In this document: positions 1-64,000 of the stretch, one piece after another
Position numbering within the stretch: the stretch's first letter is position 1
Layout: every line of letters starts with the position of its first letter
IMG/VR virus record: IMGVR_UViG_2667527450_000001
Location: 9,397-73,396 of that record
Source of the DNA: a virus
Lineage: Duplodnaviria; Caudoviricetes
Reading direction: 5' to 3' (one strand)
DNA length: 64,000 bases
Notes under the pieces: generated by a model
What the model was told of the DNA's origin: nothing
What the model saw: only the letters and a program-made list of their open reading frames with translations
The model's database searches: none
Translations under genes and position numbers: made by a program

Positions 1-30
1 GACGCGCTCTGCGAAGCGTGCGCCCGGCCC

Positions 31-315
31 GTGCCCCTCTCCTTCGGCCGACGGCTGTTCGCGGCCCTCACCCATACCGGGCCTGGCTATGACCTGCCAC
101 ATAAGCCTCGCCGCGGAGACGCCGTCGAGCAGTGGCTCAAGGCCCAGCGTGACATGCAACGCGACCGGTTCGGCCGAACCCCCGCCTGGCACAACCTCGA
201 CGACCTGCTCGACGCCTACCGCCTGCACGCCGACACCGGCACCCCGCTCGGCGAGCACGTCTGCATGGCACAGGCCGTCGGCGGATGTGACTGCTTCGAC
301 ACCACCGCCCAGTAG
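31..315 (+). CDS. hypothetical phage protein (start uncertain)
   Basis: ORF with GC3-biased codons ending just before an intergenic hairpin. Confidence 0.55.
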   Translation: MPLSFGRRLFAALTHTGPGYDLPHKPRRGDAVEQWLKAQRDMQRDRFGRTPAWHNLDDLLDAYRLHADTGTPLGEHVCMAQAVGGCDCFDTTAQ

Positions 316-389
316 GGCGCCCCGGGCCGCCGCCACCCGACATGGCGGCGGCCCACCCCTCCAGCATCACACCCGATCGGAGAACCGCG

Positions 390-761
390 ATGACCCGCCG
401 CCTCACCCCGGCCGAACGCCTCGCCGCCACCGACAAGAACACCACCCTCGACAGCATCGTCGCTCGAACCGGCGACTGGGACAGGTTCCTCGTCGAGCAG
501 GCCATTTGGCACTTCGGGCTCGCCTGCGACGAGTGGTCCGCCAACGACCTCCGCGACATCCTGCCCGAGCTGTCCCACGGCTACCTCGGCGCCGCCATCA
601 ACTCGCTGCGCACCGCCGGCCTGATCGAGCACACCGGGGACATGGTGCCGTCCACCAGCGGCCCCACCCACGGCCATCGCCTCAGCGTCTGGCGGCTGTC
701 CATCAAGGGCCTCGTCATAGCCGAGACCCGCCGCAGCCGGCCCAAGCAGGCCGCCGCGTGA
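390..761 (+). CDS. hypothetical protein, possible winged-helix
   Basis: GGAGA RBS before ATG 390; motif LGAAINSLRTAGLIEHTG. Confidence 0.65.
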   Translation: MTRRLTPAERLAATDKNTTLDSIVARTGDWDRFLVEQAIWHFGLACDEWSANDLRDILPELSHGYLGAAINSLRTAGLIEHTGDMVPSTSGPTHGHRLSVWRLSIKGLVIAETRRSRPKQAAA

Positions 762-892
762 GGCTCCTCCGCCGGCTCGCCGCACTCCTCCGTCGCCGCG
801 AACCCCTCGACCCGCAACTCGCCGCACTCGAAGCCATCTGGCGCCACCCCGCCGCCCGCCGCCGCAACACCCCAGGAAGGGGGAACCGATGA
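758..892 (+). CDS. small hypothetical protein
   Basis: GTGA and ATGA overlaps with both neighbours. Confidence 0.5.
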   Translation: MRLLRRLAALLRRREPLDPQLAALEAIWRHPAARRRNTPGRGNR

Positions 893-1761
893 CCGCCACG
901 AAGACGCTCCCGCCCCACGGAACGCTGTCCCGCCACAAGTACCACGGCTGCAAGTGCGCCACCTGTTATGAGGGCTACCGGACCTATCAGCGGTCCCGCC
1001 ACCGCAAGCAGGGCTACGGAACGTGGCAGCCCTACGTCGATGCCGAACCCATCCGGCAGCACCTGCTGAAGCTCCGTGAACAGGGCATCGGCTTCACTCG
1101 CGTCGCCGAGCTCGCCGGCTTGTACCCCGCCACCGTCGGCGGATTCCTCTACGACCTCGGCAACAACAGGCCCCGCAAGGTGAAGGCTCGCCCCGAGATC
1201 GCGGCCAGGATCCTCGCGGTCACCGCCGACACCACCCAGCCATGGCGTATGGACGCCACCGGGACCCGCCGGCGCCTTCAGGCGCTTGCCGCCAACGGCT
1301 GGCCCTTCAAGAGCCTCGGCCCTCACATCGGCGTACACCCCGCAACCGTCGCCAGGCTCCTCCACCAGGACCACGTCTACGCGAGCACGGCCACAGCAGT
1401 CGCTGACACCTACCAGAGCCTTGCCGAAGACCAGCCGGAGCAGCACGGCGTGACCCCTGGTATGGCGCGGCGGGCACGCAATCACGCGGAACGCGAAGGC
1501 TGGCGCACTCCCCAATGGTGGGAGGACATGGGCGACATCGACGACCCCGACTTCGACCCCGACAAGGCAGACGCCGCCCCGACCTTCCTCGAACGAGCAG
1601 CCCTCCGACGCGAGGAGATCATCCACCTCGCCTGGTCCGGCAACGACCCCGACCACATCCACGCCCGGCTCAACGAAGAAGTGTCCATCAGCACCGTCCG
1701 AGCGATCGTCCGCGAATGGCAGACCGGCCAGAAGCGCGACCGAAGGGTGGCCGCGGCATGA
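889..1761 (+). CDS. multi-HTH DNA-binding protein with N-terminal Cys/His (Zn) motif
   Basis: HGT..YHGCKCATC; repeated HTH-like segments; GTRRRLQALAANGW motif typical of actinophage proteins. Confidence 0.75.
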   Translation: MTATKTLPPHGTLSRHKYHGCKCATCYEGYRTYQRSRHRKQGYGTWQPYVDAEPIRQHLLKLREQGIGFTRVAELAGLYPATVGGFLYDLGNNRPRKVKARPEIAARILAVTADTTQPWRMDATGTRRRLQALAANGWPFKSLGPHIGVHPATVARLLHQDHVYASTATAVADTYQSLAEDQPEQHGVTPGMARRARNHAEREGWRTPQWWEDMGDIDDPDFDPDKADAAPTFLERAALRREEIIHLAWSGNDPDHIHARLNEEVSISTVRAIVREWQTGQKRDRRVAAA

Positions 1762-2009
1762 CCGGCATCTGGCAGGACCAGGCCCTCTGCGCCCAGACCG
1801 ACCCCGAGATCTTCGCGCCGGACGTCTACAACGCCGCCACCACCCGCGACGCCAAGGACATCTGCAACCGCTGCGAAGTCAGACGTGAATGCCTCGCTGA
1901 CGCCCTCGCGGAGGAAGGCGCCGACGCCATCCAACTGCGCGCAGCCGTCCGCGGAGGCACCACTCCGCGCGAACGCCACGACATCAGCCGCAAGCCAGCC
2001 GCCGCCTAG
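1758..2009 (+). CDS. WhiB-family (Wbl) transcription factor
   Basis: WQDQALCAQTDPEIF..AKDICNRCEVRRECL: four Cys; GVWGG replaced by AVRGG. Confidence 0.9.
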   Translation: MTGIWQDQALCAQTDPEIFAPDVYNAATTRDAKDICNRCEVRRECLADALAEEGADAIQLRAAVRGGTTPRERHDISRKPAAA

Positions 2010-2045
2010 ACGCAACGACGCCCCGCCCTACCAGCGGGGCACCCG

Positions 2046-2123
2046 GCCCGGGTGGCGCAACAGGCAGACGCAGCCGCCTTAAAAGCGGATCAAGTGCGGG
2101 TTCGAATCCCGTTCCGGGCTCCA
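2046..2123 (+). tRNA. tRNA-Leu, anticodon UAA (bldA-type specificity), short variable loop, encoded CCA
   Basis: Acceptor GCCCGGG/TCCGGGC; Leu-type D arm GCG..GGCAGACGC; anticodon loop CTTAAAA; T arm GCGGG-TTCGAAT-CCCGT; 3' CCA. Confidence 0.85.
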
Positions 2124-2149
2124 GACGACCAGATCCCAGGAGAAACCCA

Positions 2150-3109
2150 ATGACCACCTACCTGCTCCACCTCCACATCCCCGGACATGACACGCGGCCA
2201 CTCACCATCACCGGCGGCACCCCGGGTGAACTCGCCGCCGCCGTACACCGGCACGCCCGCGGCCAACTCGGCAGCTCCCGCGTCGACGTACACCTCGACG
2301 GCCTCGACGGCGAAATCGTCGCCCACGGCGCGACCGCGGGCACCTTCACCCTCCAGCCGGTCGAACAAACCCAGCCGGCCACCAGCGACTCCACTGCCGC
2401 CGACCACGTCGCCCACGGCTACACCATGCGCGACCTCGACCGCGCAGCACGCGCCGCCTGCACAGCCGACCGCACCCTCTCCTCCAACATCAGCCTCCGC
2501 TACGACCTCGCCTGGTCAGCCATCGCCGAACACCTCGTCACCACCGACCAGCCCCCGGCATGGCCCGAGTTGGTGCGCGTCGGCTGGCAGGCCATCTACC
2601 AGGACGTGAAGGCCGTCCGCCGCCTCTACGGCGTCGACTCCACCGGCCGCTCCGGCGAGGTGGCATCCGCACCCCGCTTCGTCGCCTACTGGACCCACGC
2701 GTCGACCGACGGGGCAAGCGACGGCATCGTCGAGCGCATCGCCGTCCACCAGGTTCTCGCCACCCTCCCCGAGCATCAGCGGCAGGCGGTCGTCGCCCTC
2801 GCCACGCAGGACGACTACCAGAAGGCCGCCGACGCCCTCGGCATCAAGTACGCGACCCTCACCGCCCGCATCCGACACGGCCGCCGAGGATTCCGCACCC
2901 TGTGGTTCTCACCCGAGACCGCCCCGCCCACCAAGGGCACAGACCGTCGCGTCGCCTCCCGAGCCGGCACCCCAAATCACTGCCCGCAGGGCCACGAGTA
3001 CACGCCGGAGAACACCATCCGCCGGCCCTCCAGCCGCGGTCGACGCTGCCGCACCTGTGAACAGATCCGCGACGCCGCCCGCAACCGCCGCCGTGCGGAG
3101 GTGGCTTGA
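2150..3109 (+). CDS. sigma-70 region 4-like protein with C-terminal Zn finger
   Basis: VLATLPEHQRQAVVAL..YQKAADALGIKYATLTARIRHGR; C-terminal HCPQGHEYTPENT..CRTC. Confidence 0.7.
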   Translation: MTTYLLHLHIPGHDTRPLTITGGTPGELAAAVHRHARGQLGSSRVDVHLDGLDGEIVAHGATAGTFTLQPVEQTQPATSDSTAADHVAHGYTMRDLDRAARAACTADRTLSSNISLRYDLAWSAIAEHLVTTDQPPAWPELVRVGWQAIYQDVKAVRRLYGVDSTGRSGEVASAPRFVAYWTHASTDGASDGIVERIAVHQVLATLPEHQRQAVVALATQDDYQKAADALGIKYATLTARIRHGRRGFRTLWFSPETAPPTKGTDRRVASRAGTPNHCPQGHEYTPENTIRRPSSRGRRCRTCEQIRDAARNRRRAEVA

Positions 3110-3504
3110 TCGTGCCCAGCATGCAGATACCCGACGATCTGTGCCCGGTGCATAGGGAGATCGCTAAAGGGTGGCGTGACAACCACTTCGACATCTGGAA
3201 CCCCGGGGAATGGCCCGCCGGCCGGTCCGTCACTTCGGGTGAGCGCACGTTGCTCATGGATAACCGGACCACCGTTGACGAGCGAGAGGCCGAGTTCGAG
3301 CGGAAGAACCGGGAGCAAGTGGAACTGACCATCCGGATCTGCCGCTCAGGCCGGTCACCTCAATGCACTCCAGGGCACCGCGATCGGGGCACCAGTCGCT
3401 TCGACCACGCACTCGACACAGCCGACGTTGAGCCGCCCGAGCAGCCAGCCGTCCCGGCGCCACGCTCCACCCACGACGTGCAACTCGTCGGCACCTACCT
3501 GTAG
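3106..3504 (+). CDS. hypothetical protein
   Basis: TTGA overlap with upstream gene; GGAGG RBS. Confidence 0.5.
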   Translation: MIVPSMQIPDDLCPVHREIAKGWRDNHFDIWNPGEWPAGRSVTSGERTLLMDNRTTVDEREAEFERKNREQVELTIRICRSGRSPQCTPGHRDRGTSRFDHALDTADVEPPEQPAVPAPRSTHDVQLVGTYL

Positions 3505-3527
3505 CCACATCCTCCGAAGGAAGCCCG

Positions 3528-4511
3528 ATGCCCTGGTTCGCGCTCGACGACGGGTTCGACACCCACCCGAAGGTCCGCAAGGCGGGTAACGCTGCGGCCG
3601 GGCTGTTCTGCCGCATGGGCGCCCACTGCGCGAAGCACCTCACTGAGGGGCTCGTCGACAGCGCGACCGCGCGGGACTACGGCAGCGTTGCCCAGCTCCG
3701 GAAGCTGGTAGACGTCGGCATGTTGCACCCGGCCGGCCACGGTTGTGGAAGGTGCCCGCAGCCAGAGCCGGGCGGATACGTCTTGCATGACTACCTCGAC
3801 TACAACCGGTCCCGGAAGCAGATCGAGACGGCCCGGGAGAACGGCCGGAAGCGCCAGCAGAAGGGTCGCGACCGGCAGGCTGAAGCCCGCAAGCGCAATG
3901 ATTCGAGCGCGAATCGAGACGCAAACGCCGCCCAAAATGAACGCGATTTGGCGTCATTTTGCGTCCAAAATGAACCTCACTTTGAGGAAGGAACCGCAGG
4001 CCAGGGGCATGTGTCACGGCGTGACACCCTCCAGGGTGCTACGGCCGTCCCCTCCCATCCCATCCCCAGCAGTTCTTTCAGAACTGCTGCTAAGGGCAGC
4101 GGGCAGCTGGCCGGGATCTCCATCCCCGAGTGGGCGCAGCCTCTGGTCGACGCTCTCAGCGACAGCAACATCCACCTCAGCTGGCGACTCAGCACGATGC
4201 AGTGGGGCGCGGTCCAGGAACTGATCAACACCCGTGGGGTGCCGTTCCTTGCAGAGCAGGCCCGACGCCGCTGGAACCCGAAAGACCCGATCAAGTTCGC
4301 CAGCTTGCTGATTCAAATCTGGTGCGAGATCCCGGCCCCGTCGCCCCGCAAGGCCCGCGACGGCTCGTCGAACGAACTTCCCCCGTACTGCGGCGACCCC
4401 GACTGCGACGAAGTCACCCGCACCCGCGACGTCGAGCACGCCAACGGGATCCGCTCTCTCACGCCGTGCCCTGTATGCCACCCATCCCGTAAGGAGAACC
4501 GAGCCGCATGA
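3528..4511 (+). CDS. phage replication initiator-like protein
   Basis: N-terminus MPWFALDDGFDTHPKV..AAGLF; LHDYLDYN; directly upstream of the helicase; C-terminal Cys cluster. Confidence 0.7.
   Translation: MPWFALDDGFDTHPKVRKAGNAAAGLFCRMGAHCAKHLTEGLVDSATARDYGSVAQLRKLVDVGMLHPAGHGCGRCPQPEPGGYVLHDYLDYNRSRKQIETARENGRKRQQKGRDRQAEARKRNDSSANRDANAAQNERDLASFCVQNEPHFEEGTAGQGHVSRRDTLQGATAVPSHPIPSSSFRTAAKGSGQLAGISIPEWAQPLVDALSDSNIHLSWRLSTMQWGAVQELINTRGVPFLAEQARRRWNPKDPIKFASLLIQIWCEIPAPSPRKARDGSSNELPPYCGDPDCDEVTRTRDVEHANGIRSLTPCPVCHPSRKENRAA
3900..4027. repeat. candidate replication origin repeats inside the rep gene
   Basis: CCAAAATGAAC at 3932 and 3965, inverted TCATTTTG at 3954, palindromes 3900-3915 and 4011-4027; locally AT-richer. 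Confidence 0.55.
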
Positions 4512-5863
4512 CCGACGAGTTCGAAGACCTGGAGCGCACCCCGCCTCAGCACCTGGAAGCTGAGCAGGCTGTTCTCGGGGCGATGTTGCTCAGCCCCAGG
4601 AGCGTCATCGACCAGGTGATGCCCATCGTCAAGCCGGATGACTTCTACCGTCCCGCCCACGAGATGATCTTCACGGTCATCTGCGACGTCTACGGCCGCA
4701 GCCGCGACCCGAAGATCGACCCCATCACCATTGCCGCCGAGCTTCACAGCGCTGGACTCATCGAAAAAATCGGCGGCGCCACCTACCTTCACACGCTCGT
4801 ACAGACAGTGCCGTCCACCGGCAACGCCGACTACTACGCCCACATCGTCTACGAGAAGGCGCAACTCCGGCGCGTCATCGAAGCGTCCAGCAGGGCCGCT
4901 TCCCGCGCCTACGCCTCCCAGGGCGAGGCGACCGAAATCGTCGATGACGCCATGGCAGAGCTGCAAGGCGCCGCCACTGGCATCTCCGCAATCGAGGTCA
5001 AGCTCAGCGTCAGCGACCGGTGGGCCGGCTTCCTCGACGAGCTGGAGGCCGGCAAGGATCCCCGGGCACTGGACACGCCCTGGCAAGACCTCAACGAAAT
5101 CGTCGAGTTGAAGCCCGGCCAGCTAGTGACAGTCGGCGCCGCCACGGGCGGAGGTAAATCGCTGCTCGGCATGAACCTCGCCGCGCACGTCGCCATGACC
5201 CGAGCCCGGCCCGTGCTCGTCGCCTCCATGGAGATGGGCGGCTCGGAACTCATGGCGCGCCTCACCGCAGCCGAAGCGTCCGTGAACTTGGACCGGCTCA
5301 TTCGCCGGAAGCTTGAGGACTCCGACTGGGCAAAGATCGCGAAGGCTTCGGAGCGGCTACAGAACGCCCAGAACTTCATCCTCGACGACTCGCCCAGCCT
5401 CACCGTCAGCAAAATCCGGGCCCGCATGCGATGGATGACCTCCCGCGGCACACCACCCGCCATGGTCGTCGCCGATTACCTCCAGCTCCTCACCCCCGAG
5501 AGCAGCAAGGGCAGCGGCGAGAAGTCCCGAGCTGTGGAAGTCGCCGAGCTATCCCGCAACTTGAAGCTGCTGGCGATGGAGTTCGAGATCCCCGTAGTCG
5601 CCCTTGCCCAGTTCAATCGCAACGCGGTCGGCCGCCAGCCGCAGGTGTCGGACTTCAAGGACTCGTCGGCGATCGAGCAGGACTCGAACGTGATCGTGCT
5701 CATGCACCGACCGCTGGCCGAGGACGGATCCGACACCAGCGAACGCGCCGGTGAGATCGACCTCATCGTCGCGAAGAACCGCAACGGCGCCTCCGGCCGC
5801 ATCGTCCCCCTGGTCTTCCAAGGCCACTACGCCCGCCTGCGGTCCCTCGGCCGCGCCGTCTGA
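4508..5863 (+). CDS. dnaB: DnaB-like replicative helicase
   Basis: PPQHLEAEQAVLGAML, Walker A GAATGGGKS, SMEM, DYLQL, AQFNR, SSAIEQD, AKNRNG. Confidence 0.95.
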   Translation: MTDEFEDLERTPPQHLEAEQAVLGAMLLSPRSVIDQVMPIVKPDDFYRPAHEMIFTVICDVYGRSRDPKIDPITIAAELHSAGLIEKIGGATYLHTLVQTVPSTGNADYYAHIVYEKAQLRRVIEASSRAASRAYASQGEATEIVDDAMAELQGAATGISAIEVKLSVSDRWAGFLDELEAGKDPRALDTPWQDLNEIVELKPGQLVTVGAATGGGKSLLGMNLAAHVAMTRARPVLVASMEMGGSELMARLTAAEASVNLDRLIRRKLEDSDWAKIAKASERLQNAQNFILDDSPSLTVSKIRARMRWMTSRGTPPAMVVADYLQLLTPESSKGSGEKSRAVEVAELSRNLKLLAMEFEIPVVALAQFNRNAVGRQPQVSDFKDSSAIEQDSNVIVLMHRPLAEDGSDTSERAGEIDLIVAKNRNGASGRIVPLVFQGHYARLRSLGRAV

Positions 5864-5876
5864 CAAGGAGCTCAGC

Positions 5877-6149
5877 GTGATCACCTGGAACGAACTCGTC
5901 CTCGCCGAACCGCGGCTGCGGGACCTTGAGGCACAAGCCCGAGCCGAGGCCACCAAGGCACTGCGGGACCCGGAATGGTCCTTCTCTGCCTACTGGTCCT
6001 TCACTCTGCGGCCCGCCGTCAACCTGCTCGTCGGTTGGAAGCGGCCTGGCACCGATCAGCCCCAGCTGCGCACAGAGGAAGCGTGGCATGCCGCGATCAG
6101 CCACTTGATCTGCTTGCTGCCCGAAGGCGAAGGGGCGCTGGCGTCATGA
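5877..6149 (+). CDS. hypothetical protein
   Basis: AAGGAG RBS and GTG start; coupled to next gene. Confidence 0.65.
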   Translation: MITWNELVLAEPRLRDLEAQARAEATKALRDPEWSFSAYWSFTLRPAVNLLVGWKRPGTDQPQLRTEEAWHAAISHLICLLPEGEGALAS

Positions 6150-6340
6150 AGGACACCTGCCCGGCTTGCCTGACCCGCGACATAGCCCCCGCCGAATCCC
6201 GCCGCCGCGGCGGCCGAACCGTCGACGGCTACCAGTGCCCCCGCTGCCGCCACACGTGGGCCACGGTCCGCGACCTCACCGCCTACTCCGAACTCCACGC
6301 CCGCCGCGCCCAGCGCCGCAACCGAAGGAGCGCCGCGTGA
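6146..6340 (+). CDS. small Zn-ribbon protein
   Basis: CPAC...YQCPRCRHTW; ATGA overlap. Confidence 0.65.
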   Translation: MKDTCPACLTRDIAPAESRRRGGRTVDGYQCPRCRHTWATVRDLTAYSELHARRAQRRNRRSAA

Positions 6341-6642
6341 TCCAGATCCTGCCCATCGGGACCCCGGTGTGGGTCGCCCAGGCCGCTGACCCGTCGACGG
6401 GCCGCCGCGCTCTGGCCGGCGACGGGGTGGTGACCGGTCACGTGCCGTGCAGCGCTTGCTGGCAGCGGTACACCGGTTCGATCCGGCGTATGTCCCGGGC
6501 CGCCTACGCCGCGGTGGCCGCAGCGTGCGACAGGCCGGCCGGGTTCGTGGTCACGGTCCACCGTCGGCCGGTGACCGTCACCGCCGACGACCCCACGGTG
6601 ATCGCGGTGCCGATCACGAGCGATGAGCGGAGCACGGCATGA
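6337..6642 (+). CDS. hypothetical protein
   Basis: GTGA overlap, AAGGAG RBS. Confidence 0.6.
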   Translation: MIQILPIGTPVWVAQAADPSTGRRALAGDGVVTGHVPCSACWQRYTGSIRRMSRAAYAAVAAACDRPAGFVVTVHRRPVTVTADDPTVIAVPITSDERSTA

Positions 6643-6830
6643 GCCACTACGTGTCCATCGTCTGCGACACTGTCGACGACTTCGGCGAACGCTGCTGGAC
6701 CGAAGACAGCGGTCCGGGTGAGCCGAAGTCCGCGACGGCTGCCCGCGAACGCCTTCGGAGCGGAGGCTGGCACCGGACTCGCGACGGCCGCGACATTTGC
6801 CCCGGCTGCTGGACGGACGGTCGGCGATGA
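6639..6830 (+). CDS. small Cys-rich protein
   Basis: CD..C...GW..GRDICPGC motif; coupled genes. Confidence 0.65.
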   Translation: MSHYVSIVCDTVDDFGERCWTEDSGPGEPKSATAARERLRSGGWHRTRDGRDICPGCWTDGRR

Positions 6831-7105
6831 CCGCCCGCTGTCGCGCCTGCCGGCGTCGTCTGACGCGCCCGGCCGCGGATGGTCTCGGGCCGGTGTGTCG
6901 CCGCCGGATGCAACCCGCCGTGCTGGCACCGCGCTTGGACCTGCCGCCCGCCGTGCCCGCCGCCTCAGGCCAGCTCGCGTTCGACGACCCGCCACCCGAG
7001 GTGCCGTGCAGCGAGTGGCCGGCACCCCGCCGACTCGACCGCCGAACCGTCACCGTGCCCGGACCCGACACCTGGAACCCCAACCCGCCCGAGGAGGCTG
7101 CCTGA
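6827..7105 (+). CDS. DUF6011-like Zn-finger protein
   Basis: CRACRRRLT...GLGPVC. Confidence 0.65.
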   Translation: MTARCRACRRRLTRPAADGLGPVCRRRMQPAVLAPRLDLPPAVPAASGQLAFDDPPPEVPCSEWPAPRRLDRRTVTVPGPDTWNPNPPEEAA

Positions 7106-7476
7106 TGGCCATCGATCACCGCCCGCTCCAACTCGTCGGCGAGGTATCCGCCCGCGACGGAGGCCCGGACCTGGTGCGGGCCGTCGACGGGGAGCTGGAA
7201 CTCAGGTTCACCCTCAGCATTCCCCGCTGGCGGAATGCTCGCCTCGACGGCCGGGACTACCACCGGGTCGTGCTCCGCAGCCCCGGTACCGGCGACGCGG
7301 CGGCCTATGCCGCGGTGCTTCGCCCCGGGCAGCGCCTTCACGTCCACGGCGTGTGGCGCACCCGAGTCGGACTTGCCGGGACGGTCGACGAGCTGGTGGT
7401 GACCCGTCTGTGGGCGCCGCTCCCGATCCCCGCCGGCACACCCGTCCGCCAGCCCCGCGAAGGAGACCTGCTGTGA
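7105..7476 (+). CDS. OB-fold / SSB-like protein
   Basis: LRFTLSIPR..DYHRVV..AAVLRPGQRLHVHGVWRTR resembles SSB. Confidence 0.5.
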   Translation: MAIDHRPLQLVGEVSARDGGPDLVRAVDGELELRFTLSIPRWRNARLDGRDYHRVVLRSPGTGDAAAYAAVLRPGQRLHVHGVWRTRVGLAGTVDELVVTRLWAPLPIPAGTPVRQPREGDLL

Positions 7477-7718
7477 CCGCCTCGGCGGCGCCGCGGGTCA
7501 CCCTGACCGGCCCGCAGCTTGAGGCGCTGGTGTACGCGGCGAACGGCCTGACGTCCAGCCAGATCGCCGGCCGCCTCGGATGCGGCCGGGACGCCATCAA
7601 CCTCCGTATCCGGTACGCCGCTTCCGCTCTCGGTGCCACGTCCCGCACTCACGCCGTGGCCCTCGCCATCGCCCGCGGGCTCATCGATCCCGACGAGATT
7701 CACCCCGCGAGGCGTTGA
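7473..7718 (+). CDS. LuxR-type HTH protein
   Basis: LTGPQLEALVYAANGLTSSQIAGRLG..LGATSRTHAVALA. Confidence 0.85.
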   Translation: MTASAAPRVTLTGPQLEALVYAANGLTSSQIAGRLGCGRDAINLRIRYAASALGATSRTHAVALAIARGLIDPDEIHPARR

Positions 7719-7818
7719 GCGCCCGCCTGAGCCCCGCAGAGCGCCGCGGGGCTCCCAGGCCCCACATCGACCGCCAAAGGCCGCCATGCGGCCACACAGA
7801 CCCGTAGGAGACCTCGAA

Positions 7819-8253
7819 GTGACCCACCGACAAGAACCGGCGAGCGAAACCGAGCACCACGACCGGGAAACCCCCGAGAACGCCGCCAGCGGCCCGCAGG
7901 GCGCCGCGCGAGGCGAGAACGACGCCCTGGATGCCGAAGCGCCCGAGAGGGCCGCAGACGGGCGCGTAGCACCCCGCGACCCCACCACACCCGACGCCAC
8001 CATCCGCCGGCAGCTTGAGCAGATCCTCGCCCTACGCGAAACCGTCATCCAGCAGCGGGCGGCCATCGACCGCGTCCGGGCGCTCGCCGCCGACATGCGC
8101 ACCTGGTGCTCACCACACGGCATCGCTGCCGACTACGCCGACCGACTCCTCGCCGCCTGGTTCGCGTACACCGCCCTCGGGCCGCTCGTCGCACCGGTGC
8201 GGCTCGAAGTCCGGCATCCGGAGACGACCGCGAGCGGGTGCCGGTCGTGCTGA
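7819..8253 (+). CDS. hypothetical protein
   Basis: AGGAG RBS and GTG; coiled-coil AAIDRVRALA. Confidence 0.5.
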   Translation: MTHRQEPASETEHHDRETPENAASGPQGAARGENDALDAEAPERAADGRVAPRDPTTPDATIRRQLEQILALRETVIQQRAAIDRVRALAADMRTWCSPHGIAADYADRLLAAWFAYTALGPLVAPVRLEVRHPETTASGCRSC

Positions 8254-8318
8254 CGGGCAACGCGCTGACGACAGACGAAAGCCGCACACCGGAAGGCGTG
8301 CGGCTCGGGCGAGGCAGG

Positions 8319-8837
8319 TCAGGCGTCGTCGGTCTGCTTGTCGGCTGCGGTGCGGGCGCGGAAGAGGTCGGCGCGGCTTTGGTACTTCTCCGCGACCGGG
8401 ATGTCGTGCTCGCGGGCGAGCCGGCGGAAGACCTCGGGGGTCATGCCGGTAGCCGCGGAGAGCTGGGCTGCGGTCGCGCCCTTGCGGAGTTCGGCGACCG
8501 CGAGTTCCGTGACGATCGGGCGCAGGAAACGAACCTCTTCCAGCGCTTCCCTGTACTCGCCGCAGAGCTTCTCCGACTCGCTGTCGCCCAGGGGGCGGAC
8601 GATGTGGTGGAGGTTCCAGTACGGCTGTTCTGCCCTGATGGCCTCCTTCTCGGTCTTGGCCGCCTCGGCGCGAGTGTCGTGCCACTCCACTCGGCGCTCC
8701 GCGACCTCGGGCCACCATGGTTTCGTCTGGGAGTGCTGGCCGAAGCGAACGTCGGGGTTCTGGCTGATGCCGATGTAGAGCAGCTTCCCCGCGGCGTCGA
8801 AGACGCGGTACAGAGCGGTTCGTCCTTCGCGCTTCAC
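8319..8837 (-). CDS. GIY-YIG nuclease fused to C-terminal HTH
   Basis: TALYRVFDAAGKLLYIGISQNPDVRFGQH..EKEAIRAEQPYWN; GTGA overlap with RHH gene. Confidence 0.8.
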   Translation of the reverse strand: MKREGRTALYRVFDAAGKLLYIGISQNPDVRFGQHSQTKPWWPEVAERRVEWHDTRAEAAKTEKEAIRAEQPYWNLHHIVRPLGDSESEKLCGEYREALEEVRFLRPIVTELAVAELRKGATAAQLSAATGMTPEVFRRLAREHDIPVAEKYQSRADLFRARTAADKQTDDA

Positions 8838-9055
8838 TCGGCGTTGCCTTGCGCCTCGGAGGACTCGGCCTTCCAAGCGTCCCGGTCGGGTCGCTTCACT
8901 TGCTTGGCGCCGGGCTTGTGGATGTACCAGGCCATGAAGGCGCGGATAGCTGCACTGCGGTCGGTTCCCATGGCGGCGGCGGCTTTGCCGAACTCTGCCC
9001 ATTCGTCCAGGTCGACGCGGACGGGGCGGGTGGGTGTCTTCGGTGCGTTCGGCAT
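8834..9055 (-). CDS. ribbon-helix-helix (CopG/Arc-like) protein
   Basis: TPTRPVRVDLDEWAEFGKAA..TDRSAAIRAFMAWY. Confidence 0.75.
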   Translation of the reverse strand: MPNAPKTPTRPVRVDLDEWAEFGKAAAAMGTDRSAAIRAFMAWYIHKPGAKQVKRPDRDAWKAESSEAQGNAE

Positions 9056-9074
9056 GCCCGGACCGTATCCAGGC

Positions 9075-9200
9075 GTAGCTACAGGCTGCAACGTGAGCTC
9101 CTCTCTGGTGTAGCTACGAATCCCTGTCGGGTGTAGCTACAGATTCTTCGGATTGAGACTTGCGGTGTAGCTACACCCAAGAGTACGGTGTAGCTACACC
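9075..9200. promoter_or_regulatory. array of five palindromic GTAGCTAC operators in a divergent promoter
   Basis: Cores at 9075, 9110, 9133, 9167, 9190; last two are perfect GGTGTAGCTACACC. Confidence 0.8.
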
Positions 9201-9253
9201 TCGGGGCAAGAGGTGGAGTCATCGCCAAGCGAACAACCGCAGGGGAGACGGAA

Positions 9254-9523
9254 ATGAACGCCACCGCAGACGCCTTCGAGCCTGTCGACTTCAGCGCTGT
9301 CGTGGAAGGTGACCGTCTGCGCTTCCTGACCAACGACAACGGTTACGGCGGGCGCGGCACGTACCGACGTACTGGAACCGTCGTCCGCGTCACCGGCAAG
9401 ACGGTCAAGGTTTCCTGTGACGACGGCACCAGCGGAACCCTCCGCCACGCCGACTGGCGAGCGCGCTCTCCGCAGCGCGCCAGCGGCGCTGAGTGCGCCT
9501 GTACCCGCCGCTTCGAGCGCTGA
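9254..9523 (+). CDS. hypothetical protein (SH3-like beta pattern)
   Basis: GGGGAG RBS; RTGTVVRVTGKTVKV. Confidence 0.6.
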   Translation: MNATADAFEPVDFSAVVEGDRLRFLTNDNGYGGRGTYRRTGTVVRVTGKTVKVSCDDGTSGTLRHADWRARSPQRASGAECACTRRFER

Positions 9524-9590
9524 TCGCCCCGCCTGGCCCTGAGGGGCTAGGCCCGCCCACAGATCTTCCGCATCGTCCGAGGGGGACCCA

Positions 9591-9977
9591 ATGCGCCGCA
9601 CGCTCACCGCCATCCGCCGCACGATCGCCGCCGCTCTCGCCGCCGGCCGGCACCTCCGCTACACGGCCCTCTCCGGCGAGGTCGCCGCCCAGGTAGCCGC
9701 GGGCCGGCTGGTGCGCACCGGGGACCTGCTCGACCGTCTCGGTGCAGGCGACCTTCCCGACGGGCAGAAGTCCTGGTTCGGCCGGCACGTCGCCAAGGCG
9801 TACCGCGGGATGCACGGCGGCGCCGACGCGGTCCGGGTGTGGGCGCAGCACCGCACGACTGGCCGCTGGATTCACGTTCACGTCTACGCCCCTGCCGAGG
9901 CGGCTCTGTACGCCGGGCTCGCCTCCTACAAGGCCACCCGCCACCTCACCCAGGCTCAATTCACGGAGGCGGCTTAG
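9591..9977 (+). CDS. hypothetical protein
   Basis: GAGGGGG RBS; typical codon usage. Confidence 0.65.
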   Translation: MRRTLTAIRRTIAAALAAGRHLRYTALSGEVAAQVAAGRLVRTGDLLDRLGAGDLPDGQKSWFGRHVAKAYRGMHGGADAVRVWAQHRTTGRWIHVHVYAPAEAALYAGLASYKATRHLTQAQFTEAA

Positions 9978-10025
9978 GCCGCCTTCCCCGCTCCGCCCGC
10001 CCGCTCTACCCCGAAGGAGTCTGCT

Positions 10026-10432
10026 GTGTTCGACCCCGAGGTTATGGCTGATCGTCGGCGCATCATCGCCGCGGCCATCGAGCATCTGAAGAGTGGCAAG
10101 TCCACCGAGGTCAGCCCGGAGGGGCTCTCCAGTTCTTGCGCCGTGCCCAGCAGGAGGACGGCACTGTCGGCCAGTTCGGGGCGTACAAGCGGGCGCAGAG
10201 GATCCTCCACCGCGATCACGTCGAGAAGCGGACCGGCCTCTGCGGCACCTGCGGTGACCGCACGAGCAGCGACGTCCGCTACGGCTGCACCCCGTATACC
10301 TGTGTCCGTCCCTGCGACGTTTGTGGCCACCCCGGCGCTGTGCACCGCGACTGGTATGTGCACCGCGGGGAGCCGTGGTTCTGCCGCCGGTGCCCGGAGG
10401 ACGACAACCGCCATGACTACGTACCCGCCTGA
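10026..10432 (+). pseudogene. Cys-rich protein split by a 1-nt frameshift in a G4 run (10121-10124)
   Basis: AAGGAG RBS and GTG; one extra G joins MFDPEV..SPEG to ALQFLRRAQQ..CGTC..CDVC..CRRC. Confidence 0.55.
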
Positions 10433-10520
10433 CGCCACGGGCGTCGCCTCCACGGCCGCCCCAAGTCTCCTGCGTGGGGTGGCCACTCTTCCCACCCGCA
10501 TCAACCCGAAGGAGTACGTC

Positions 10521-10766
10521 ATGGATCCGATGGATGTCCCGACCGAGGTCACGAAGCTCGTCTACTCCGCGCCGCGCACCGAGGCTCGTTCGCAGAACCA
10601 GGTCGCCGAACTCCTCGCCCACTACTGGCCGGCGATCGAGAATCACGTTCGCAGTCAGGTACTGCGGGAGGCCGCCGCGATTGGCCGCGAATTGAGCCGG
10701 AAGGGCTACAGCGCCCAGGAGATCGCGAAGAAGCTCGATGGCATGGCTGACGGCGGCTCCTGGTGA
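10521..10766 (+). CDS. hypothetical protein
   Basis: AAGGAG RBS and ATG. Confidence 0.6.
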   Translation: MDPMDVPTEVTKLVYSAPRTEARSQNQVAELLAHYWPAIENHVRSQVLREAAAIGRELSRKGYSAQEIAKKLDGMADGGSW

Positions 10767-11125
10767 GCGCCGCCGACCTCTCCGCTCGCCTGGACGGCCT
10801 CGGCACCGGTGTCATCCTCCGCTTCGACCAGATACGTGCCGAGACGCTCGAACAGTTGGCTCGCGCGTGGGCCGACGACCCGACCGCGGTCACTGATGCC
10901 CTGGACCGGCTCGCCGCGGTGGTGCAGCGCACGACGGATCCGGACGACGACACCGGCTGGCACCCCGCCGCGATCGATGCGGCCCGCGACGACCTGGAGG
11001 CGGTCGCCGGCCTCGACGCCGCCGAGGTCACCCTGCGGCACGGCACCGCCATCGCACTCGCCGGCGCACTCCAAGCCGCCGCCCGCGGCACGTTCACGGC
11101 GCGCACCCGAGGAGTGGCCGCATGA
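10763..11125 (+). CDS. hypothetical protein
   Basis: GTGA overlap. Confidence 0.6.
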   Translation: MSAADLSARLDGLGTGVILRFDQIRAETLEQLARAWADDPTAVTDALDRLAAVVQRTTDPDDDTGWHPAAIDAARDDLEAVAGLDAAEVTLRHGTAIALAGALQAAARGTFTARTRGVAA

Positions 11126-11182
11126 GTGCACGAGACGACCTGTACGGCCCCGCCGACGCCGAAGCCGCCTGAGGAGGCGACC

Positions 11183-11620
11183 GTGTTCCGCTTCGACCCC
11201 GTAGCCGTACTCCGCCACTACGCCAGCCAGCCGTGCAGCGACCCGGCGTGCGAGGTTGACCGGCTCACATCCATGGCCGACGCCCGCATAGCCATCGGCG
11301 CAGCCCAAGGCGTCGACCTGGACGACATCGACCCGGCCTCGGGCTACGACTACTCCCGCCGCGCCTACGACAACGTCCGCCGCTCCTGGATCGTCAACAT
11401 CAAGTACCACGGCTGGTCACCGTTCTACGAGCAGCAGCACCTCGACAAGGCGCTCGCCTCCTGGACCGAGCACCGACCCGAGTTCACAGCCGGGGACGAC
11501 TGGCTCGCAGCGGGCATCGCCACGCACCGTGCCTACTGGTCCGAGATCGGCCGCCCCTGCAACAGGGGGAGCTGCGTCCTGCACGAATCGCAGACAGCTC
11601 CGGGCGCTGCCGCCGCCTGA
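11183..11620 (+). CDS. hypothetical protein
   Basis: GAGGAGG RBS and GTG. Confidence 0.65.
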   Translation: MFRFDPVAVLRHYASQPCSDPACEVDRLTSMADARIAIGAAQGVDLDDIDPASGYDYSRRAYDNVRRSWIVNIKYHGWSPFYEQQHLDKALASWTEHRPEFTAGDDWLAAGIATHRAYWSEIGRPCNRGSCVLHESQTAPGAAAA

Positions 11621-11677
11621 CCCCCGCCCCACGCCCGCCCCGGACTGGGGCGGGCCACCCACCTTGAGGAGCACTAC

Positions 11678-11956
11678 ATGCACATCGCTTTGCTCCCCGC
11701 CCACACCATGACCATCACCACGATTCCCGACGGCCGGGACCTCGACTGGTCCCACCCCGACAACTGCCCGCAGCCGGAGGACCGGTGCGAGTTCGTGCGT
11801 CGTATGCGACGCATGGGCCACGACATCGCGGACCTGGCCGAGGGGCGGCCGGACGGCGTGTACCGGCTGGGCGGCTTCGGCTTCCACAGCCTGTGCTTGG
11901 TCGACGATGAGGGGCGCATGCTGCCCGAAGTGCCCGTCGCTGAGGCACACGCGTGA
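11678..11956 (+). CDS. hypothetical protein
   Basis: GAGGAG RBS. Confidence 0.6.
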   Translation: MHIALLPAHTMTITTIPDGRDLDWSHPDNCPQPEDRCEFVRRMRRMGHDIADLAEGRPDGVYRLGGFGFHSLCLVDDEGRMLPEVPVAEAHA

Positions 11957-12144
11957 CCGCCCTGCCGCCGAATGGCTGCCGCACTCCTGTGGGCTGCATC
12001 GCGCATCCACGGCGGCCACCGGTCGATCTACGCCAACCGGGACTTCGTGAAGCGCTTCGCAGTCAACCCGTACCCGAACGAACCGCAGTAGTCCCCCCGA
12101 CCCGCCGTGACCCGCGGCGGGCCCACACCACAAGGAGCAGCAGC

Positions 12145-12603
12145 ATGGCTACACCCACCAGCCGGGACGCGATTCTGTCCGAGGCCGTGACCGCACTTCA
12201 AGAGCAGGCAGGGCGACTATCAGAGATGGCTGATGAAGAGATGCGCCGCGACCTTGAGGAGAAGGCGCAGGTCTGGCACGAGGCCGCCGAGGTCGTTCTC
12301 CGCCTGATCGGTAAGCCGCAGCAGGTCAACGCCACAGAGGAGCAGGAGGTCAGCGCGTTGTTCCGGCTCATCTACGACCCCGGCGTCGAATCCCTCCACG
12401 ACCAACTCCCGTCGGCCACGAGCCACGCCCTCACCGCCGCCCTCGACGCCGCCTGCCACGACCCCATCGGACACACCGCACCCCGCCGCGGCCAAGCCGA
12501 AGAATGGAACCGGCAAATCCGAGTCGACGGCGCACTCGCCATGATCTTCGTCAGCTACAGTCAGAAGGCCCTCGCCGTCGTCGACATCATCGACCTCAGC
12601 TGA
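12145..12603 (+). CDS. helical N-domain fused to a RelE/ParE-like C-domain
   Basis: AAGGAG RBS; C-half LFRLIYDP..LPSATSHALTAAL..DPIG..R..VDG..IFV..LAVVDI has a RelE-like pattern. Confidence 0.5.
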   Translation: MATPTSRDAILSEAVTALQEQAGRLSEMADEEMRRDLEEKAQVWHEAAEVVLRLIGKPQQVNATEEQEVSALFRLIYDPGVESLHDQLPSATSHALTAALDAACHDPIGHTAPRRGQAEEWNRQIRVDGALAMIFVSYSQKALAVVDIIDLS

Positions 12604-12717
12604 AGCCGCTCGTCGTGGTGGTTGCTGCACTTCGTTGCTGTACAGCAACCACCTGATCACCGCCCCTCTTCATGGCTCGTTGCGGCCTGGAAGTCCAGCG
12701 CTGGAAGACCTCTGGCG

Positions 12718-12957
12718 CTACATCTTGACCCGGGCCTTCCTCGTCTTCGACCGTTCGGCATCGACGACGACCAGCTCAGCATTGCGGGTGGGCCTTCCGC
12801 GTTCGGTCCAGGTCTCGCGAACCTTCCGGCATAGGGTTCCGGTCCGCCCGAGCTTCTCCAGCAGGATGTTGAAGAGCTCCACGAGCCCTATGAGGGCAAA
12901 GAGCCCGACGACAGCCGTGAGTGCCACCTGGTCGACGTGCTCCGCGGCCGTGATCAT
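12718..12957 (-). CDS. small single-TM membrane protein
   Basis: Hydrophobic VALTAVVGLFALIGLVELF; ATGA-coupled to upstream minigene. Confidence 0.55.
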   Translation of the reverse strand: MITAAEHVDQVALTAVVGLFALIGLVELFNILLEKLGRTGTLCRKVRETWTERGRPTRNAELVVVDAERSKTRKARVKM

Positions 12958-13019
12958 GCACCACCGCCGAGGAGAGCGGCGCTCAACATGTCACACTGGT
13001 TGGCAATGCTCATTGGCAT
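12954..13019 (-). CDS. 21-aa minigene MPMSIANQCDMLSAALLGGGA
   Basis: AAAGGA RBS; its stop overlaps the next ATG. Confidence 0.4.
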   Translation of the reverse strand: MPMSIANQCDMLSAALLGGGA

Positions 13020-13488
13020 GGGTCCTTTCTCGGGACTCGGTGGCTCGCCGCGTCCGGTTTCTGTTGGCGCAGCTCGGACGCGGCGAGCCTTCTGAAGCAG
13101 CCACGGACCTTTCCGCATCTGCAAGTTGTGCAAAGAAGACAAAAAGGGACCCGTCCGCACTCGCGGACGCGATCCCTTCCTCTTCTCGACTCAACGGTAG
13201 CACCACGGCAGAGGTGCGACGCACGGCCGTGACGACGGACGGTCGACCGCTCCCCGGAGTTCGATCAAACCGCCGTTCGTGACCTGCTTGGCAACTTCCG
13301 ACTTGGCTAGTCAGCTCCATGACTTCCCATCAGAGCCCCGGCCGCCGATGCCCTTGCGAGCGGAGCCCGAGGGCCTGGTGACGCTGACGCGGACGGCGGA
13401 GCGGGGGCGCTCTCGCCAGAGCCGACCTCGTGGCGGCCCGCATGCGGCTCAAGCACGCCGACGACCCCACCGAGCGATAACCCCTGTA

Positions 13489-13522
13489 GAAGGGCCCCCG
13501 CCCACCCGGGCAGGGGCCCTTC
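13489..13522. terminator. intrinsic terminator-like hairpin
   Basis: AAGGGCCCC...GGGGCCCTT downstream of a minus-strand gene. Confidence 0.6.
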
Positions 13523-13543
13523 GTCGTCTCGTCGTCGCGGCTC

Positions 13544-13888
13544 TCACGCCGCGACCGCATCCTCCCGCGGGAAAACCGCCGTGCACCCCCTGCACACCAA
13601 CGACCGCTCCCACCGGGCCCGTTCGTCCTCCGCAGCCCGCGCACGCCGCGACAACCAGTAGCCGACACCGATGCTGCCGGCCAGCAGCACGACCCCCGCG
13701 GCTACCTCACCCGAGACCAGCGCCACCACGCCCAGCACGGCCGCTACCACCGGCAGTAGCCACTGCACCACGTACTCCGGCGGCGGCGCATGTGTCCTCT
13801 TCGCCTCCGCGTCCTGCGACAACGACCGCCAAAACTCCGGCCGATGCCACACCTCGCGACCCCCACACCGCGGACAACCAAACGCCAT
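13544..13888 (-). CDS. two-TM membrane protein flanked by CxxC pairs
   Basis: CPRCG..TM..TM..CRGC; GAGGGG RBS. Confidence 0.7.
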   Translation of the reverse strand: MAFGCPRCGGREVWHRPEFWRSLSQDAEAKRTHAPPPEYVVQWLLPVVAAVLGVVALVSGEVAAGVVLLAGSIGVGYWLSRRARAAEDERARWERSLVCRGCTAVFPREDAVAA

Positions 13889-14039
13889 GCCATTCCCCTC
13901 AATCAGAGGAAAACAGGCTGTCACCACGCCAACACAAACGGGCAGCGGCGCACAGGAGCCAAACCGGCGCACACGGCGGCGCGCAAAACCCCGCCCAATG
14001 GGCGGGGCTGGCACTGCGCGCAGCCACACACCGCCGCCC

Positions 14040-14504
14040 CTAGGAGCCGACCAGCGCACCACTGCGATTGCCCAGAACCTGTCGGGCCAGCGCCAGCGTG
14101 TAGTCCTGCCCTGCCGCCGGACTGTCCGACTTCTCGGGGTCCTTGAGCGTCAGCCGGCCAACATACAACCCCTCGTGGCCGTAGATCATCTTGGCGGGCT
14201 GGCTACTCCCGTCGACCTCCAACTCCCACTCCGCGTCCCGGAGGTCCACTGAGGTCGGCTTCAGGACCACGCGGCTACTCCAGCCGGTGCACAGCACCCA
14301 TTCGGTGGCATTCGGACTGTGACGCGCCGCCACATCCATAAGGTGCACGTCCGGTACCTCCGGGACCGCGAGGTACCCCACCACAGCATCAATGCCGAAT
14401 CGCCCGGTGGTCGTGTACGCGACAGCCCCGACCACGTCCGGCCAGAAATGGACCAGAGGGAAGATCGTCACACGACCAGTACCCGACATCGTCCTGCTTG
14501 CCAT
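14040..14504 (-). CDS. hypothetical beta-rich protein
   Basis: GAGGAG RBS; protein-like composition. Confidence 0.7.
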   Translation of the reverse strand: MASRTMSGTGRVTIFPLVHFWPDVVGAVAYTTTGRFGIDAVVGYLAVPEVPDVHLMDVAARHSPNATEWVLCTGWSSRVVLKPTSVDLRDAEWELEVDGSSQPAKMIYGHEGLYVGRLTLKDPEKSDSPAAGQDYTLALARQVLGNRSGALVGS

Positions 14505-14605
14505 GGCTCTCCTCATAGATCTGAACCCGAACGGTCCCGCGCTAGTCTCCCAGCGCGGGACCACTGCACCTAGTCGATCACCTTGCTACAGAACCCAGTT
14601 GACGA

Positions 14606-14719
14606 TCAGCTATCGCCACAACCCTGACTCGGATTGCCCTCCTGCCCATCCGAGCCGTCACCCGTCTCGCCCTGCGAGTTCTCCTCGTCGCCGTAGGCGA
14701 GCGCCATCCTCAGCGTCAT
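14606..14719 (-). CDS. 37-aa acidic Gly/Ser-rich peptide
   Basis: GGAGG RBS 5 nt before ATG; MTLRMALAYGDEENSQGETGDGSDGQEGNPSQGCGDS. Confidence 0.45.
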   Translation of the reverse strand: MTLRMALAYGDEENSQGETGDGSDGQEGNPSQGCGDS

Positions 14720-14925
14720 CGTGACCTCCAGGCCGCCACAGGGACCGCCCCCGCAGCAACCCGCCACGCTGCCCCCACGACGAGAGCGTCGACAGGGCGC
14801 AAAGACACAGCCAGAAGCACCCGAACGCGCCCCACCCCCACCCGGCGACACTCGAAAGAGGGACCCCAAGCCGCCCGGTCATCGCGGGAACCGCACCAGC
14901 CAATCCGGAAGCGGCTTGTGCAGCG

Positions 14926-15600
14926 CTACGACCAAGACGTGCAGGTTCCGAGGGGGACGAGGTAGTACGTGTCGGTGGCTTCACTCACCGCGACGACGGC
15001 ATCGGCGTCGCTGAAGTCGAACCACTCGCCGCGAATCTTGCGACTATCGAACCGGTTGTGCAGGTGGGACTCCAGGCGCCAGTCGCCACCGAAAGACCAC
15101 AGCACGCGCAAGTCATGCGGCGACGAAGTCTGAATGTCCCCCAGCCGTGAGCGCAGGCTCGATGTCGTGCCGATCTTCACTACGCCCTGCGGCCGTTCGC
15201 CGATCACATAGACCACAGAGTCCTGCCGTTGAAGCGGAAACGGCGCGCGAGGCTCCTGCGGCGCGGACTCATCCCATGCGTTTGGGAGGTCACACACCTC
15301 GATCAGCGTGAAGAACACGCCGCCAGATAGCCGCTTCCGGGTGCGTCGCATGTAGCCAGCCTCTTCCAGCTCCGCGAAGAGAGCCCGCATAGCCCGCCGC
15401 CCCTCCCCTCGGGTGTCACCGCGAGCCTCGCGTGCAGCACGCGACAGCTCGTCCGCGTTCGCCTCCCAACCTTCCGGCCGGCTCAAGATGCCCAACAGCA
15501 GCCCCCTTGCGGCATAGCTGAGCCGCTCATCCATCGCAGTCGTCCGAGGGACCGCCGTGAAGTTCCAGCCGCTCGCCTTGATCACTACCTTCATCACCAT
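14926..15600 (-). CDS. Rep-like winged-helix fused to a T5orf172/GIY-YIG-like domain
   Basis: N: NFTAVP..LSYAARGLL..ELEEAGY; C: VVYVIG..VKIGTT..RL..E..LH..F..IRGEWF. Confidence 0.8.
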   Translation of the reverse strand: MVMKVVIKASGWNFTAVPRTTAMDERLSYAARGLLLGILSRPEGWEANADELSRAAREARGDTRGEGRRAMRALFAELEEAGYMRRTRKRLSGGVFFTLIEVCDLPNAWDESAPQEPRAPFPLQRQDSVVYVIGERPQGVVKIGTTSSLRSRLGDIQTSSPHDLRVLWSFGGDWRLESHLHNRFDSRKIRGEWFDFSDADAVVAVSEATDTYYLVPLGTCTSWS

Positions 15601-15629
15601 GCCGGCTCCTTAGCTTTCAGACGGATCGA

Positions 15630-15663
15630 GAACGGCCGGGCAACCCGCGCTGCCCGGCCGTTC
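15630..15663. terminator. 13-bp perfect hairpin between co-oriented genes
   Basis: GAACGGCCGGGCA-N8-TGCCCGGCCGTTC. Confidence 0.5.
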
Positions 15664-15666
15664 AGG

Positions 15667-16485
15667 TCAGGCGGCTTCCGCGGCCCCCAGGGTCAGTTGC
15701 CCCTTCGCCTCGAACTCGTTGACTGCCTCAGCGATCTCGGCGTACACCTGCTCCAGCAGCGGCCGGTCCTCCTCGCTGTAGACCACAACCTTGTCGATCC
15801 GTGAGCCCGCCGGCCCCGGGATCTTCTCCGGGCGCCGCCCGTGCACCTTCAGATAGCGGTTCGAGACACGCGACCCGAACCCGGACTGGAACTTCGCCAC
15901 CGTCGCTGGCTTGTGACCCTTCTCCGCGAGGAACGTCGATGCGTACAGCGGCGTCTCCCCGCTCTCCAACTCCGGCCGTTCGCCCATCGCGCGGGCGAGA
16001 ATCACCTTGCCGGTCGCCGTGGCGTAAGGCTCGGGAAGCACTGGGCGGAGGATCGCAAGGATCTCCGCCTGCTCGCGGTAGGGGAGCGGGCCGGCCGCGG
16101 CGGTGAGCTCCCGATGCTGAGCTGGCGGCGCTACGGGGTGGACCTCCGCCTCGCGGGTCTTGATCACGAAATACGCCTGAGCTCCGGCGACCTCGGGCTT
16201 GTTCGGATCTCCGTTCATCGCGACCAGGTAGGCCGCGTAGCGACTGAGGTGGTAGTCCATGCGGGGGCGCCCGCCCGTGGAGTTGTCAGGGGATCGCCTG
16301 AAAAGCTGCTCCGCGTCCTGCCCCGTGTTGGTGGCTGCTGTCGCGGCTCGTTCGAGAGCCCGCTGGAATTCGTTCCAGCGGGCGTATCCCATGAGGGGTT
16401 GCAGGTCGCGTGCACTCCAGTGCTCGCCCTCGGGGGTGGTTCGCTTGATGCTGTCGAACGGGGATTCCCCGTCGCGTGGGACCAT
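15667..16485 (-). CDS. BRO-N/DinD-like phage antirepressor
   Basis: SPFDSIKR..EHWSARDLQPLMGYARW..DYHLSRYAAYLVAMNGDPNKPEVAGAQAYF. Confidence 0.85.
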   Translation of the reverse strand: MVPRDGESPFDSIKRTTPEGEHWSARDLQPLMGYARWNEFQRALERAATAATNTGQDAEQLFRRSPDNSTGGRPRMDYHLSRYAAYLVAMNGDPNKPEVAGAQAYFVIKTREAEVHPVAPPAQHRELTAAAGPLPYREQAEILAILRPVLPEPYATATGKVILARAMGERPELESGETPLYASTFLAEKGHKPATVAKFQSGFGSRVSNRYLKVHGRRPEKIPGPAGSRIDKVVVYSEEDRPLLEQVYAEIAEAVNEFEAKGQLTLGAAEAA

Positions 16486-16600
16486 GGTCACGGTCCCCTC
16501 CGTTTCTGTGGAAGGTTCGGAGCTGATCACCGCCTGCGCCTGGGTAGCCGCCCGGGCGCAGGTCTTTATCGCGGGGATTCCCGCGACTCCCATACACACA

Positions 16601-16672
16601 CGTTAGACATTCGTTGGACATTGGGCAACCGATTCCTGGACCTCATGTCAAACGGTGGTGCATTATGAAGGC
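16601..16672. promoter_or_regulatory. divergent promoter/operator between antirepressor and XRE repressor
   Basis: Tandem CGTTAGACATT/CGTTGGACATT, inverted ATGTCAAACG; -10-like CATTAT 6 nt before ATG (leaderless). Confidence 0.65.
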
Positions 16673-17053
16673 ATGGACCTCGACTGGAAGGCGCTTGCGA
16701 CGGAGCTGCGGCAGGCGCGACACGAGCAGATGCTCACCATGAACGACCTGGCCGTGCGGTCGGACGTGACACGGTCGACGCTTCACAGTCTCGAACAGGG
16801 CACGGAGCGATCGCGCATTCCGTCATCGCTCAGCAAGGTTGAGCAGGGGCTGGGATGGCCAACCGGGCGCGCCATGGAGATCCTGACCGGCAAGCCGACC
16901 CCGGCCACTGGGGGCGGCTCCGTCAGTGCGGAAGAGATCGAGCGCTCCGTTAGCTACGCAGCCATCGCCGTAATGGACGACATGACCTCCGCGCAGATCA
17001 AAGAGCTTGCGCGTCTCGCGGTGGAGGATCTTCGTCGCCGCGGCGTCATTTGA
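16673..17053 (+). CDS. XRE-family HTH repressor
   Basis: LRQARHEQMLTMNDLAVRSDVTRSTLHSLEQG..KVEQGLGWPTG. Confidence 0.85.
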   Translation: MDLDWKALATELRQARHEQMLTMNDLAVRSDVTRSTLHSLEQGTERSRIPSSLSKVEQGLGWPTGRAMEILTGKPTPATGGGSVSAEEIERSVSYAAIAVMDDMTSAQIKELARLAVEDLRRRGVI

Positions 17054-17083
17054 CCCCCTCGGCAGCCTGAAGGCCAGGTGCCC

Positions 17084-17221
17084 CTACCGCGGCGCCAACT
17101 CGGTGTCGAGGTACTGCTGGACGGGCTCGAACAGGCCGTAGGGCGCGGATTCGGGGGCCTCGGTCAGTGTCACCCACGAGACGTCGGCGAGTTCTTCCTC
17201 GTCTGCTACGTGCGCCTCGCC
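17084..17221 (-). pseudogene. C-terminal remnant of a NUDIX hydrolase (AICE-type)
   Basis: GEAHVADEEELADVSWV..PYGLFEPVQQYLD; no start codon or Nudix box; lies downstream of GntR as in pSAM2-like elements. Confidence 0.6.
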
Positions 17222-17250
17222 AAGTCTGGCCCCGCGGCAGGCAGACCGAC

Positions 17251-17290
17251 AAAGCCCAGGCCTGGAGATGATGTCCAGGGCCGGGGCTTT
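17251..17290 (-). terminator. terminator after gntR
   Basis: AAAGCCC..CTGGA-N7-TCCAG..GGGCTTT. Confidence 0.55.
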
Positions 17291-17335
17291 CGCGTGTCGC
17301 GTCTCGCCCTCCAGTGCTCCGGGGCATGCATCGCC

Positions 17336-18073
17336 TCAGCCCATGTCGTGCTCGGCGGACGTCTTGCGGCCAGCGCCGTAATAGTCGACTGCGTACTCGG
17401 TCGGTTCGCCGTTCTGGTCCCAGTAGTGATTCACCACGGTCAGCAGGGGCGCCCCCGACTCTTCGTCAAGCAGCTCAGCGACGTCGGCCGGAGCGGGGCT
17501 GATCGAGACCGTGTCACGGCGTCGGGCCACACGGCGCCCGGTCTTCTCCTCGATGAGGCCGAAGGTCATCTTCGGCAAAGGCTCGGGTGCGAGGAACTCC
17601 GGCGCCCGATCCGCCAGGGCGCCCGAGATCCAAGTGGCAGAGACCACCGCCACACCCTCGTCGTCTAGGTACTTACGCCGACGGCGCGCCACTTCGGCAC
17701 CGAGTTCCAGGTTGAGCGCGTCCGCGACGTCCTGGGTGGCAGGCTGCCGCTCGGCGTCCAGGAACTGGACCTCTTCTCCGTCGGTCAGGCCAGTGCCACC
17801 GGAGCGCACGAGGGTAAGCCGGTCGGCGCCTGTAGTGAGCTTCTTGGGCGCGGCCACGATGGTTCCCACGCCAGGGGTTGCGATAGCCCACCCTTCGTCC
17901 CGGAGGAAGCGGGGTACGCGGGAAGCCGTTGCTGAGCTGATCCCTTCCTTCTTGATGATGTCTCGGACAGACGGCAGAGGGTCGCCCGGCTGCAGTTCAC
18001 CGCTCTTGATCCGTTCGATCAACGCCTCAGCGATCCTGCGATACGGTGGGAGGTTTTGTGGGTTTTGTGTCAT
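17336..18073 (-). CDS. GntR (HutC/UTRA, KorSA-like) repressor
   Basis: PPYRRIAEAL..GELQPGDPLPS..PGVGTIV plus UTRA-like C-domain. Confidence 0.9.
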   Translation of the reverse strand: MTQNPQNLPPYRRIAEALIERIKSGELQPGDPLPSVRDIIKKEGISSATASRVPRFLRDEGWAIATPGVGTIVAAPKKLTTGADRLTLVRSGGTGLTDGEEVQFLDAERQPATQDVADALNLELGAEVARRRRKYLDDEGVAVVSATWISGALADRAPEFLAPEPLPKMTFGLIEEKTGRRVARRRDTVSISPAPADVAELLDEESGAPLLTVVNHYWDQNGEPTEYAVDYYGAGRKTSAEHDMG

Positions 18074-18084
18074 TTAGCCCTCTG

Positions 18085-18142
18085 GGTGTCTTAAGGCGTC
18101 TTGGGACGATCCTTGACTTCGGCAGGTGTCTTAAGTCATTCT
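18085..18142 (+). promoter_or_regulatory. promoter with two GGTGTCTTAAG operator repeats
   Basis: Repeats at 18085 and 18125; TTGACT-N18-CATTCT. Confidence 0.7.
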
Positions 18143-18268
18143 AGAGCTGTGCCCGAGGACGTACACCGGGGCACAGGCCACTGTGCGCAAAAAGGCCCCA
18201 GCGGGGTCGTCGCGGTGCTCGCAACACCGCGCCCGCCAGGGCCACGCATCCTGAGATTGGAGTTCTCG

Positions 18269-18514
18269 ATGCACGACAACCCTACCGCGCAGGCGCCATC
18301 GCAGGTGGCGTCCTCGAAGCCTTACCGGGTCAAGGAAGTCGCTTCCACCCTTGGTGTCGACATCTCGACCGTGTACGCCGCGATCCACGAGGGCCAACTT
18401 GTCGCGTACCGCGTTGGCTCGGGCCGCGGAACCTTTCGTGTCCCCCGTTCAGCCCTCGCTGAGTACGCCGCAAAGCGCGGCATCCCCAGCGAATTGCTGG
18501 AGGTGGCCTCGTGA
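18269..18514 (+). CDS. excisionase-like HTH protein
   Basis: YRVKEVASTLGVDISTVYAAIHEGQLVAYRVG..FRVP. Confidence 0.85.
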   Translation: MHDNPTAQAPSQVASSKPYRVKEVASTLGVDISTVYAAIHEGQLVAYRVGSGRGTFRVPRSALAEYAAKRGIPSELLEVAS

Positions 18515-18903
18515 GCACCGCCCTCGTCGCACCACGCGCTTCCCGCTCGGTGCGCATCCTCGTCCGCGACGCGAAGGTCACCGTCGACTGCCCGGCGTGG
18601 TGCGTCGAGCCTCATACCGAGGTCTACCGGTCCCTGGAGGACGTCGCGCACCGCGGCAGTGAGATCGCTCTGTCGGTGCCCGTCTACGGCGGCGACACCG
18701 TGCAGGTTCTCACCGCCCGGATCGAGTCCTGGCCGTTCGCCGGCGACCCGCAGACGCAGAACCCCTTCTTCGCCTACAACCCGGCGAACGACGAGTTCGC
18801 GCAGATCACCCCCGAGGTGATGGCTGCCGCAGCCGACCAGGTCATCGCCCATGGGCATGCTCTCCTCGCCCTTGCCGCGACCATCGCCGGGGGTGCCCAG
18901 TGA
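18511..18903 (+). CDS. DUF6907-like protein
   Basis: CPAWCVEPH..DVAH motif. Confidence 0.6.
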   Translation: MSTALVAPRASRSVRILVRDAKVTVDCPAWCVEPHTEVYRSLEDVAHRGSEIALSVPVYGGDTVQVLTARIESWPFAGDPQTQNPFFAYNPANDEFAQITPEVMAAAADQVIAHGHALLALAATIAGGAQ

Positions 18904-19184
18904 GCACCGCTACCGCCCCCGCCATGTCGGCCGCGGACCGTGCCGCGCACCAGGCCGGATCGCACGTCCGTGTCTCGCTGGAGGTCCAGCGTGCTGTGGC
19001 CCGTTTCGAGACTGCCGCGCTGCGGGTGGAGGAACTGTCCGGGCTGGATGCCCGGGGCATGTCCGGCGCTCAGTTCGATTCGCTGGTTCTGGCGCAGGAC
19101 ACGATGGCTGAGTCCCGGCGGGTTCTGGAGCTGGCCGGCCTGCTGCACCTGATCGACACGGCCTCGAAGGCGGTGGCCCGATGA
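18900..19184 (+). CDS. hypothetical protein
   Basis: Coupled stop/start overlaps. Confidence 0.6.
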   Translation: MSTATAPAMSAADRAAHQAGSHVRVSLEVQRAVARFETAALRVEELSGLDARGMSGAQFDSLVLAQDTMAESRRVLELAGLLHLIDTASKAVAR

Positions 19185-19498
19185 CCGCTCTGGTTCCGTC
19201 CTCGTTTGCTGCCCCGTCGGGGGGTGAGGGCCTCGTCTCGTCGGTGGGTGCGGCTCGGCCGGGTTCGTTGGTGGCCTTGCGGGGTGTGATCACTGGTGTG
19301 GGCGTGAGTGTGTCCACGTTGACGGTGACGGTGTCGGATGGGGCGGGGTCGGTCTCGATTCACGTTCCGTCGGAGGTGTGGCGGGGTCTGGGTCGTGATG
19401 CGTTCGGTCTGGGTCTGGTGATGTCGCTGGTTGGCTGCAAGCAGGCCGGCTTTGTGTTCGCTGTCCGTGTCGCTTTCGACGGGGTGGTGGGGTCGTGA
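19181..19498 (+). CDS. hypothetical OB-fold-like protein
   Basis: VALRGVITGV..LTVTVSDGAGSVSI; coupled. Confidence 0.5.
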   Translation: MTALVPSSFAAPSGGEGLVSSVGAARPGSLVALRGVITGVGVSVSTLTVTVSDGAGSVSIHVPSEVWRGLGRDAFGLGLVMSLVGCKQAGFVFAVRVAFDGVVGS

Positions 19499-19866
19499 GC
19501 AAGTGGTCCTGCCCGTGGGCGACGACGCACGCGAATGGTCTGGTGACGTCTGGTTCGACGGAGCCGGTGCTCACTGTCCTGGAGGTTCGCGGCTTTCAGC
19601 TCCGCGACATGTTTCTGATCGGCTTCAACCCGGATTGTGGGTCGATCGTGGTCGAGGAGGAGGCGCGGGCCTGGGAGGTCAAGGCGGCGTTGGAGCCGGC
19701 GTATCGGGTGACCGTCAAGCGGGATCCCGATGGTGATTGGGTCGCTGATTTTGATCGGCGGGAGCTGGATGGGTCTGTGCCGGACTGGTTTGGTCGGACG
19801 ATTGCTCTGGCTGACGGCACTGTGGTGATGCGGGATGGTCGTTGGGTCGGGAAGGGCGGTTCGTGA
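19495..19866 (+). CDS. hypothetical protein
   Basis: Coupled overlaps. Confidence 0.55.
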   Translation: MSKWSCPWATTHANGLVTSGSTEPVLTVLEVRGFQLRDMFLIGFNPDCGSIVVEEEARAWEVKAALEPAYRVTVKRDPDGDWVADFDRRELDGSVPDWFGRTIALADGTVVMRDGRWVGKGGS

Positions 19867-20195
19867 TGTCGACTGCTGCTGCCCCGTTCCCGGGTGACTC
19901 CGATCCGTCGGTGGCGGAGGCTCTGCGCCGCATCACGGATCCGACTGCGCGTCTCGCCGAGGTCGATGAGTCCCGAGCCGACCGTTGTGTGGTCGCGACG
20001 ATGTCTCTGCTGGATCGTGGCGCGTCGGTCGACTATGTCGAGCCGTTGCGTTCTCGGGCTCGCCGGCAGTTCGCGGAGGCTGCTGCTGCGACGGAGCAGC
20101 CGACGTGGCGGTGCCGTGAGTGCGACACGTACAACGGCTGGTCTGACGAGTTCTGCATGGTGTGTGACTCCAAGCGTCCGACCGGGTTGTGGTGA
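19866..20195 (+). CDS. protein with C-terminal RanBP2-like Zn finger
   Basis: WRCRECDTYN..FCMVCDSKRP. Confidence 0.65.
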   Translation: MSTAAAPFPGDSDPSVAEALRRITDPTARLAEVDESRADRCVVATMSLLDRGASVDYVEPLRSRARRQFAEAAAATEQPTWRCRECDTYNGWSDEFCMVCDSKRPTGLW

Positions 20196-20515
20196 CCGTG
20201 GCCGCCGAGACAGAGCCTGAGCCGCAGCATGACCGGGCCGAGCCGCCGCGTGAGATTCCGCCGCTTCAGCAGCGTGTTCCTGGTGGTTCGTTGTGAGCGC
20301 GGACGACGAGACGCGTCGTCGTATTGAGTCGATCCGTCGGTCCGAGGCTGCCGCTCGTCGAGCTGAGGCGGCACGCAAGAAGCTTGAGGCCGAACGCCGT
20401 TCCGGCCGTTCCTAGTTCCCGTGCCCCGGGGTTGACCGCACGTCCCCGGGCGCGGTCCCTCCCCGCATCACTCAATCCCATTCGTGCACCACCTTCGCCG
20501 AAAGGTCATGCCGTC

Positions 20516-20623
20516 ATGCCTTCTTCTGCCCGCACCAGCAACTCCACTTGGCCCGAGGGCGTCATTGCCCGCTACCTCACCGCCATCGGGCCCGGTCGAT
20601 GGGAACGCGGCCGGGCCCACTGA
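20516..20623 (+). pseudogene. truncated N-terminus of an AICE-type small protein
   Basis: MPSSAR..WPEGVIARYLT then runs into a hairpin and a stop. Confidence 0.45.
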
Positions 20624-20636
20624 GAGGAGCGATCCG

Positions 20637-20894
20637 ATGTTGTCCCAGTACAAGGCCCGCCAGCGCCACCAGAAGATCATGCGCGTCGCCCACCACCTGC
20701 TTCGCGAGGCGGCCGACCGGCGCCGCCCGGAGTCCCTGCGCTACAACCCTGCCGCCGTTGACGTCACTGCCCAGGACGTCGTCGCCTTCGCCTTCGGTCG
20801 CCACCAGCTCGACGTGGACGTCGACGAGGCGCAGAAGTTCCTCGACGCAGCCCGCGTCTCTCGCGGCGAGACCGCCGCCCCGGCTACCGCCTGA
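20637..20894 (+). CDS. hypothetical protein
   Basis: GAGGAG RBS. Confidence 0.65.
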   Translation: MLSQYKARQRHQKIMRVAHHLLREAADRRRPESLRYNPAAVDVTAQDVVAFAFGRHQLDVDVDEAQKFLDAARVSRGETAAPATA

Positions 20895-20940
20895 CCCCAA
20901 GCCCCATCCACCGCCCACTTCTTCTGAGAGGACCACCGTC

Positions 20941-21117
20941 ATGCCCGAGAACACTCGCATCGCCTACCTGAACGAGTACCGCGACGCCGTCGCCAAGGGG
21001 GACCTGGACCGGCAGCTGGGCATCCAGCTCGCTGCGCTCGATCTGGACCAGGCGGATCCCGACGGGCCCCGGCTCATGGACGAGATCCGCGGCTTCCGTC
21101 AGCCGGCCGCCGCCTGA
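20941..21117 (+). CDS. small hypothetical protein
   Basis: GAGGA RBS. Confidence 0.6.
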   Translation: MPENTRIAYLNEYRDAVAKGDLDRQLGIQLAALDLDQADPDGPRLMDEIRGFRQPAAA

Positions 21118-21290
21118 TGTCCGCCGCCGTCCGAGCCGCCCGCAAGGTCGACGCCTACCTCGGCCCGGTCGAGCGGGGTGAGGCCCCGAAGCCCGGCGCA
21201 GCCCAGGCTGCCGGCCTCGCGATCCGCACCGCCGTCCGAGCGGGCATCAGCCCCGCCCAGATCAACGCCGCCCGCACCACCAACCGCTGA
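21117..21290 (+). CDS. small hypothetical protein (57 aa, not in ORF track)
   Basis: TGATG coupling; MSAAVRAARKVDAYL. Confidence 0.55.
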   Translation: MSAAVRAARKVDAYLGPVERGEAPKPGAAQAAGLAIRTAVRAGISPAQINAARTTNR

Positions 21291-21300
21291 AGGAGACCGT

Positions 21301-21480
21301 ATGTCGCGTTTGAAGAAGGCCGCCGAGGAGCTGCGCAACGACGCTGCCCGGAACCGGGCTGTCGGCCGTGACGAGCAGGCGGCGCGCCAAGAGGCCCGCG
21401 CCCGCGAGCTGGAGTCCGGTCGCGTGACCGACCGCACCGACGACGTACTCGCCATCGTCCGCTTCGGCCTCCGCCGCTGA
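21301..21480 (+). CDS. small helical protein
   Basis: AAGGAG RBS. Confidence 0.6.
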   Translation: MSRLKKAAEELRNDAARNRAVGRDEQAARQEARARELESGRVTDRTDDVLAIVRFGLRR

Positions 21481-21530
21481 CCAGTTGCCCGATCCGCCCG
21501 TCCCGCACGGGCGGTGAGGGGAGCCGGCCA
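21481..21530 (+). repeat. intergenic hairpin repeat, copy A
   Basis: GTTGCCC-N3-CCGCCCG-TCCCGCA-CGGGCGG-TGAGGGGAGCC. Confidence 0.7.
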
Positions 21531-21579
21531 GCCGAACCCGCCACCACCCCTACCGCATCAACGAGTTGAGGAGACCGTC

Positions 21580-21921
21580 ATGACCGAATGGGAACGCAGC
21601 AAGCGCGGTGCGAAGAAGTTTGCCCGCGAGGTAGAGCTAGGCAAGACGTACTACATCATCATGACCTCCACCAATCCGTGGGGCGACGAACCGGTCTGGA
21701 CGAGCTATGTCTTCGACCATCGTCAGGTGTTCACCGGTGGGGCGATGAGCGGTTCCATGTCCGCCGAGGGGCTGTGCCTCAACTACGGTCCGGTGTACGA
21801 CGAGAAGCCCGGCTCCCACATCCGTCCGATGTGTGAGCGGGACGACGACCAGCTGTACGCGACGCCCGCGGACATCGTCCAGGTCCGCAAGTCCCGCGAC
21901 AAGAAGCCGGCGCGCCGCTGA
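21580..21921 (+). CDS. hypothetical protein
   Basis: GAGGAG RBS. Confidence 0.65.
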   Translation: MTEWERSKRGAKKFAREVELGKTYYIIMTSTNPWGDEPVWTSYVFDHRQVFTGGAMSGSMSAEGLCLNYGPVYDEKPGSHIRPMCERDDDQLYATPADIVQVRKSRDKKPARR

Positions 21922-22208
21922 TGGCCGCGGTCACCGTTGGTACGGGGATCCGGCCGGAGAGCACGACGTGCTGCGGCCGGCAGCTGGCTCCCTATGACCG
22001 TTTCGGAAAGCTTGTGTACTTCTCGAAGCTGCGGACGGACCGGTGGCTGTGCCAGTTCTGTCACTGCTTCCTGCGGGTGGCTATGAGCGGCTTTGCGCCT
22101 CGCGGTCTGCTCTTGGTGACCGAGGCCAACACCGATGCCTGCCGGCGAGGTCATCGCGCGCCTGCCGTGCCCGACTTCTTCGTCGACCCGGAAGCGAACC
22201 CCGCGTGA
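21921..22208 (+). CDS. Cys-rich hypothetical protein
   Basis: TGATG coupling; CCG..CQFC. Confidence 0.5.
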   Translation: MAAVTVGTGIRPESTTCCGRQLAPYDRFGKLVYFSKLRTDRWLCQFCHCFLRVAMSGFAPRGLLLVTEANTDACRRGHRAPAVPDFFVDPEANPA

Positions 22209-22248
22209 TGTGCAGGGACTACTGACCACTACCCCAGAGGAGATCAAC

Positions 22249-22452
22249 ATGTTCGGACGGAAGACCGACGTCGAGAAGCGGGCCATCGCCGAGATGCGCG
22301 AGGCCGATCGGAAGCTCAATGAGAACAGCGACCGTGAGCGTCGGGCCGGCATCCGCCACGAGACGCCCGAGTACCAGCGCCTCAACCGAATCGCCAACGA
22401 GAAGGCCGCCGAGGTGCCCCGCATGTTCGGCGGCACAAAGCGCGGACGCTGA
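22249..22452 (+). CDS. small hypothetical protein
   Basis: GAGGAG RBS; ETPEYQRLN. Confidence 0.65.
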   Translation: MFGRKTDVEKRAIAEMREADRKLNENSDRERRAGIRHETPEYQRLNRIANEKAAEVPRMFGGTKRGR

Positions 22453-22460
22453 CCGCGCGT

Positions 22461-22510
22461 CGGTAGCCCCCGCCGCCGGTCTCGTACCGGCGGTGAGGGG
22501 AGCCAGGCAG
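22461..22510 (+). repeat. intergenic hairpin repeat, copy B
   Basis: GGTAGCCC-N3-CCGCCGG-TCTCGTA-CCGGCGG-TGAGGGGAGCC. Confidence 0.7.
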
Positions 22511-22540
22511 GCCCCGCACTCACACAGGAGGTTGAACGTT

Positions 22541-22738
22541 ATGGCGAAGCGCTGGACCTGGAATGCAACCGTCGTCGAAGAGAAGCACGGCACGCGCCGC
22601 GTCGGGTCGGCGATGGGAGAGGTCGAGGCCCCCACGCGAGAGGCGGCACGCGCCAAAGCGCGCCGCAGCATCGAGGGCAAGGGCACAGGCCGTACCGCCC
22701 ACGGTGTGCAGGTTTTTGAGGGCGGCTGCGGGAACTGA
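22541..22738 (+). CDS. small hypothetical protein
   Basis: AGGAGG RBS. Confidence 0.6.
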   Translation: MAKRWTWNATVVEEKHGTRRVGSAMGEVEAPTREAARAKARRSIEGKGTGRTAHGVQVFEGGCGN

Positions 22739-22780
22739 CCGCCCAACCCCGCTCGACCGTGAGCCCCGCTATCCCGCTCG

Positions 22781-22820
22781 CCGGTAGCCCTCGGTCCGCG
22801 TCTCGCACGCGGGCCCTGGA
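22781..22820 (+). repeat. intergenic hairpin repeat, copy C
   Basis: GGTAGCCC-N2-GGTCCGCG-TCTCGCA-CGCGGGCC. Confidence 0.65.
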
Positions 22821-22832
22821 GATCCGACGCAG

Positions 22833-22866
22833 CACCCCACCCCACACCCCACCCCACACCCCACCC
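22833..22866. repeat. 12-bp tandem repeat CACCCCACCCCA, about 2.8 copies
   Basis: Read directly from the sequence. Confidence 0.85.
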
Positions 22867-22896
22867 GACCCTCACTTCTCCCTTGAAGGACTCGTC

Positions 22897-23112
22897 ATGC
22901 GTCTCGGCATTTTGATCGGTCTGACCCGAGCCCGGGTCGCCCTGATGATCGCCGGGCTGGCCTGGTTCATGGGCCTGTCCGCCCCGGTCGGCATACGCAT
23001 CCTCATCGCCGGCCTCGTCCTGGCCGGCATCGCCGGAGACGGCGCCGTCGAGGATCACCGCACCAAGACCCCCACCACCACGTCGACCTCCGACTACCGA
23101 ACCGCCGCCTGA
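22897..23112 (+). CDS. small membrane protein (Spd-like)
   Basis: Two hydrophobic segments; upstream of the spd/tra genes. Confidence 0.65.
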   Translation: MRLGILIGLTRARVALMIAGLAWFMGLSAPVGIRILIAGLVLAGIAGDGAVEDHRTKTPTTTSTSDYRTAA

Positions 23113-23147
23113 CCGGCCCCCCTCACCAGTAAGGAAGGAGAAGCCCG

Positions 23148-24440
23148 ATGACCACCGTCATCGAAGGCAAGGCCACTACCGACACGCAGTTCGATCCGAT
23201 CGCCCTGGCCGAGGCGGCAGCGATCCGTACCCGCGCCGAGTCCGAGGCTGAAGCCCGCCGTATCGAGGCCGAGGGCAAGGCCGAAGCCGACAAGATCACG
23301 GCGACGGAGGAAGCCGAGAAGCTGCGCATCGCCAACGAGCGCGCCGCGATGCGGTTGGAAAAGGAGAGGGCCGACCACCAGGCGCACCTTGCTAAGAAGG
23401 CCGCTGACACCGCGAAGTCCAACGCCGAGGAAGCAAAGGCGAAGAAGGCCCAGGAGGAAGACGCCGAGCGTGAGGCACAGCAGCTGGCCGAGCAGGAGCG
23501 CTCCGAGCGGTACTGGAAGTGGGGTGCCCGCGGCATCTACGCCGTCGGCCTGATCATCGCCGCGCCCGTGCAGTTCATGCACTTCTGGGACCGCGAGCGT
23601 CCGTTCCTCATCGCCGCGCCTGCCCTGCTTGAGGGGCTCGCCCTGGTGCTGGCGTTCGGCGCCGCGTGGGCGGTTGCTCACCGTCGCGACGTCGCTCCGT
23701 ACCGGGTCGGCATCATGCTCGGCGCCATCATCGCTGCCGGCATCAACCTGTACGGCGGTTGGACCGATCCCGCGATCGGGTTCAACGCCGGACTCATCGG
23801 GGCCATCGCTTCCCTCGGCGGTCCGATCGTCCTCATGGCCTACGAACACGGCGTCGCCCAGAAGGCGGACGGCATTCCGTCTTGGCGGGAGAAGCGCGCG
23901 GCCGAAAGCGAGAAGAAGCGTGCAGCCGAAGAACGGCAGAAGGCTAAGGAGGAGAAGGCCACGGCGGAAGAGCGGGCTGCTGCCCAGAAGGCCGCCCAGC
24001 AGGAGCGCGATAGGGGAGAGCAGGCTCGTAAGGATAAGGATCGGCGTGAGCACCACGCGGACGTGTGGGAAGTCGCTGAGGCTCTGCGTTCTGCCCGCGG
24101 TTCGAGCGTGGTGACGGAGCAGATTTGGGCTGACGCCTGGTACCGGGTGACGGGGTCGAAGGTCGTCGGTGTCCGGCCCGAACTGGAGGCTGAGAGCCGG
24201 GCGGCTCAGGCCCGGATGAAGATGGCGTCCGAGGTGCCGATTCTTGGCCAGTTCTCGCACGTCGAATCCCAAAAGGGCCCCGGGTCGAAGAGGGCTCCCG
24301 GGACCCCCGATGGGCGGCGCTCCAACGGTGGCACCCCGCCCCTCAGGCGGGCCGGTGACGCCCAACCGTACTGCGATGCCGCGAAGAAGCAGGCGGCTCT
24401 CGAACAAGCCGACACGGCGTCATCTAACAAGACCATCTGA
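23148..24440 (+). CDS. coiled-coil plus four-TM spread protein (SpdB/DUF2637-like)
   Basis: N-terminal coiled coil, four TM segments, charged C-domain; immediately before traB. Confidence 0.7.
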   Translation: MTTVIEGKATTDTQFDPIALAEAAAIRTRAESEAEARRIEAEGKAEADKITATEEAEKLRIANERAAMRLEKERADHQAHLAKKAADTAKSNAEEAKAKKAQEEDAEREAQQLAEQERSERYWKWGARGIYAVGLIIAAPVQFMHFWDRERPFLIAAPALLEGLALVLAFGAAWAVAHRRDVAPYRVGIMLGAIIAAGINLYGGWTDPAIGFNAGLIGAIASLGGPIVLMAYEHGVAQKADGIPSWREKRAAESEKKRAAEERQKAKEEKATAEERAAAQKAAQQERDRGEQARKDKDRREHHADVWEVAEALRSARGSSVVTEQIWADAWYRVTGSKVVGVRPELEAESRAAQARMKMASEVPILGQFSHVESQKGPGSKRAPGTPDGRRSNGGTPPLRRAGDAQPYCDAAKKQAALEQADTASSNKTI

Positions 24441-24451
24441 GGAGCGTTTCG

Positions 24452-26569
24452 ATGGCTATTCACACTCCCTCTGCGGACACTGAAGAACTCGTGCGGCCGA
24501 CCCTGAGCCTCGTCAAGAACACCCCTGTCGAGGGCGCGGTCGTCGAGCATCAGGGTGAGAAGCGCCCGGTGTGGATCCACTCGCAGAGGGCTCTGCGTCA
24601 CGTGCTCGATAACCGTCTGTACATCGGCTGGTCGTTGCGCGGGTACCGGGAACTGGGCCGACGGTGGCTGGAGGCGCGGCGAGATGACCACCCGCAGATG
24701 ATCGAGAGCGCGCGTCTCGCGCTTCGCGCTGCCAAGCGCAACCTGGACCGTGAGGCGGAGATGCGGGACCTCCTCACCGAACGGCGGGAGGCGTACAGGC
24801 GCCACAAGCGGATCATGGTCGCTAAGACCGGTGGCTGGGCCGCTGCCATCACAGCTGGCGCCACCGTAGGCGCTGTCACGGGCGGCCCCGTGGTCGACCT
24901 CCTCATGGGGCTCGGCGCCATGGCCCTCGGCGCCTGCCACGGCCGGCCCGAGCCGGCGGACGACATCGAGGAACCGAACCAGCAGGAGCGGGAGATCGAA
25001 GCCGGGCCTCAGGACGACGTGGCTCCGGCCCCCGCCCCGGCCGCCGCCGAGCGGGCCTTCGACGCTCCGCCGCCCCCGGCCCTCACGATCGAGGAGCTGG
25101 ACACGGCGCTGCGCGAGATCGGCATCGTCAAGGGGCGTGAGCAGATCACTGTCCTCGCGCCACCCGAGCGCGGCGAAGACGGCAACACCACCGCCGTCTT
25201 CGACCTCCCCGCCCGCGTCACCGTCGCCATGCTCCTGAAGCAACTGGAAGCCCTCGCCGGAGCTCTCGGTCGCGACTCATCGATGATCGACGTGGTCAAG
25301 GCCGGCACCGAACGCCGCGTCTCCCTGTGGATGACCGACGCCAACCCCTTCGGGACGCCGCGCCCGTCCCCCCTGCTGGTTCTGCGAGGCGCCATCGACG
25401 CCTGGAAGAACGGCGTGCCCGTCGCGTGGAACAAGCGCGGCATCACGATCCGGCTGGTCATCAACAACAGCTCGTTTGTCATCGCTGGCATGACCCGCTC
25501 CGGCAAGGGCGTCGGAGCTTCCAACTTGGTCGTGGGCGCCGCCTTTGATCCCCGGATCAACCTGCGGATCGTGGCCGGAAAGAACAACGGCGAATGGGAC
25601 GCCTACGCCAAGACCGGGATCGCTTCCACGTACTTCAAGCCCAGCCCTGAGCGGCTCCTCGCCCTGCTGAAGGGGCTGTTGGCGGACAAGGACCGGCGTG
25701 AGGCCGAGCTGGGCAGGCTCGGCAAGTCCAAGCTTGTGGAGTCTGCCATCGAGCACATTGGCGGGCTGGAGCTGCTGGTCATCGACGAGCTGGCCACGTA
25801 CACGCGGCCGGGTAAGCCGCTGCGTGACGAGATCCTGGAAGCTCTGATCGAGCTGTCTGCCGTTGCTGCTGGCGCGGGCATCCTCTTGGTGCTCATCACG
25901 CAGTACCCCGAGGTCGATGTGATCCCGCAGGCGCTCGCGATGAACTGCGGTACCAAGTGGGCGATGCGCGTGGACAACGCGGATCAGTCCAACGCCATCC
26001 TCGGCAAGGGCTCATCTGGTGCGGGCCGTGACGCTTCCAAGTTCGATCCGCCGCGGCCCGGTCTGGGCTGGCTGGTGAACCCCTTCGCCGGGGTCACCGA
26101 CAAGGCCCGTAGCTTCGACCTGGACGAGGACGAGCGGGGTGAAATCACCGTGCTGCTGGAGCGGGCCGCGAAGATCCGCGAGCAGGCGGGCCGTCTCGCC
26201 GGGCAGTGGGATGACGCGATCGAGAGGCAGCTAGTCAATACGACCGGCCTGTCGTCGACAGCCGGCGGGCCGAAGCGGGACGGTGTGCCCGGCCGCCAGG
26301 TCCTCAACCACACGCCGGAGCAGAAGCACCAGATCGCATGCTGCCGTGAGGCTCTGGTGGCGATGGATGAGCTCGGGCGGGATGTGGCGCAGCTGGAAGA
26401 GATGGCGCAGCTCATCGGCGCTATCGCCGGAGACGACCTTGGCAAGGCCCTGCGTGCGGCCGGCGCCGGAGGCACCGTGAAGATCACGTTGCCGGGTCGT
26501 GAGGGGCAGGTGCGCGGCTACCGGCGAGACGACATCAAGGACGCGCTGGACCTGCTGCTTGGTGCATAG
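24452..26569 (+). CDS. traB: TraB-like FtsK/SpoIIIE DNA translocase
   Basis: TM segments, Walker A IAGMTRSGKG, Walker B LLVIDE, ITQYP, C-terminal wHTH-like LGKALRAAG..VRGYRRDDI. Confidence 0.85.
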   Translation: MAIHTPSADTEELVRPTLSLVKNTPVEGAVVEHQGEKRPVWIHSQRALRHVLDNRLYIGWSLRGYRELGRRWLEARRDDHPQMIESARLALRAAKRNLDREAEMRDLLTERREAYRRHKRIMVAKTGGWAAAITAGATVGAVTGGPVVDLLMGLGAMALGACHGRPEPADDIEEPNQQEREIEAGPQDDVAPAPAPAAAERAFDAPPPPALTIEELDTALREIGIVKGREQITVLAPPERGEDGNTTAVFDLPARVTVAMLLKQLEALAGALGRDSSMIDVVKAGTERRVSLWMTDANPFGTPRPSPLLVLRGAIDAWKNGVPVAWNKRGITIRLVINNSSFVIAGMTRSGKGVGASNLVVGAAFDPRINLRIVAGKNNGEWDAYAKTGIASTYFKPSPERLLALLKGLLADKDRREAELGRLGKSKLVESAIEHIGGLELLVIDELATYTRPGKPLRDEILEALIELSAVAAGAGILLVLITQYPEVDVIPQALAMNCGTKWAMRVDNADQSNAILGKGSSGAGRDASKFDPPRPGLGWLVNPFAGVTDKARSFDLDEDERGEITVLLERAAKIREQAGRLAGQWDDAIERQLVNTTGLSSTAGGPKRDGVPGRQVLNHTPEQKHQIACCREALVAMDELGRDVAQLEEMAQLIGAIAGDDLGKALRAAGAGGTVKITLPGREGQVRGYRRDDIKDALDLLLGA

Positions 26570-26585
26570 GTGCCCGCTTTGCCCG

Positions 26586-26721
26586 GTCTTGCGGGGTGGA
26601 TATCACACCGTTTGCTCCGTCTTTCGGGGTGGCTGGTGGGTGGATCCCATCCGGCTGCCATCCGCCATCGCGGATCCCCTCTCCACCCCGCAAGACGTGT
26701 CAAACCATGTCATATCCACCC
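26586..26721. repeat. clt-like repeat locus downstream of traB
   Basis: 15-bp inverted repeat GTCTTGCGGGGTGGA (26586/26682); GGGTGGAT at 26594, 26638 and inverted at 26714; variant at 26619. Confidence 0.65.
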
Positions 26722-26789
26722 TGCTGGGGCCCTGATGACGCCCAGCGACGGACCACGCGACACGAAACGATCACAAGGAGAAGCGCACG

Positions 26790-27473
26790 GTGGACGACAC
26801 GAAAAGCCGATGGGTCTACCTCGTCGGGTCGACTCTGACCAGGCCGGTGAAGATCGGCGTCGCTACGAACGTCAAGGCGCGCCTTGACGAGCTTCGGGTC
26901 GGCTCCCCGCTCCCGCTACACCTGATCTGGAAGGCGCGTGGCGGCCGGGCCCTAGAGAGGACCCTGCATGAGTACTTCTCCCCGTACCGCATCCACGGCG
27001 AGTGGTTCGACTTCGGAGACGAGAACCCCGCAGCGCTCGTCGCCACGGCAGCCGTGCTCATGGGCAGCCCTTCGCATCCCCAGCGCGTAGCGGCAGAGAG
27101 CCGTCTGCGAATCGTCCAAACCTCCCTGACGGCCGACGCGTCGAACGTGATCGGGCACCTGATCAACGCGGCGTCCGAAACCGGGCGAAGCTCGGTGACC
27201 AACGCCGAAGCGTTCGCCTACCTCGCCTCGGTCGACCCGGAGTTCGCTCGCTCCGATGGAGAGGGCGACGAGCAGTACCGATCGCGCGTCGGGAAGCGCC
27301 TCGCTGCCGCCCTGCGTGCAGAAGGCATAGCCGTGCGGCTCACGAAGGTCACGACGGCCGATGGCACGCGAAGCAACGGCTACCGGCTCGAAGCCCTTAG
27401 GGCAGCACTATCTGCTCGGTTCGAGCGTCGCCAACCCGTGCGCGCCACCTGGCCGCCGGCTAACCCCTACTGA
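26790..27473 (+). CDS. T5orf172/GIY-YIG-like domain fused to a TraB-type winged helix
   Basis: WVYLVG..VKIGVA..RL..LER.LH..IHGEWF; C-terminal LAAALRAEG..SNGYRLEALRAAL. Confidence 0.75.
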   Translation: MDDTKSRWVYLVGSTLTRPVKIGVATNVKARLDELRVGSPLPLHLIWKARGGRALERTLHEYFSPYRIHGEWFDFGDENPAALVATAAVLMGSPSHPQRVAAESRLRIVQTSLTADASNVIGHLINAASETGRSSVTNAEAFAYLASVDPEFARSDGEGDEQYRSRVGKRLAAALRAEGIAVRLTKVTTADGTRSNGYRLEALRAALSARFERRQPVRATWPPANPY

Positions 27474-27583
27474 CCTGTTCGGAAAACACCGGCCTCCGCC
27501 ATGGCCGCCACCCCCACGGCGATGGCGAGTAGCTCAGCCGGGGCGCCTCAACCCACCCACCCAACACCCGAGGAGATCACAGC

Positions 27584-27772
27584 ATGTTCACCGGCACCCC
27601 AAAGGAGCTGCGCAAGCTCCAGGACCAAGCCCGCAAGCTCGCCCTCCAGACCGCCGACCTCCTGAACCAACTTGACGCCCTGGGCCTCGGCTCTGGCTCA
27701 GGCCAGCTACACACCCCCGGCGGGATCATCCGCAACCGGCTCGGTCAGGGCTGGATCGTCACCGATCGCTGA
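27584..27772 (+). CDS. small hypothetical protein
   Basis: GAGGAG RBS. Confidence 0.6.
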   Translation: MFTGTPKELRKLQDQARKLALQTADLLNQLDALGLGSGSGQLHTPGGIIRNRLGQGWIVTDR

Positions 27773-27852
27773 CCGTGGCGGGGCGGCCGTCCACTGCCAG
27801 GCGCACAGCCGCCCCGCTGTCCACCACCCATCAGCAGCAGACAGGAATCAGC

Positions 27853-28431
27853 ATGCCCACTCTGACCGCCGCCGACCTCGACCAGGCCGCCGCGCGCATC
27901 GCCCCGACCTTGACCGAGCCCGAGCGGGCAGCGTGGGCCAGCATCGCCGCCGGCTACTCCCGCGGCCTTGTCGCCAAGAACACGCAGCAGCTCGTCGACG
28001 AGGCTCTCCGCTCCCTACCGGATCACGGAACCCGGCCCGCGGTCGACGTCCGCCTCCCCGGCCGCATTGCCCGCGCCCTGCCCGACTGGGCGCACCGCAC
28101 CCGCATCGACCTGTCCCACAAGCCCAGCACTCAACTTGCCGTCGCCGCCGAGGTGTTGCGGCGGTGGGGCTGGCAGCAGAAGCCGCACAAGCTCCGCGAC
28201 TGGCGCGGTCGGCGCTGCATCTGCGGCGCGATCTGCACCACGGTCGACGGCCTTGGCATTGGCTCGGTCGACTCCGCCCACCAGGCCGCCGGCTACGTCC
28301 TGCTCGAACTCAGGGCGCGCAACTGGAACGCGCTCGTGGGCGATTGGAACCAGCGCGTCTGCCGCACCGCCGAGCAGGCCATCGAACTCGTCACCGCCTC
28401 CCACCACCGAGCCCTCGCCGCAGGGCACTAA
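27853..28431 (+). CDS. DUF6197-like protein
   Basis: AAEVLRRWGWQQ..CICGAI..DWNQ..RTAEQAI. Confidence 0.65.
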   Translation: MPTLTAADLDQAAARIAPTLTEPERAAWASIAAGYSRGLVAKNTQQLVDEALRSLPDHGTRPAVDVRLPGRIARALPDWAHRTRIDLSHKPSTQLAVAAEVLRRWGWQQKPHKLRDWRGRRCICGAICTTVDGLGIGSVDSAHQAAGYVLLELRARNWNALVGDWNQRVCRTAEQAIELVTASHHRALAAGH

Positions 28432-28445
28432 CCCGAAGGGGACCC

Positions 28446-28985
28446 GTGAACATCACCATCGACCGCCGCTGCCGGAACGCCCGCCGCATCGAGGACCGCA
28501 TCCGCGAGATCGGCGACCAGGCCGGTCGCCTCGCCGCACACCACCTCGGCGGTCGTCTACCCCAGGTGGAGATAGTCCTGACCGACGGGAACGGCGTCAC
28601 CCGCCTCATTCAGGACGCCGACCTCGCCCTCGCGGGCAACACCTCATGGCGGCGTCGAGCGGTCGGCCGCGTGATTGACCGCTGGCACGGCCGACGTGCC
28701 TTCGCTGCCACAGCCCTCACAGCCCGCGGCGCTCTGGTCGCCATCAACGCCTCCCACAACAGCGACCTCCGCGAACTCGACCGCACCCTCATCCACGAGC
28801 TCGGCCACACCGTCCAGCTGTCGGCTCCCGGAGCCCGCAATCAGCACATTGCCTATCTCCGCCAGCAGTACGGCATCACCCCGCACAGCAAAGACGATCA
28901 GCGCGAATACGAGCGCCTCATCGACGTCCGCGAACAGCAGGCCGCCAACCTCGAAGCCCTCGCCCGACAACTCCCCAACCACTGA
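28446..28985 (+). CDS. zincin-like HExxH metallopeptidase-fold protein
   Basis: TLIHELGHTVQ with downstream EQQA. Confidence 0.65.
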   Translation: MNITIDRRCRNARRIEDRIREIGDQAGRLAAHHLGGRLPQVEIVLTDGNGVTRLIQDADLALAGNTSWRRRAVGRVIDRWHGRRAFAATALTARGALVAINASHNSDLRELDRTLIHELGHTVQLSAPGARNQHIAYLRQQYGITPHSKDDQREYERLIDVREQQAANLEALARQLPNH

Positions 28986-28996
28986 AAGGAACCGCC

Positions 28997-29557
28997 GTGA
29001 ACAACCCATGGAAGAAGGCCAGCACTGTCGCCGACCTCGGCCGACTCATGGCTGAGTGGCTGGAGGGACGAATTCCCACCTGGCCCGGATACATGGACAC
29101 CCGACCCGACGACGAAACCCGACACCTCATCCCCACCCTCGCCGCCGCATGCCGCGCCGGGTACGTCACCACCGGCTCGCAGCCCGGACTGCCGCCCGGC
29201 TGCGGTTACGACGGCCGCACCTGGCGGCAACGCGCCGCGGTCGAAGGGTGGATCGCCGACCCTCATCTCCTCAACCGCATCCGCGCCGGCGCCGAGCGTG
29301 CGGGCATCACGGTCATCGCTAACCGTCCGGGGCAGCGCAGCCACCCCGGCATGCCCGTCACGGAAGCCGGCGCTGAAGTCACTACCGACTTCGGCTGGTC
29401 ACCCGGGCACCGCCGGCTGATCGCCAGCATGTGGCGCGGCATCGGCCGGCCCGCAGAGCGTGAGCTTCGCGAGGCCACCCATCTCACCCTCGTCGACCCC
29501 GAATGGGGCCGCGACAACTGGCTCTGGCCCGCACTCGCCCACGCCACCAACCGCTGA
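28997..29557 (+). CDS. DUF6919-like protein
   Basis: MAEWLEG..DDET..GYVTTGSQPG..QRAAVEG..DPEWGR. Confidence 0.65.
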   Translation: MNNPWKKASTVADLGRLMAEWLEGRIPTWPGYMDTRPDDETRHLIPTLAAACRAGYVTTGSQPGLPPGCGYDGRTWRQRAAVEGWIADPHLLNRIRAGAERAGITVIANRPGQRSHPGMPVTEAGAEVTTDFGWSPGHRRLIASMWRGIGRPAERELREATHLTLVDPEWGRDNWLWPALAHATNR

Positions 29558-29570
29558 AGGGAACTCCCTC

Positions 29571-29819
29571 ATGTCCCGCTACTCCCAGGCCCGCCTCAAC
29601 AAGGAAGCCGCCGGCTTCGAAGCCGAAGCGAAGCGCGCCGCCGCGGCTGCCCGCGACGGCGACCGCGCCGCCAAGGACCCGAACCTCGACACCTACAACC
29701 AGGGCGTCGCCGCCCGCTGCGCCGCCATCGCCCGCAGCAACGCCCGCGAGTACCGCGAGATCGCTGCCGCCCTGCGCGACGGCGAGATCCCCGAAGGCGT
29801 CCGGCTCGACCTCGACTAA
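29571..29819 (+). CDS. small helical protein
   Basis: AAGGGA RBS. Confidence 0.6.
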   Translation: MSRYSQARLNKEAAGFEAEAKRAAAAARDGDRAAKDPNLDTYNQGVAARCAAIARSNAREYREIAAALRDGEIPEGVRLDLD

Positions 29820-29852
29820 CCCACCCCGCCCCAGCAGAAAGGACCACACGCC

Positions 29853-30164
29853 ATGACCACCGACCTTCACGGCAAGCCCCAGGCAGCGACCTTCCTCTCC
29901 TTGTACGCCGACGACGTCGCCTTCGTCACCGAAGAGGCCCCGGCCACCACGCTGCAGGACTTCATCAACCAGCTCTCCACGGCAAGCAGCCGCCTGGACA
30001 GCGTGGGCATCAACGGCGCCGAGGAGCTCGACACCGCGGCGATCTACCTTTCCGACGCCGCCCACAACGCCTCTGGCACCGACCAGATCGCCCTCTTCAA
30101 CCAGGCCGACGAGCACTTGCGCGACGTCACAGACATGGTCGACGAGTACCGCCTCATGGTCTGA
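29853..30164 (+). CDS. acidic helical hypothetical protein
   Basis: AAAGGA RBS. Confidence 0.65.
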   Translation: MTTDLHGKPQAATFLSLYADDVAFVTEEAPATTLQDFINQLSTASSRLDSVGINGAEELDTAAIYLSDAAHNASGTDQIALFNQADEHLRDVTDMVDEYRLMV

Positions 30165-30246
30165 CCACCCCTCCCGGTGAGGCCCGGACCGAGCCGACAG
30201 GCCGGGCCCACCGTCAATCCACCACCACACCGAAGGGAGCCCCACT

Positions 30247-30549
30247 ATGGGCTGGACCATCTCGCATGGCGTCCAGAACACCCGCTCCGCCACGACGATC
30301 CACAACCTTGCCCAACACCTCGCCCACGTCCTGTCGGCATCCGACTGGCGCGCCATTGAGCCGGTCTTCGGCTACCGCTCCGGTGACCCGTTCCAGGTCC
30401 CGCACGCCGACGCCCGACGGCTCGCCGCCGTCCTGCGACGAGCCGCCAACCACCGCAAAATGCCCGCCGACTGGGGTGCGCTCGCCCGCGAACTCGCAGA
30501 CTCCGCAGAGCGCGCTGCCTCAGCGCGGCAGCCCTGGAAGTGGCGTTAG
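30247..30549 (+). CDS. hypothetical protein
   Basis: AAGGGAG RBS; MGWTISHG..PWKWR. Confidence 0.7.
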   Translation: MGWTISHGVQNTRSATTIHNLAQHLAHVLSASDWRAIEPVFGYRSGDPFQVPHADARRLAAVLRRAANHRKMPADWGALARELADSAERAASARQPWKWR

Positions 30550-30655
30550 AGGAACTGGGCGAGTGATGCGCACCGACGGATCACACGTCTGACTGGAATT
30601 TCGCGACCAAGCGAACACCCGCATAGCTCACCGCGCCCCTGGAAAGGGACCGCTC

Positions 30656-31036
30656 ATGCCCATCGGACCCGGCTTCGACGACCCCGAGTACGACAACTAC
30701 GACCCCGCGTGGCGACACCAGGACACCCCGTTCCGACGGTGGCTCCACGAGCGTCTCACCGCAGCTGGCAGCGATTGCTCGGCCGACATCGCCGCAAGCT
30801 ACGCCCCTGCCAACCGCTACCACGGCCTGAACGCCATCGACCTGGACGACCTCGCCACCCTCACCGACACCACCGGCGCCGCCGTGCAAGCCGCTCACAA
30901 AGCCGACCTCGACGAGTGGGCGCGCGAGCAGCAGCTACGCGATCACCCTGACCTGGCCGTCCTCGACGCCGACCTGGACCGCATCCGACACCGCTCCGGA
31001 GCTCGCCATCCGGCCTCTCGGCGGTGGCGTGAATGA
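30656..31036 (+). CDS. hypothetical protein
   Basis: AAAGGGA RBS. Confidence 0.6.
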   Translation: MPIGPGFDDPEYDNYDPAWRHQDTPFRRWLHERLTAAGSDCSADIAASYAPANRYHGLNAIDLDDLATLTDTTGAAVQAAHKADLDEWAREQQLRDHPDLAVLDADLDRIRHRSGARHPASRRWRE

Positions 31037-31181
31037 CGGCCACATCCTGATGCTGCCGAGGGTCCATGTAGCCGGCGCCGGCAATCGGCATGGGCGCCCG
31101 GTGTTTTAATGAGGCGAGAAGGGGAGGGGTCAGCACTGGATGGTCCCTCCCCCCTCTTCGGGCATCAAGGGAGGACTCCAG

Positions 31182-31370
31182 ATGGGCTTCCTGTACATCG
31201 CCGTCTTCGCCGGGTTCCTCTATCTTGCGCCCGCGATCCTCCTATGCAAGAAAGTGGCCAAGAAGACCACTGCGAAGATGGGCTGGGCCTTTGCCTTCGG
31301 ACTGATAGGTCTCCCCATCGCCTTGCTGGTCATCGGCGGGGTGATCGAAGCTCAAGGGGCCGCTGGGTGA
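31182..31370 (+). CDS. small two-TM membrane protein (moron-like)
   Basis: GGAGG RBS; two hydrophobic helices with a Lys-rich loop. Confidence 0.65.
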   Translation: MGFLYIAVFAGFLYLAPAILLCKKVAKKTTAKMGWAFAFGLIGLPIALLVIGGVIEAQGAAG

Positions 31371-31425
31371 GCGGCATCGACGTCGGAGTGCATGCTCGCT
31401 CCGACCGTGCATTCCCCAGAGGCGA

Positions 31426-31608
31426 TCAGGCTGGCCGGCGCTCTCGCCGAACTTCAGGGCGTGCCGCCGCGCGGGCCAGCCACCGCCCCCGCCCCAGAAC
31501 GATCGAGGGCCGTCCGAGCGGCGTCAGGTCCAGCGCGTGGCACAGGCGCTGGAGCTCAGCTGCCGCCGTGGATTCCGAGTCGGCGAGCACCGTATAGACC
31601 GTCGACAT
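31426..31608 (-). CDS. small hypothetical protein
   Basis: Plausible 60-aa ORF. Confidence 0.45.
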   Translation of the reverse strand: MSTVYTVLADSESTAAAELQRLCHALDLTPLGRPSIVLGRGRWLARAAARPEVRRERRPA

Positions 31609-31754
31609 ATCGGCATTCTGCCGTCACCACAGCGCAGTTGGCGGAGAAACACGTCGGATTCACCCCGGCGGTGGGGCCCCGGGATTGTCGGGCACCCGCT
31701 GCACAATGGCGACAGCCCACCTCATAGCCCTGGCACCGCAGCGAGGAGCCCGCC

Positions 31755-32408
31755 ATGAACGACGACGCCAACGACAGCTACACGTGGCCCGCGTGCAGCG
31801 CCTGCGGTAGGCCGCTGTGGGAAAACGAACTCGGCCGTCGAGCCTGCCGAATGTGCCAGCGCCGGACGGACGAGCAGCTCGAAGCTCTCGCTGGCCCCCG
31901 AGGGCTCTACGCATCACTCGCGCTCGCCCTCAAGCCGGGGGCTGGCAGCGGAGGCTCCCGTGTTTCTGGCGGGACCCGAACCGCGCCGCTGCCGCTTCGC
32001 CTCGGACCGCTCAGCCTGTCCGCCCGCGGGGGAGTCGTCACCGTCCTGCAAACGTGGCTCGTCGACTGGCACGAGCAACTCGGCTGGACGCACCCCCGAT
32101 GGAAAGGTGGCCTGCAACAGCAACTTGACCAGGTCGTGCGCGCCCTTCGGAACAACCTCGAATGGGCAGCCACCGAGCACCCGGCATTCGGCGAATTCAC
32201 CACCGAAGTCGCGGCACTCACCCGAGCCTGCCGTCGACAGACAACCGGCGAGAAACCTGAGCGGCGCGTCACCGTCGCATGCCCGTGCGGCGGAACCATG
32301 AGCATCACCATCTCCACGCCCGGCACCCGGTGCATCACCTGCGGTACTCAGTACACCCGGTCCGAAGTCCTTGAACTGCCCCTCGTCAGCCGCGACATAG
32401 CTGCTTAG
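31755..32408 (+). CDS. double Zn-finger protein, candidate late-gene regulator
   Basis: CSAC..CRMC and CPC..CITC; last gene before the late promoter. Confidence 0.7.
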   Translation: MNDDANDSYTWPACSACGRPLWENELGRRACRMCQRRTDEQLEALAGPRGLYASLALALKPGAGSGGSRVSGGTRTAPLPLRLGPLSLSARGGVVTVLQTWLVDWHEQLGWTHPRWKGGLQQQLDQVVRALRNNLEWAATEHPAFGEFTTEVAALTRACRRQTTGEKPERRVTVACPCGGTMSITISTPGTRCITCGTQYTRSEVLELPLVSRDIAA

Positions 32409-32416
32409 AACGGCAC

Positions 32417-32445
32417 TTGCGTAGTCGGTAGTTGAATGTCACACT
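32417..32445 (+). promoter_or_regulatory. candidate late promoter
   Basis: TTGCGT-N17-CACACT with extended -10 TG. Confidence 0.55.
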
Positions 32446-32481
32446 GCCTCCAACGAAGCACTCGTGTGCCCGAAAAACCTG

Positions 32482-32508
32482 AAGCCTCCGATTCGTCGGG
32501 GGCTTTTT
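32482..32508 (+). terminator. intrinsic terminator just downstream of the late promoter
   Basis: AAGCCTCCGA-TTCG-TCGGGGGCTT followed by TTT. Confidence 0.8.
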
Positions 32509-32531
32509 GCGTGCTCGAACTGGAGGTGCCC

Positions 32532-32774
32532 GTGCGTCTCGCCGAGATCCTGCCGGCAGACCTGGTGTTTGCTCACGAGGCCACCGCGGCAACCGGAGTC
32601 CCGCAGCAGGTGATCCGCCAGTGGGCGGCACGCGGGAAGATCCGCCGTTTCTCCGGCGAGCACCGCCTCACCGGCAACGGCCACGAATACAAGACCATGT
32701 ACGCACTCCCAGAAGTGCAGGAGCGGGCCCGCTCCTATCGAGCCACGCCCCAGCGCGGCCTCCGCGCCGCCTGA
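32532..32774 (+). CDS. MerR-like HTH protein
   Basis: EATAATGVPQQVIRQWAARGKI..YALPEV. Confidence 0.7.
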   Translation: MRLAEILPADLVFAHEATAATGVPQQVIRQWAARGKIRRFSGEHRLTGNGHEYKTMYALPEVQERARSYRATPQRGLRAA

Positions 32775-32984
32775 CTCCTCGCGGGTGGTCGAGCCTTGTG
32801 GCGGCAGCTCCCGCCCGCGAGGAACAACGCCTGCCGCATGGCAGGCACGGGGCCTTGAAGCGCTATCCCCCAGCGCTCGGCACCCCGGTCCGCCCGGTCG
32901 ACTCGACACGACCGGGCGGACCCCGAAACCCCCGCTGCCCGAGGGACCGCGGCCGGGCAGCGGGCCATACACAGCAAGGTGACC

Positions 32985-33200
32985 ATGACCGTCTCAGACC
33001 CCGCCCGCGCGTGGCATCACGTCGACGCCCCGTTCACCCCGCCACGCGAATGGGAGCCGATTCCCGGCACATGCTCCCGCTGCGGCCAGCCCGCATGGCT
33101 CGGCGAACGCCGCTGGTGGCACCAAGGACCCGCCTGCCCCTCACGCGGACAGGCCGCCGACTTCATCCCCAGCTGGACCCGTCAAGGAGAAACACCGTGA
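32985..33200 (+). CDS. small Cys-containing protein
   Basis: CSRCG..WWH..C; overlaps next start. Confidence 0.55.
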   Translation: MTVSDPARAWHHVDAPFTPPREWEPIPGTCSRCGQPAWLGERRWWHQGPACPSRGQAADFIPSWTRQGETP

Positions 33201-33475
33201 ACGCTCTCGTCGACCGCCTACACACATTCTTCGGCCGCTTCACCTCCGCCACCCACAAGGACGTCGAGGGCCTGGTCGCGGCCATCGAGCAGCACCTCGC
33301 ACCGATGATCCGCAGCGCCGTCCACGACGCGCTCACCACGGCCGAGACGGACGGCAAGAGCCTCCTAGACCAGCTCAAGGCCGACGAGACCAAGCTCGCC
33401 ACCGCGGTCGCCGCCGAGGTCGCCAAGATCCTCGGTCACACCCCGGAGCCGCCCGCGCCCGGAGGAACCGCGTGA
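33197..33475 (+). CDS. hypothetical helical protein
   Basis: AAGGAG RBS and GTG. Confidence 0.65.
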   Translation: MNALVDRLHTFFGRFTSATHKDVEGLVAAIEQHLAPMIRSAVHDALTTAETDGKSLLDQLKADETKLATAVAAEVAKILGHTPEPPAPGGTA

Positions 33476-33885
33476 CCGAAGCACCGGCTCCGGAAGCTGC
33501 TCCGGACACCGTCCAACCGGCCGGGCCTACCTGCAACGCCTGCGGCGGCCGAGCCGCCGTGCAGTGGCAGCGGCGACTGACCGACACCGAATTCGCCGCC
33601 CACCTGGCACTGGAGCAGCAGCGGCGAGACGAACGCCTCCGCCTCGCCGACCCGCAGCAGCCGGTCGCCGACTTCGGACCACTGCCCACCCCCGCCGACT
33701 GCGTCACCCCCGTCTTCGGCTGCGCCACGCACGCCATCACGGCGGACGCTGCAGCCCTCGTCCACCAGAAGACGTGCAGCGCCCCCGACCCGGCCCGGCT
33801 GCCCGGCTGCAACTGCACGCCAGAGCCCGCGCCACAGCCCACCCCCGACCCCGAGCCAGCACCGCTGCCGCCCGGCTGGAGCTAG
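33472..33885 (+). CDS. Cys/His-rich hypothetical protein
   Basis: CNACG..AVQWQRR..CATHAI..H..C..CNC. Confidence 0.65.
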   Translation: MTEAPAPEAAPDTVQPAGPTCNACGGRAAVQWQRRLTDTEFAAHLALEQQRRDERLRLADPQQPVADFGPLPTPADCVTPVFGCATHAITADAAALVHQKTCSAPDPARLPGCNCTPEPAPQPTPDPEPAPLPPGWS

Positions 33886-33897
33886 TGAGGGGGCCTG

Positions 33898-34368
33898 ATG
33901 GTCGCGTCGAAGGCACAGCAGGCCGCTACGGCGGAGCGCCGAGCGAAGGCCATACGTATGAAGATCGAGGGCGCCACGTACACGCAGATCGCGGACGCCC
34001 TCGGGTACGCCTCCCGCAGCGCCGCCCACATGGACGTCAAACGGTCCCTTGAGCGGCACGTCGTCGAGGAGGGCCTCGCCATCGAGGCATGGCGGGAGCT
34101 CGAACTCGCCCGGCTCGATACTCTCCAGCAGGCCATCTGGGACAAGGCCATGAGCGGAGATCCTCGCGTTATCGAAGCCGCGCTGAAGATCCTCGATCGG
34201 CGGGCCAAGCTCCTCGGGCTGGACAGCGCTATCAAGCTGGAGGTGCTGACGGTTGATGCCCTCGACGCCCAAATCCAGCGCCTCGAAGCCGAACTCAACG
34301 CTGCCGCAATCGCCGCTGTTGACAGCGAAGCTGGAGAAGCTCCGCCGCCTCCGGGAACTACAAGCTGA
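33898..34368 (+). CDS. terminase small subunit
   Basis: HTH GATYTQIADALGY; ILDRRAKLLGLD; precedes large subunit. Confidence 0.8.
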   Translation: MVASKAQQAATAERRAKAIRMKIEGATYTQIADALGYASRSAAHMDVKRSLERHVVEEGLAIEAWRELELARLDTLQQAIWDKAMSGDPRVIEAALKILDRRAKLLGLDSAIKLEVLTVDALDAQIQRLEAELNAAAIAAVDSEAGEAPPPPGTTS

Positions 34369-35842
34369 GGCACAGCGCCGTGAAGCCGAACGACTCCGGC
34401 ACATAGACGTATTCGGCATGCTCGGCTACACACCGACGGCCCGGCAACAGGAGTTCCACGACGCCGACGAATTCGCCGTCTTGATCGGCGGAGCGGCGGG
34501 CGGCGGTAAGAGTAAGGCCCTCACGATGGAGGCCATCCGCGCCTGCGTCCGCTACCCGGGCATCCGGGTTGGCGCGTTCCGCCGCACCTACGGAGAACTC
34601 AAAGAGTCGCTGCTCGCCGAACTGGCGCAGGTGGGCTACGCGGGGGCACTCGGGGCCAGCTGGAACGGCACCGAGTACGAGTTGAAGTTCAACAACGGTT
34701 CCCTACTCATGTTCCGCTACGCCGAGTCCGTCAAGGATGCGTCCCGCAGGCAGGGCGGCCAGTACCAGATGCTGGTCTTTGATGAGTTGACGCTCACGCC
34801 TCCTGACGTCGTCGCGTTCCTGGAATCCAGGCTCCGCTCGGGACGTAGCGACGTGCCCGTCCTCGGGGTGAAGGCGGGAACGAACCCTGGCGGTCCGGGA
34901 CACGGACCGGTGAAAGCGCGGTACGTGGACGCCACCGCCTACGGCACCCGCGTGGCGGTCGACGACCGCGGCAGAACGGTCCGCTTCATCCCCAGCAAGC
35001 TGAGCGACAACCCGCACGTGAACCGGGAGTACGCCGACGACCTCAAGGCCCTCCCGGAGAAGCTCCGCCGGGCCTTCCTCGAAGGAGACTGGGACAGCTT
35101 CATGGGGCAGGCGTTCGCGGAATGGCGCCACGAACGGCACACGGTCGCCCCCATGGCGCTCCCCGCTGCATGGCGGCGGTACGCAGGCATCGACTGGGGC
35201 TACACAGCGCCCTGGGCAGTCGTGTGGATCGCCGTTGACGAAGACGGCCGGGCCTGGCTGTACCGCGAGCTGTACGCCACCCAGGTCGGCGAGGCTGAGC
35301 AGGCTCGGCGAATACTTGCTGCGGAGGAGGATCGCGAGCAGGTCGCCGTCCGCTACGCCGACGACGCGATGTGGGCAACTCGCGGTGATGCCAAACCGAT
35401 CGCTGACGTGTACGCCGAGAACGGGTGCCCGCTCACCGAGGCCGGCAAGGGGCCCGGCAGCCGGATCGCGGGCTGGCAGCGCATGCACTCCTACCTCGCC
35501 GAGGCTCCCGCGTGCCCGCACCATCGGGAGTTGGGATGGGAGACGTGCCCGAAGCTGCACGTCTTCACCAGCTGTGCGAACTTCATCCGCACCGTTCCGG
35601 CCCTGCCGCACGCGACGACGGGCAACCCGGAGGACATCGACACCAACGCTGAGGACCACCTTGCGGACGCGGTCCGCTACGCCGTGATCAATCTCGGTCG
35701 TGAAGCTCGCTTCCACTTCCCGGCCCCGGATCCGGTCGCCCCGGCCCTTGACCCGAACGCCACCAGCAGCCGGCCCGCGCCGGCCGTGCCCAGCATCGGC
35801 GGGTTCCCGATCCTTGAGGGAGGTAGCCCATGGGCGCTCTGA
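34256..35842 (+). CDS. terL: terminase large subunit
   Basis: Walker A GGAAGGGKS, FDELT, GTNPGG, DNPH, GIDWG, DHLADAVRY. Confidence 0.95.
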   Translation: MPSTPKSSASKPNSTLPQSPLLTAKLEKLRRLRELQAEAQRREAERLRHIDVFGMLGYTPTARQQEFHDADEFAVLIGGAAGGGKSKALTMEAIRACVRYPGIRVGAFRRTYGELKESLLAELAQVGYAGALGASWNGTEYELKFNNGSLLMFRYAESVKDASRRQGGQYQMLVFDELTLTPPDVVAFLESRLRSGRSDVPVLGVKAGTNPGGPGHGPVKARYVDATAYGTRVAVDDRGRTVRFIPSKLSDNPHVNREYADDLKALPEKLRRAFLEGDWDSFMGQAFAEWRHERHTVAPMALPAAWRRYAGIDWGYTAPWAVVWIAVDEDGRAWLYRELYATQVGEAEQARRILAAEEDREQVAVRYADDAMWATRGDAKPIADVYAENGCPLTEAGKGPGSRIAGWQRMHSYLAEAPACPHHRELGWETCPKLHVFTSCANFIRTVPALPHATTGNPEDIDTNAEDHLADAVRYAVINLGREARFHFPAPDPVAPALDPNATSSRPAPAVPSIGGFPILEGGSPWAL

Positions 35843-37344
35843 GCTGGATCCGGGAGACCTTCCGCCGAACTCCTGCCGCAGAAGCGGCGGCTGGAACTTC
35901 GATCGCGCCGCCGACTCCGGCGCAGGTACGTCGTACTGGCTTCGAGTACGGGCTGCCGCTCAACATCCAGAACACGTCGTCGTTGACCTCTGCCACCAGC
36001 GAGCGGCAGCAGGTTCTCGCGCAGCTGCACCAGGCGTACATGTCCTGCAACTGGGTTTCGGCATCTGTGGACCTGATCGCGCGGACCGTCACGGCTGGCG
36101 GCCTGCAAGCTGTCGCCGATGACGACGGGACCGGTACCGCGCTCGTGACTCCCGAGGTAGCCCGGCTCCAGAGGCTGATGAGGTTCACCAACCCGCGCGA
36201 GGACATGGTCCAGCTGCTCAGGTGCGTGGCCACGGACCTACTGTTGTTCGGTGACGCCTACATCGAGATCGTCTACCTGCTCGGCGAACCCGTAGCGCTG
36301 TATACGCTCGACGCGACCACGATGACCGTGATCGCGGACCAGCACGGCGAGGTGTCCGGCTACATCCAGGATGTCGACGGTGTCCGCACCGCGCAGTTCG
36401 ATGCGGATCAGGTTATCCACATCTCTTTGGACGCTCCCCGCGGTGGCCTATACGGGGTCAGCCCGGCGCAGAAGTGCTTGCTGCCGGTCACCGCGTGGCT
36501 GTTCACGATGGCCACGATCAAGGAGTGCTTCAGGCGTGGTGACCCGCCGCGGCTGCATGTCGATCTCGCCCACTTCCAGGACAACGACGTTCAACGCTGG
36601 CGGGAGCAGTACCGGGTGTTCAACCTCGGTCCGAAGGCTGTCGGGGAGCCCGTGCTGACGACCGGTGGGGGCGGGGTGCAGGTTCTGGACCAGAGGAAGG
36701 TCACCGACTATCTAGACGCGGACCGGCAGTTGCGGGACCAGATCATCGCGGCATTTGGCGTCCCGCCGGCCAAGCTCGGCATCATCGAGACCGGCAACCT
36801 CGGCGGCGGAACGGGCGAGGCTCAGGACAAGACGTTCCGAGTCAACACGATCATTCCCATTGCCAACCTGATCCTGGAAAAGCTCAACTTCCACCTGCTG
36901 TTGCAGGGCTTCGGGATCACGGACTGGCATCTGGAGTTCCAGGAGATCGACTACCGCGATTCGAAGGTGGTCGAAGAGATTAGGGAGATGAGGCTCCGCG
37001 CGGGCGCCTACTCACTGAACCGGTGGCGTGCCGAGATCGGCGAACCCCCAGTCGAAGGCGGCGACACCCCTATCTTCATGGAGCGCACGTTCATCGCCGA
37101 TTGGGCCAACATGGAAGACCTCGCCAAGAGCTTCATCGTCAAGAACCTTGGGGCGTCAGCCCAGCAGCCCGGTAGTGCACCGCAGGACCCGAACGACCTT
37201 GCCCCGCCCGCATCCGGCGACGGACCAAGCGACCCGGAAGACGGGCCTGGCTTGTCGAAGGACGCGGCGCAGGGTGAGCCACCGGAGGAGATGTGGGATG
37301 ACCTCTACCGGCGCATCCTCAACGAGACCCTCGCTGGAGTCTGA
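35830..37344 (+). CDS. portal protein (HK97-like)
   Basis: DLLLFGDAYIEI, VIHI..YGVSP, IIAAFGVPP, SLNRWR..PPVEGGD. Confidence 0.92.
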   Translation: MGALSWIRETFRRTPAAEAAAGTSIAPPTPAQVRRTGFEYGLPLNIQNTSSLTSATSERQQVLAQLHQAYMSCNWVSASVDLIARTVTAGGLQAVADDDGTGTALVTPEVARLQRLMRFTNPREDMVQLLRCVATDLLLFGDAYIEIVYLLGEPVALYTLDATTMTVIADQHGEVSGYIQDVDGVRTAQFDADQVIHISLDAPRGGLYGVSPAQKCLLPVTAWLFTMATIKECFRRGDPPRLHVDLAHFQDNDVQRWREQYRVFNLGPKAVGEPVLTTGGGGVQVLDQRKVTDYLDADRQLRDQIIAAFGVPPAKLGIIETGNLGGGTGEAQDKTFRVNTIIPIANLILEKLNFHLLLQGFGITDWHLEFQEIDYRDSKVVEEIREMRLRAGAYSLNRWRAEIGEPPVEGGDTPIFMERTFIADWANMEDLAKSFIVKNLGASAQQPGSAPQDPNDLAPPASGDGPSDPEDGPGLSKDAAQGEPPEEMWDDLYRRILNETLAGV

Positions 37345-37534
37345 ACCCCTCCGCGGGCACACCGACGAGCTGACCGCCGACCAACTCGGCGGGTTCGAGG
37401 TCCGCTGGTACGACCACAACGGCGGTCGGCGCGTAGGCCCGTTCGACCGCATGGACGAGGTCGCCCTCTACATGGCCGAGCACGACCTGGACGCCCCCGA
37501 CGAGCTACTCGCACCGGTTGATCCCGGGAGGTGA
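37298..37534 (+). CDS. small hypothetical protein overlapping portal 3' end
   Basis: GGAGGAG RBS 7 nt before ATG 37298. Confidence 0.5.
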   Translation: MTSTGASSTRPSLESEPLRGHTDELTADQLGGFEVRWYDHNGGRRVGPFDRMDEVALYMAEHDLDAPDELLAPVDPGR

Positions 37535-37539
37535 CGACC

Positions 37540-37605
37540 ATGGGTGGCGGACATCCGACGCGGGCACAGGATGTGGGCCCGCTGATCGCCAAGGAGATCG
37601 GCTGA
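37540..37605 (+). CDS. 21-aa minigene in frame with the MuF-like gene
   Basis: GGGAGG RBS; MGGGHPTRAQDVGPLIAKEIG-TGA. Confidence 0.5.
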   Translation: MGGGHPTRAQDVGPLIAKEIG

Positions 37606-37635
37606 CGCCAGGTCGTGGCCTGCAAGGAGGTGGCC

Positions 37636-38409
37636 GTGCCTGATGCCACCATCCAACTCCGGTCCCTCAAAGGCGTCTGGCGGCCGGTCTACGCACACCG
37701 TCAAGCCCTGCACGCCACCGCCGACGCCATCGTGCTCGCCGCGTGGAAACGCGACGCGCACGGCCTTGACCTCGCGCCGGCCGTCGCCGCGTGGCAGCAA
37801 CTCCTCGGCGAATCTGCCGACCCGGCGCAGCGGCACCGCCGTCAGACCGCAGCTGCTGCGGTGCTCGGCATCCTCAGCGCCTGGTCCTGGCAGCGCACCC
37901 GCACAGCCATCGCCCTCGCCGCGAAACGAGCCCACCGCGCCGGATGGGCCGCCGGACGCGCCCTCGTCACCCAGGACCCCGACGACGACACCCCCTACGA
38001 CACCGGACCCAGCAGCCCCCACGTCATCGGCTCGCCCGACATGAGCGACGACACCGCGGACGGCACTGCTACGGCTGTCCTCACCGCAGCACTATCCGCC
38101 ACCGCTGACCGAGCCGGCAGAGCCATCGCCGACAGCACCGACGACCCGGCAGATGACGGCGAGGACACCATCGAGACCGCCCTCGACCTCGCACTCCTCA
38201 CCGACGCCGCGGTATCCGCCGCCTACGGCGCGGGCATGCTCGCCGCCTACCTCGCCGCCGGCACCAGGTCCGTTCTATGGCTGACCGCGGGCGACGGCAG
38301 GGTGTGTGAACGCTGCTCGGACGCCGAAGCCGGCAGCCCGTACAGCCTCCTCGCCGCCCCGACACTGCCGCAGCATCCGAACTGCCGCTGCTGCCTCGCC
38401 CCCGCCTGA
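37636..38409 (+). CDS. MuF-like minor head protein
   Basis: WLTAGDGRVCERC..PQHPNCRC; AAGGAGG RBS. Confidence 0.85.
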   Translation: MPDATIQLRSLKGVWRPVYAHRQALHATADAIVLAAWKRDAHGLDLAPAVAAWQQLLGESADPAQRHRRQTAAAAVLGILSAWSWQRTRTAIALAAKRAHRAGWAAGRALVTQDPDDDTPYDTGPSSPHVIGSPDMSDDTADGTATAVLTAALSATADRAGRAIADSTDDPADDGEDTIETALDLALLTDAAVSAAYGAGMLAAYLAAGTRSVLWLTAGDGRVCERCSDAEAGSPYSLLAAPTLPQHPNCRCCLAPA

Positions 38410-38419
38410 GGAGGACCCC

Positions 38420-38746
38420 ATGGCACACAACCCAGTCATGACGCTGGTCGACGACAACAGCAGCAGCATCGGCGGCTCCGCGACCGTGCCTATCGCGGCC
38501 GGGGCGGGAACCGTAGTCGTCAAAGGGGCCGCAGGGCGATTGTGCCGAGTCGTGGTGACAGCAGCGGGCAGCACCGGCGCAGTGACGTTCTACGACAACG
38601 CGAGCGCGGCATCGGGCACCGTCCTCGCCGTTGTTCCGGGCGGTGCGGCAGTCGGCACCGTCTATGAGACCCAGATGCCTGCGGCGAATGGCATCGTCGC
38701 ATCAGCTGCCGCATCCTCCGTGGCCCTCACCGTCGCCTACTCCTGA
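38420..38746 (+). CDS. beta-rich virion/decoration-like protein
   Basis: VVKGAAGRLCRVVV..VTFYDNASAASGTVL. Confidence 0.6.
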   Translation: MAHNPVMTLVDDNSSSIGGSATVPIAAGAGTVVVKGAAGRLCRVVVTAAGSTGAVTFYDNASAASGTVLAVVPGGAAVGTVYETQMPAANGIVASAAASSVALTVAYS

Positions 38747-38763
38747 TGAGAAGGGATGGGCTG

Positions 38764-38985
38764 ATGTACGAGATCCCCAAGCGAAGGGCCGTCCGCCGCG
38801 CGGTCACCCGCGACCAGGTCGCAGAAGCCGAAGCGCAAGCCGCCCTGATCGAGACCCTGATCGACGCCATCGACAACGAGCCCGAGGTACGCGCCGCGAT
38901 CCTCCGCGTCGTCGCCGGCGGACAGATGTCCCGCCGACCACGCCCCACGACCACTCAGCCCGTGCGACGCGGAAGGGGGCGGTGA
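38764..38985 (+). CDS. small hypothetical protein
   Basis: ORF TGATG-coupled to the protease gene. Confidence 0.55.
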   Translation: MYEIPKRRAVRRAVTRDQVAEAEAQAALIETLIDAIDNEPEVRAAILRVVAGGQMSRRPRPTTTQPVRRGRGR

Positions 38986-40664
38986 TGGACAAGCGGATCG
39001 CCACAATCTCGGGCACGATGCTCACCCCTGGTGTCTCCCGAAACAAGAGGTTCTACTCAACCGAGTTGATCGCGCGGGCTGCGAAGCGGATGCAGGAACG
39101 CATCTCCGACCCCGACGGTTTGCCCATCGTCATGCGCACCCACCACAACGCAGGTGACGACTCCCGGAAGATCGTCGGACGGCTCACTCAGGTGAAGGTC
39201 GGCGAAGACGGGGCCGCCTCCTACTCCGCGGACCTCTACGACACCGCGCCCGGCCGGGACATTGCCGCCCTCATCACCGGGAAGAACCCGGCGCTGAAGT
39301 CGGTGAGCATCCACGGCTATTGGCTGGGGCCAGTGAAGCGCGTTGCCCACGAGGGCGAATCGGTCACCACCGCTGAAGACTTGGAGGTCGACGCGCTCGA
39401 CTTCACCGCCAGTCCCGGCGTCCTCGGGGCGAACGTCGCTGCCGCGTCCTACCTCCCCGACGCACCCGCGGCAGCGGAGTCGACTGCCGGCCGCACGCCG
39501 ATCAGCGAATCGGTGGAGGCAACGGTGGAAGCGATCACGGAAGCGGCGCCAGTGGACGAAGCGGGCTACTCCGGCAAGCAGCGGCGCCAGATGGCGGCCA
39601 AGGGCCAGGCCATGAATGACGGCGCCTATCCGATCGCCAGCAAGAAGGATCTGCGGAAGTCGATCCGCGCGGTCGGCCGCGGCGGAGCAGATCACGACGC
39701 GATCAGGCGCCACATCGTCAAGCGGGCCCAGGCCCTCGGCCTCACCAGCCTCATCCCCGACAACTGGAAGGCCGACGGCTCCATGAAGGAGAACACCACC
39801 CGCCTGCTCGACGTCCGCGAGTACTACCCCGACGGGCCCGAGGGGCAGGCCGGCTTCTGCATCGACGCGTTCAACGGCCCCATTTCGCTGACGATGCGGG
39901 CATGCGGCATCGACCCCGCAGATCTCCGCGCCATCACACAGGCCGCCATGTGCGCGGCCGTCGATGCTCTCCAGGCGATGGACCCGGACATGGACGCCGA
40001 CATCGACGTGGACGACACCGATAGCGACGACGGCGGAGAGAGCGCCCCCGAGCCGCCGGCCGCAGCAAGCGAGGCACTCAAGCCCGCTACCGCGGACGTC
40101 GACGACGCCCTCACCCAGACCGCCCCGCCCGACCGAGGCGCGGCCACCACCACGACAGAGGAGGAGGCCGCCATGGGCGAGCCCACCACCGAAACCGACC
40201 AGACCGCGGCCCCCGCCCGGTCCCTCACCGACGCGGACATCAGCGCCCTCGGCGCCCTTTTCGGAGCCGCCCTCAAGGAGAGCCTCGCACCGGTCACCGT
40301 CGCCCTCGCCGAGAACGCCCCCAAGGCCAGCAAGAGCGAGAGCGAAGCCACTGAGAGCGCCGACGTCAAGCGCGGCAGGGAGGCGAAGGAGTCCAAGAAG
40401 GCCAAGGTCGCCAAGCTCCAGGAGACCGTGCGCGCCGAGATGGCCGAGCTCAAGGAGTCCCTCCGCGAGGAACTGCTGCCCAAGGTCCGCGACGAGCTCC
40501 GCGAGGAACTCCTCCGCGAGAACGGGCTCCCGCCCCGGAAGGGCTACCGAGTCCACGAAAACGAGCAGTCGGGGCCGGACGAGACCAGTCCCGAAGACCT
40601 CTACAGGAACCGAGCCGAGCTGCTCCTAGGCGAGTTCGGCCGTACACCCCAGCCCGCCCAGTAG
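38985..40664 (+). CDS. prohead protease-scaffold fusion with DUF6582-like insert
   Basis: PGVSRNKRFY..H..VSIHG..LDFTASPG; YPI..DLRKSIRAVGR..HIVKRA..LG; acidic coiled-coil C-terminus. Confidence 0.8.
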   Translation: MDKRIATISGTMLTPGVSRNKRFYSTELIARAAKRMQERISDPDGLPIVMRTHHNAGDDSRKIVGRLTQVKVGEDGAASYSADLYDTAPGRDIAALITGKNPALKSVSIHGYWLGPVKRVAHEGESVTTAEDLEVDALDFTASPGVLGANVAAASYLPDAPAAAESTAGRTPISESVEATVEAITEAAPVDEAGYSGKQRRQMAAKGQAMNDGAYPIASKKDLRKSIRAVGRGGADHDAIRRHIVKRAQALGLTSLIPDNWKADGSMKENTTRLLDVREYYPDGPEGQAGFCIDAFNGPISLTMRACGIDPADLRAITQAAMCAAVDALQAMDPDMDADIDVDDTDSDDGGESAPEPPAAASEALKPATADVDDALTQTAPPDRGAATTTTEEEAAMGEPTTETDQTAAPARSLTDADISALGALFGAALKESLAPVTVALAENAPKASKSESEATESADVKRGREAKESKKAKVAKLQETVRAEMAELKESLREELLPKVRDELREELLRENGLPPRKGYRVHENEQSGPDETSPEDLYRNRAELLLGEFGRTPQPAQ

Positions 40665-40778
40665 GCAGGCAGCACCTCCTGAAGGCCCGCAGATCGGGAC
40701 CTTCGCATCTCCACCCACCACCCCAGCCCTGCACGGCACCGGCCGCGTGGGGCTTTCGCATGAAGAGGAGGCGCTTCC

Positions 40779-42140
40779 ATGGCCAGCGAGCTGGAAGAAG
40801 CCATCACCACCGCAGGCGCGGTAAGTCCGCTCATTCCGAAGGCGATTTCGCCGCTGCTGCTGGAGTACCAGCGGCGGTATGCGCCACTGCTCGCCGCGAT
40901 CCCGAGCCGGCAGTGGAACTCGACGCAGTACTTCTTCAACCGTCGCGTCGCCCGCCCGGACTCCGGTGGTGTTGTTGACGGCGGTGCCCGACCGATCGGG
41001 AACAGCACCTACGAGCAGGCTGTGTTCAACATCAGGTTGTTCCAGGCCGTCGGCTCCGTCACCGGGTTCGCTCAGACCGTCACCCGCGACGTGGTCGGTG
41101 ACCTCCGTCAGCTGGAGCTCGATGGCACTGTCACCAGCATGCTGTGGACCCTGGAGAACAGCTTCGTGTGGGGTCACGACGGCGCCACTGCCAACGGCCA
41201 GTACCCGATCTGCTCTGGCCTCGACTACCTCGTGTCCAACTGGACCGCCGGAACCGGCAGCAACAACTACGTGAACGCGCTGGACATCAACAACACGTTC
41301 GGCCTGCACTACCTCGACCAGCTCATCGACCTCGTCGAGACCAACGCCGCCATGCCGGTCGGCAGCAACTGGATGTTCGTAATGAGCCCGCGCATGGCCT
41401 CGGCGGTCAGCCAGTCCCTGGTCGCACAGCAGCGTTTCGCCGCTCCCACCACCCAGATCGGTGCCGGCCTCAACGTGCCGACGTACCGCGACATCCCGAT
41501 CATCAAGTCGTCGTTCCTCAGCCCCCGGTCGAACACCATGGGCACCGTGACCACGGCGACATCCACCTCCGGTGGATCGCTGGCCGCGGCCACCTACTAC
41601 TACCGGGTGTCCGCCGTAGTCGCGCGGTTCGGCGAGATCTCCGCTTCGACCGAGGTCTCTCAGACCACCACCGGCTCGGCCTCGACGGTCACGTTGAGCT
41701 TCAGCACGCCGACCAACCTGCCGGACAGCGCCACCCCCGTCCTGTACAAGGTCTACCGCAGCACGGCCACCGGCACCGAGTCCCTGATCGGCACCGTGGA
41801 CGCCTTCGACACCACCGGCGCCGCAACCACCTCGATCGTCGACACCGGCGCGAACCTCCTCACCAACTCCTCCGGCAACACTGGCCCGGCCGCATACCAG
41901 GGCACCAACTCCGGTGCGCTGCCGCGCGGTGGAGCCAACGCCCAGGAGGACGTGTACCTCATCCCGCGCGACGAGAACTTCATGGTGCGGCCCTATACCC
42001 GCGACATGCAGATCCTGCCGCTCGCACCCACCGTCACGGCTCCGGACAGCCTTCCATTCGCGGTGCTCTGTGACACGACGCTTGCCTGCCGCGGCAGCCG
42101 TTATGTAGGCCGGCTCTCCCGGCTCTCGGCGACCCTGTAA
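40779..42140 (+). CDS. major capsid protein with inserted Thr-rich beta domain
   Basis: Position after scaffold; GSVTGFAQ, GLD, YRDIPII; insert with TYYYRVSAV..YKVYRS. Confidence 0.85.
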   Translation: MASELEEAITTAGAVSPLIPKAISPLLLEYQRRYAPLLAAIPSRQWNSTQYFFNRRVARPDSGGVVDGGARPIGNSTYEQAVFNIRLFQAVGSVTGFAQTVTRDVVGDLRQLELDGTVTSMLWTLENSFVWGHDGATANGQYPICSGLDYLVSNWTAGTGSNNYVNALDINNTFGLHYLDQLIDLVETNAAMPVGSNWMFVMSPRMASAVSQSLVAQQRFAAPTTQIGAGLNVPTYRDIPIIKSSFLSPRSNTMGTVTTATSTSGGSLAAATYYYRVSAVVARFGEISASTEVSQTTTGSASTVTLSFSTPTNLPDSATPVLYKVYRSTATGTESLIGTVDAFDTTGAATTSIVDTGANLLTNSSGNTGPAAYQGTNSGALPRGGANAQEDVYLIPRDENFMVRPYTRDMQILPLAPTVTAPDSLPFAVLCDTTLACRGSRYVGRLSRLSATL

Positions 42141-42212
42141 TCCCTCCGCGCCTGAACGATCCGAAGGGCCCGCGCACGCTGCACGGGCCCCTCACCACCC
42201 TGGAGGCAGCTC

Positions 42213-42446
42213 ATGGCGGATATGCCGCCCCCGCCCGCCTGGTGCGTTGTGGATCTGTTCCATGGCGATCAGGTCCCGGCCGAGACGATCGTCAAGGGCT
42301 ACATGGTGTGCGCAAAGCACCTTTCCTTCCAGGAGGAGTTCTTCCGCCGCTGGGAGGCCATCCAGGACCCCAAGCAGCTCAAGAAGCAGGAGAAGAAGCT
42401 GCTGAAGTCCGTACAGAGTGGAGGGAAGTCAGATGTGGCTTCGTAA
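42213..42446 (+). CDS. hypothetical protein
   Basis: GGAGG RBS. Confidence 0.6.
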   Translation: MADMPPPPAWCVVDLFHGDQVPAETIVKGYMVCAKHLSFQEEFFRRWEAIQDPKQLKKQEKKLLKSVQSGGKSDVAS

Positions 42447-42720
42447 GACGAAGCTCCTGCCGGGTGGAGCACCTGGCGGCCTGGAGTGGAAGAGCGATCA
42501 GGATGTGGTGGAGGTCGACGACGAGATCGGCCTCGAACTCATTGCGATTCCCGACGCTGGTTTCTCGGAGGCCGCTCCGCCAGCATCCAGCGGCGCTAAC
42601 CAGGACAAGCCTGCTGCTGGGGCTCCGGCAGATTCGTCGTCTGAAGTGGTGGAGGCCCCTACGGCAGCGCCGAGGAAGCGCGCGTCCCGGAAGCCGGCTT
42701 CGACTGAGGTTTCTGAGTAG
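42433..42720 (+). CDS. hypothetical virion-associated protein
   Basis: Position in head module; low-complexity C-terminus. Confidence 0.55.
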   Translation: MWLRKTKLLPGGAPGGLEWKSDQDVVEVDDEIGLELIAIPDAGFSEAAPPASSGANQDKPAAGAPADSSSEVVEAPTAAPRKRASRKPASTEVSE

Positions 42721-42764
42721 CCCGCTGACCGCCCGTCGGCTCGTGAGGGAAGGGGGGAGCGGGA

Positions 42765-43427
42765 GTGGCTACCGACAATCCGAGCCCTCTGGCCAGCGTC
42801 GCCGGCTTCACCGAGGGCCCGTTCGCGAACCTGGTGTCCGGGTTTTCGACGCAGGCGACGACGAACCTGATGCTCCAGGCGACGCGGGCGTGCGAGTCGG
42901 CATGTGACCGCCGGCTGGCCCCGTTCATCGCTGTCGTGGAGACGCAGCGCGCGGACGCGATGGACATCGAGGACGCCATGGACGCCTACGTGCCCCTCGA
43001 CCCCACCAGCCAGCTGGGGTTCTCCCGGGCTCAGTCCCTCGGCTCGACGCTGCTCACCCGGCATTTCTGGGTGCGGGAGCATCCGCCTCGCTACCCAGAA
43101 CTGTGGACTGGGAGCATCGCCTCGATCAGCCTGTACCGGTCCTACTCCGGCCAGCAGGCGGTCGCGGTGAACACGGTCCAGTACGAGACCGACACTGGGC
43201 ATGTCAGGTTCCAGCTGGGGACTTTCGTGCCGCCGGGGACGACGATCCAGGTGACGTACTCGGGCGGCTACTCCACGGTGCCGGCGGATCTGGTGCAGGC
43301 GTGCCAGTACATGGCCGCGTCCATGGCGGTGAAGCAACTGGACCCGGTGGACGGGCGCAGCGGCCACGATCCGGATGCGCTGCGGGCGGATGCGCTGGAG
43401 ATGCTCGCCCCGTACACGAGGCGGTGA
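42765..43427 (+). CDS. head-to-tail adaptor
   Basis: ATRACESACDR..IQVTYSGGYSTVPADLVQA..LAPYTR. Confidence 0.8.
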   Translation: MATDNPSPLASVAGFTEGPFANLVSGFSTQATTNLMLQATRACESACDRRLAPFIAVVETQRADAMDIEDAMDAYVPLDPTSQLGFSRAQSLGSTLLTRHFWVREHPPRYPELWTGSIASISLYRSYSGQQAVAVNTVQYETDTGHVRFQLGTFVPPGTTIQVTYSGGYSTVPADLVQACQYMAASMAVKQLDPVDGRSGHDPDALRADALEMLAPYTRR

Positions 43428-43430
43428 GCG

Positions 43431-43652
43431 ATGGCCCGGATTGCGGCAGGCAAGGGTCGGCTCCGGCATCCCCGGCATGGCGCCAGGGCTCGTGGGCGCA
43501 CGGGCACTCGCATCGGACTGCGCCACCATAAGCGCCGGCTGCGAACTGTGCACTACGTGCGGCACCGACCGAGGACCGGCAGGGTCCGGCATTCCCGCAT
43601 GCGCCACCCGCGGGCGCGTTGGAGCCCCGGCGCGAAGAGGAGGCGACGGTGA
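43431..43652 (+). CDS. 73-aa Arg/His-rich basic protein
   Basis: GAGG RBS; fills the gap exactly and is GTGA-coupled to the next gene. Confidence 0.6.
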   Translation: MARIAAGKGRLRHPRHGARARGRTGTRIGLRHHKRRLRTVHYVRHRPRTGRVRHSRMRHPRARWSPGAKRRRR

Positions 43653-44134
43653 CGACGGCTGATGCAGTCGACCGGGAGGTCGCCTGGCTGACGACTGCCG
43701 GTGATGGCCTTCCGGCGCTGCTGACCGGCGCCGGCGGTCCGTGGGGCAGTATCCAGGCGTACCAGCCGCGCACCCCGGGGCGCCGCAACACCTACGTGAT
43801 CGTGCTGCGCAGGCAGATCCACGAGACGAGGTTCGCCAACGTGCGCCGCATGCCGAAGTACGAGTTCCTCCTCAAGCTGGTTTGGCCGCTCACCTCGGGG
43901 CAGGGGCGGGCGGAGGACGACCAGCGGGCGTTCGACGCCGCGGTCGACAAACTCCTCACGCGCATCGGCGGGTTCGCAGGCGACAAGAGCCACGGTGGCC
44001 GCTTCCGATCGGTAGCTGAGGATCCGGCCTATGTGACAGTCCGATTCGACGACCCTGAGCACACGGTGCCCCCTGAGGCCGAGTTCAGGGCCGAGGTCAC
44101 GTACTTCGCCGACGACATCGAGATCAACGGCTGA
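43649..44134 (+). CDS. tail terminator/completion-like protein
   Basis: Position before major tail protein; GAGGAGG RBS. Confidence 0.6.
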   Translation: MTTADAVDREVAWLTTAGDGLPALLTGAGGPWGSIQAYQPRTPGRRNTYVIVLRRQIHETRFANVRRMPKYEFLLKLVWPLTSGQGRAEDDQRAFDAAVDKLLTRIGGFAGDKSHGGRFRSVAEDPAYVTVRFDDPEHTVPPEAEFRAEVTYFADDIEING

Positions 44135-44192
44135 CCCACCGCACTTCCAGGCTCCGCCGATCGCGGGGCCTTCTGTATGCCCGGAGGTCCCT

Positions 44193-44411
44193 GTGCGCCA
44201 ACGCAGCACCCACGAAGCGCCGGTGGACGTACCGGCCATACCTGCGACGGTCCAGCCCGGCGGGGTCGTCGACTGGCCCAGCCCCATCGCCGGATTCGAG
44301 CCTGTCCCCGACGAGCCTCCGGACACCAAGACGGACGCCCCCGCCAAGACCACCCGCAGCAAGAAGGCCGCGCCGACTGAGGCGCCTACCGGTGAGGAGC
44401 CGAAGCAGTGA
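44193..44411 (+). CDS. small hypothetical protein
   Basis: GGAGG RBS and GTG; overlaps next start. Confidence 0.6.
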   Translation: MRQRSTHEAPVDVPAIPATVQPGGVVDWPSPIAGFEPVPDEPPDTKTDAPAKTTRSKKAAPTEAPTGEEPKQ

Positions 44412-45553
44412 CCCAGATTTCGCGGCTCGCTACTTTGGGGCTGGCCAAGGAAGCCGTTGCCGGCACCTGGCTGGCGCCCACGGTCGGTGTGCCCTTCACC
44501 AAGGGCGACTACGAGGACATGTTCACCGAGCTCAAGGACGAGTCCGTCCGGGGCAATGACACCGTGCTGCAGGGCATGTACCAGGGTGTTGTACATGCCG
44601 AGTGGCAGCTCGATGTCATGGCCTACCCGGACCTGGTGGGGCATTTCCTGTGTGGCGTGATCGGCCCGGACACGGTGACGGCGGGCGTGTCCACGACCCT
44701 GTCCTCATCCACGGTCATTGGTGCCACGTCCATCTCGACGGCGGCGACGATCCCCGTCGGCTCCACGGTCGCGATCGATACCGGCACGAAGGTCGAGTAC
44801 GCGACGACTGGAACACCGACCGGTTCCGGGCCGTACACGATCCCGATCGTGACCCCGGCGACCGGACTAACACAGGCCCACAACTCCGCGGTCACCGTCG
44901 TCAGCCAGACGACGCACACGTTCAAGCAGTCCACGTCCGCGCTCCCGACGTACAGCCTCACTCTGTACGACACGACGCAGACGGTGTCGTGCTCGTACTG
45001 CCGTCTTTCGGACCTTCAGATGAAGATCGACCCGAAGGGCGCGGTGTCGCTCTCGCTCAAGTACATGTCGTTCCCCAGTGTCGTGCAGACCTCTCAGACG
45101 GAGACCTTCAGCACCTACGACCCGCTGCTCGGCTGGTCCTGGACGATGAACAACGCCGGTGGTGCGTCCACCCGAGGGCTCACCTACGACATGACGGTCA
45201 AGCGCGCGACGGAAGCCATCGCGTCGTCGGACGGCACTCAAGCCCCTCGGGAGGTTTTCGCCGGTCCGATCGAAGTGGACGGCACGTACAAGGCGATCTT
45301 TGAGAACCAGACGGACATGGCCTTGTACCTGAACTACACACAAAGCGCCACGACCGCGACTCTCGCGCAGCCGGTGCCCCGCGGCGGCCAGTCCCTCGCC
45401 CTGACCATGTCGAAGAGCGGCTACTACAAGGGCAAGCGTGACCTCGGATCGGCCTACGTACAGGCCGACTTCTCGATCAGCGGCATCTACAACACCTCCG
45501 ACGGCGGCGCCGTCAGCGCGGTCCTGAAGAACTTCACTTCGGCCGCGTACTGA
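44408..45553 (+). CDS. major tail tube protein with inserted beta domain
   Basis: LGLAKE..GT; position before chaperones and tape measure. Confidence 0.8.
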   Translation: MTQISRLATLGLAKEAVAGTWLAPTVGVPFTKGDYEDMFTELKDESVRGNDTVLQGMYQGVVHAEWQLDVMAYPDLVGHFLCGVIGPDTVTAGVSTTLSSSTVIGATSISTAATIPVGSTVAIDTGTKVEYATTGTPTGSGPYTIPIVTPATGLTQAHNSAVTVVSQTTHTFKQSTSALPTYSLTLYDTTQTVSCSYCRLSDLQMKIDPKGAVSLSLKYMSFPSVVQTSQTETFSTYDPLLGWSWTMNNAGGASTRGLTYDMTVKRATEAIASSDGTQAPREVFAGPIEVDGTYKAIFENQTDMALYLNYTQSATTATLAQPVPRGGQSLALTMSKSGYYKGKRDLGSAYVQADFSISGIYNTSDGGAVSAVLKNFTSAAY

Positions 45554-45641
45554 CAAACTCCCCGGTCGTGTCCGCCTTGGAGGGCGTGCGGCACGACCGG
45601 GGTCCACACCCTCCAACGCCCTCAATGCAAGGAGATCCACC

Positions 45642-46049
45642 GTGTCGGGCTACACCAACCGCGTCATCTTGCTCCAGTTCCCCGAACTCGGCGACAAGGT
45701 CAGTGTCCTGTTGCGCAATCCCCGGCTGTTGCCCCCGGCCGAGCTCACGCCGGAGGACGTCCCGGTCGACGCCAATGGCCAGCCGCTCGATCCGCAGGCT
45801 GCCAACGTCGCCATGTACAAGGTGATGGCGAACCTCATCGCGGCATGGCACGTGTACGACGCCACCGCGACCGCAGGCGCCGTACACGTTGATCTCGACG
45901 CCGACGACCTCGACGCGCAGCTCCAGGCCCTGGAAGGCGCCGACCAGGTCCGGCTGGTCGACATCACCCCGGAGAACGTCGCTCGGCTGCCCATGGCGAT
46001 CATCAACCGGATTGGCGAGGAGATCGGCCGCGTCGCGGACCCTTCCTAG
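45642..46049 (+). CDS. tail assembly chaperone (gpG-like)
   Basis: LLRNPRLLP..LIAAWHVYD; between tail tube and tape measure genes. Confidence 0.75.
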   Translation: MSGYTNRVILLQFPELGDKVSVLLRNPRLLPPAELTPEDVPVDANGQPLDPQAANVAMYKVMANLIAAWHVYDATATAGAVHVDLDADDLDAQLQALEGADQVRLVDITPENVARLPMAIINRIGEEIGRVADPS

Positions 46050-46312
46050 GCCCCGGCAGCGAGTACTACGAGGACGTCCTGCTGCCGGTCGAGTCGATCC
46101 TCGACGGCACATGGGGGAGCGGGAACCCGCCCGCCGAGTGGGCCGACTTCATTCTCATGTACCGGATGCGCTGGACGTGGGACGACCTGCAAGCAACTCC
46201 CGCCTACGTGCGGCGCTACGTGCTCGACTTCCTCGGGCTGATCGCTGAGCAGGAGCAGGAGCAGAACGACCGAGCCCAGCGTGAGGCCAATCGCGCCCAG
46301 CGGATGGGGTGA
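46049..46312 (+). CDS. gpT-like extension in the -1 frame (not in ORF track)
   Basis: GPGSEYYEDVLL..RMRWTWDDLQATPAYVRR; no start codon or RBS at its 5' end. Confidence 0.7.
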   Translation, partial: GPGSEYYEDVLLPVESILDGTWGSGNPPAEWADFILMYRMRWTWDDLQATPAYVRRYVLDFLGLIAEQEQEQNDRAQREANRAQRMG

Positions 46313-46782
46313 TGCGGGTGCCGGAACTGAGGCCGGGCATGTTCGCCCGCCTCTTCACGGAGATCGACCGTGATGCACAGCAGAAGACGAGGACGGTGGT
46401 GTCCCGTCTGGCTGACGCGGTCGAGCGGCAGGCGAAGATCAACGCCAGTAGTGGGGCACACCCCTACGGCACAAGAACTCCGGCCAGGCCCGGTACGGGG
46501 CCGGCTGTCATCTCCGGGACTCTCCGCCGATCCCTCACTCACACCACCGCGGTGTTCACCGGCGGCGGCTGGGAATCCAAGGTCGGCACGGCTCCCGGCC
46601 ACACCCCGCCCTACGGCAGAGCACGCACTCCGGCCAACCTGTACGGCCTCTACCTGGAAAAGGGGATGCTCCGGAACGGCGCCGCCTACCCCTTCCTCCT
46701 GCCGGCGTTCCAGTTCGGGGTGAGACAGGTGGCCCCGCAGCTCTACCAGGCGGTGTTCCGCCCCGGCTGGCCGCACCTTTAA
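46312..46782 (+). CDS. HK97 gp10-like neck protein
   Basis: GPAVISGTLRRS..YGLYLEKG..YPFLLPAF. Confidence 0.75.
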   Translation: MRVPELRPGMFARLFTEIDRDAQQKTRTVVSRLADAVERQAKINASSGAHPYGTRTPARPGTGPAVISGTLRRSLTHTTAVFTGGGWESKVGTAPGHTPPYGRARTPANLYGLYLEKGMLRNGAAYPFLLPAFQFGVRQVAPQLYQAVFRPGWPHL

Positions 46783-46802
46783 CCCTGGAAGGGCGGTGAC
46801 CC

Positions 46803-49601
46803 GTGGCGGACGTCGCTGACCTCTTCGTAGTGCTCAGGGCGGAGACGGCGCCCTTCACCGCTGGCATGCGCACAGCCGCAGCCGAGGGGGAGTCGTTCAC
46901 CGCCAAGATGGGCGGCGTCGGCGGGGCAATGACGCGGCTAGGTGCCGCGACGACGGTCGCCGGCATCGGTATCGCCACCGTCAGCGTGAAGATGGCCGGC
47001 GACTTCCAGGCCAGCATGCAGAAGCTCGTCACCACGGCTGGCGAGTCGCAGGCGAACATGAAGAAGGTCTCCGCGGGGATCCTCGACATCGCCGTCCAGA
47101 CCGGCACCAGTACCAAGGCGCTGGCCGACGGCATGTACATGGTGGAAAGTGCCGGATTCCACGGCGCCGAGGGGCTCACCGTCCTGAAGGCCGCGGCCGA
47201 GGGCGCTCGCGCGGAGCAGGCCCCGCTGCCGGAGGTCACCAACGCGGTCACCTCGGCGCTCAACAGTTACCACCTGCCGGCTTCGGCGGCCGTGCAGATC
47301 ACCAACCAGATGGTGGCGGCCGTCGGACACGGAAAGATGACCTTCGGTGAGTTCGCGGGCTCACTGTCTACCGTGCTGCCGATCGCCTCATCCGCGCACC
47401 TGTCTTTCGCTCAGGTCGGCGGCGCCATCGCGACGCTGACCAACCACGGCACCAGCGCCCGCGAGGCCACGCAGGAGCTCGCTTTCTCCATCCGGGCGCT
47501 CCAAGCCCCGAACAACGTGGCCGTGCAGGAGATGCAGCGCCTCGGCCTGTCCTCCGTCGACGTGTCCACGCACCTGGGGCAGCGCGGACTCACCGGCACG
47601 ATCGACATGCTGCAGCAGGCTGTGTTGCAGCACATGGGCTCGGCCGGCACGGTCCTGCTCAACGCGTTCAACACGTCGAAGCAGGCCGCGCAAGACGCCA
47701 ACGTCATGATCTCGAAGATGCCGGCGTCCCTGCAGAAGCTGGCGCAGTCCTATGCCCAGGGCGGCATCTCCGTCGCCGACTGGAAGAAGCAGATCAAGGC
47801 GCTGCCGGTCGACCAGGCGAACCTCCTGACGCAGTTCGCGACCCTGACCAGCCGATCCAAGGGCTTCAATGCGCAGCTCAAGGCGGGTGGACCGAGCGCG
47901 CAGACGTTCAACGACGCCATGAAACGGATGATGGGTGGGGCGACGGGCCTCAACACCGCGCTGATGCTCGGCGGGGACAACATGGCGTCCTTCCGGACCA
48001 ACGTCGCCGCGGTCGGGGCGGCAGGCCAGCACGCCGGGAAGGACATCCACGGCTGGGCCGAGACCCAGAAGACATTCAACTTCCAGATCAGCCAGCTCAA
48101 AGAGCGCGTGCAGGTCGCGGCCATCACGATCGGCACGAAACTGATCCCGGTCGTCTCGGCTGTGATCGGCTTCTTCACCCGATACCAAGGCGTCACCCTG
48201 GCCTTGGCCGCCGTGATCGGCGGGGTCCTGACAGCGGCCGTCATCAAGTTCGCGACCGGGGCCGTGACAGGTGCGATCAAGGGCGTCAGCGAGATCGGGA
48301 GTGGGCTGCGAACAGCGGGCACAGCGATCCGGGCCTTCGCCACGTCAGAGAAATTGGCTGCCGCAGCTTCCAAGATCATGGCTGCTGCCCAGTGGCTACT
48401 GAACGCCGCAATGGACGCCAACCCGATCGGGCTGATCGTCCTCGCGATCGCGGCTCTGGTTGCCGGGCTCATCTACGCCTACAACCACTCCGCGCGGTTC
48501 CGCGCGATCGTGCAGGCCGCCTTCGAGGGCGTGAAGGTCGCCGCGGTCGCCGTGTGGCACGCCCTGCAGGCGGCGTGGAACGGCCTGGTGGCCGGGGTGC
48601 AGTGGCTGTGGAACATCATCAAGACCGTGTGGAACGGCATCGCCTCGGTGACCTCGACCATCTGGAACGGGATCACCGCGTTCTTCCGGAAATGGTGGCC
48701 GTTGCTGCTGGCGATCTTCGCGACGCCGATCGCCATCGTCATCTCCATCTGGAACCACTGCCACAACACCATCGTCAACGTCGCCAAGACCGCCTGGAAC
48801 GCGATCACTTCCTTTCTGGGCTCCGTTTGGAACGGCATCAAGGATGCGGCGGCGCTCATCTGGCTCGGCATTCAGACCGGGATCATCAATCCGATCAAGC
48901 AGGTTTGGAACATCCTCGTCAGCATCTGGAACTTCGTGATGGACTGGCTGGAAAGCCAATGGCTGTCCATCAAGCGCACCGCGGCGCTCATCTGGCTCGG
49001 CATCCAGATGTCCATCATCAACCCGATCCGGTCAGCGTGGCACTCGGTGACCAGCCTCATCGGCAACATCGCCAGCTCGATCTGGAACGGCCTCGTCTCG
49101 GCCTGGAACTCCGTCAAGAGCGTCGGCTCGTGGTTCATGAGCATCGGCTCGAACATCGTCAACGGCATCATCAACGGCGTCGAGAACGCTGCCGGGTATC
49201 TCTACAACTCGCTCAAGAACCTTGCCAGCAATGCCCTGAACGCCGCGAAGAACTTCCTCGGGATTTCCAGTCCTTCAAGGGAATTCGCCGACCAGATAGG
49301 CCAGTGGATCCCACACGGCATCGCGGTCGGCATCACCCAGCACGCTCAGGTGGCGACCGACGCCGCCGACGCGCTGGCTCAGCGCACCCTCGGCACCGCG
49401 AAGACGGCCCTGGTTTCACCGACAGCCGGCGGCGCACTGGTTGCCGGCGGCAGCGCAGTGCCCGGCGGACAGACGGTCACCGTCAACATCACCGTCCAGG
49501 GCAGCGTGCTCAGCGAGCGAGACCTCCGGGACGTCGTCCAAACCCAGATGCTGCGCCTCGGCATGCGCTCCTCCACCAGCTACACCCCGTACAAGAGGTG
49601 A
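46803..49601 (+). CDS. tape measure protein
   Basis: 932 aa Ala-rich; MDANPIG; W/F-periodic repeats; LGISSPSREF. Confidence 0.95.
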   Translation: MADVADLFVVLRAETAPFTAGMRTAAAEGESFTAKMGGVGGAMTRLGAATTVAGIGIATVSVKMAGDFQASMQKLVTTAGESQANMKKVSAGILDIAVQTGTSTKALADGMYMVESAGFHGAEGLTVLKAAAEGARAEQAPLPEVTNAVTSALNSYHLPASAAVQITNQMVAAVGHGKMTFGEFAGSLSTVLPIASSAHLSFAQVGGAIATLTNHGTSAREATQELAFSIRALQAPNNVAVQEMQRLGLSSVDVSTHLGQRGLTGTIDMLQQAVLQHMGSAGTVLLNAFNTSKQAAQDANVMISKMPASLQKLAQSYAQGGISVADWKKQIKALPVDQANLLTQFATLTSRSKGFNAQLKAGGPSAQTFNDAMKRMMGGATGLNTALMLGGDNMASFRTNVAAVGAAGQHAGKDIHGWAETQKTFNFQISQLKERVQVAAITIGTKLIPVVSAVIGFFTRYQGVTLALAAVIGGVLTAAVIKFATGAVTGAIKGVSEIGSGLRTAGTAIRAFATSEKLAAAASKIMAAAQWLLNAAMDANPIGLIVLAIAALVAGLIYAYNHSARFRAIVQAAFEGVKVAAVAVWHALQAAWNGLVAGVQWLWNIIKTVWNGIASVTSTIWNGITAFFRKWWPLLLAIFATPIAIVISIWNHCHNTIVNVAKTAWNAITSFLGSVWNGIKDAAALIWLGIQTGIINPIKQVWNILVSIWNFVMDWLESQWLSIKRTAALIWLGIQMSIINPIRSAWHSVTSLIGNIASSIWNGLVSAWNSVKSVGSWFMSIGSNIVNGIINGVENAAGYLYNSLKNLASNALNAAKNFLGISSPSREFADQIGQWIPHGIAVGITQHAQVATDAADALAQRTLGTAKTALVSPTAGGALVAGGSAVPGGQTVTVNITVQGSVLSERDLRDVVQTQMLRLGMRSSTSYTPYKR

Positions 49602-49610
49602 GGAGGCCCC

Positions 49611-52445
49611 GTGGCGATCAACCCGAACTGGCCGGTCATCGCTGAGGATTGGGGGCCGTACTGGAACTGCGCCGGTGGCGACTCGCCTCTGGACAGGTAC
49701 GTCGAGGTCACCCCTCGCACCCGGGGCCGCACCAGCATTCAACGGGGCCGGCAGTACGAGCTGGACCAGGTTCGGTCAGGCGAGTATCAGGCGACGCTCG
49801 CCAACACGGATGGCGCCCTCGACCCGCTCAACACCGCCGGACCTTGGTACGGGCACATCATGGCCTACCAGCCGTACCGCAAACGCGCCCAGTGGCCGCC
49901 CACGCAGAATCTGCTGACCCAGGTGCAGGCGACCGGGGGAGACCTCGGCGGCTACAACACCGGCACGCTGGACCAGTCCGGCCTCGGCCCTGACGTCTTC
50001 TCCCTCACCGACTCCAGCGGCGGCCAGATCGTCGCTGACAGCGGAGCTTGGCAGGGTGCCCGGGTTCTGCAGTTCGCGGTGCCATCGGGCTCTACGGCGC
50101 CGACCCGTATTTGCCACACGCCGCAGTACGGGGTGCTGCCGGGCCAGACGTACACGATGCAGATCCGCGTCCGGGACATCACGGCGGCGACCACGCTCCA
50201 GATAAAGCCGCACATCGGCTGGTACTCGGCATCCGGCGGCAGCCCGACCTCCTTCGCCTACGGCACTACGGTCACCCTCACCGGCTCGCCGACCGCGGCG
50301 TGGACGCAGCTCACCGTCACCGCTACCGCCCCCTCGACCGCGGCCGGCATGAACGTCGGCGTGTCCGTCGCCGCCACCGCAGCCTCCACCTGCAGCATGC
50401 AGACGGACGGTTGGCAGTTGGAGAAGGGGTCTGCCGCCACTGCGTGGACGGCCCCCGGGGTCTGGTACCCGCTGTACGCGGGGTTCGTGGAGCGCTGGCC
50501 ATCCCGCTGGGCATTTAACGGGACCTACGGCAGTGTCGAGCCGGTCGCAGTGGACGCGATATCCCTCCTGTCGCAGGTGCAGTTGGCCGACCCCCTCACC
50601 CAGGAGATCAACTCCCGCAATCCGCGGTTCCTCTACAAGCTTGACGACCCGCAAGGCAGCGGATCTTTCGCAGACGCTACAGGCAACTATCCGGCTGCAC
50701 CGATCGGTGTCGCCAAGGCGGGTCCGGGCTCCCTAACGTCCGGCAACCAGATCGCAGCCGCTGCCGCCAGCGGTACCTACACTGGAAGCACCGGCACGGT
50801 TGTCACCGTCTCTAATCCTGACCCTGGAACGAACCTCACGGACCCGGCAACCTTCATTGCTCTCACCAATGCAGGAATCAAGGGACCCGCGAACCCAAGC
50901 GGCGACTGGACGCGAATGCTGGCGTTTCGATACACCGGCCCAAACCCCAGCAGTGGCGGTGCCGCGACGATGTGGTCGTGTTTCGACAAGAACGCCAATG
51001 GCGGATCGAATATCCGCTTTATGGTCCTCCCTGGGGGTATATTTACCTTCAACATGGGAGGGCCGACCACCGGTACAAGTTTCCAGCCGTTCAGTACCAA
51101 TGTTGCTGATTCAAACTGGCACTTGGCCATCGTCAGTTACAGTCACGCAAACGCCCAACTGATTACGAGCCTCGATGGGGCCTCGCTGACCTACACCAGC
51201 GTTAATCCGGCCATCGAGCCAACTGGGCTAGTGGCGGACAGTATTGGCGCTTGGATCGATCCAACGACAGGCAACGGGTCGGCCTTCCAATATAAGGGCG
51301 ACTTGTCGTTCTTCGCCGAGTTCCCTTCGGCGCTGTCGGCGACCGACTGCGCCAGCCTGTACAACGCCTGGAAATCAGCCTGCGCTGGCGAATCCAGCAA
51401 CGCCCGCTACTACCGAATCCTCCGCTACGCCGGATACCTCGGAACCTACTCGCTACAGGCTGGGCTCACTACGAGCATGGGGCCGATGGCAACCGGCGGG
51501 CAGGATGCTCTTAGCGCGTTGCAAGCGGTCGTGGACACCGAGAACGGCGAGCACTTCATCGACCGTGCGGGAACGGTGACGTTCCGGTCGCGCTCGGCCC
51601 GATACAACGCGCTGACACCGACCTACGTCTTTGGGGAGCGGGCAGACCTGGGGGAGTGGTCTTACGAGGACTGCCAGCTGGACTACGACTCCACGCACCT
51701 GTCCAACCAGGTCACCGTCACTCAAGCATCCACGGGTCAGCTCTTCTACGATCAGGACGCTGTGTCGGTCACGAACTACTTCCCAAGGACGCTGTCCCGC
51801 AGCATCAACTCGTCGTCCGCCCTCGAATGCCAGGATGCCGCCGGCTACCTGCTGAGTCGGTACAAGAATCCCGCAGTGCGCGTCTCCGCCATCAGACTCC
51901 ATCCCAGCGCGAACCCTGCTCTCTGGCCCGTCTGTCTATCTCTGGAACTCGGCATGCGGGTGCGGGTGATGCGCCGTCCGCCCGCCGCTCCGGCGATCCA
52001 GCTCGACTGCATCGTTGAGCAGATCCAGGTAGGGATGGACGACCATGGGGACGCTACGTGGACCCTGCAGTGCAGCCCCGTCGACCTGACGCCCTACGCC
52101 GGATTCGCGGCATGGCACACCACCCTCGCGTCCACGATCGCGTCCGGCGTCACGGCGATCACCGTCAACGCGTCGGCGGACACCACCAACCCGCTCGCCA
52201 CGCAACTCGCTGCTGGCCAGCAGCTCGTCCTCGGCCAGAACACCGCCAACCAGGAAACGGTGACGGTCGCCTCCGTCGGGGCGACTTCCCCGGGCTGGAC
52301 CAGCGCCACGATCACCCTCACTGCGGTAACCACCAAAGCTCACACCGCGGGCGACCTCATCAACGAACCACTGCCAGCCGGGATTACCGACCCGACCACA
52401 TGGGACGCGGTCACCCGATTCGACAGCTGCGCATTCGCGTACTGA
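49611..52445 (+). CDS. large minor tail protein with CBM-like and LamG-like domains
   Basis: IQRGRQYELD..LANTDG; PGQTYT..WTQLTVT..DGWQLE; DSNWHLAIV. Confidence 0.8.
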   Translation: MAINPNWPVIAEDWGPYWNCAGGDSPLDRYVEVTPRTRGRTSIQRGRQYELDQVRSGEYQATLANTDGALDPLNTAGPWYGHIMAYQPYRKRAQWPPTQNLLTQVQATGGDLGGYNTGTLDQSGLGPDVFSLTDSSGGQIVADSGAWQGARVLQFAVPSGSTAPTRICHTPQYGVLPGQTYTMQIRVRDITAATTLQIKPHIGWYSASGGSPTSFAYGTTVTLTGSPTAAWTQLTVTATAPSTAAGMNVGVSVAATAASTCSMQTDGWQLEKGSAATAWTAPGVWYPLYAGFVERWPSRWAFNGTYGSVEPVAVDAISLLSQVQLADPLTQEINSRNPRFLYKLDDPQGSGSFADATGNYPAAPIGVAKAGPGSLTSGNQIAAAAASGTYTGSTGTVVTVSNPDPGTNLTDPATFIALTNAGIKGPANPSGDWTRMLAFRYTGPNPSSGGAATMWSCFDKNANGGSNIRFMVLPGGIFTFNMGGPTTGTSFQPFSTNVADSNWHLAIVSYSHANAQLITSLDGASLTYTSVNPAIEPTGLVADSIGAWIDPTTGNGSAFQYKGDLSFFAEFPSALSATDCASLYNAWKSACAGESSNARYYRILRYAGYLGTYSLQAGLTTSMGPMATGGQDALSALQAVVDTENGEHFIDRAGTVTFRSRSARYNALTPTYVFGERADLGEWSYEDCQLDYDSTHLSNQVTVTQASTGQLFYDQDAVSVTNYFPRTLSRSINSSSALECQDAAGYLLSRYKNPAVRVSAIRLHPSANPALWPVCLSLELGMRVRVMRRPPAAPAIQLDCIVEQIQVGMDDHGDATWTLQCSPVDLTPYAGFAAWHTTLASTIASGVTAITVNASADTTNPLATQLAAGQQLVLGQNTANQETVTVASVGATSPGWTSATITLTAVTTKAHTAGDLINEPLPAGITDPTTWDAVTRFDSCAFAY

Positions 52446-52459
52446 GGAGGTGAGCAGCC

Positions 52460-52996
52460 GTGGCACGTACCATCCCAACCTCGGCAACCGTCAGCCCCGG
52501 CCAATTCATTACCGGAGCCCTGTGGAACGCCCAGGTGAAGGGCACCACCGACTACCTGACCGGCCCGCCCGTGTGCAGCGTTTACGCGACGGCAGTGCAG
52601 TCCATGCCCGGCTCGAACGCTATGACGGCGCTCATTTTCGACACGACGGTCCTCGACAGCGACGGCGGCCACTCCAACGTCACCAACCCGTCCCGGTATA
52701 CGGCAACCGTGCCCGGCACATACCTCGTCATCGGCGCCGTGGCCTGGGTCAGCAATACCACCGGTGACCGTCGTATTCAGATTGCCCTCAACGGCGCCGG
52801 GGTGACCGGCTCCGCCGCGTCGTTCGACCCCATGAACCCGGTGATTTGCGCACACCAGGCGCAGGCACTGGTCACCATGAACGGCACGACGGACTACGTC
52901 GAGGTCATGGTCGCACAGGCCAGCGGCACGTCCCTTTCCACCAGTACAGGCGGAGCGTTCAGCCCCAGCATGCGCGTCATCTGGATCAGCCGCTAA
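52460..52996 (+). CDS. minor tail protein (C1q/TNF-like beta domain)
   Basis: SRYTATVPGTYLV..GTTDYVEV. Confidence 0.7.
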   Translation: MARTIPTSATVSPGQFITGALWNAQVKGTTDYLTGPPVCSVYATAVQSMPGSNAMTALIFDTTVLDSDGGHSNVTNPSRYTATVPGTYLVIGAVAWVSNTTGDRRIQIALNGAGVTGSAASFDPMNPVICAHQAQALVTMNGTTDYVEVMVAQASGTSLSTSTGGAFSPSMRVIWISR

Positions 52997-53013
52997 CCCA
53001 AACCGGAGAGCCC

Positions 53014-53268
53014 ATGTCCAGCCTCAATACCGTCACCGAGTACCAATTCAACTTTTCCGTCAACGGCCCGCAAGGCGAGAGCGACGGCGGATTCATCCTC
53101 ACCTCACTCGCCGGAGTCACCGACACGATCGCCCTGGGGATCGCGAAGGCTTTCAACGCGCAACCGTGGCCGACTGGCGTCACGAACCCCATGACGGTGA
53201 CCAAGCAGGACAAGGTGTTCACCGTGTACACCACCAACCTGACGGCGAACCCGCCGTCGTTCACCTGA
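53014..53268 (+). CDS. small tail-associated protein
   Basis: GGAGAG RBS. Confidence 0.6.
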   Translation: MSSLNTVTEYQFNFSVNGPQGESDGGFILTSLAGVTDTIALGIAKAFNAQPWPTGVTNPMTVTKQDKVFTVYTTNLTANPPSFT

Positions 53269-53358
53269 CAGCGCCTGCTTCTGGCTGTGGGAGCACAGCC
53301 GCGCACCCCATGTCGCCCCGGGCCGCCGGCCGGGGCATTCCCATGCCCGGAGGCACCA

Positions 53359-53835
53359 ATGGCCAGCCAGCCGCACCGGATGGTCGCCGCACACGACCAG
53401 ATGCTGACCCTGCACCTATCGCAGCACGTCGAAGAGCATTCGCCTCGCGAAGACGACCCTCATTACCACCTGTTCGAGCAAGCGAAGGCACGGCTGAAGA
53501 AGCAGGGCCTGTGGAAGTGCGTGATCGACGACGAACTTTGCGGGGGCCAGCCGGAACTGCACCATTCACACGTCGAGTTCAGCGAGATCAACAGCACCGA
53601 TCCCGCCAAGGTAGCCCGCGCGCTGGGACTGCATTTCCAGACGGACGACGCCTTCCAGCAGTGGATCGAAGGCCCTGGCAACCTGGAAGTGCTGTGCACA
53701 AACCACCACCGGACCCGCTACGGCATTCACGTCCTCCCAGAGCCGCTGTGGCAAGCAGTGCGATTCCACCGGGCCGGCATCGAGGCACCAGCCCACTTCG
53801 TCCCGGCCAGTGAGCTCGGTAAGGACGGTTCCTGA
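53359..53835 (+). CDS. HNH-like protein
   Basis: C..C..ELHH...NLEVLCTNHH..GIH. Confidence 0.6.
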   Translation: MASQPHRMVAAHDQMLTLHLSQHVEEHSPREDDPHYHLFEQAKARLKKQGLWKCVIDDELCGGQPELHHSHVEFSEINSTDPAKVARALGLHFQTDDAFQQWIEGPGNLEVLCTNHHRTRYGIHVLPEPLWQAVRFHRAGIEAPAHFVPASELGKDGS

Positions 53836-53836
53836 T

Positions 53837-54742
53837 ATGGGCATCTACGGTCAGGACTGGTCGTCGTACCAGCCATCGACGCCGGACACGTCGGGCCTCG
53901 CTTTCGCTTTCGTCAAGGTCACCGAGGGGCTCAACTACGTGAACCCGCGCTGGGTGGCGCAGCGCGACCACGCCAAGGCGGCAGGGCTGGTGTGGGGCGC
54001 TTACCACTACCCGCACATGGGCAACTCGGTGCAGGCCGAGGCCGACTACTTCCTCAGCCAGGTCAGCTGGAAGCCGGGCGACCTCGTGGTCCTCGACTGG
54101 GAGGGCTACGACGCGGCCAACGCCGGTGTGTCCCGCGGCACGCAGGCCGCGTACAAGGACGCGTGGCTGAAGTACGTGAAGAGCAAGCTGCCGAACAACC
54201 GGGTCGGCATGTACTGCAACACCGACTACTGGCGGAACGTCGACACGACCTCGTACTACGGGGACTTCCTGTGGATCGCCACCGCCGGGCGGGCCGCCGG
54301 GGATCCCGGGATCCAAGCCGACTGGCTGTTCCACCAGTACTCCGACAGCGGCGTCGACCGCGACTACTGCCATCTCTCTTCGCTCGCGGACCTCAAGGCG
54401 TGGGCGCTAATCCAGGAGGCTGACATGCCCCTCACGCAAGCTGACATCGCCGCGGTCGCGAGCGCGGTGTGGAACTACAACGAGCCCGGCCCTGACCCCA
54501 AGAAGCCCGTCCGGGTCGGCGCCGTCATGGGCTGGATGGACACCGTCCACAGCAACCAGAACGCGGCACTCGCCAAGGCCGTCGCCGAGGGCGCCGCAGC
54601 GCAGTCGGCCCTGTCGGCGCTCGCCGCTGCGGTCGGCAAGGCCGGAGGGCTTACCGCCGACCAGGTCACTGCTGCCGCCCAGGCCGGCGCTGCCGCGGCG
54701 CTGAAGGAGCTTGGGCACGCCCTCGATGGGACGAAGCCGTGA
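53837..54742 (+). CDS. GH25 muramidase endolysin
   Basis: GQDWSSYQ, FVKVTEG, GAYHY, LDWE, HQY. Confidence 0.9.
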   Translation: MGIYGQDWSSYQPSTPDTSGLAFAFVKVTEGLNYVNPRWVAQRDHAKAAGLVWGAYHYPHMGNSVQAEADYFLSQVSWKPGDLVVLDWEGYDAANAGVSRGTQAAYKDAWLKYVKSKLPNNRVGMYCNTDYWRNVDTTSYYGDFLWIATAGRAAGDPGIQADWLFHQYSDSGVDRDYCHLSSLADLKAWALIQEADMPLTQADIAAVASAVWNYNEPGPDPKKPVRVGAVMGWMDTVHSNQNAALAKAVAEGAAAQSALSALAAAVGKAGGLTADQVTAAAQAGAAAALKELGHALDGTKP

Positions 54743-54981
54743 GCGCCCCGATCGAGGCGAAGGTGCGGTCAGCGACAGCCGCCTCGTTCGTTGCCTCCCT
54801 GCTGATAGCCGTCCTCAACGCGGTGGCCGCCGACAACCGGCTGCTGGCTCCGCTGCCGTCCTGGCTCCAGGGCATCGTCATCGCCCTCGCTCCGGCGGCT
54901 GTGACGTTCCTGGCGGGCTGGCAGGCCCCGCACACCGCTCGGGTCAGCGAGCCCCCGGCGGCGCCGCCTGCCGCCGAATAG
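54739..54981 (+). CDS. holin
   Basis: IEAKV..two TM segments..GWQAPHT; follows endolysin. Confidence 0.8.
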   Translation: MSAPIEAKVRSATAASFVASLLIAVLNAVAADNRLLAPLPSWLQGIVIALAPAAVTFLAGWQAPHTARVSEPPAAPPAAE

Positions 54982-55004
54982 CACCTGCACGACAGGAGGC
55001 CCCC

Positions 55005-55355
55005 GTGCCCGATGAGCTGTCCGTGGGCGAACTCGGGCGCGCGGTCTCGGCGCTCCGCCAGGAGATCCAGGCCATGGGGCAGGGCATCAACGCCCGCCTG
55101 GACAAGGTCGTTTCGACCGAGGTGTACACGCTTCAGCAGGCGTACACGGACCAACGGCTGACAGCGCTCAGCCAGGACCTCCAGAAGGCCGTCGATGCCC
55201 GCGAGGCGCTGGAGAGGGCATTCGAGACGTACCAGCTCGCTGAGCGTGACCGGCGCGAGCAGGAGCGGCAGCACCGCCTCTACCAAATGATCATCCCTGT
55301 GTTGATGGGCCTCCTGGCGGCAGCGATTGCGATCTGGGCGGTGGTGGCGAAATGA
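55005..55355 (+). CDS. coiled-coil protein with C-terminal TM (lysis cassette)
   Basis: AGGAGG RBS and GTG; C-terminal hydrophobic helix. Confidence 0.7.
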   Translation: MPDELSVGELGRAVSALRQEIQAMGQGINARLDKVVSTEVYTLQQAYTDQRLTALSQDLQKAVDAREALERAFETYQLAERDRREQERQHRLYQMIIPVLMGLLAAAIAIWAVVAK

Positions 55356-56011
55356 GCACGCTGCGCACGCGGCCTCGGCTCCCGCGGGCGGAAGTCCTGG
55401 CCGCCGTGACGGTCCTCCTCATGGTGACGTTCCTGGCGTGGCTCGCTGTTCAGGTCGTCACACTCACGCATGACTTGACCACGGCGAACCAGGCGCGAGA
55501 CGCCCTCGCACGGCAAGTGCAGGGCCTTGGGCATAGACCCGTGGCGGGCCCGCCTGGAAGCCGCGGTCAGCCGGGGCAGAGCGTCGTCGGACCCCAAGGG
55601 CCACCGGGGCCGACGGGCAGTCCGGGGCCGTCCGGATCCCCCGGCAAGGATGGCAAGGACGGCCAGTCCGGCTCCACCGGTTCGTCCGGTCCTGTTGGTC
55701 CGTCGGGAGCCGCGGGAGCGAAGGGGGCCGACGGCACGGCAGGCTCCCCGGGCCCAGCTGGACCCTCGGGACCGGCCGGGCCCCCAGGCCCGCAGGGCAG
55801 CAAGGGCGACACTGGCCCGCAGGGACCTGCGCCGTCTGGCTGGACGTGGACTGACAGCAACGGGACGACCTACACGTGTACGCCGGACGATGCCGGCTCC
55901 TCCCACTACACATGCACCCCCACCAGCAAACCGTCGCCCTCGCCCTCCCCTTCGGCGACTCCCAGCACCCCACTGCTCGGAACCCAGCGGCCCGCCCGCT
56001 CCGGGCGCTGA
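55352..56011 (+). CDS. membrane-anchored collagen-like protein
   Basis: N-terminal TM, short coiled coil, long G-X-Y run, Cys-pair C-domain. Confidence 0.85.
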   Translation: MSTLRTRPRLPRAEVLAAVTVLLMVTFLAWLAVQVVTLTHDLTTANQARDALARQVQGLGHRPVAGPPGSRGQPGQSVVGPQGPPGPTGSPGPSGSPGKDGKDGQSGSTGSSGPVGPSGAAGAKGADGTAGSPGPAGPSGPAGPPGPQGSKGDTGPQGPAPSGWTWTDSNGTTYTCTPDDAGSSHYTCTPTSKPSPSPSPSATPSTPLLGTQRPARSGR

Positions 56012-56060
56012 GGTTCCACTCGATGGTTTTGTCGAACGGCTTGCTGAGCCACTATGCGAA

Positions 56061-56093
56061 GCGCCCCGCCTCTCCGGAGGCGGGGCGCCCTTT
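56061..56093 (+). terminator. terminator of the late operon
   Basis: GCGCCCCGCCTC-TCCG-GAGGCGGGGCGC then CCTTT. Confidence 0.75.
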
Positions 56094-56169
56094 GCCGTCC
56101 ATACACGGCTGAAGGCCGCTATCGGTCGCTGAGGGCGACACTGGGCTGTCGGCCGTGAGCTCGGTCCAC

Positions 56170-56221
56170 GATTGCGCGCAATCCGGCAGGGAAAGGCTGG
56201 CGCTGGCAATCCGCCGCAATC
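56170..56221. promoter_or_regulatory. GCAATC operator repeats
   Basis: Palindrome GATTGCGCGCAATC 56170-56183; GCAATC at 56206 and 56216. Confidence 0.65.
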
Positions 56222-56287
56222 CTCGTGCGCCCGCCCGAGCAGACCACCATGCTGAATCTCAAGCTGATCTCGCGAAAGGCCACGGAC

Positions 56288-56491
56288 ATGACACTGAGGT
56301 TCATCGGTACCACCTCCGACGACGGCGACTGCCCCACCCTGTACGAGGTCGAGGAGACCGGCGACATCGTCGTCCAGGGCGACCGCCTCACCGATCCCGA
56401 GCACCTCGCGCAACTCCGTGACGTCAAGGACTCGGAGACCTTCGTCGTGATCCCTCGCGAACTCCTCACCCGCTTCGCCCCGAAGGAGTGA
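56288..56491 (+). CDS. small protein, partner of DUF6879/XRE genes
   Basis: LRFIGTTS..DCPTLY..VVQG..VVIPRELL. Confidence 0.75.
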   Translation: MTLRFIGTTSDDGDCPTLYEVEETGDIVVQGDRLTDPEHLAQLRDVKDSETFVVIPRELLTRFAPKE

Positions 56492-56492
56492 C

Positions 56493-57029
56493 GTGCCAGA
56501 CCTGATCCCGTTCCCGGAAGTAGCCCACTACTTCCGGGACTTCGAACACACGGCTTGGCGGCTGGAGACCCGCCGCGGATACGCTTCGGACCGCAACGGG
56601 CCAAAATGGCAGCGGTTCCTGCGCGGTGAGGACATTGCCAACGAGCCCGACAACGCATGGCGGGCGAACGTGCGCACCCAGGTCGCCGCCGGCAAGCGCT
56701 TCGAGCGGGTGCGGCTGGTCGACCAGCCGGCCACCGAGGGGCAACGGTTCCTCCTGGCCAGCGGCCTCGGCAATGTGGCAGCTGGCGAAGACATCCGGAA
56801 CTTGTACCGGTCGGAGGCGCATAGCCTCAGCATCCCTGACGGAGACTTCTGGCTGTTTGACTCCCGTGTGGTGGCCGAGTTCGAGTTCGACGACCACGAC
56901 GTCACGCTCGGGGTGCGGGTGCACGAGGACGCCGAGACCGTAGTGCGCGCCTGCCAGGTACGTGACGCCGCCTGGCACCACGCGGTACCTACCAGGGAAT
57001 TTCAGGCCCGGGTACTTTCCGACGTGTGA
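56493..57029 (+). CDS. DUF6879-like protein
   Basis: FEHTAWRLETRRGY..RVRLVD..AGEDIR..DFWLFD..RDAAWHHAV. Confidence 0.75.
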   Translation: MPDLIPFPEVAHYFRDFEHTAWRLETRRGYASDRNGPKWQRFLRGEDIANEPDNAWRANVRTQVAAGKRFERVRLVDQPATEGQRFLLASGLGNVAAGEDIRNLYRSEAHSLSIPDGDFWLFDSRVVAEFEFDDHDVTLGVRVHEDAETVVRACQVRDAAWHHAVPTREFQARVLSDV

Positions 57030-57868
57030 GCACCGACTTTCAGACTGCCCGGGTAGCCCTCGGGGCGCGACTGCGCGAGTTGCGCACCGAGGCCGGGCTC
57101 AACGGCAAGGACCTGGCCGAACGCCTCGGCTGGCAGCGGTCGAAGGTCTCCCGGCTGGAGAACGGCAAGCAAACCCCGTCCCGTGAGGACTTGGAAGCTT
57201 GGGCCAAGGCGGTAGGCGAATCTGCAGCTGCCGAGGAGCTGCAGGGGCGGCTGCAGGGGCTGGAGACGCAGTACCGGACGTGGCGCCGGCAGTTGGCCAA
57301 TGGGCACCGGTCCCGCCAGGAGCTGGCCGTGGCGGAGACGGCGCGGACGCGGCTGATCCGCGGGGTGGAGGTGGCCCGCATCCCTGGTCTGTTCCAGACG
57401 GCGGACTACGCACGCTGCTTGTTCATCGCGAACGCTGAGTTCCGCCGGACGCCGCGCGATACGGACGAGGCTGTCCGGGCCCGCATACAGCGGCAGGAAG
57501 CCCTCTACGAGGCCGGCCGGTCCTTCCGGTTCCTGCTCTGGGAAGCCGCGCTATACGCCCAGGTGTGCCCTCGGGAAGTCATGGCCGCCCAGCTCGACCG
57601 GCTCTGTGGACTCATCGGCGTTGGCACGGTCGAACTCGGCATCATCCCGTTCACCGCCCCACTTCAGCGGACACCAGCTCACGGCTTCTGGATCTACGAC
57701 GATCGGCTCGTAACAGTCGAGACGATCAACGCGGAACTGTGGCTCGACGATCAGGAGAACATCGACCTGTACACGCGTGCGTGGGACTGGCTCAACGAGT
57801 CCGCGGTGTACGGGCACCAGGCTCACCGGCATATCGCGCGTGCTCGGGCCGGGCTGGCTCTCCCGTAG
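57026..57868 (+). CDS. XRE-HTH plus DUF5753 regulator (WhiJ/Scr1-like)
   Basis: LGARLRELR..SKVSRLENG; IPGLFQTADYAR; EAAL; QLDRL. Confidence 0.9.
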   Translation: MSTDFQTARVALGARLRELRTEAGLNGKDLAERLGWQRSKVSRLENGKQTPSREDLEAWAKAVGESAAAEELQGRLQGLETQYRTWRRQLANGHRSRQELAVAETARTRLIRGVEVARIPGLFQTADYARCLFIANAEFRRTPRDTDEAVRARIQRQEALYEAGRSFRFLLWEAALYAQVCPREVMAAQLDRLCGLIGVGTVELGIIPFTAPLQRTPAHGFWIYDDRLVTVETINAELWLDDQENIDLYTRAWDWLNESAVYGHQAHRHIARARAGLALP

Positions 57869-57950
57869 GCAATCGGCAGCAACATCAACACCGGCCCGCG
57901 CAATCTCGCGCAATCGACGCGCGGCCCTGCAATGGCGGGTCCTAACTTCC
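57869..57950 (+). promoter_or_regulatory. second GCAATC repeat array and promoter
   Basis: GCAATC at 57869, 57900, 57910; variants at 57879 and 57929; -10-like TAACTT at 57943. Confidence 0.65.
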
Positions 57951-57955
57951 TGCTC

Positions 57956-58375
57956 ATGACCGCTGGGAGCGTAACCAGAGCCCGTCGTGTGAGGCCGCCG
58001 TGGCTGCCGCTGGAGAACGTCGTCGACGCCGTCGCCGCTGGCCGATGGTGGGACGCCATCGCCATCGACGGGGAACTCGGAAGACGGACCGTCGTGCACT
58101 ACCGGGCAGCCGGACGTGCCGGCCCGATCATCTGCGACCCTCAAGGGCCCATCCTGCGCGTGTACTTCCTCGTCCCACTCGGCACCGCTGACCGGTGGGC
58201 GGAAGCGGGCAGCATCAGCCTCGGCCAATGCTGCTACGTCGTCCTCAACGGCAACACAGGCGCCGATGCCCTCGGTATCCACTGGCTCAGCCCACCCCGC
58301 TGCCAGCCGCCCGAACCACTCGTACAGCCGCGGATGCTGCGCACCGCCCTCATGAAAGCGAGGGCTACCCCGTGA
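57956..58375 (+). CDS. hypothetical protein (degenerate prim-pol-like), paralog 1
   Basis: AGRWWDAI..GPIICDP..YFLVP..WLSPP. Confidence 0.65.
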   Translation: MTAGSVTRARRVRPPWLPLENVVDAVAAGRWWDAIAIDGELGRRTVVHYRAAGRAGPIICDPQGPILRVYFLVPLGTADRWAEAGSISLGQCCYVVLNGNTGADALGIHWLSPPRCQPPEPLVQPRMLRTALMKARATP

Positions 58376-58806
58376 CTCACCCCGGAACCACATGGCTTCT
58401 GTCCCGCGCCCCGTACCCCACGGACGTGCAACGCGCCTGGAGCGAGGAGGAGTTCGCCTCAATCCCCTCGACTGCGTGGACCGTCGTGGAAGCGTCGTGC
58501 CTACGCTCCATCGACGCTATGCGACCACTGGCCCGCGTCGGACAGCTCGGGCCGGTCCTCGTCGACCCCGCAGCCGACGTCGCCTGGTGGCTCGTCGCAG
58601 ACGGCGCCGAACACCACCTTGCCGACTTGCCGCTGCTGACCGTCCGTCCACGAGGTTGGGCACTGTGCTGCCCGCCCGCGCACCTGTACTTCAACGGCCG
58701 CGGATGGCTGGAGAAGCCCGACGGCACCGGCAAACTCACCGACCCGATCAAGCTGGGTGCCGCATTCGGCCCCGGCGGACGACTCCCCGCGGAGGCAGCC
58801 CGATGA
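58372..58806 (+). CDS. hypothetical protein (degenerate prim-pol-like), paralog 2
   Basis: GPVLVDP..WWLV..WLEKPDG..LTDP. Confidence 0.65.
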   Translation: MTHPGTTWLLSRAPYPTDVQRAWSEEEFASIPSTAWTVVEASCLRSIDAMRPLARVGQLGPVLVDPAADVAWWLVADGAEHHLADLPLLTVRPRGWALCCPPAHLYFNGRGWLEKPDGTGKLTDPIKLGAAFGPGGRLPAEAAR

Positions 58807-59201
58807 CCGACCGACTGCCCGTTCGCGGGGCGGAGGCACCTCTCGCCATTCACGAGTCCCGGGCCACCCCCACCGTCCCCATCGACGTCGAGACGATGCG
58901 CCGCACCATCGACCGCGCCCTCGCCCTCCGCTCCACACCGCTTGAGCTGGAGGAGCTGGAGGACTTGACGCTGCTGCTCCGCGGACACATCAACCTGCTG
59001 CTCCCCAGCGCTCAGGCCGCCACGGACAAGCTCTGGCCCGGCAGCATCGAATGGTGTTGCGGCATGGGCCGCCTCAGCACCGTCCGTTTCCACTGTGAGC
59101 AGACCATCGAGGCAAGCATGCTCACGGCTCCCGTCCAGGTCAGCCGACTGGCACACGACTGTCAGTGGCTGCTTGAAGGGCACCTCGCGCGGCAGAAGTG
59201 A
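58803..59201 (+). CDS. DUF6415-like protein
   Basis: PIDVETMRRTI..LRGHINLLLP..LAHDC. Confidence 0.65.
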   Translation: MTDRLPVRGAEAPLAIHESRATPTVPIDVETMRRTIDRALALRSTPLELEELEDLTLLLRGHINLLLPSAQAATDKLWPGSIEWCCGMGRLSTVRFHCEQTIEASMLTAPVQVSRLAHDCQWLLEGHLARQK

Positions 59202-59358
59202 CCAGGGGTGCCGCAACGGATCCCCGGGCGCCCATTTCACTGCTCGATCGCCCTCGAACAGGCCGTCAAACGTTTGTCACGGCGACACCGTTACCCCGTC
59301 GGCCGGATACGACCACCGCCAGACTCAGCGCACCAACGGAACCGAACTGGGGGGATCT

Positions 59359-59634
59359 TTGACCAGCACTATCACGCACTCGGCCCGCCGAATCCGTAGC
59401 GCCCTCGCCGCCGCCACGCTCGCCGCAGCCGCCATCGCGCCCGTCACCATCATCGCCGGCACCGCACAGGCCGCCACCGTCCACTGCGCCCACCACACCA
59501 CCGGCGTCTGCGGCACCCACATCAAGCACCCGTCGGGCGTTATGGCCAAGTGCAAGGACGGCACCTGGTCCTACTCGAAGCGCTTCTCCGGCACCTGCTC
59601 CCACCACCGCGGCGTGAGGTACTGGTTCAAGTAG
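59359..59634 (+). CDS. secreted DUF3761-like protein
   Basis: Signal peptide ending AQA; AKCKDGTWSYS..GTCSHHRGV. Confidence 0.75.
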   Translation: MTSTITHSARRIRSALAAATLAAAAIAPVTIIAGTAQAATVHCAHHTTGVCGTHIKHPSGVMAKCKDGTWSYSKRFSGTCSHHRGVRYWFK

Positions 59635-59664
59635 CCGCACCTGGAGCAGCTAGGCTCCACATAC

Positions 59665-59699
59665 CGATGCCCCGCCTGCTTGCCTCAGGCGGGGCATCG
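59665..59699. terminator. hairpin between convergent genes
   Basis: 14-bp perfect stem CGATGCCCCGCCTG. Confidence 0.7.
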
Positions 59700-59729
59700 T
59701 GCGCTCACCTACGGTTGCGCGGAACCTCC

Positions 59730-59876
59730 CTACTCGGTGGCGCAGTCGGCCATCTCCTCATTGATGGCCTGCCGGGCTTCGGTCAGGGTCATGGCGTCGT
59801 CGCCGGGCTGAGCGTGGACGATCTGTGGGTTGCTCTCGTCGGTCCAGTCGACGTCGTAGCGACGCTGCTCGGGCAT
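59730..59876 (-). CDS. small hypothetical protein
   Basis: AAGGAGG RBS. Confidence 0.55.
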   Translation of the reverse strand: MPEQRRYDVDWTDESNPQIVHAQPGDDAMTLTEARQAINEEMADCATE

Positions 59877-59953
59877 GGTCAATCCTCCTTCGTGGCGGTG
59901 CACTTCTTCCACTTGGCCTCTTCGAAGGGCGGGGCCGCTTCGCTGTGCTGTCG

Positions 59954-60307
59954 CTACGCGAGCATGTGCCGTTGGTCGTCTGGCGTCGTGTGACCGGCCA
60001 GCAGCAGGCACGTCCACCCCTGGTGCGTGAAGTCGCAGATGGGCCCTGTGAACATGGCCGCCTCTTCTCGCAGGCCGTCGACGTCATGCCAGGTTGCCCA
60101 CCAGAGCTGTGATTCCCGCCCGAAGTCCTGTTCCACGAGGAACTGCTCGTGCTCCTCGACCTCGTGCCCTTCCGGCAACCTGCACGTCAGCTCTTGGTCG
60201 TCCCAATTCGTGATCCCGCCGGGCCGCGCGAGGTTCTGGAGCTTGATGACGTCCGCGTCGCACAGTCTGCCGCGCGCACCGCACTCCGGGGGGTTGTCCT
60301 TGAACAT
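59954..60307 (-). CDS. Cys/His-rich hypothetical protein
   Basis: CRLPEGH..H; CLLLAGH; TGATG-coupled. Confidence 0.6.
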   Translation of the reverse strand: MFKDNPPECGARGRLCDADVIKLQNLARPGGITNWDDQELTCRLPEGHEVEEHEQFLVEQDFGRESQLWWATWHDVDGLREEAAMFTGPICDFTHQGWTCLLLAGHTTPDDQRHMLA

Positions 60308-60612
60308 CAGCTCTCCTTGTGGGACTTCTTCTCGTGGTTGCGCATGCTGGCGGGGGCGCCGATGTAGCCGCAGTGGTTGCAGCGTTCCCAGTGGGCGTCC
60401 TTGATTGCTTTGTGGACGACGGAGTGGCTGGGGCCGAAGCCGTTGGCGTGGAGCATCTGCGGGATGGATCCGCCGTACTTGACGGCGACGAGTGCGGCCT
60501 CGGCGACCTTGTCGTGGCCGCGGGCGAAAAACGAGCCGAGGCCGATCTCGGTGCCGCAGCCGCACCAGCAGTTGCCGGTCGGGATGAGGCGGGGGAGTGG
60601 TTCCTTCGTCAT
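60307..60612 (-). CDS. Zn-binding hypothetical protein
   Basis: CWCGCG..FARGHD; CNHC..H...H. Confidence 0.7.
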   Translation of the reverse strand: MTKEPLPRLIPTGNCWCGCGTEIGLGSFFARGHDKVAEAALVAVKYGGSIPQMLHANGFGPSHSVVHKAIKDAHWERCNHCGYIGAPASMRNHEKKSHKES

Positions 60613-60639
60613 GCAACCAAGGTAGAGTTTCTTGGTTGC
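60613..60639. promoter_or_regulatory. operator-like inverted repeat over a leaderless promoter
   Basis: GCAACCAAG-N9-CTTGGTTGC abutting the ATG. Confidence 0.55.
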
Positions 60640-60720
60640 CCTGCAAGGAGTTTGACTAAGAATCATGAACTAGGTGGAGCACGGCCCGATCGCGTGCGCC
60701 CCACCTCGTCCCTGAACCGT

Positions 60721-60748
60721 GCCCTCGATAACATGCCATATCGCGGGC
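60721..60748. other. dif/lox-like 11-6-11 recombination site candidate
   Basis: GCCCTCGATAA-CATGCC-ATATCGCGGGC, arms 9/11 complementary. Confidence 0.55.
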
Positions 60749-60769
60749 GAGAAACCGGTACAATTAGGC

Positions 60770-61036
60770 ATGACCAGAGAGCTGATCACCGATCACTGGT
60801 TCCGTGAAGGCCCCGTCCAGCCCGACGGCTCGGACGGCTACTGGATCTGCGACTACAACGGGTGCGGCCAGCACCGCGGCGACCACCTGCAAGCCGAAGG
60901 TCACTGGTGGAAGCCACTCCACGCGTTCGCCCCGCAAGCGCGCTGGCGGCTGACGTACTGTAGGACCTGCGGCCGAGAGCGGCGTCACACGACGCACACC
61001 CCGTGGCTCTGGGATCAGCTGGAGCCTGCCGCATGA
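60770..61036 (+). CDS. small Cys/His-rich protein
   Basis: Two H..C..C..H-type motifs; ATGA-coupled to recombinase. Confidence 0.6.
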   Translation: MTRELITDHWFREGPVQPDGSDGYWICDYNGCGQHRGDHLQAEGHWWKPLHAFAPQARWRLTYCRTCGRERRHTTHTPWLWDQLEPAA

Positions 61037-62052
61037 CCGACCTTGCCCACCGCCAGCCGGACGTCACCCTCGCCACCTTCGACGCTGCGACGCTCGCCGT
61101 CCTCCACGCCATGGAAGAGGCAGCCGAGAAGCACCTCGACGCCATCCGCCCTCACAACACGAAGCGCGGCTACGCCAACGACTGGGCGCTGTGGGGGGAG
61201 TTCCATGACTGGCTCGCTGAGCGCACCGGGCACGCGCTGCCGCTGACCGCCGTCACCAAAGGTACGCTCGTCGGCTTCGTCGTCTGGCTCGACGCCATCA
61301 AGCTCGCCGCGCCCAACAGCATCGACCGGCGCATCACCGGTGTGACCGTGACCGCCCGCAATGAGCACGGCGTCGAGGTGCCCAAGGCGGCAACCGTCGC
61401 CGCGCGCAAAGCACTCAAGCCTATGAAGGCAGACCCCGAACGCGTCGCCCGCGGCCGAGGCAAGGCGGCAGCAGCCACGCCGGAGCAACTGCGACAGATG
61501 AGCGCAGCCGCCGCTGACGGGCTCACCGGACTCCGCGACCGTGCCCTGTGGCTTCTGGCGTTCAGCGTGGCGGGCCGCTCCGCCGAGGTCTCCGCGCTCC
61601 GAGCCGACGGCATCGTCCACGTCAGCAACGGCCTCGAAGTCCACGTCCCCAGCGTGAAGGGGAGGCCCGCCCGCGACGTCGTCGTCCACTGCGGCAAGAA
61701 CCCCGACACCTGCCCGGTCCGCGCCTGGCTCACCTGGCGCGCCGCAGCGGGCATCACCAGCGGCCCCGCCTTCCTGCCGATCGACGTGTGGGGCAACCTC
61801 GGCGACCACACTCTGTCCCCGGCAGCCTGTCGCGACATCATCGCCCGCAACGCTGAACGCGCCGGCGTCGCCGTCCGTTTGACCGGCCACTCGATGCGGG
61901 CAGGGTTCATCACCACCTCGCGCGTCGCAGGGAAGCGCGAGGAGAAGATCCGCGCGCAGAGCGGCCACGCCGAGAATAGCCCCGCGTTCTGGGGCTACAT
62001 CCGCGAGGCTGACAAGTGGTCGGACGCCGCATCGGAGGACATCGGCCTGTGA
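61033..62052 (+). CDS. tyrosine recombinase (Cre/Xer-like resolvase type)
   Basis: NTKRGY..W; RDRAL..GRSAE; K; GHSMRAG; SGH; GYIR. Confidence 0.9.
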   Translation: MTDLAHRQPDVTLATFDAATLAVLHAMEEAAEKHLDAIRPHNTKRGYANDWALWGEFHDWLAERTGHALPLTAVTKGTLVGFVVWLDAIKLAAPNSIDRRITGVTVTARNEHGVEVPKAATVAARKALKPMKADPERVARGRGKAAAATPEQLRQMSAAAADGLTGLRDRALWLLAFSVAGRSAEVSALRADGIVHVSNGLEVHVPSVKGRPARDVVVHCGKNPDTCPVRAWLTWRAAAGITSGPAFLPIDVWGNLGDHTLSPAACRDIIARNAERAGVAVRLTGHSMRAGFITTSRVAGKREEKIRAQSGHAENSPAFWGYIREADKWSDAASEDIGL

Positions 62053-62655
62053 ACGTTCCATGTACGGCAACGAAGAAGCTCGGCAAGCCCTGCAAGGCAG
62101 AGGTCAGTCGCTGGCGGCGAAGCGTCTATGGCCACCCCGCATACGACCTCGCGCCTCAGCTGGCTACCAGCCTCAACCGATCGACGATGTAGAGGAGTTG
62201 GACCGGTGACGAGGAAGTACCCCGCCTCCCTACCCAAGTTCGACCACGCTGTTCCCCTAGCGGACATCGATAGGCCAGGGCGACCGGGGCAGGCAGTGGC
62301 CTTGTCTCGTGTGGCGATGGACCATGGGTGGGCGGCGAGCAGTTCCTGGCCGGGTCACTCTCTTGGCTCGACGAAGGTGAGGTTTTGCCTCCTGCTCAAC
62401 CACCCCACGGATCGCAGCCTTGCCTACGGTTTGCTCTGGGGTCGCCGTCAGCTAACTTACGATCTCGGCTGGTGGAGTCGTGGCGTTGCTGTGCAATGTC
62501 CGTCCGCCTGGCCACGGATCGGGCGACTCACGGAGGCGGCACTGCGCCGGATCCGATGGGTGATCGTCACCAACTCTATTGATGACAGCGGTAGCGCATA
62601 GGGGAACGTTATGCGCTAGCTCTGCCAACGCCCCCCCTCCCGGAGGGGCGTTCTT

Positions 62656-62880
62656 CTACGCCAAGTCGGGGCCGCCGTAGTCGTGGGGCCGGCCTCCGCG
62701 CCACTCCACCCATGCCTCGTCGTCGAGGACCTCCTCGGGCGCGGCGACGCCAGCTCGGCGCAGGAACTCGATCACGTCAGCATCTCGGTACGCCAGCCCG
62801 AGGATCTGCCCGCGCGCGACGACGCGCCGGCCGCCCGTGGCTGACAGGCGGTGGATGACGATGGGCGCGTCGTGCCGCAT
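62656..62880 (-). CDS. hypothetical protein
   Basis: TGGRRV..ILGLAY..EFLRRAG..VEWRGG. Confidence 0.7.
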   Translation of the reverse strand: MRHDAPIVIHRLSATGGRRVVARGQILGLAYRDADVIEFLRRAGVAAPEEVLDDEAWVEWRGGRPHDYGGPDLA

Positions 62881-62916
62881 CCCTCCAGCCTGCGACGGCA
62901 TCCCGAGGTCCGCGCG

Positions 62917-63246
62917 TCAGCCGAGGATGCCGAGCTCGGTGTCCGGCCGGCACAGGACGCAGGGGTCCAGGCCCTCGGCGAGGGCACGCATGGCCTCGTC
63001 TCGTGAGATCGGACGGGCTCGACGGCCGGCACTCCGGCAGCCCCCGACGTGTACGGCGATGGGCTGTCCCTCGCCGCCGATGCTGAGCTGCAGCACCCAG
63101 TCCGGCGGCGGGGGAAGGGCGGCGCGCTGCTGCTGCGCCGCGACCTGCTCGGCGATGACGATCTGCTCGCGGACTCGGGCCAGGGTGAGCTGCAGCCAGG
63201 TCTCCAGGGTTCGGAGGCGGGGCAGGTCCGGCGGCAAGTCGTTCAT
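62917..63246 (-). CDS. DUF6233-like protein
   Basis: DLPPDLPRLRTLETWL..VHVGGC..CVLCRPDTELG. Confidence 0.75.
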   Translation of the reverse strand: MNDLPPDLPRLRTLETWLQLTLARVREQIVIAEQVAAQQQRAALPPPPDWVLQLSIGGEGQPIAVHVGGCRSAGRRARPISRDEAMRALAEGLDPCVLCRPDTELGILG

Positions 63247-63254
63247 GTGTTCGA
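63239..63254. promoter_or_regulatory. imperfect LexA SOS box over the start of the DUF6233-like gene
   Basis: TCGTTC-ATGT-GTTCGA versus actinobacterial TCGAAC-N4-GTTCGA (2 mismatches). Confidence 0.45.
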
Positions 63255-63278
63255 AGTCTAGCCTCGTGGGTCTCGGCG

Positions 63279-63301
63279 TTGTCAGTGGCCGCCCGTACCG
63301 T
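63279..63301 (+). promoter_or_regulatory. RecA-NDp/PafBC-type DNA-damage promoter
   Basis: TTGTCAGTG-N8-TACCGT matches tTGTCRgtg-N8-TAnnnT. Confidence 0.65.
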
Positions 63302-63307
63302 AGAACC

Positions 63308-63383
63308 ATCACATCCGCGTTGCTGTTGGCTGCGGCGACGCTGCTACCCCGCCCCGCCCCGGGCACTGTTCCGGGGCGGGGGC
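63308..63383 (+). ncRNA. candidate two-hairpin small RNA
   Basis: Downstream of the promoter; hairpins 63317-63341 and 63352-63381; no plausible ORF. Confidence 0.4.
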
Positions 63384-63391
63384 CTGGCCTG

Positions 63392-64000
63392 TCAGATGGC
63401 GATGCTCCACCGGTCGGCAGGCAGAACCAGGTCCGCCGTCTCGACCACTTCGCCGCTGCCGTCGAGACGTGTTCTCTCGATGTACAGAGCGGGCTGGCCG
63501 CTGACCAACCCCAGCACCTCGGCATCGGCCTGGCTCATCGGGCGGACGCTCGCTGTGCATCGGTAGGTCGCGTGCTCTCGGGGTGCCCCGCGGCGCCATG
63601 TCGTCAGTAGCATTGCGGGCCGCCCGTCCGGGTCGAGGCGTTCCACGCGCCAGTAGCGGATGCGCGTGCCGGTTTTGACCTGAAGGCGATTGGCGAGGTC
63701 GGAGTTCGCTGTCGTGGTGCCGGTAGCTGTGTCGCCCTGCCAGTAGGGCCACGGTGCATCGGGGTCGATCAGGGTGCGCTGGGCGCTCTGGCTCGTCACC
63801 CAGAGGCGGGATTTGGGCCTACCTTCGAGGATGCCTTCGGAGCGGAGGAGTTCAATGGCGAGGCGCACGGTCTCATGGTGCACGCCGTAGGTGAGTGCGA
63901 GCGCTCTTCGTGAGGGGATTTGAGTGCCGGGGGCCCATTGACCTGCGGCGATTCGGGCGCGGATGTCGGCGGCGATGTGCCGGTAGCGCGCCTCCGCCAT
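63392..64000 (-). CDS. GntR-family regulator with UTRA-like domain
   Basis: YRHIAADIRARIAAGQWAPGTQIPS..LYIERT..VVET; ATG at window edge. Confidence 0.85.
   Translation of the reverse strand: MAEARYRHIAADIRARIAAGQWAPGTQIPSRRALALTYGVHHETVRLAIELLRSEGILEGRPKSRLWVTSQSAQRTLIDPDAPWPYWQGDTATGTTTANSDLANRLQVKTGTRIRYWRVERLDPDGRPAMLLTTWRRGAPREHATYRCTASVRPMSQADAEVLGLVSGQPALYIERTRLDGSGEVVETADLVLPADRWSIAI

Follow-up and report, generated by a model that had tools for sequence, protein, structure and literature searches.

The gene at positions 2046–2123 probably encodes a working type I tRNA-Leu (i.e., one with a short variable loop) that reads UUA codons and resides in the early/replication block of a temperate siphovirus prophage in a Streptomyces-type host, a reading to which we assign a probability of about 0.6. 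In Streptomyces, UUA and the single tRNA bldA together gate development and antibiotic production at the level of translation, and the host genome carries a bldA-type gene in addition to the gene described here. The stretch at 2046–2123 is a genuine tRNA gene and more than a chance match; its expression, its charging, and the mRNAs that would benefit are inferred.

Throughout, the window denotes the entire 64,000-nt stretch of DNA that was analyzed (G000:C70:9398-73397), which is part of a genome of 9.36 Mb in 94 contigs with about 68–70% GC. The features needed for the analysis are listed here with window coordinates unless the contig (C70) is given.

2046..2123, + strand: type I (short variable loop) tRNA-Leu with anticodon UAA, U73, and encoded CCA (ARAGORN, Rfam RF00005, parse against homologs, covariation)
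1..64000, no strand: prophage body of ~72.8 kb, which continues past both window ends (direct repeats, integrase, phage genes)
C70:1390-2658, − strand: tyrosine integrase, just inside the left repeat (PF00589, 6e-19)
1758..2009, + strand: whiB-like transcription factor gene (phrog_472, 1e-16; phrog_14459; longest ORF from 1515)
2150..3109, + strand: 319-aa protein with a C-terminal HNH domain (phrog_1492 HNH endonuclease, 4e-11, residues 240–317)
3528-4511, + strand: replication initiator (phrog_30000/phrog_2447)
4508-5863, + strand: DnaB-like helicase (phrog_19, 1e-101)
34253-35842, strand not given: TerL, the large terminase (element annotation)
35830-37344, strand not given: portal (element annotation)
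40779-42140, strand not given: major head protein (element annotation)
46803-49601, strand not given: tape measure (element annotation)
53837-54742, strand not given: endolysin (element annotation)

The element is a temperate siphovirus-type prophage. An exact 21-bp direct repeat of lower GC is present at C70:1210 and C70:73967 and brackets a span of 72,778 bp (C70:1210-73987), with attL 8.2 kb to the left of the window start and attR 570 nt to the right of its end. In addition to the genes listed, the repeats enclose a tail protein gene and, deeper inside the left repeat than the integrase, a Gp3-like recombination directionality factor (RDF). On the host side, attL extends into the 3′ end of a gene for a PucR-type HTH protein, and genes for OHCU decarboxylase and uricase lie beyond attR. 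We considered the tRNA gene itself as the attachment site and rejected this candidate: the sole long bracketing repeat sits in the PucR-type HTH gene, 10.2 kb from the tRNA. A megablast search of window positions 1–12000 against 50,697 phage records gave no match, and the best match of the portal protein in a tblastn search of the same records had 26% identity; thus, there is no close isolated relative and no matched control phage that lacks the tRNA.

The tRNA gene is located 10.2 kb inward from attL within the early/replication module, and the genes that flank it are all on its strand. The stop codon of the whiB-like gene lies 36 nt upstream of the tRNA and the start of the HNH-domain gene 27 nt downstream; whiB-like homologs with 54% identity are found directly upstream of the tRNA in two related loci (L034 and L149). 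The HNH-domain neighbor matched no Pfam model at 1e-4, and an Atlas search returned only weak leads to sigma-70 region 4 and HTH proteins. A promoter and terminator scan of positions 300–3400, of a kind that is poorly informative for Streptomyces promoters, gave zero promoter-like sites and no terminator on the + strand; together with the shared strand of the neighboring genes this fits cotranscription with the early genes, which for Streptomyces is weak evidence. Location in an early operon of lytic type suggests that the tRNA is silent in the lysogen.

Run over the 64-kb window, ARAGORN called a single tRNA, at 2046–2123 (+), as tRNA-Leu with anticodon taa, and the Rfam model RF00005 matched positions 2046–2120 with 46.7 bits (E = 8e-07, cut-off 29), which places the sequence among tRNAs. 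The initial annotation had described a tRNA-Leu(UAA) with CCA, a short loop, a G-A mismatch, and U73, and had proposed a check with a tRNAscan-type program; every feature that it listed is present, and both programs agree with its call. The acceptor stem consists of seven pairs including G7.U66, the D stem has the 3 bp of the Leu type and is closed by a long D loop, a G27.A43 mismatch tops the anticodon stem, the anticodon loop is CUUAAAA, and the T stem contains G49.U65. Six nucleotides separate the anticodon stem from the T stem, and the variable loop is therefore 5–6 nt long, since A26-U44 may or may not be taken as paired. All universal nucleotides are there (U8, A14, G18-G19, U33, U54-U55-C56, and A58, with UUCGAAU as the T loop), the 3-70 pair is C3-G70 and not G3.U70, CCA is encoded in the DNA, and parsing against homologs finds the four stems and the universal positions intact. 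Position 73, the discriminator, is U, where a canonical tRNA-Leu of the E. coli type has A73. The minimum free energy fold of the sequence is not a cloverleaf (z = −0.26), a result that carries little information.

This tRNA belongs to a family that is widespread in actinobacteria. A BLAST search of 400 other family genomes with the 78 nt, in which the anticodon was unconstrained, recovered at least nine short-armed copies in at least seven genomes, nine of nine with UAA; two candidates were scored per genome, so that these counts are lower bounds. A pattern scan of one-genome-per-species contigs and of IMG/VR contigs yielded 114 stretches from the former and nine viral contigs from the latter, and ARAGORN called 123 tRNA-Leu(UAA) of 74–80 nt in these matches; because the pattern specified the anticodon arm, a variable loop of short length, and the first portion of the T arm, constancy in the anticodon arm and in that portion of the T arm is by construction. 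The copies fall into two groups, one from Nocardioides, Brachybacterium, Pimelobacter, and many Actinomycetota MAGs and the other, to which the prophage tRNA belongs, from viral contigs and from several dozen records of Streptomyces, Kitasatospora, and Wenjunlia. A73 is present in 120 of the 122 copies that could be parsed, 92 of 92 in the first group and 28 of 30 in the streptomycete/viral group, where the exceptions are U73 in L102 (a Streptomyces aculeolatus contig) and G73 in L150 (a viral contig). The tRNA of L102, which is a second, diverged prophage, is 96% identical to the prophage tRNA, and a further copy 10 kb from L102 has G73 together with a compensatory change in the anticodon stem. 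L034, with A73, is 97% identical to the prophage tRNA and has the same two G.U pairs; a type II copy, L009, shows 88% identity in the columns that are shared. In the alignment of 31 members, 19 lack a standard pair between positions 27 and 43. This mismatch and the short loop are thus traits of the family and U73 is a rare variant; the initial view that the short loop and U73 make the tRNA aberrant is not supported, and the proposed look for U73 in homologs turned up L102 against a large majority with A73.

Covariation supports the cloverleaf. Among the 31 streptomycete/viral copies, 96.6% of the cells in the cloverleaf are paired, versus 34–46% when the 3′ partners are slid by 1–3 columns, and six pairs in the acceptor, D, and anticodon stems have changed on both sides; none of 500 shuffles matched any of the five covariation measures. 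These copies are mutually related. Because the scan pattern had fixed the anticodon arm and half of the T stem, it is the acceptor and D stems that carry the information. Across loci the tRNA is 88–97% identical versus 25–66% for the flanking proteins. An HNH-domain homolog lies within 3.5 kb of the tRNA, on either side, in 12 of 36 loci, with none nearby in the other 24, and a whiB-like gene lies within the same distance in five of 36.

We ran a covariance model built from the alignment (R1) on 150 other genomes of the host genus, keeping only the top tiers because the model is unspecific below ~65 bits, where Phe and other tRNAs match. Top-tier matches were obtained in three genomes with 88.6–92.2 bits (94.1 bits for the prophage tRNA), and the anticodon UAA is kept in the four top matches of R1. 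The 29 R1 loci that were retrieved comprise three type I UAA genes, one type II UAA gene, 22 type I tRNA-Leu(CAA) genes of 74–75 nt, and three Phe/Asp genes; several of the 22 CAA genes have the variable loop ACAGC that is described for type I tRNA-Leu of S. coelicolor (Fan et al. 2019; PMC6614811). A long-armed bldA-type gene is followed on its own strand by a type I UAA gene, at distances of 320, 553, and 1,141 nt, in three genomes; the flanks are 82–96% identical mutually and common to a fourth genome. The tandem copy in G154 was considered as the mark of a prophage at bldA and found no support, as the seven proteins scanned are ordinary chromosomal ones without an integrase or HNH gene, and a blastp comparison of the G154 neighbors with this prophage gave no match. 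That only bldA reads UUA in Streptomyces, as initially stated, is in accordance with Rokytskyy et al. (2016; PMC4932002), who give a single UUA tRNA for each of six model genomes, and fails for those other streptomycetes that carry type I UAA copies.

Genomes of the first group can depend on the type I tRNA alone to read UUA. For three of three genomes, namely Nocardioides halotolerans, Brachybacterium phenoliresistens, and a complete MAG chromosome, the sole UUA-cognate tRNA is of type I, and among the Rfam tRNAs of at least 79 nt in these genomes (8, 11, and 9 genes, respectively) none has the anticodon UAA; these long tRNAs are Ser, Tyr, Leu (CAG, GAG, and UAG, with or without CAA), Glu, and Gln. 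Since no long-armed UAA tRNA is present in any of the three, the type I UAA architecture works as a cellular tRNA in these other actinobacteria.

ARAGORN identified seven tRNA-Leu genes in the host genome, six of them outside the prophage, and these six are 83–88 nt long with a long variable arm and A73 in all six. They include a long-armed, bldA-type tRNA-Leu(UAA) at C74:488769-488851, on a contig other than that of the prophage, so the prophage gene is, as had been proposed, a second UUA tRNA beside bldA. Inspection of the seven ARAGORN tRNA-Leu genes revealed no native short-armed tRNA-Leu in this genome, and the host CAA tRNA is long-armed. The host has a single LeuRS, most likely of 965 aa, in which the leucine-specific domain ends in LG directly before KMGKS. 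Compared with the LeuRS of five members of the genus that have a type I tRNA-Leu of their own, five of five of which share the LG-KMGKS ending, this enzyme shows 80–89% identity, and its type was assigned by way of these genus members and the domain ending. Given the bldA gene, an adpA-like gene with TTA, at least 259 TTA genes, and the 965-aa LeuRS, the host looks like a streptomycete, as the initial annotation had supposed.

The published enzymology bears directly on whether such a tRNA can be charged. Fan et al. (2019; PMC6614811) report that the single LeuRS of S. coelicolor (ScoLeuRS; 967 aa) leucylates both type I tRNA-Leu(CAA) and the type II tRNA bldA, and that A73 is no identity element for this enzyme: the A73U change gave a kcat/Km of 141% in the type I CAA tRNA and of 88% in the type II UAA tRNA, and three of three A73 mutants of bldA, A73U included, fully restored a bald mutant. 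According to the same source, C74 and the U8-A14 pair are essential for charging by ScoLeuRS, at least five variable-loop nucleotides are needed with nucleotide 48 among them, and whether type I tRNA can be charged is decided by the leucine-specific domain, above all by the Leu-Gly at its end; an E. coli-like LeuRS of 870 aa from one Streptomyces was unable to charge type I. The features named there are found in both partners here: the prophage tRNA has U8, A14, C74-C75-A76, and a 6-nt loop, and the host enzyme is a long LeuRS in which Leu-Gly precedes the KMSKS-type loop. Because ScoLeuRS is independent of A73 (PMC6614811) and the host LeuRS is of the same type, leucylation of the prophage tRNA by the host LeuRS is likely, and U73 is probably neutral rather than disabling. 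A73 had been named initially as the main LeuRS identity element, which the kinetic data for S. coelicolor contradict (PMC6614811), and mischarging, which had been offered as one outcome, is consequently not favored. The survival of non-A73 copies in nature is in keeping with the published view that the discriminator is ignored by Streptomyces LeuRS (PMC6614811).

The prophage tRNA does not serve the codon usage of the phage, because there is no in-frame TTA in the 110 genes of the whole element (20,013 codons), the terminase gene at 34253–35842 included. For the window alone the count is zero in 95 called genes (17,334 codons), so that the spot checks of the initial annotation stand up to exhaustive counting. 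TTA was made neutral in the gene model used, an earlier model having penalized it, and a gene caller based on a GC3 rule was too strict (42 genes) and was replaced. The window contains 104 TTA triplets in all frames of both strands. Two candidate in-frame codons proved to be noncoding: the TTA at 18131 falls within an operator-like repeat that precedes an ATG at 18270 with GGAG upstream of it, and the TTA at 60764 lies 4 nt before an ATG at 60770. At the host rate of 285 TTA in 1,924,068 codons (4,642 confident genes, 0.148 per 1000), approximately three TTA codons would be expected in the element, and P(0) is ~0.05.

TTA codons are present in at least 259 host genes (259 of the 4,642 confident genes). 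The adpA-like gene is one of them; it encodes 419 aa with a DJ-1-like and an AraC-HTH domain, the architecture of AdpA, and has a TTA codon between the two domains and a second TTA three codons before the start.

Related elements were surveyed in the same way. Five fuller viral records (39.6–88.1 kb; four with a CheckV completeness of 100%, and G405 with 61%) contain 1, 2, 0, 1, and 1 TTA in 83,798 codons (0.06 per 1000), and in each of them a type I tRNA-Leu(UAA) is the only convincing tRNA; four more related records contain 1, 1, 1, and 0 TTA. Several apparent TTA genes in L152, L130, L006, and G411 are ORFs that overlap the tRNA gene and were discounted. As the TTA rate of the relatives is no higher than that of the host, there is no sign of a tRNA matched to phage demand. 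One TTA gene of the related elements encodes a 409-aa HTH regulator and the others have no assigned function; five of the eight are on the strand opposite the tRNA, which would be the usual place of lysogeny and accessory genes. Among elements that are at least 88% complete, five of five with A73 have 1–2 TTA codons and zero of two with non-A73 (this prophage and G403) have any, a pattern that, coming from seven elements and our own gene calls, is a hint only.

These observations can be assembled into a mechanism. The tRNA would most likely be cotranscribed with the whiB-like and HNH/replication genes and cut out by host processing enzymes. Judging from the published enzymology and the sequence of the host enzyme, the single S. 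coelicolor-type LeuRS of the host would charge it with leucine despite U73, and UUA could then be decoded independently of the developmentally gated, long-armed bldA tRNA. One candidate beneficiary is the set of at least 259 host TTA genes, the adpA-like gene included, during induction or infection; another is the occasional TTA in the accessory genes of related phages, in which case this copy would be insurance. Action on host TTA genes stays a live reading, since the element is TTA-free, a second UUA tRNA is present, and the host is streptomycete-like.

A bolder version, which we regard as tentative and put well below the working-tRNA reading, is that the short-armed tRNA-Leu(UAA) is a mobile bypass of bldA by which TTA-avoiding temperate Streptomyces phages, with a LeuRS-chargeable reader of the rarest host codon as their only tRNA, would open TTA-gated genes of the host for their own advantage. 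Here, placement next to a developmental regulator of the whiB-like type within the early operon would mean that upon infection or induction TTA-gated host genes are translated before bldA is effective, that adpA is among them, and that development, hydrolases, and antibiotic regulators follow; the chromosomal copies adjacent to bldA could be domesticated versions of the same device or its source. If this were true, lysogeny or infection could open the UUA gate, with consequences for phage–host dynamics and for the activation of silent biosynthetic clusters. The idea is directly testable with existing bldA mutants and TTA reporters.

Several observations weigh against a working tRNA. In the host genome the prophage tRNA is the lowest-scoring of 67 Rfam tRNA matches and it combines U73 with two G.U pairs; type I tRNA-Leu is missing from the native tRNAs of the host, and one Streptomyces LeuRS cannot charge type I (PMC6614811); no promoter-like site was found near the gene in the 300–3400 scan; and the association of non-A73 with zero TTA could likewise reflect a relaxation of selection on this copy. 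A first alternative is a decaying or weakly active copy, a member of a functional family that is unneeded in a TTA-free phage and contributes little or nothing. We consider this possible, though clearly less probable than a working tRNA. The low Rfam score, the pairs G7.U66 and G49.U65, a U73 that departs from the A73 of 120 of 122 pattern matches, the absence of TTA from the element, and the contrast in TTA between the two non-A73 and the five A73 elements can all be read in its favor. However, type I members generally score 46.6–59.8 bits, so that a low Rfam score is a trait of the family, and L034, which has A73, carries the same two G.U pairs and scores 46.6 bits versus 46.7 bits here. In addition, none of the four stems or of the universal positions has been lost, U73 is shared with the diverged prophage L102 and has thus been transmitted, and A73U is harmless to both S. 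coelicolor LeuRS and bldA function (PMC6614811).

A second alternative is that the gene is a selfish or structural element, either a mobile cassette together with the HNH gene or a processing point for RNase P/Z between the whiB and replication transcripts, with decoding incidental. The tight spacing of the tRNA between its two neighbors without a promoter or terminator signal, the HNH homologs near the tRNA at 12 of 36 loci, and the near absence of TTA from these phages are consistent with it. We nevertheless regard it as unlikely, because UAA is kept in nine of nine unconstrained copies and in the four top R1 matches although a processing signal would not need an anticodon, because two-thirds of the loci (24 of 36) have no HNH homolog nearby, and because the proteins scanned around chromosomal copies adjacent to bldA included neither an HNH protein nor an integrase. 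The third alternative, in which U73 diverts the tRNA so that it is a mischarged or uncharged UUA reader that corrupts or blocks host TTA translation, or in which it is a decoy for anticodon nucleases as had also been suggested initially, is very improbable despite the unusual U73 and the lack of a phage codon that requires the tRNA, given that A73U does not impair S. coelicolor LeuRS (PMC6614811), that A73 in 120 of 122 relatives argues against a family built for mischarging, that the prophage tRNA has C3-G70 in place of G3.U70, that its anticodon is not known to fit any identity set of a synthetase that uses U73, and that no nuclease or defense gene was linked to the tRNA in this analysis, leaving nothing in support of a decoy. 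The initial observation is thus confirmed and its interpretation partly supported.

A working type I tRNA that reads UUA has close counterparts among studied tRNAs. The prophage tRNA resembles the type I tRNA-Leu(CAA) of S. coelicolor in its 5–6-nt variable loop, its Leu-type body, U8-A14, and C74, and a long LeuRS of the S. coelicolor type is the expected charging enzyme in both cases (PMC6614811). It differs from that tRNA in its natural UAA anticodon, U73, location on a prophage, and presence in a host without type I, and the chromosomal type I CAA tRNAs of the genus are only 74% identical to it. Fan et al. (2019; PMC6614811), citing Pettersson and Kirsebom (2011), note that a type I tRNA-Leu engineered to carry the UAA anticodon replaces bldA, and the prophage tRNA would do likewise. 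With bldA itself it shares the UAA anticodon, the UUA codon, and the first six acceptor pairs, and both genes are present in the same cell; unlike bldA, it has no long arm, shows 74% identity, is not at the bldA locus, ends its anticodon loop with A38 versus C38, and lies in a phage early operon and so probably outside developmental control. The streptomycete type I UAA genes adjacent to bldA have the same architecture and anticodon and 88–91% identity to the prophage tRNA, and those of Nocardioides and Brachybacterium, where they are the sole UUA readers, have 78–79% identity. The latter group has A73 in 92 of 92 copies and the copies adjacent to bldA are chromosomal with A73, whereas the prophage tRNA is phage-borne with U73.

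A Streptomyces phage that exploits the UUA/bldA gate has been discussed before. Antonov et al. (2023; PMC10732093) find that Streptomyces phages usually lack UUA and discuss UUA-based sensing in the terminase of phiHau3; the accessible text does not mention a phage tRNA for UUA. Judged by that text, the two cases would be alike in exploiting the gate and are opposite in means, as phiHau3 has UUA codons without a tRNA and the present element has a tRNA without a UUA codon.

In the literature we found no natural type I tRNA-Leu(UAA) described on prophages, beside bldA, or as sole reader, though supplementary tables may list some. Already published are the type I tRNA-Leu of Streptomyces (PMC6614811), a passing mention of a short-armed tRNA-Leu(UAG) from a mobile tRNA cluster of Mycobacterium mucogenicum (PMC6582537), and the annotations of Streptomyces phage Wakanda (gene 130, CAA) and Mycobacterium phage Phabba (gt003, GAG), both of which encode a 74-nt type I tRNA-Leu with A73. 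The present survey places type I tRNA-Leu in a far wider range of actinobacteria and actinobacterial phages than would be supposed from S. coelicolor, whose CAA tRNA is the one case studied biochemically. The tRNA-Leu of Wakanda, Phabba, and the M. mucogenicum cluster are likewise carried on mobile DNA of actinobacteria and are 80–83% identical to the prophage tRNA; they have other anticodons and belong to large tRNA sets, whereas here the tRNA is the only one and is cognate to the rarest codon of the host.

A pattern scan for an anticodon arm followed by a short variable loop and the start of a T-arm showed that chromosomal short-armed tRNA-Leu(UAA) genes are conserved at 92 loci (L032, L035, L091 and 89 others), whose record titles name Nocardioides, Brachybacterium, Pimelobacter and metagenome-assembled genomes (MAGs) of Actinomycetota. 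All 92 genes carry A73. Because the type I gene is the sole UUA-cognate tRNA in the three genomes of the Nocardioides/Brachybacterium/MAG group that were checked (3/3), we conclude from gene content that UUA is read by a type I tRNA in these genera, whereas it is read by the type II bldA tRNA in Streptomyces.

Type I genes also occur beside bldA itself. In some genomes of the host genus the long-armed bldA-type gene is followed on the same strand, 0.3-1.1 kb further downstream, by a type I tRNA-Leu(UAA), so that two UUA readers stand in tandem. The flanks of these genes are conserved and chromosomal.

L002 (G154:C24), L223, L224 and L225: type I tRNA-Leu(UAA) adjacent to a bldA-type gene

Two type I copies are found 10 kb apart on a contig of Streptomyces aculeolatus. 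One has U73 and the other G73, and the G73 copy has a compensatory change within the anticodon stem.

G413:C93:306467-306541 and 316776-316852: type I tRNA-Leu(UAA) pair (L208, L209)

A long-armed tRNA-Leu(UAA) (L009, G126:C9:39263-39350) is 88% identical to the prophage tRNA over the shared columns of the acceptor, D and T arms. It may represent the ancestral form, which would have lost its variable arm to give the phage tRNA. Two phage records, MT836143.1 and MT836665.1, which are unannotated "Bacteriophage sp." entries from human faecal samples, match the prophage tRNA at 81-82% identity across 86-87% of its length.

Adjacent to the prophage tRNA is a gene for an HNH-domain protein, homologs of which are encoded within 3.5 kb of the tRNA, on either side, in 12 of the 36 related loci. 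The N-terminal 240 aa gave only weak leads to sigma-70 region 4 or helix-turn-helix domains.

2150-3109, + strand: protein of 319 aa, HNH domain at the C terminus

The host genome encodes an adpA-like gene with two TTAs, one located three codons upstream of the likely ATG and one between the domains. This arrangement matches the upstream-ORF pattern reported by Antonov et al. 2023 (PMC10732093).

G000:C48:475996-477255: host adpA-like gene (L257)

Two further features were identified in the prophage. A motif pair lies in the intergenic stretch that separates two divergent genes, one leftward (17336-18073) and the other a rightward excisionase/MerR-like gene with its ATG at 18270; it looks like the operator pair of a lysis-lysogeny switch. 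A weak integrase-like ORF lies near the right end; the clear tyrosine integrase is at attL, outside the window.

18085-18137: two copies, 41 nt apart, of an 11-nt motif with the palindrome CTTAAG
61033-62052, + strand: second, weak integrase-like ORF (PF00589 at 23 bits, under the cut-off)

Follow-up and report, generated by a model that had tools for sequence, protein, structure and literature searches.

What does a short nuclease-like gene do directly behind the conjugation gene of a phage-like element, and at which DNA might its product be aimed? This question is raised by an open reading frame on the + strand (26790..27473) of a 64,000-nucleotide stretch of the IMG/VR virus record IMGVR_UViG_2667527450_000001 (positions 9,397 to 73,396 of that record), the whole of which is called the window here. 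An initial annotation, made from the sequence alone, described the gene product as a nuclease fused to a TraB-type DNA-recognition domain and proposed that it either processes the DNA of its own element for transfer or cuts rival elements at their clt, with a relic of specificity-domain swapping as an alternative. Judging from sequence comparisons, we consider that this protein, termed P0001, is probably a nuclease that targets the sites used by conjugative elements for transfer, and we assign a probability of about 0.5 to the narrower reading that, at this locus, it is a clt-directed nuclease acting against foreign elements.

The gene encodes a nuclease-type chimera of 227 aa with a GTG start at 26790. 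Inspection of the sequence revealed an AAGGAG ribosome-binding site on the same strand (26775-26780), ~10 nt 5' of the start codon, the homologues have their start residue at the same position, and the GC3 of 0.80 is similar to that of the adjacent genes. A promoter and terminator scan of 26400-27800 yielded nothing informative, and an NCBIfam search provided no useful family name for P0001. A word-indexed search of 5.8 billion proteins, in which 8000 candidates were scored, identified 84 relatives at E<=0.001, 67 of which span >=89% of the query with 45-100% identity; those with names are annotated as Streptomyces 'GIY-YIG nuclease family protein'. The metagenome search resulted in 66 loci including two full-length relatives, both located on short contigs, and the search of genome contigs in 11 loci, none of them full-length. 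By tblastn against the phage collection 15 records were found, all matching in the N-terminal domain only and none covering 80% of the protein.

An AlphaFold2 model based on 37 homologues (mean pLDDT 80.3) suggests two confidently predicted domains connected by a low-confidence linker. The linker (residues 93-117; 27066..27140, + strand; pLDDT 54-61) is also the most variable part of the protein, i.e. the mean pairwise identity among the 37 aligned homologues is 0.33 in the linker, 0.76 in the N-terminal and 0.54 in the C-terminal domain. Nei-Gojobori dN/dS ratios are 0.09-0.41 for the N-domain and 0.15-0.70 for the C-domain, distant pairs being close to saturation, and the three closest DNA pairs give 0.15-0.35 for the C-domain. 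Both domains are under purifying selection, and the C-terminal domain, which we regard as an address domain, changes faster. P0001 has neither a P-loop domain nor an FtsK-like translocase part, and as the P-loop domain is missing P0001 is not a TraB, but carries the address domain of one only.

The N-terminal domain (residues 1-92; 26790..27065, + strand) is of the T5orf172/MUG113 type (GIY-YIG clan), as indicated by Pfam and the predicted fold. Residues 18-79 match MUG113 with E 2.2e-13 (51 bits, cut-off 22.3) and T5orf172 with E 1.1e-8 (36 bits, cut-off 20). The core of the model has the order strand-strand-helix-strand-helix (pLDDT 85-93), with strands at residues 8-13, 20-25 and 44-50 and helices at residues 28-38 and 52-62. 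In the VIA representative-chain search residues 1-104 retrieved Slx1 on top (Z 6.0, rmsd 3.3, 95 aligned residues), together with At-HIGLE (Z 6.0) and I-TevI (Z 4.1), all Z values being middling, and the modelled domain may thus be described as a GIY-YIG-like alpha/beta fold. Y10 is present in 36 of the 36 homologues without a gap at this position, K21, I22, G23, R31, E56, H60 and E71 are invariant in all 37, and the stretch E71-W72-F73 is invariant or nearly so. From family knowledge and the fold, R31 and E71 are the putative counterparts of the catalytic Arg and Glu. According to Barth et al. (PMC8263062), the T5orf172 nuclease Odn keeps the catalytic arginine and glutamate, and cutting is lost in its E180A variant.

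The C-terminal domain (residues 118-213; 27141..27428, + strand) is modelled with the element order H-strand-H-H-strand-strand-H at a pLDDT of 87-93, and its VIA matches comprise PafBC (Z 5.7), forkhead domains (Z 5-5.7), ORC/Cdc6 and MarR. As its top matches are winged-helix DNA binders, the model points to a winged-helix fold. When P0001 was compared with the PDB by Foldseek, no match reached E<=0.001, and weak winged-helix rows only were listed. A profile of the P0001 family compared with PDB sequences resulted in chance-level matches only. FtsK gamma is absent from the best 50 VIA rows obtained with the C-domain models of both P0001 and the neighbouring TraB, an absence that does not constitute evidence against relatedness.

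The relationship of this domain to TraB is apparent at the sequence level. In a tblastn search against plasmids, residues 94-198 match the 3' end of a gene of the Streptomyces plasmid CP075612.1 (E 5e-10) that encodes a TraB homologue, its product being 40% identical to the TraB of the window over 411 aa (E 2e-84), and the last 120 residues of this plasmid TraB align with P0001 at 40% identity over 123 aa (E 1e-18). When 400 other genomes of the genus were searched with the 98-aa C-domain, matches were found in six, five of which are the extreme C-terminus of a TraB homologue of 688-831 aa, the sixth being a doubtful 260-aa frame; the best match is the chromosomal TraB of genome G286 (55.6% identity over 90 aa, E 1.5e-28). 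A HMMER search of 1.84 billion representatives with the C-domain yielded 17 matches at E<=0.001, i.e. two representatives of the nuclease family, seven TraBs or C-terminal TraB fragments, five short fragments and three large repetitive proteins. The three repetitive proteins look spurious, and one TraB among the seven carries a LAGLIDADG intein. Together with the genome matches these 17 matches imply that the domain is essentially confined to one subgroup of TraB proteins, which we call type A, and to the P0001 family.

In a maximum-likelihood tree of 58 C-domains 37 of the 39 nuclease copies form one clade (support 97/97) that lies within the TraB copies, its neighbours being P0088, P0091 and G059/P0095, followed by the G286 group. 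The other two, from locus L030 and P0071, are located on a long branch; all nuclease C-domains may have a single origin. All 37 aligned homologues of P0001 retain the domain, with Y163, R166, G168, R194 and G197 invariant, and the conserved positions common to P0001 and the TraB C-termini are SR.GK in helix 3 and R..GY in the wing. On these sequence grounds we regard the C-terminal domain of P0001 as homologous to the C-terminal domain of TraB translocases, so that the open reading frame indeed joins a T5orf172/GIY-YIG-type domain to a TraB-type winged helix, as Pfam and the TraB homology indicate and as first annotated.

Is this domain simply a copy of the one next door? The gene upstream of P0001 (24452..26569, + strand; identified by tblastn, PHROG and its C-domain model) encodes a TraB homologue of 705 aa (P0002) with a short C-terminal winged helix, referred to as window-type, which was found in 12 of the 400 genomes. 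By tblastn this TraB matches 53 plasmid records, 47 of them from Streptomyces, and shows 30% identity (E 2e-24) to a 12,652-bp S. venezuelae plasmid record, which we take to be pSVH1; it matches the PHROG 'FtsK/SpoIIIE-like' with 2.8e-26 and has no tblastn match in the phage collection. Its C-domain is modelled (pLDDT 79) with the same H-strand-H-H-strand-strand-H order, the best structural match being Rex (Z 6.9). Pairwise BLASTP of P0001 against this TraB gave E 1.7, which is not significant alone, although in the same register as the alignment originally made by eye. A type-A domain HMM recognises residues 659-699 of the window TraB with 8.7 bits (E 2.2e-4), and hhalign of 12 type-A domains with 13 window-type TraB C-termini gave a probability of 95.2% (E 2.7e-8) over 97 columns, again in this register. 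Pairwise insignificance combined with significant profiles thus makes the two domains remote homologues; the register read by eye stands, the pairwise similarity on its own does not, and the relatedness to the TraB wHTH as such is upheld both by the profile comparison and by the nesting among TraB C-domains in the tree. The C-domain of P0001 scores 99 bits with the G286 TraB and 71 bits with the CP075612.1 TraB, and no score was reported for the window TraB. Being only remotely similar to the TraB next door and strongly similar to others, the domain comes from a different TraB lineage; it was not copied from the adjacent gene and has its nearest relatives in G286, G059/P0095, P0088 and P0091. 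TraB C-domains have clearly been swapped between lineages.

The same mismatch emerges from the DNA between the two genes. As annotated initially, P0001 directly follows traB and a clt-like array (26578..26724, no strand assigned; recognised by repeat reading and a genome-wide cluster search), which consists of GGGTGGAT/ATCCACCC repeats in inverted arms. The 220-bp spacer contains five GGGTGGAT-like copies, three of them exact, at 26594-26721 and in both orientations. The 9.36 Mb genome holds 277 copies of GGGTGGAT, and this array is the sole cluster of >=3 exact copies within 160 bp; with one mismatch allowed there are 61 occurrences in the window against 61 expected, i.e. the motif is not enriched and is clustered only locally. 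TraB C-termini recognise 8-bp repeats in clt, as described in PMC4447253 and PMC4170104. The window-type TraBs nearest to that of the window, L047 and L048, are followed by GGGGTGGA (three copies) and GGGTGGAC (three copies), respectively, i.e. by the same motif as GGGTGGAT. Other arrays stand behind traB at the loci G286 (GGCAGGGT, four copies), G059 (ACACAGGG-type), G045 (GGTCGGACAG), G384 (GGTCTGCCAG) and L030 (GACCCTGTACAGCCCTG). That the arrays differ with the type of TraB C-domain fits the published rule of 8-bp clt repeats. As window-type TraBs share one motif and other types are followed by other arrays, the local array belongs to the neighbouring TraB, and the address domain of P0001 is therefore predicted to read a different motif; our guess at that motif is taken from the sequences of the repeats behind the nearest TraBs. 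The G286-type motif GGCAGGGT has five matches in the window against 3.2 expected and is neither enriched nor clustered there, and a search of the host genome revealed no cluster of G286-, G059- or L030-type motifs and no second TraB. The lack of such clusters in one host genome is weak evidence, as the corresponding TraBs are rare (6 of 400 genomes).

The window is situated in a 414-kb contig and has the appearance of a phage-like element, with genes for a replication initiator, DnaB, terminase, portal, capsid, tail tube, tape measure, a GH25 lysin and an integrase. It additionally contains an AICE-like module composed of TraB and a GntR/UTRA regulator (17336..18073, - strand; Pfam GntR 2.4e-12, UTRA 6.1e-21), a type of regulator that accompanies traB in AICEs and plasmids and that is also encoded near traB at L030. 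The N-domain of a second T5orf172 protein has no similarity to the window's own replication initiator (E 1.3). Conjugative plasmid-phages of Streptomyces such as pZL12 are mentioned in PMC3583192. A 92.6-kb circular plasmid, CP042280.1, has several genes in common with the window, including a window-type traB; in this plasmid traB, a 450-bp gap and a DUF6197 gene follow each other without a nuclease, whereas in the window and at L029 the nuclease lies between the same genes.

Upstream DNA could be read at five loci of the P0001 family, i.e. the window, two other IMG/VR loci (L029 and L030) and two metagenome loci (L060 and L061), and in all five the nuclease gene is located 160-220 bp after a gene for a TraB or TraB-like protein of ~700-745 aa, and where the flanks suffice the element is phage-like. 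Phage genes and NUDIX genes are found at both L029 and L030, the GntR regulator in L030 only. The upstream gene encodes a clear TraB in the window and at L030. At L029, L060 and L061 it encodes a divergent P-loop protein that was not recognised by the TraB HMM, although it contains a Walker A motif and its C-terminus is window-type and ends in RGYRRDD; the L029 protein (743 aa) scored ~0 and had no Pfam or NCBIfam match, and we call it TraB-like only, owing to its length, Walker A motif, position and window-type C-terminus. The TraB of L030 is itself of type A, and the nuclease C-domain encoded behind it scores 65 bits with the G286 TraB vs 25-30 bits with its own neighbour.

A scan of 81 loci with HMMs for the N-domain, the C-domain and TraB revealed further combinations. 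The T5orf172 protein of L063, the N-domain of which is 61% identical to that of P0001, is encoded by a gene overlapping the traB stop by 4 nt, suggesting co-expression with TraB, and its C-terminal domain is a MarR-type winged helix with 42.9% identity to the C-terminus of the TraB encoded upstream (E 2.7e-8), Pfam MarR_2 being found in both proteins. L080 encodes a more distant T5orf172 protein ~250 bp after a TraB, and its C-domain, a third type, is again 42.9% identical to the C-terminus of its own upstream TraB (E 1.4e-15). Hence, at L063 and L080, and loosely at L030, the winged helix of the nuclease is of the same type as that of the adjacent TraB, and such matching suits homing or a role at the element's own clt no less than an attack on rivals. 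At L031, L033 and L066, which encode relatives of the N-domain, no TraB match was found in the several kb available upstream. Conversely, a P0001-like N-domain was found downstream of traB in none of 13 window-type and none of five type-A TraB loci, and the G286 locus contains only a sub-threshold MUG113 + HTH gene in this place.

Based on these findings we propose that P0001 is a modular endonuclease directed to specific sites by a C-terminal winged helix that has been taken over from a TraB translocase. The winged helix would bind the short repeated TraB-recognition sequences of a clt locus, and the flexible linker would allow the T5orf172 (GIY-YIG-type) N-domain to cut DNA nearby. As the address domain stems from another TraB lineage than the element's own TraB/clt pair, the likely targets are foreign clt regions, namely those of conjugative plasmids, AICEs or phage-plasmids that are rivals with a type-A TraB/clt pair; the element would destroy or exclude these while its own clt is spared. 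The binding to TRS-like repeats, the cleavage and the biological role are putative. Both the local repeats and the neighbouring TraB being of another type, the cutting of rivals at their clt fits the window better than the processing of its own DNA, the other option first put forward.

The closest known analogue of P0001 is Odn (Gp88) of the Vibrio phage ICP1, which, together with nucleases of the E. coli phages Inny, Muut and Mt1B1_P17, has been described by Barth et al. (2021, PMC8263062; 2023, PMC10448857). According to these reports, T5orf172 domains in these enzymes carry a satellite-derived RepA_N domain and cut satellite origins, in the case of Odn those of PLE, and this cutting is thought to drive the swapping of replication modules by the satellites. 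The Odn-type enzymes resemble P0001 in being phage-encoded and in combining T5orf172 with an address domain homologous to the repeat-reader of another mobile element; an Arg and a Glu, putatively equivalent, are conserved in both, the likeness in sequence being at the level of the Pfam domain, and different address domains have been captured by related nuclease domains, L063 and L080 being independent parallels. Odn, as described there, is addressed by RepA_N to a replication origin, whereas the address domain of P0001 is a TraB C-terminal winged helix, expected to read clt, and Pfam detected no RepA_N match in P0001. Unlike in Odn, the nuclease domain is N-terminal and the address domain C-terminal, the host is Streptomyces, and the carrier element owns a TraB and a clt itself with the gene right beside both. 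TraB of the Streptomyces plasmids pSVH1, pIJ101 and pJV1 is an FtsK-like translocase, the C-terminus of which reads 8-bp TRS repeats in clt. P0001 shares with TraBs the homologous C-domain (E 1e-18 to 1.5e-28), its winged-helix topology and the conserved positions, but a nuclease domain stands in place of the translocase, membrane and oligomerisation parts, and the TraB subgroup to which its winged helix belongs has a recognition motif that is here predicted only. Finally, GIY-YIG homing endonucleases of the I-TevI type are likewise encoded by free-standing genes in phage genomes; P0001 differs from them in belonging to the T5orf172/MUG113 branch (K for the second Tyr) and in having an address domain from a conjugation protein, and homing is putative here. 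Our literature searches found no publication linking GIY-YIG with TraB in Streptomyces, or T5orf172 with Streptomyces.

The main rival to an attack on foreign clt regions is a free-standing homing endonuclease, possible if rather unlikely in our estimate, i.e. a selfish gene whose winged helix recognises the clt repeats beside the insertion point in nuclease-less relatives, where cutting and recombinational repair would copy the gene together with its flanks, the traB 3' end and clt; such behaviour would be compatible with our preferred explanation. The order nuclease, flexible linker and DNA-binding domain is that of GIY-YIG homing enzymes, the catalytic domain of I-TevI is among the structural matches, and PMC10448857 describes T5orf172 genes as homing endonuclease genes of phages, situated at boundaries of genetic exchange. 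The constant place immediately behind traB, despite TraBs that vary from 39% identity to undetectable similarity, and the presence/absence polymorphism between CP042280.1 and the window and L029 are equally compatible with homing and with foreign-clt attack, and a carrier whose own clt and TraB domain are unlike the nuclease's type is what would be expected of an immune allele. However, no allele was found that lacks the nuclease but has a cognate target at this site, the nuclease clades track the element lineages (window; L029, L060 and L061; L030), which is more like stable residence than hopping, and the 4-nt overlap with traB at L063 looks operonic. That P0001 is an accessory enzyme of the element's own TraB transfer, which nicks or cuts the DNA at clt so that the translocase can thread it, we consider improbable. 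The gene does follow traB and clt immediately and on the same strand, and according to PMC3583192 TraB moves 'unprocessed' double-stranded DNA, no processing enzyme being known. The 43% identity of the winged helices of L063 and L080 to those of the adjacent TraBs and the overlapping genes of L063 suit this role as well, so that it fits these two loci better than the window, where, as at L029, L060 and L061, address domain and adjacent TraB are mismatched in type. Moreover, the 13 window-type and five type-A traB loci lack a P0001-like N-domain behind traB. To our knowledge classical TraB plasmids transfer without a P0001-like gene, which also argues against this role.

Two further readings abandon cleavage altogether. 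P0001 might be a domesticated DNA-binder that acts, e.g., as repressor or competitor on clt-type repeats; T5orf172 proteins domesticated as regulators, with CapR as the named example, are mentioned in PMC10448857, and the 'YIG' tyrosine is K21 in P0001, as it generally is in the Pfam family. We consider this quite improbable, because a pure DNA-binder would not need an N-domain that is the most conserved part of the protein in terms of identity and dN/dS and in which Y10, R31, E56, H60 and E71 are invariant. Swapping of C-domains between TraB lineages is also the background of the relic interpretation, in which a displaced traB 3' end was fused by accident to a nuclease ORF during a specificity-domain swap and is now functionless; the fusion itself probably arose by recombination with a traB 3' end. 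Conservation largely refutes this interpretation, which we consider very improbable, as the domain has been kept in 67 near-full-length homologues down to 45% identity and in all 37 aligned ones with invariant winged-helix residues, shows purifying dN/dS values in the three closest pairs and folds with high confidence in the model. A nuclease directed against foreign clt regions is thus the reading that we prefer for the window.

At least three winged-helix types are carried by T5orf172 nucleases beside TraB. We tentatively suggest, as a conjecture we would not yet bet on, that in phage-plasmids and integrative elements of actinomycetes such nucleases have captured the clt-reading winged helix of TraB time and again, usually from the adjacent gene; clt would then be a battleground of nucleases on which conjugative elements meet, in an arms race that would drive the marked swapping and divergence of TraB C-domain and clt. 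More boldly, the enzyme might in some elements supply the missing DNA-processing step of TraB-type double-stranded conjugation. If P0001 cuts TraB-recognition repeats, the principle of Odn, by which a nuclease is armed with the address domain of its rival, would no longer be limited to replication origins and to phages of Vibrio and E. coli but would also apply to conjugative transfer loci and to Streptomyces, and a concrete selective force would be at hand for the hypervariable pair of TraB C-terminus and clt, which decides which elements can be mobilised. If true, there would also be natural pairs of nuclease and translocase with a common address domain, the cut sites of which would report TraB recognition sequences and so open TraB specificity to experiment, and this would bear on whether DNA processing accompanies TraB-type double-stranded transfer. 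Most of the 81 scanned loci have other or no recognisable address domains beside the N-domain, and domains of the L063 type occur in one to three copies at L062, L064 and L065.

Within the window (1-64000), a full phage module and an AICE-like GntR/TraB module are combined in one element. Genes for a terminase (34253), a portal (35830), a capsid (40779), a tube (44408) and a tape measure protein (46803) as well as a GH25 lysin (53810) are present. The element also encodes a DnaB helicase (4508) and, at an internal position (2046-2123), tRNA-Leu(taa), and it carries an integrase-like gene (61003). Several of the genes are common to the 92.6 kb plasmid CP042280.1, and the element appears to be related to conjugative plasmid-phages, in integrated form. 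The traB homologue of CP042280.1 (L059, 4956-7048) is split over two overlapping frames, i.e. it carries a frameshift or a sequencing error.

The nuclease encoded directly after traB is not the only T5orf172/MUG113 protein of the element. P0103 (224 aa; 14926-15600, minus strand), whose gene adjoins a Bro-N/Ant-like gene (15667-16599), has its nuclease domain at the C-terminus, and its N-terminal domain matches the PHROGs family 'DNA binding protein' at 4.7e-18 and, less strongly, 'replication initiation protein' at 1.4e-8. Based on these matches P0103 may be a second chimeric nuclease, resembling Odn, the T5orf172 nuclease of phage ICP1 with a captured RepA_N domain. The N-terminal domain of P0103 shows no similarity to the replication initiator of the window itself (3528-4511; E 1.3). 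A third nuclease-type gene (2150-3109, plus strand) codes for a 319-aa protein, the C-terminal end of which matches PHROG HNH endonuclease families (4.3e-11).

Immediately 3' of the post-traB nuclease gene (26790-27473) two overlapping copies of GGGTGGGT, which differs from the clt motif by one mismatch, are found at 27551-27562, and thus motif-like sequences lie on either side of this gene, an arrangement that may be due to chance. No denser short-repeat cluster occurs within the window than the palindromic GGTGTAGCTACAC(C) array at 9072-9200, located 3' of the ORF at 8106-9113 and comprising some six copies in 130 bp, which may serve as origin or operator.

In another genome of the host's genus, which carries a type-A traB, the gene immediately 3' of this traB (L023:4246-5097, minus strand) combines a MUG113 match, sub-threshold at 18.7 bits, with an HTH_17/MerR-type helix-turn-helix and may be another nuclease-plus-address gene at the same post-traB position. 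The type-A TraB P0095 (1063 aa) contains a LAGLIDADG intein inserted just C-terminal of the Walker A motif, which is another homing-type element residing in traB. Finally, in an integrative element of 63% GC (L080:4-4745), a TraB-like translocase is encoded two genes 3' of a type IV coupling protein (T4SS-DNA_transf/TraG-D_C); both types of DNA-transfer ATPase are thus direct neighbours here, followed by the T5orf172 gene.
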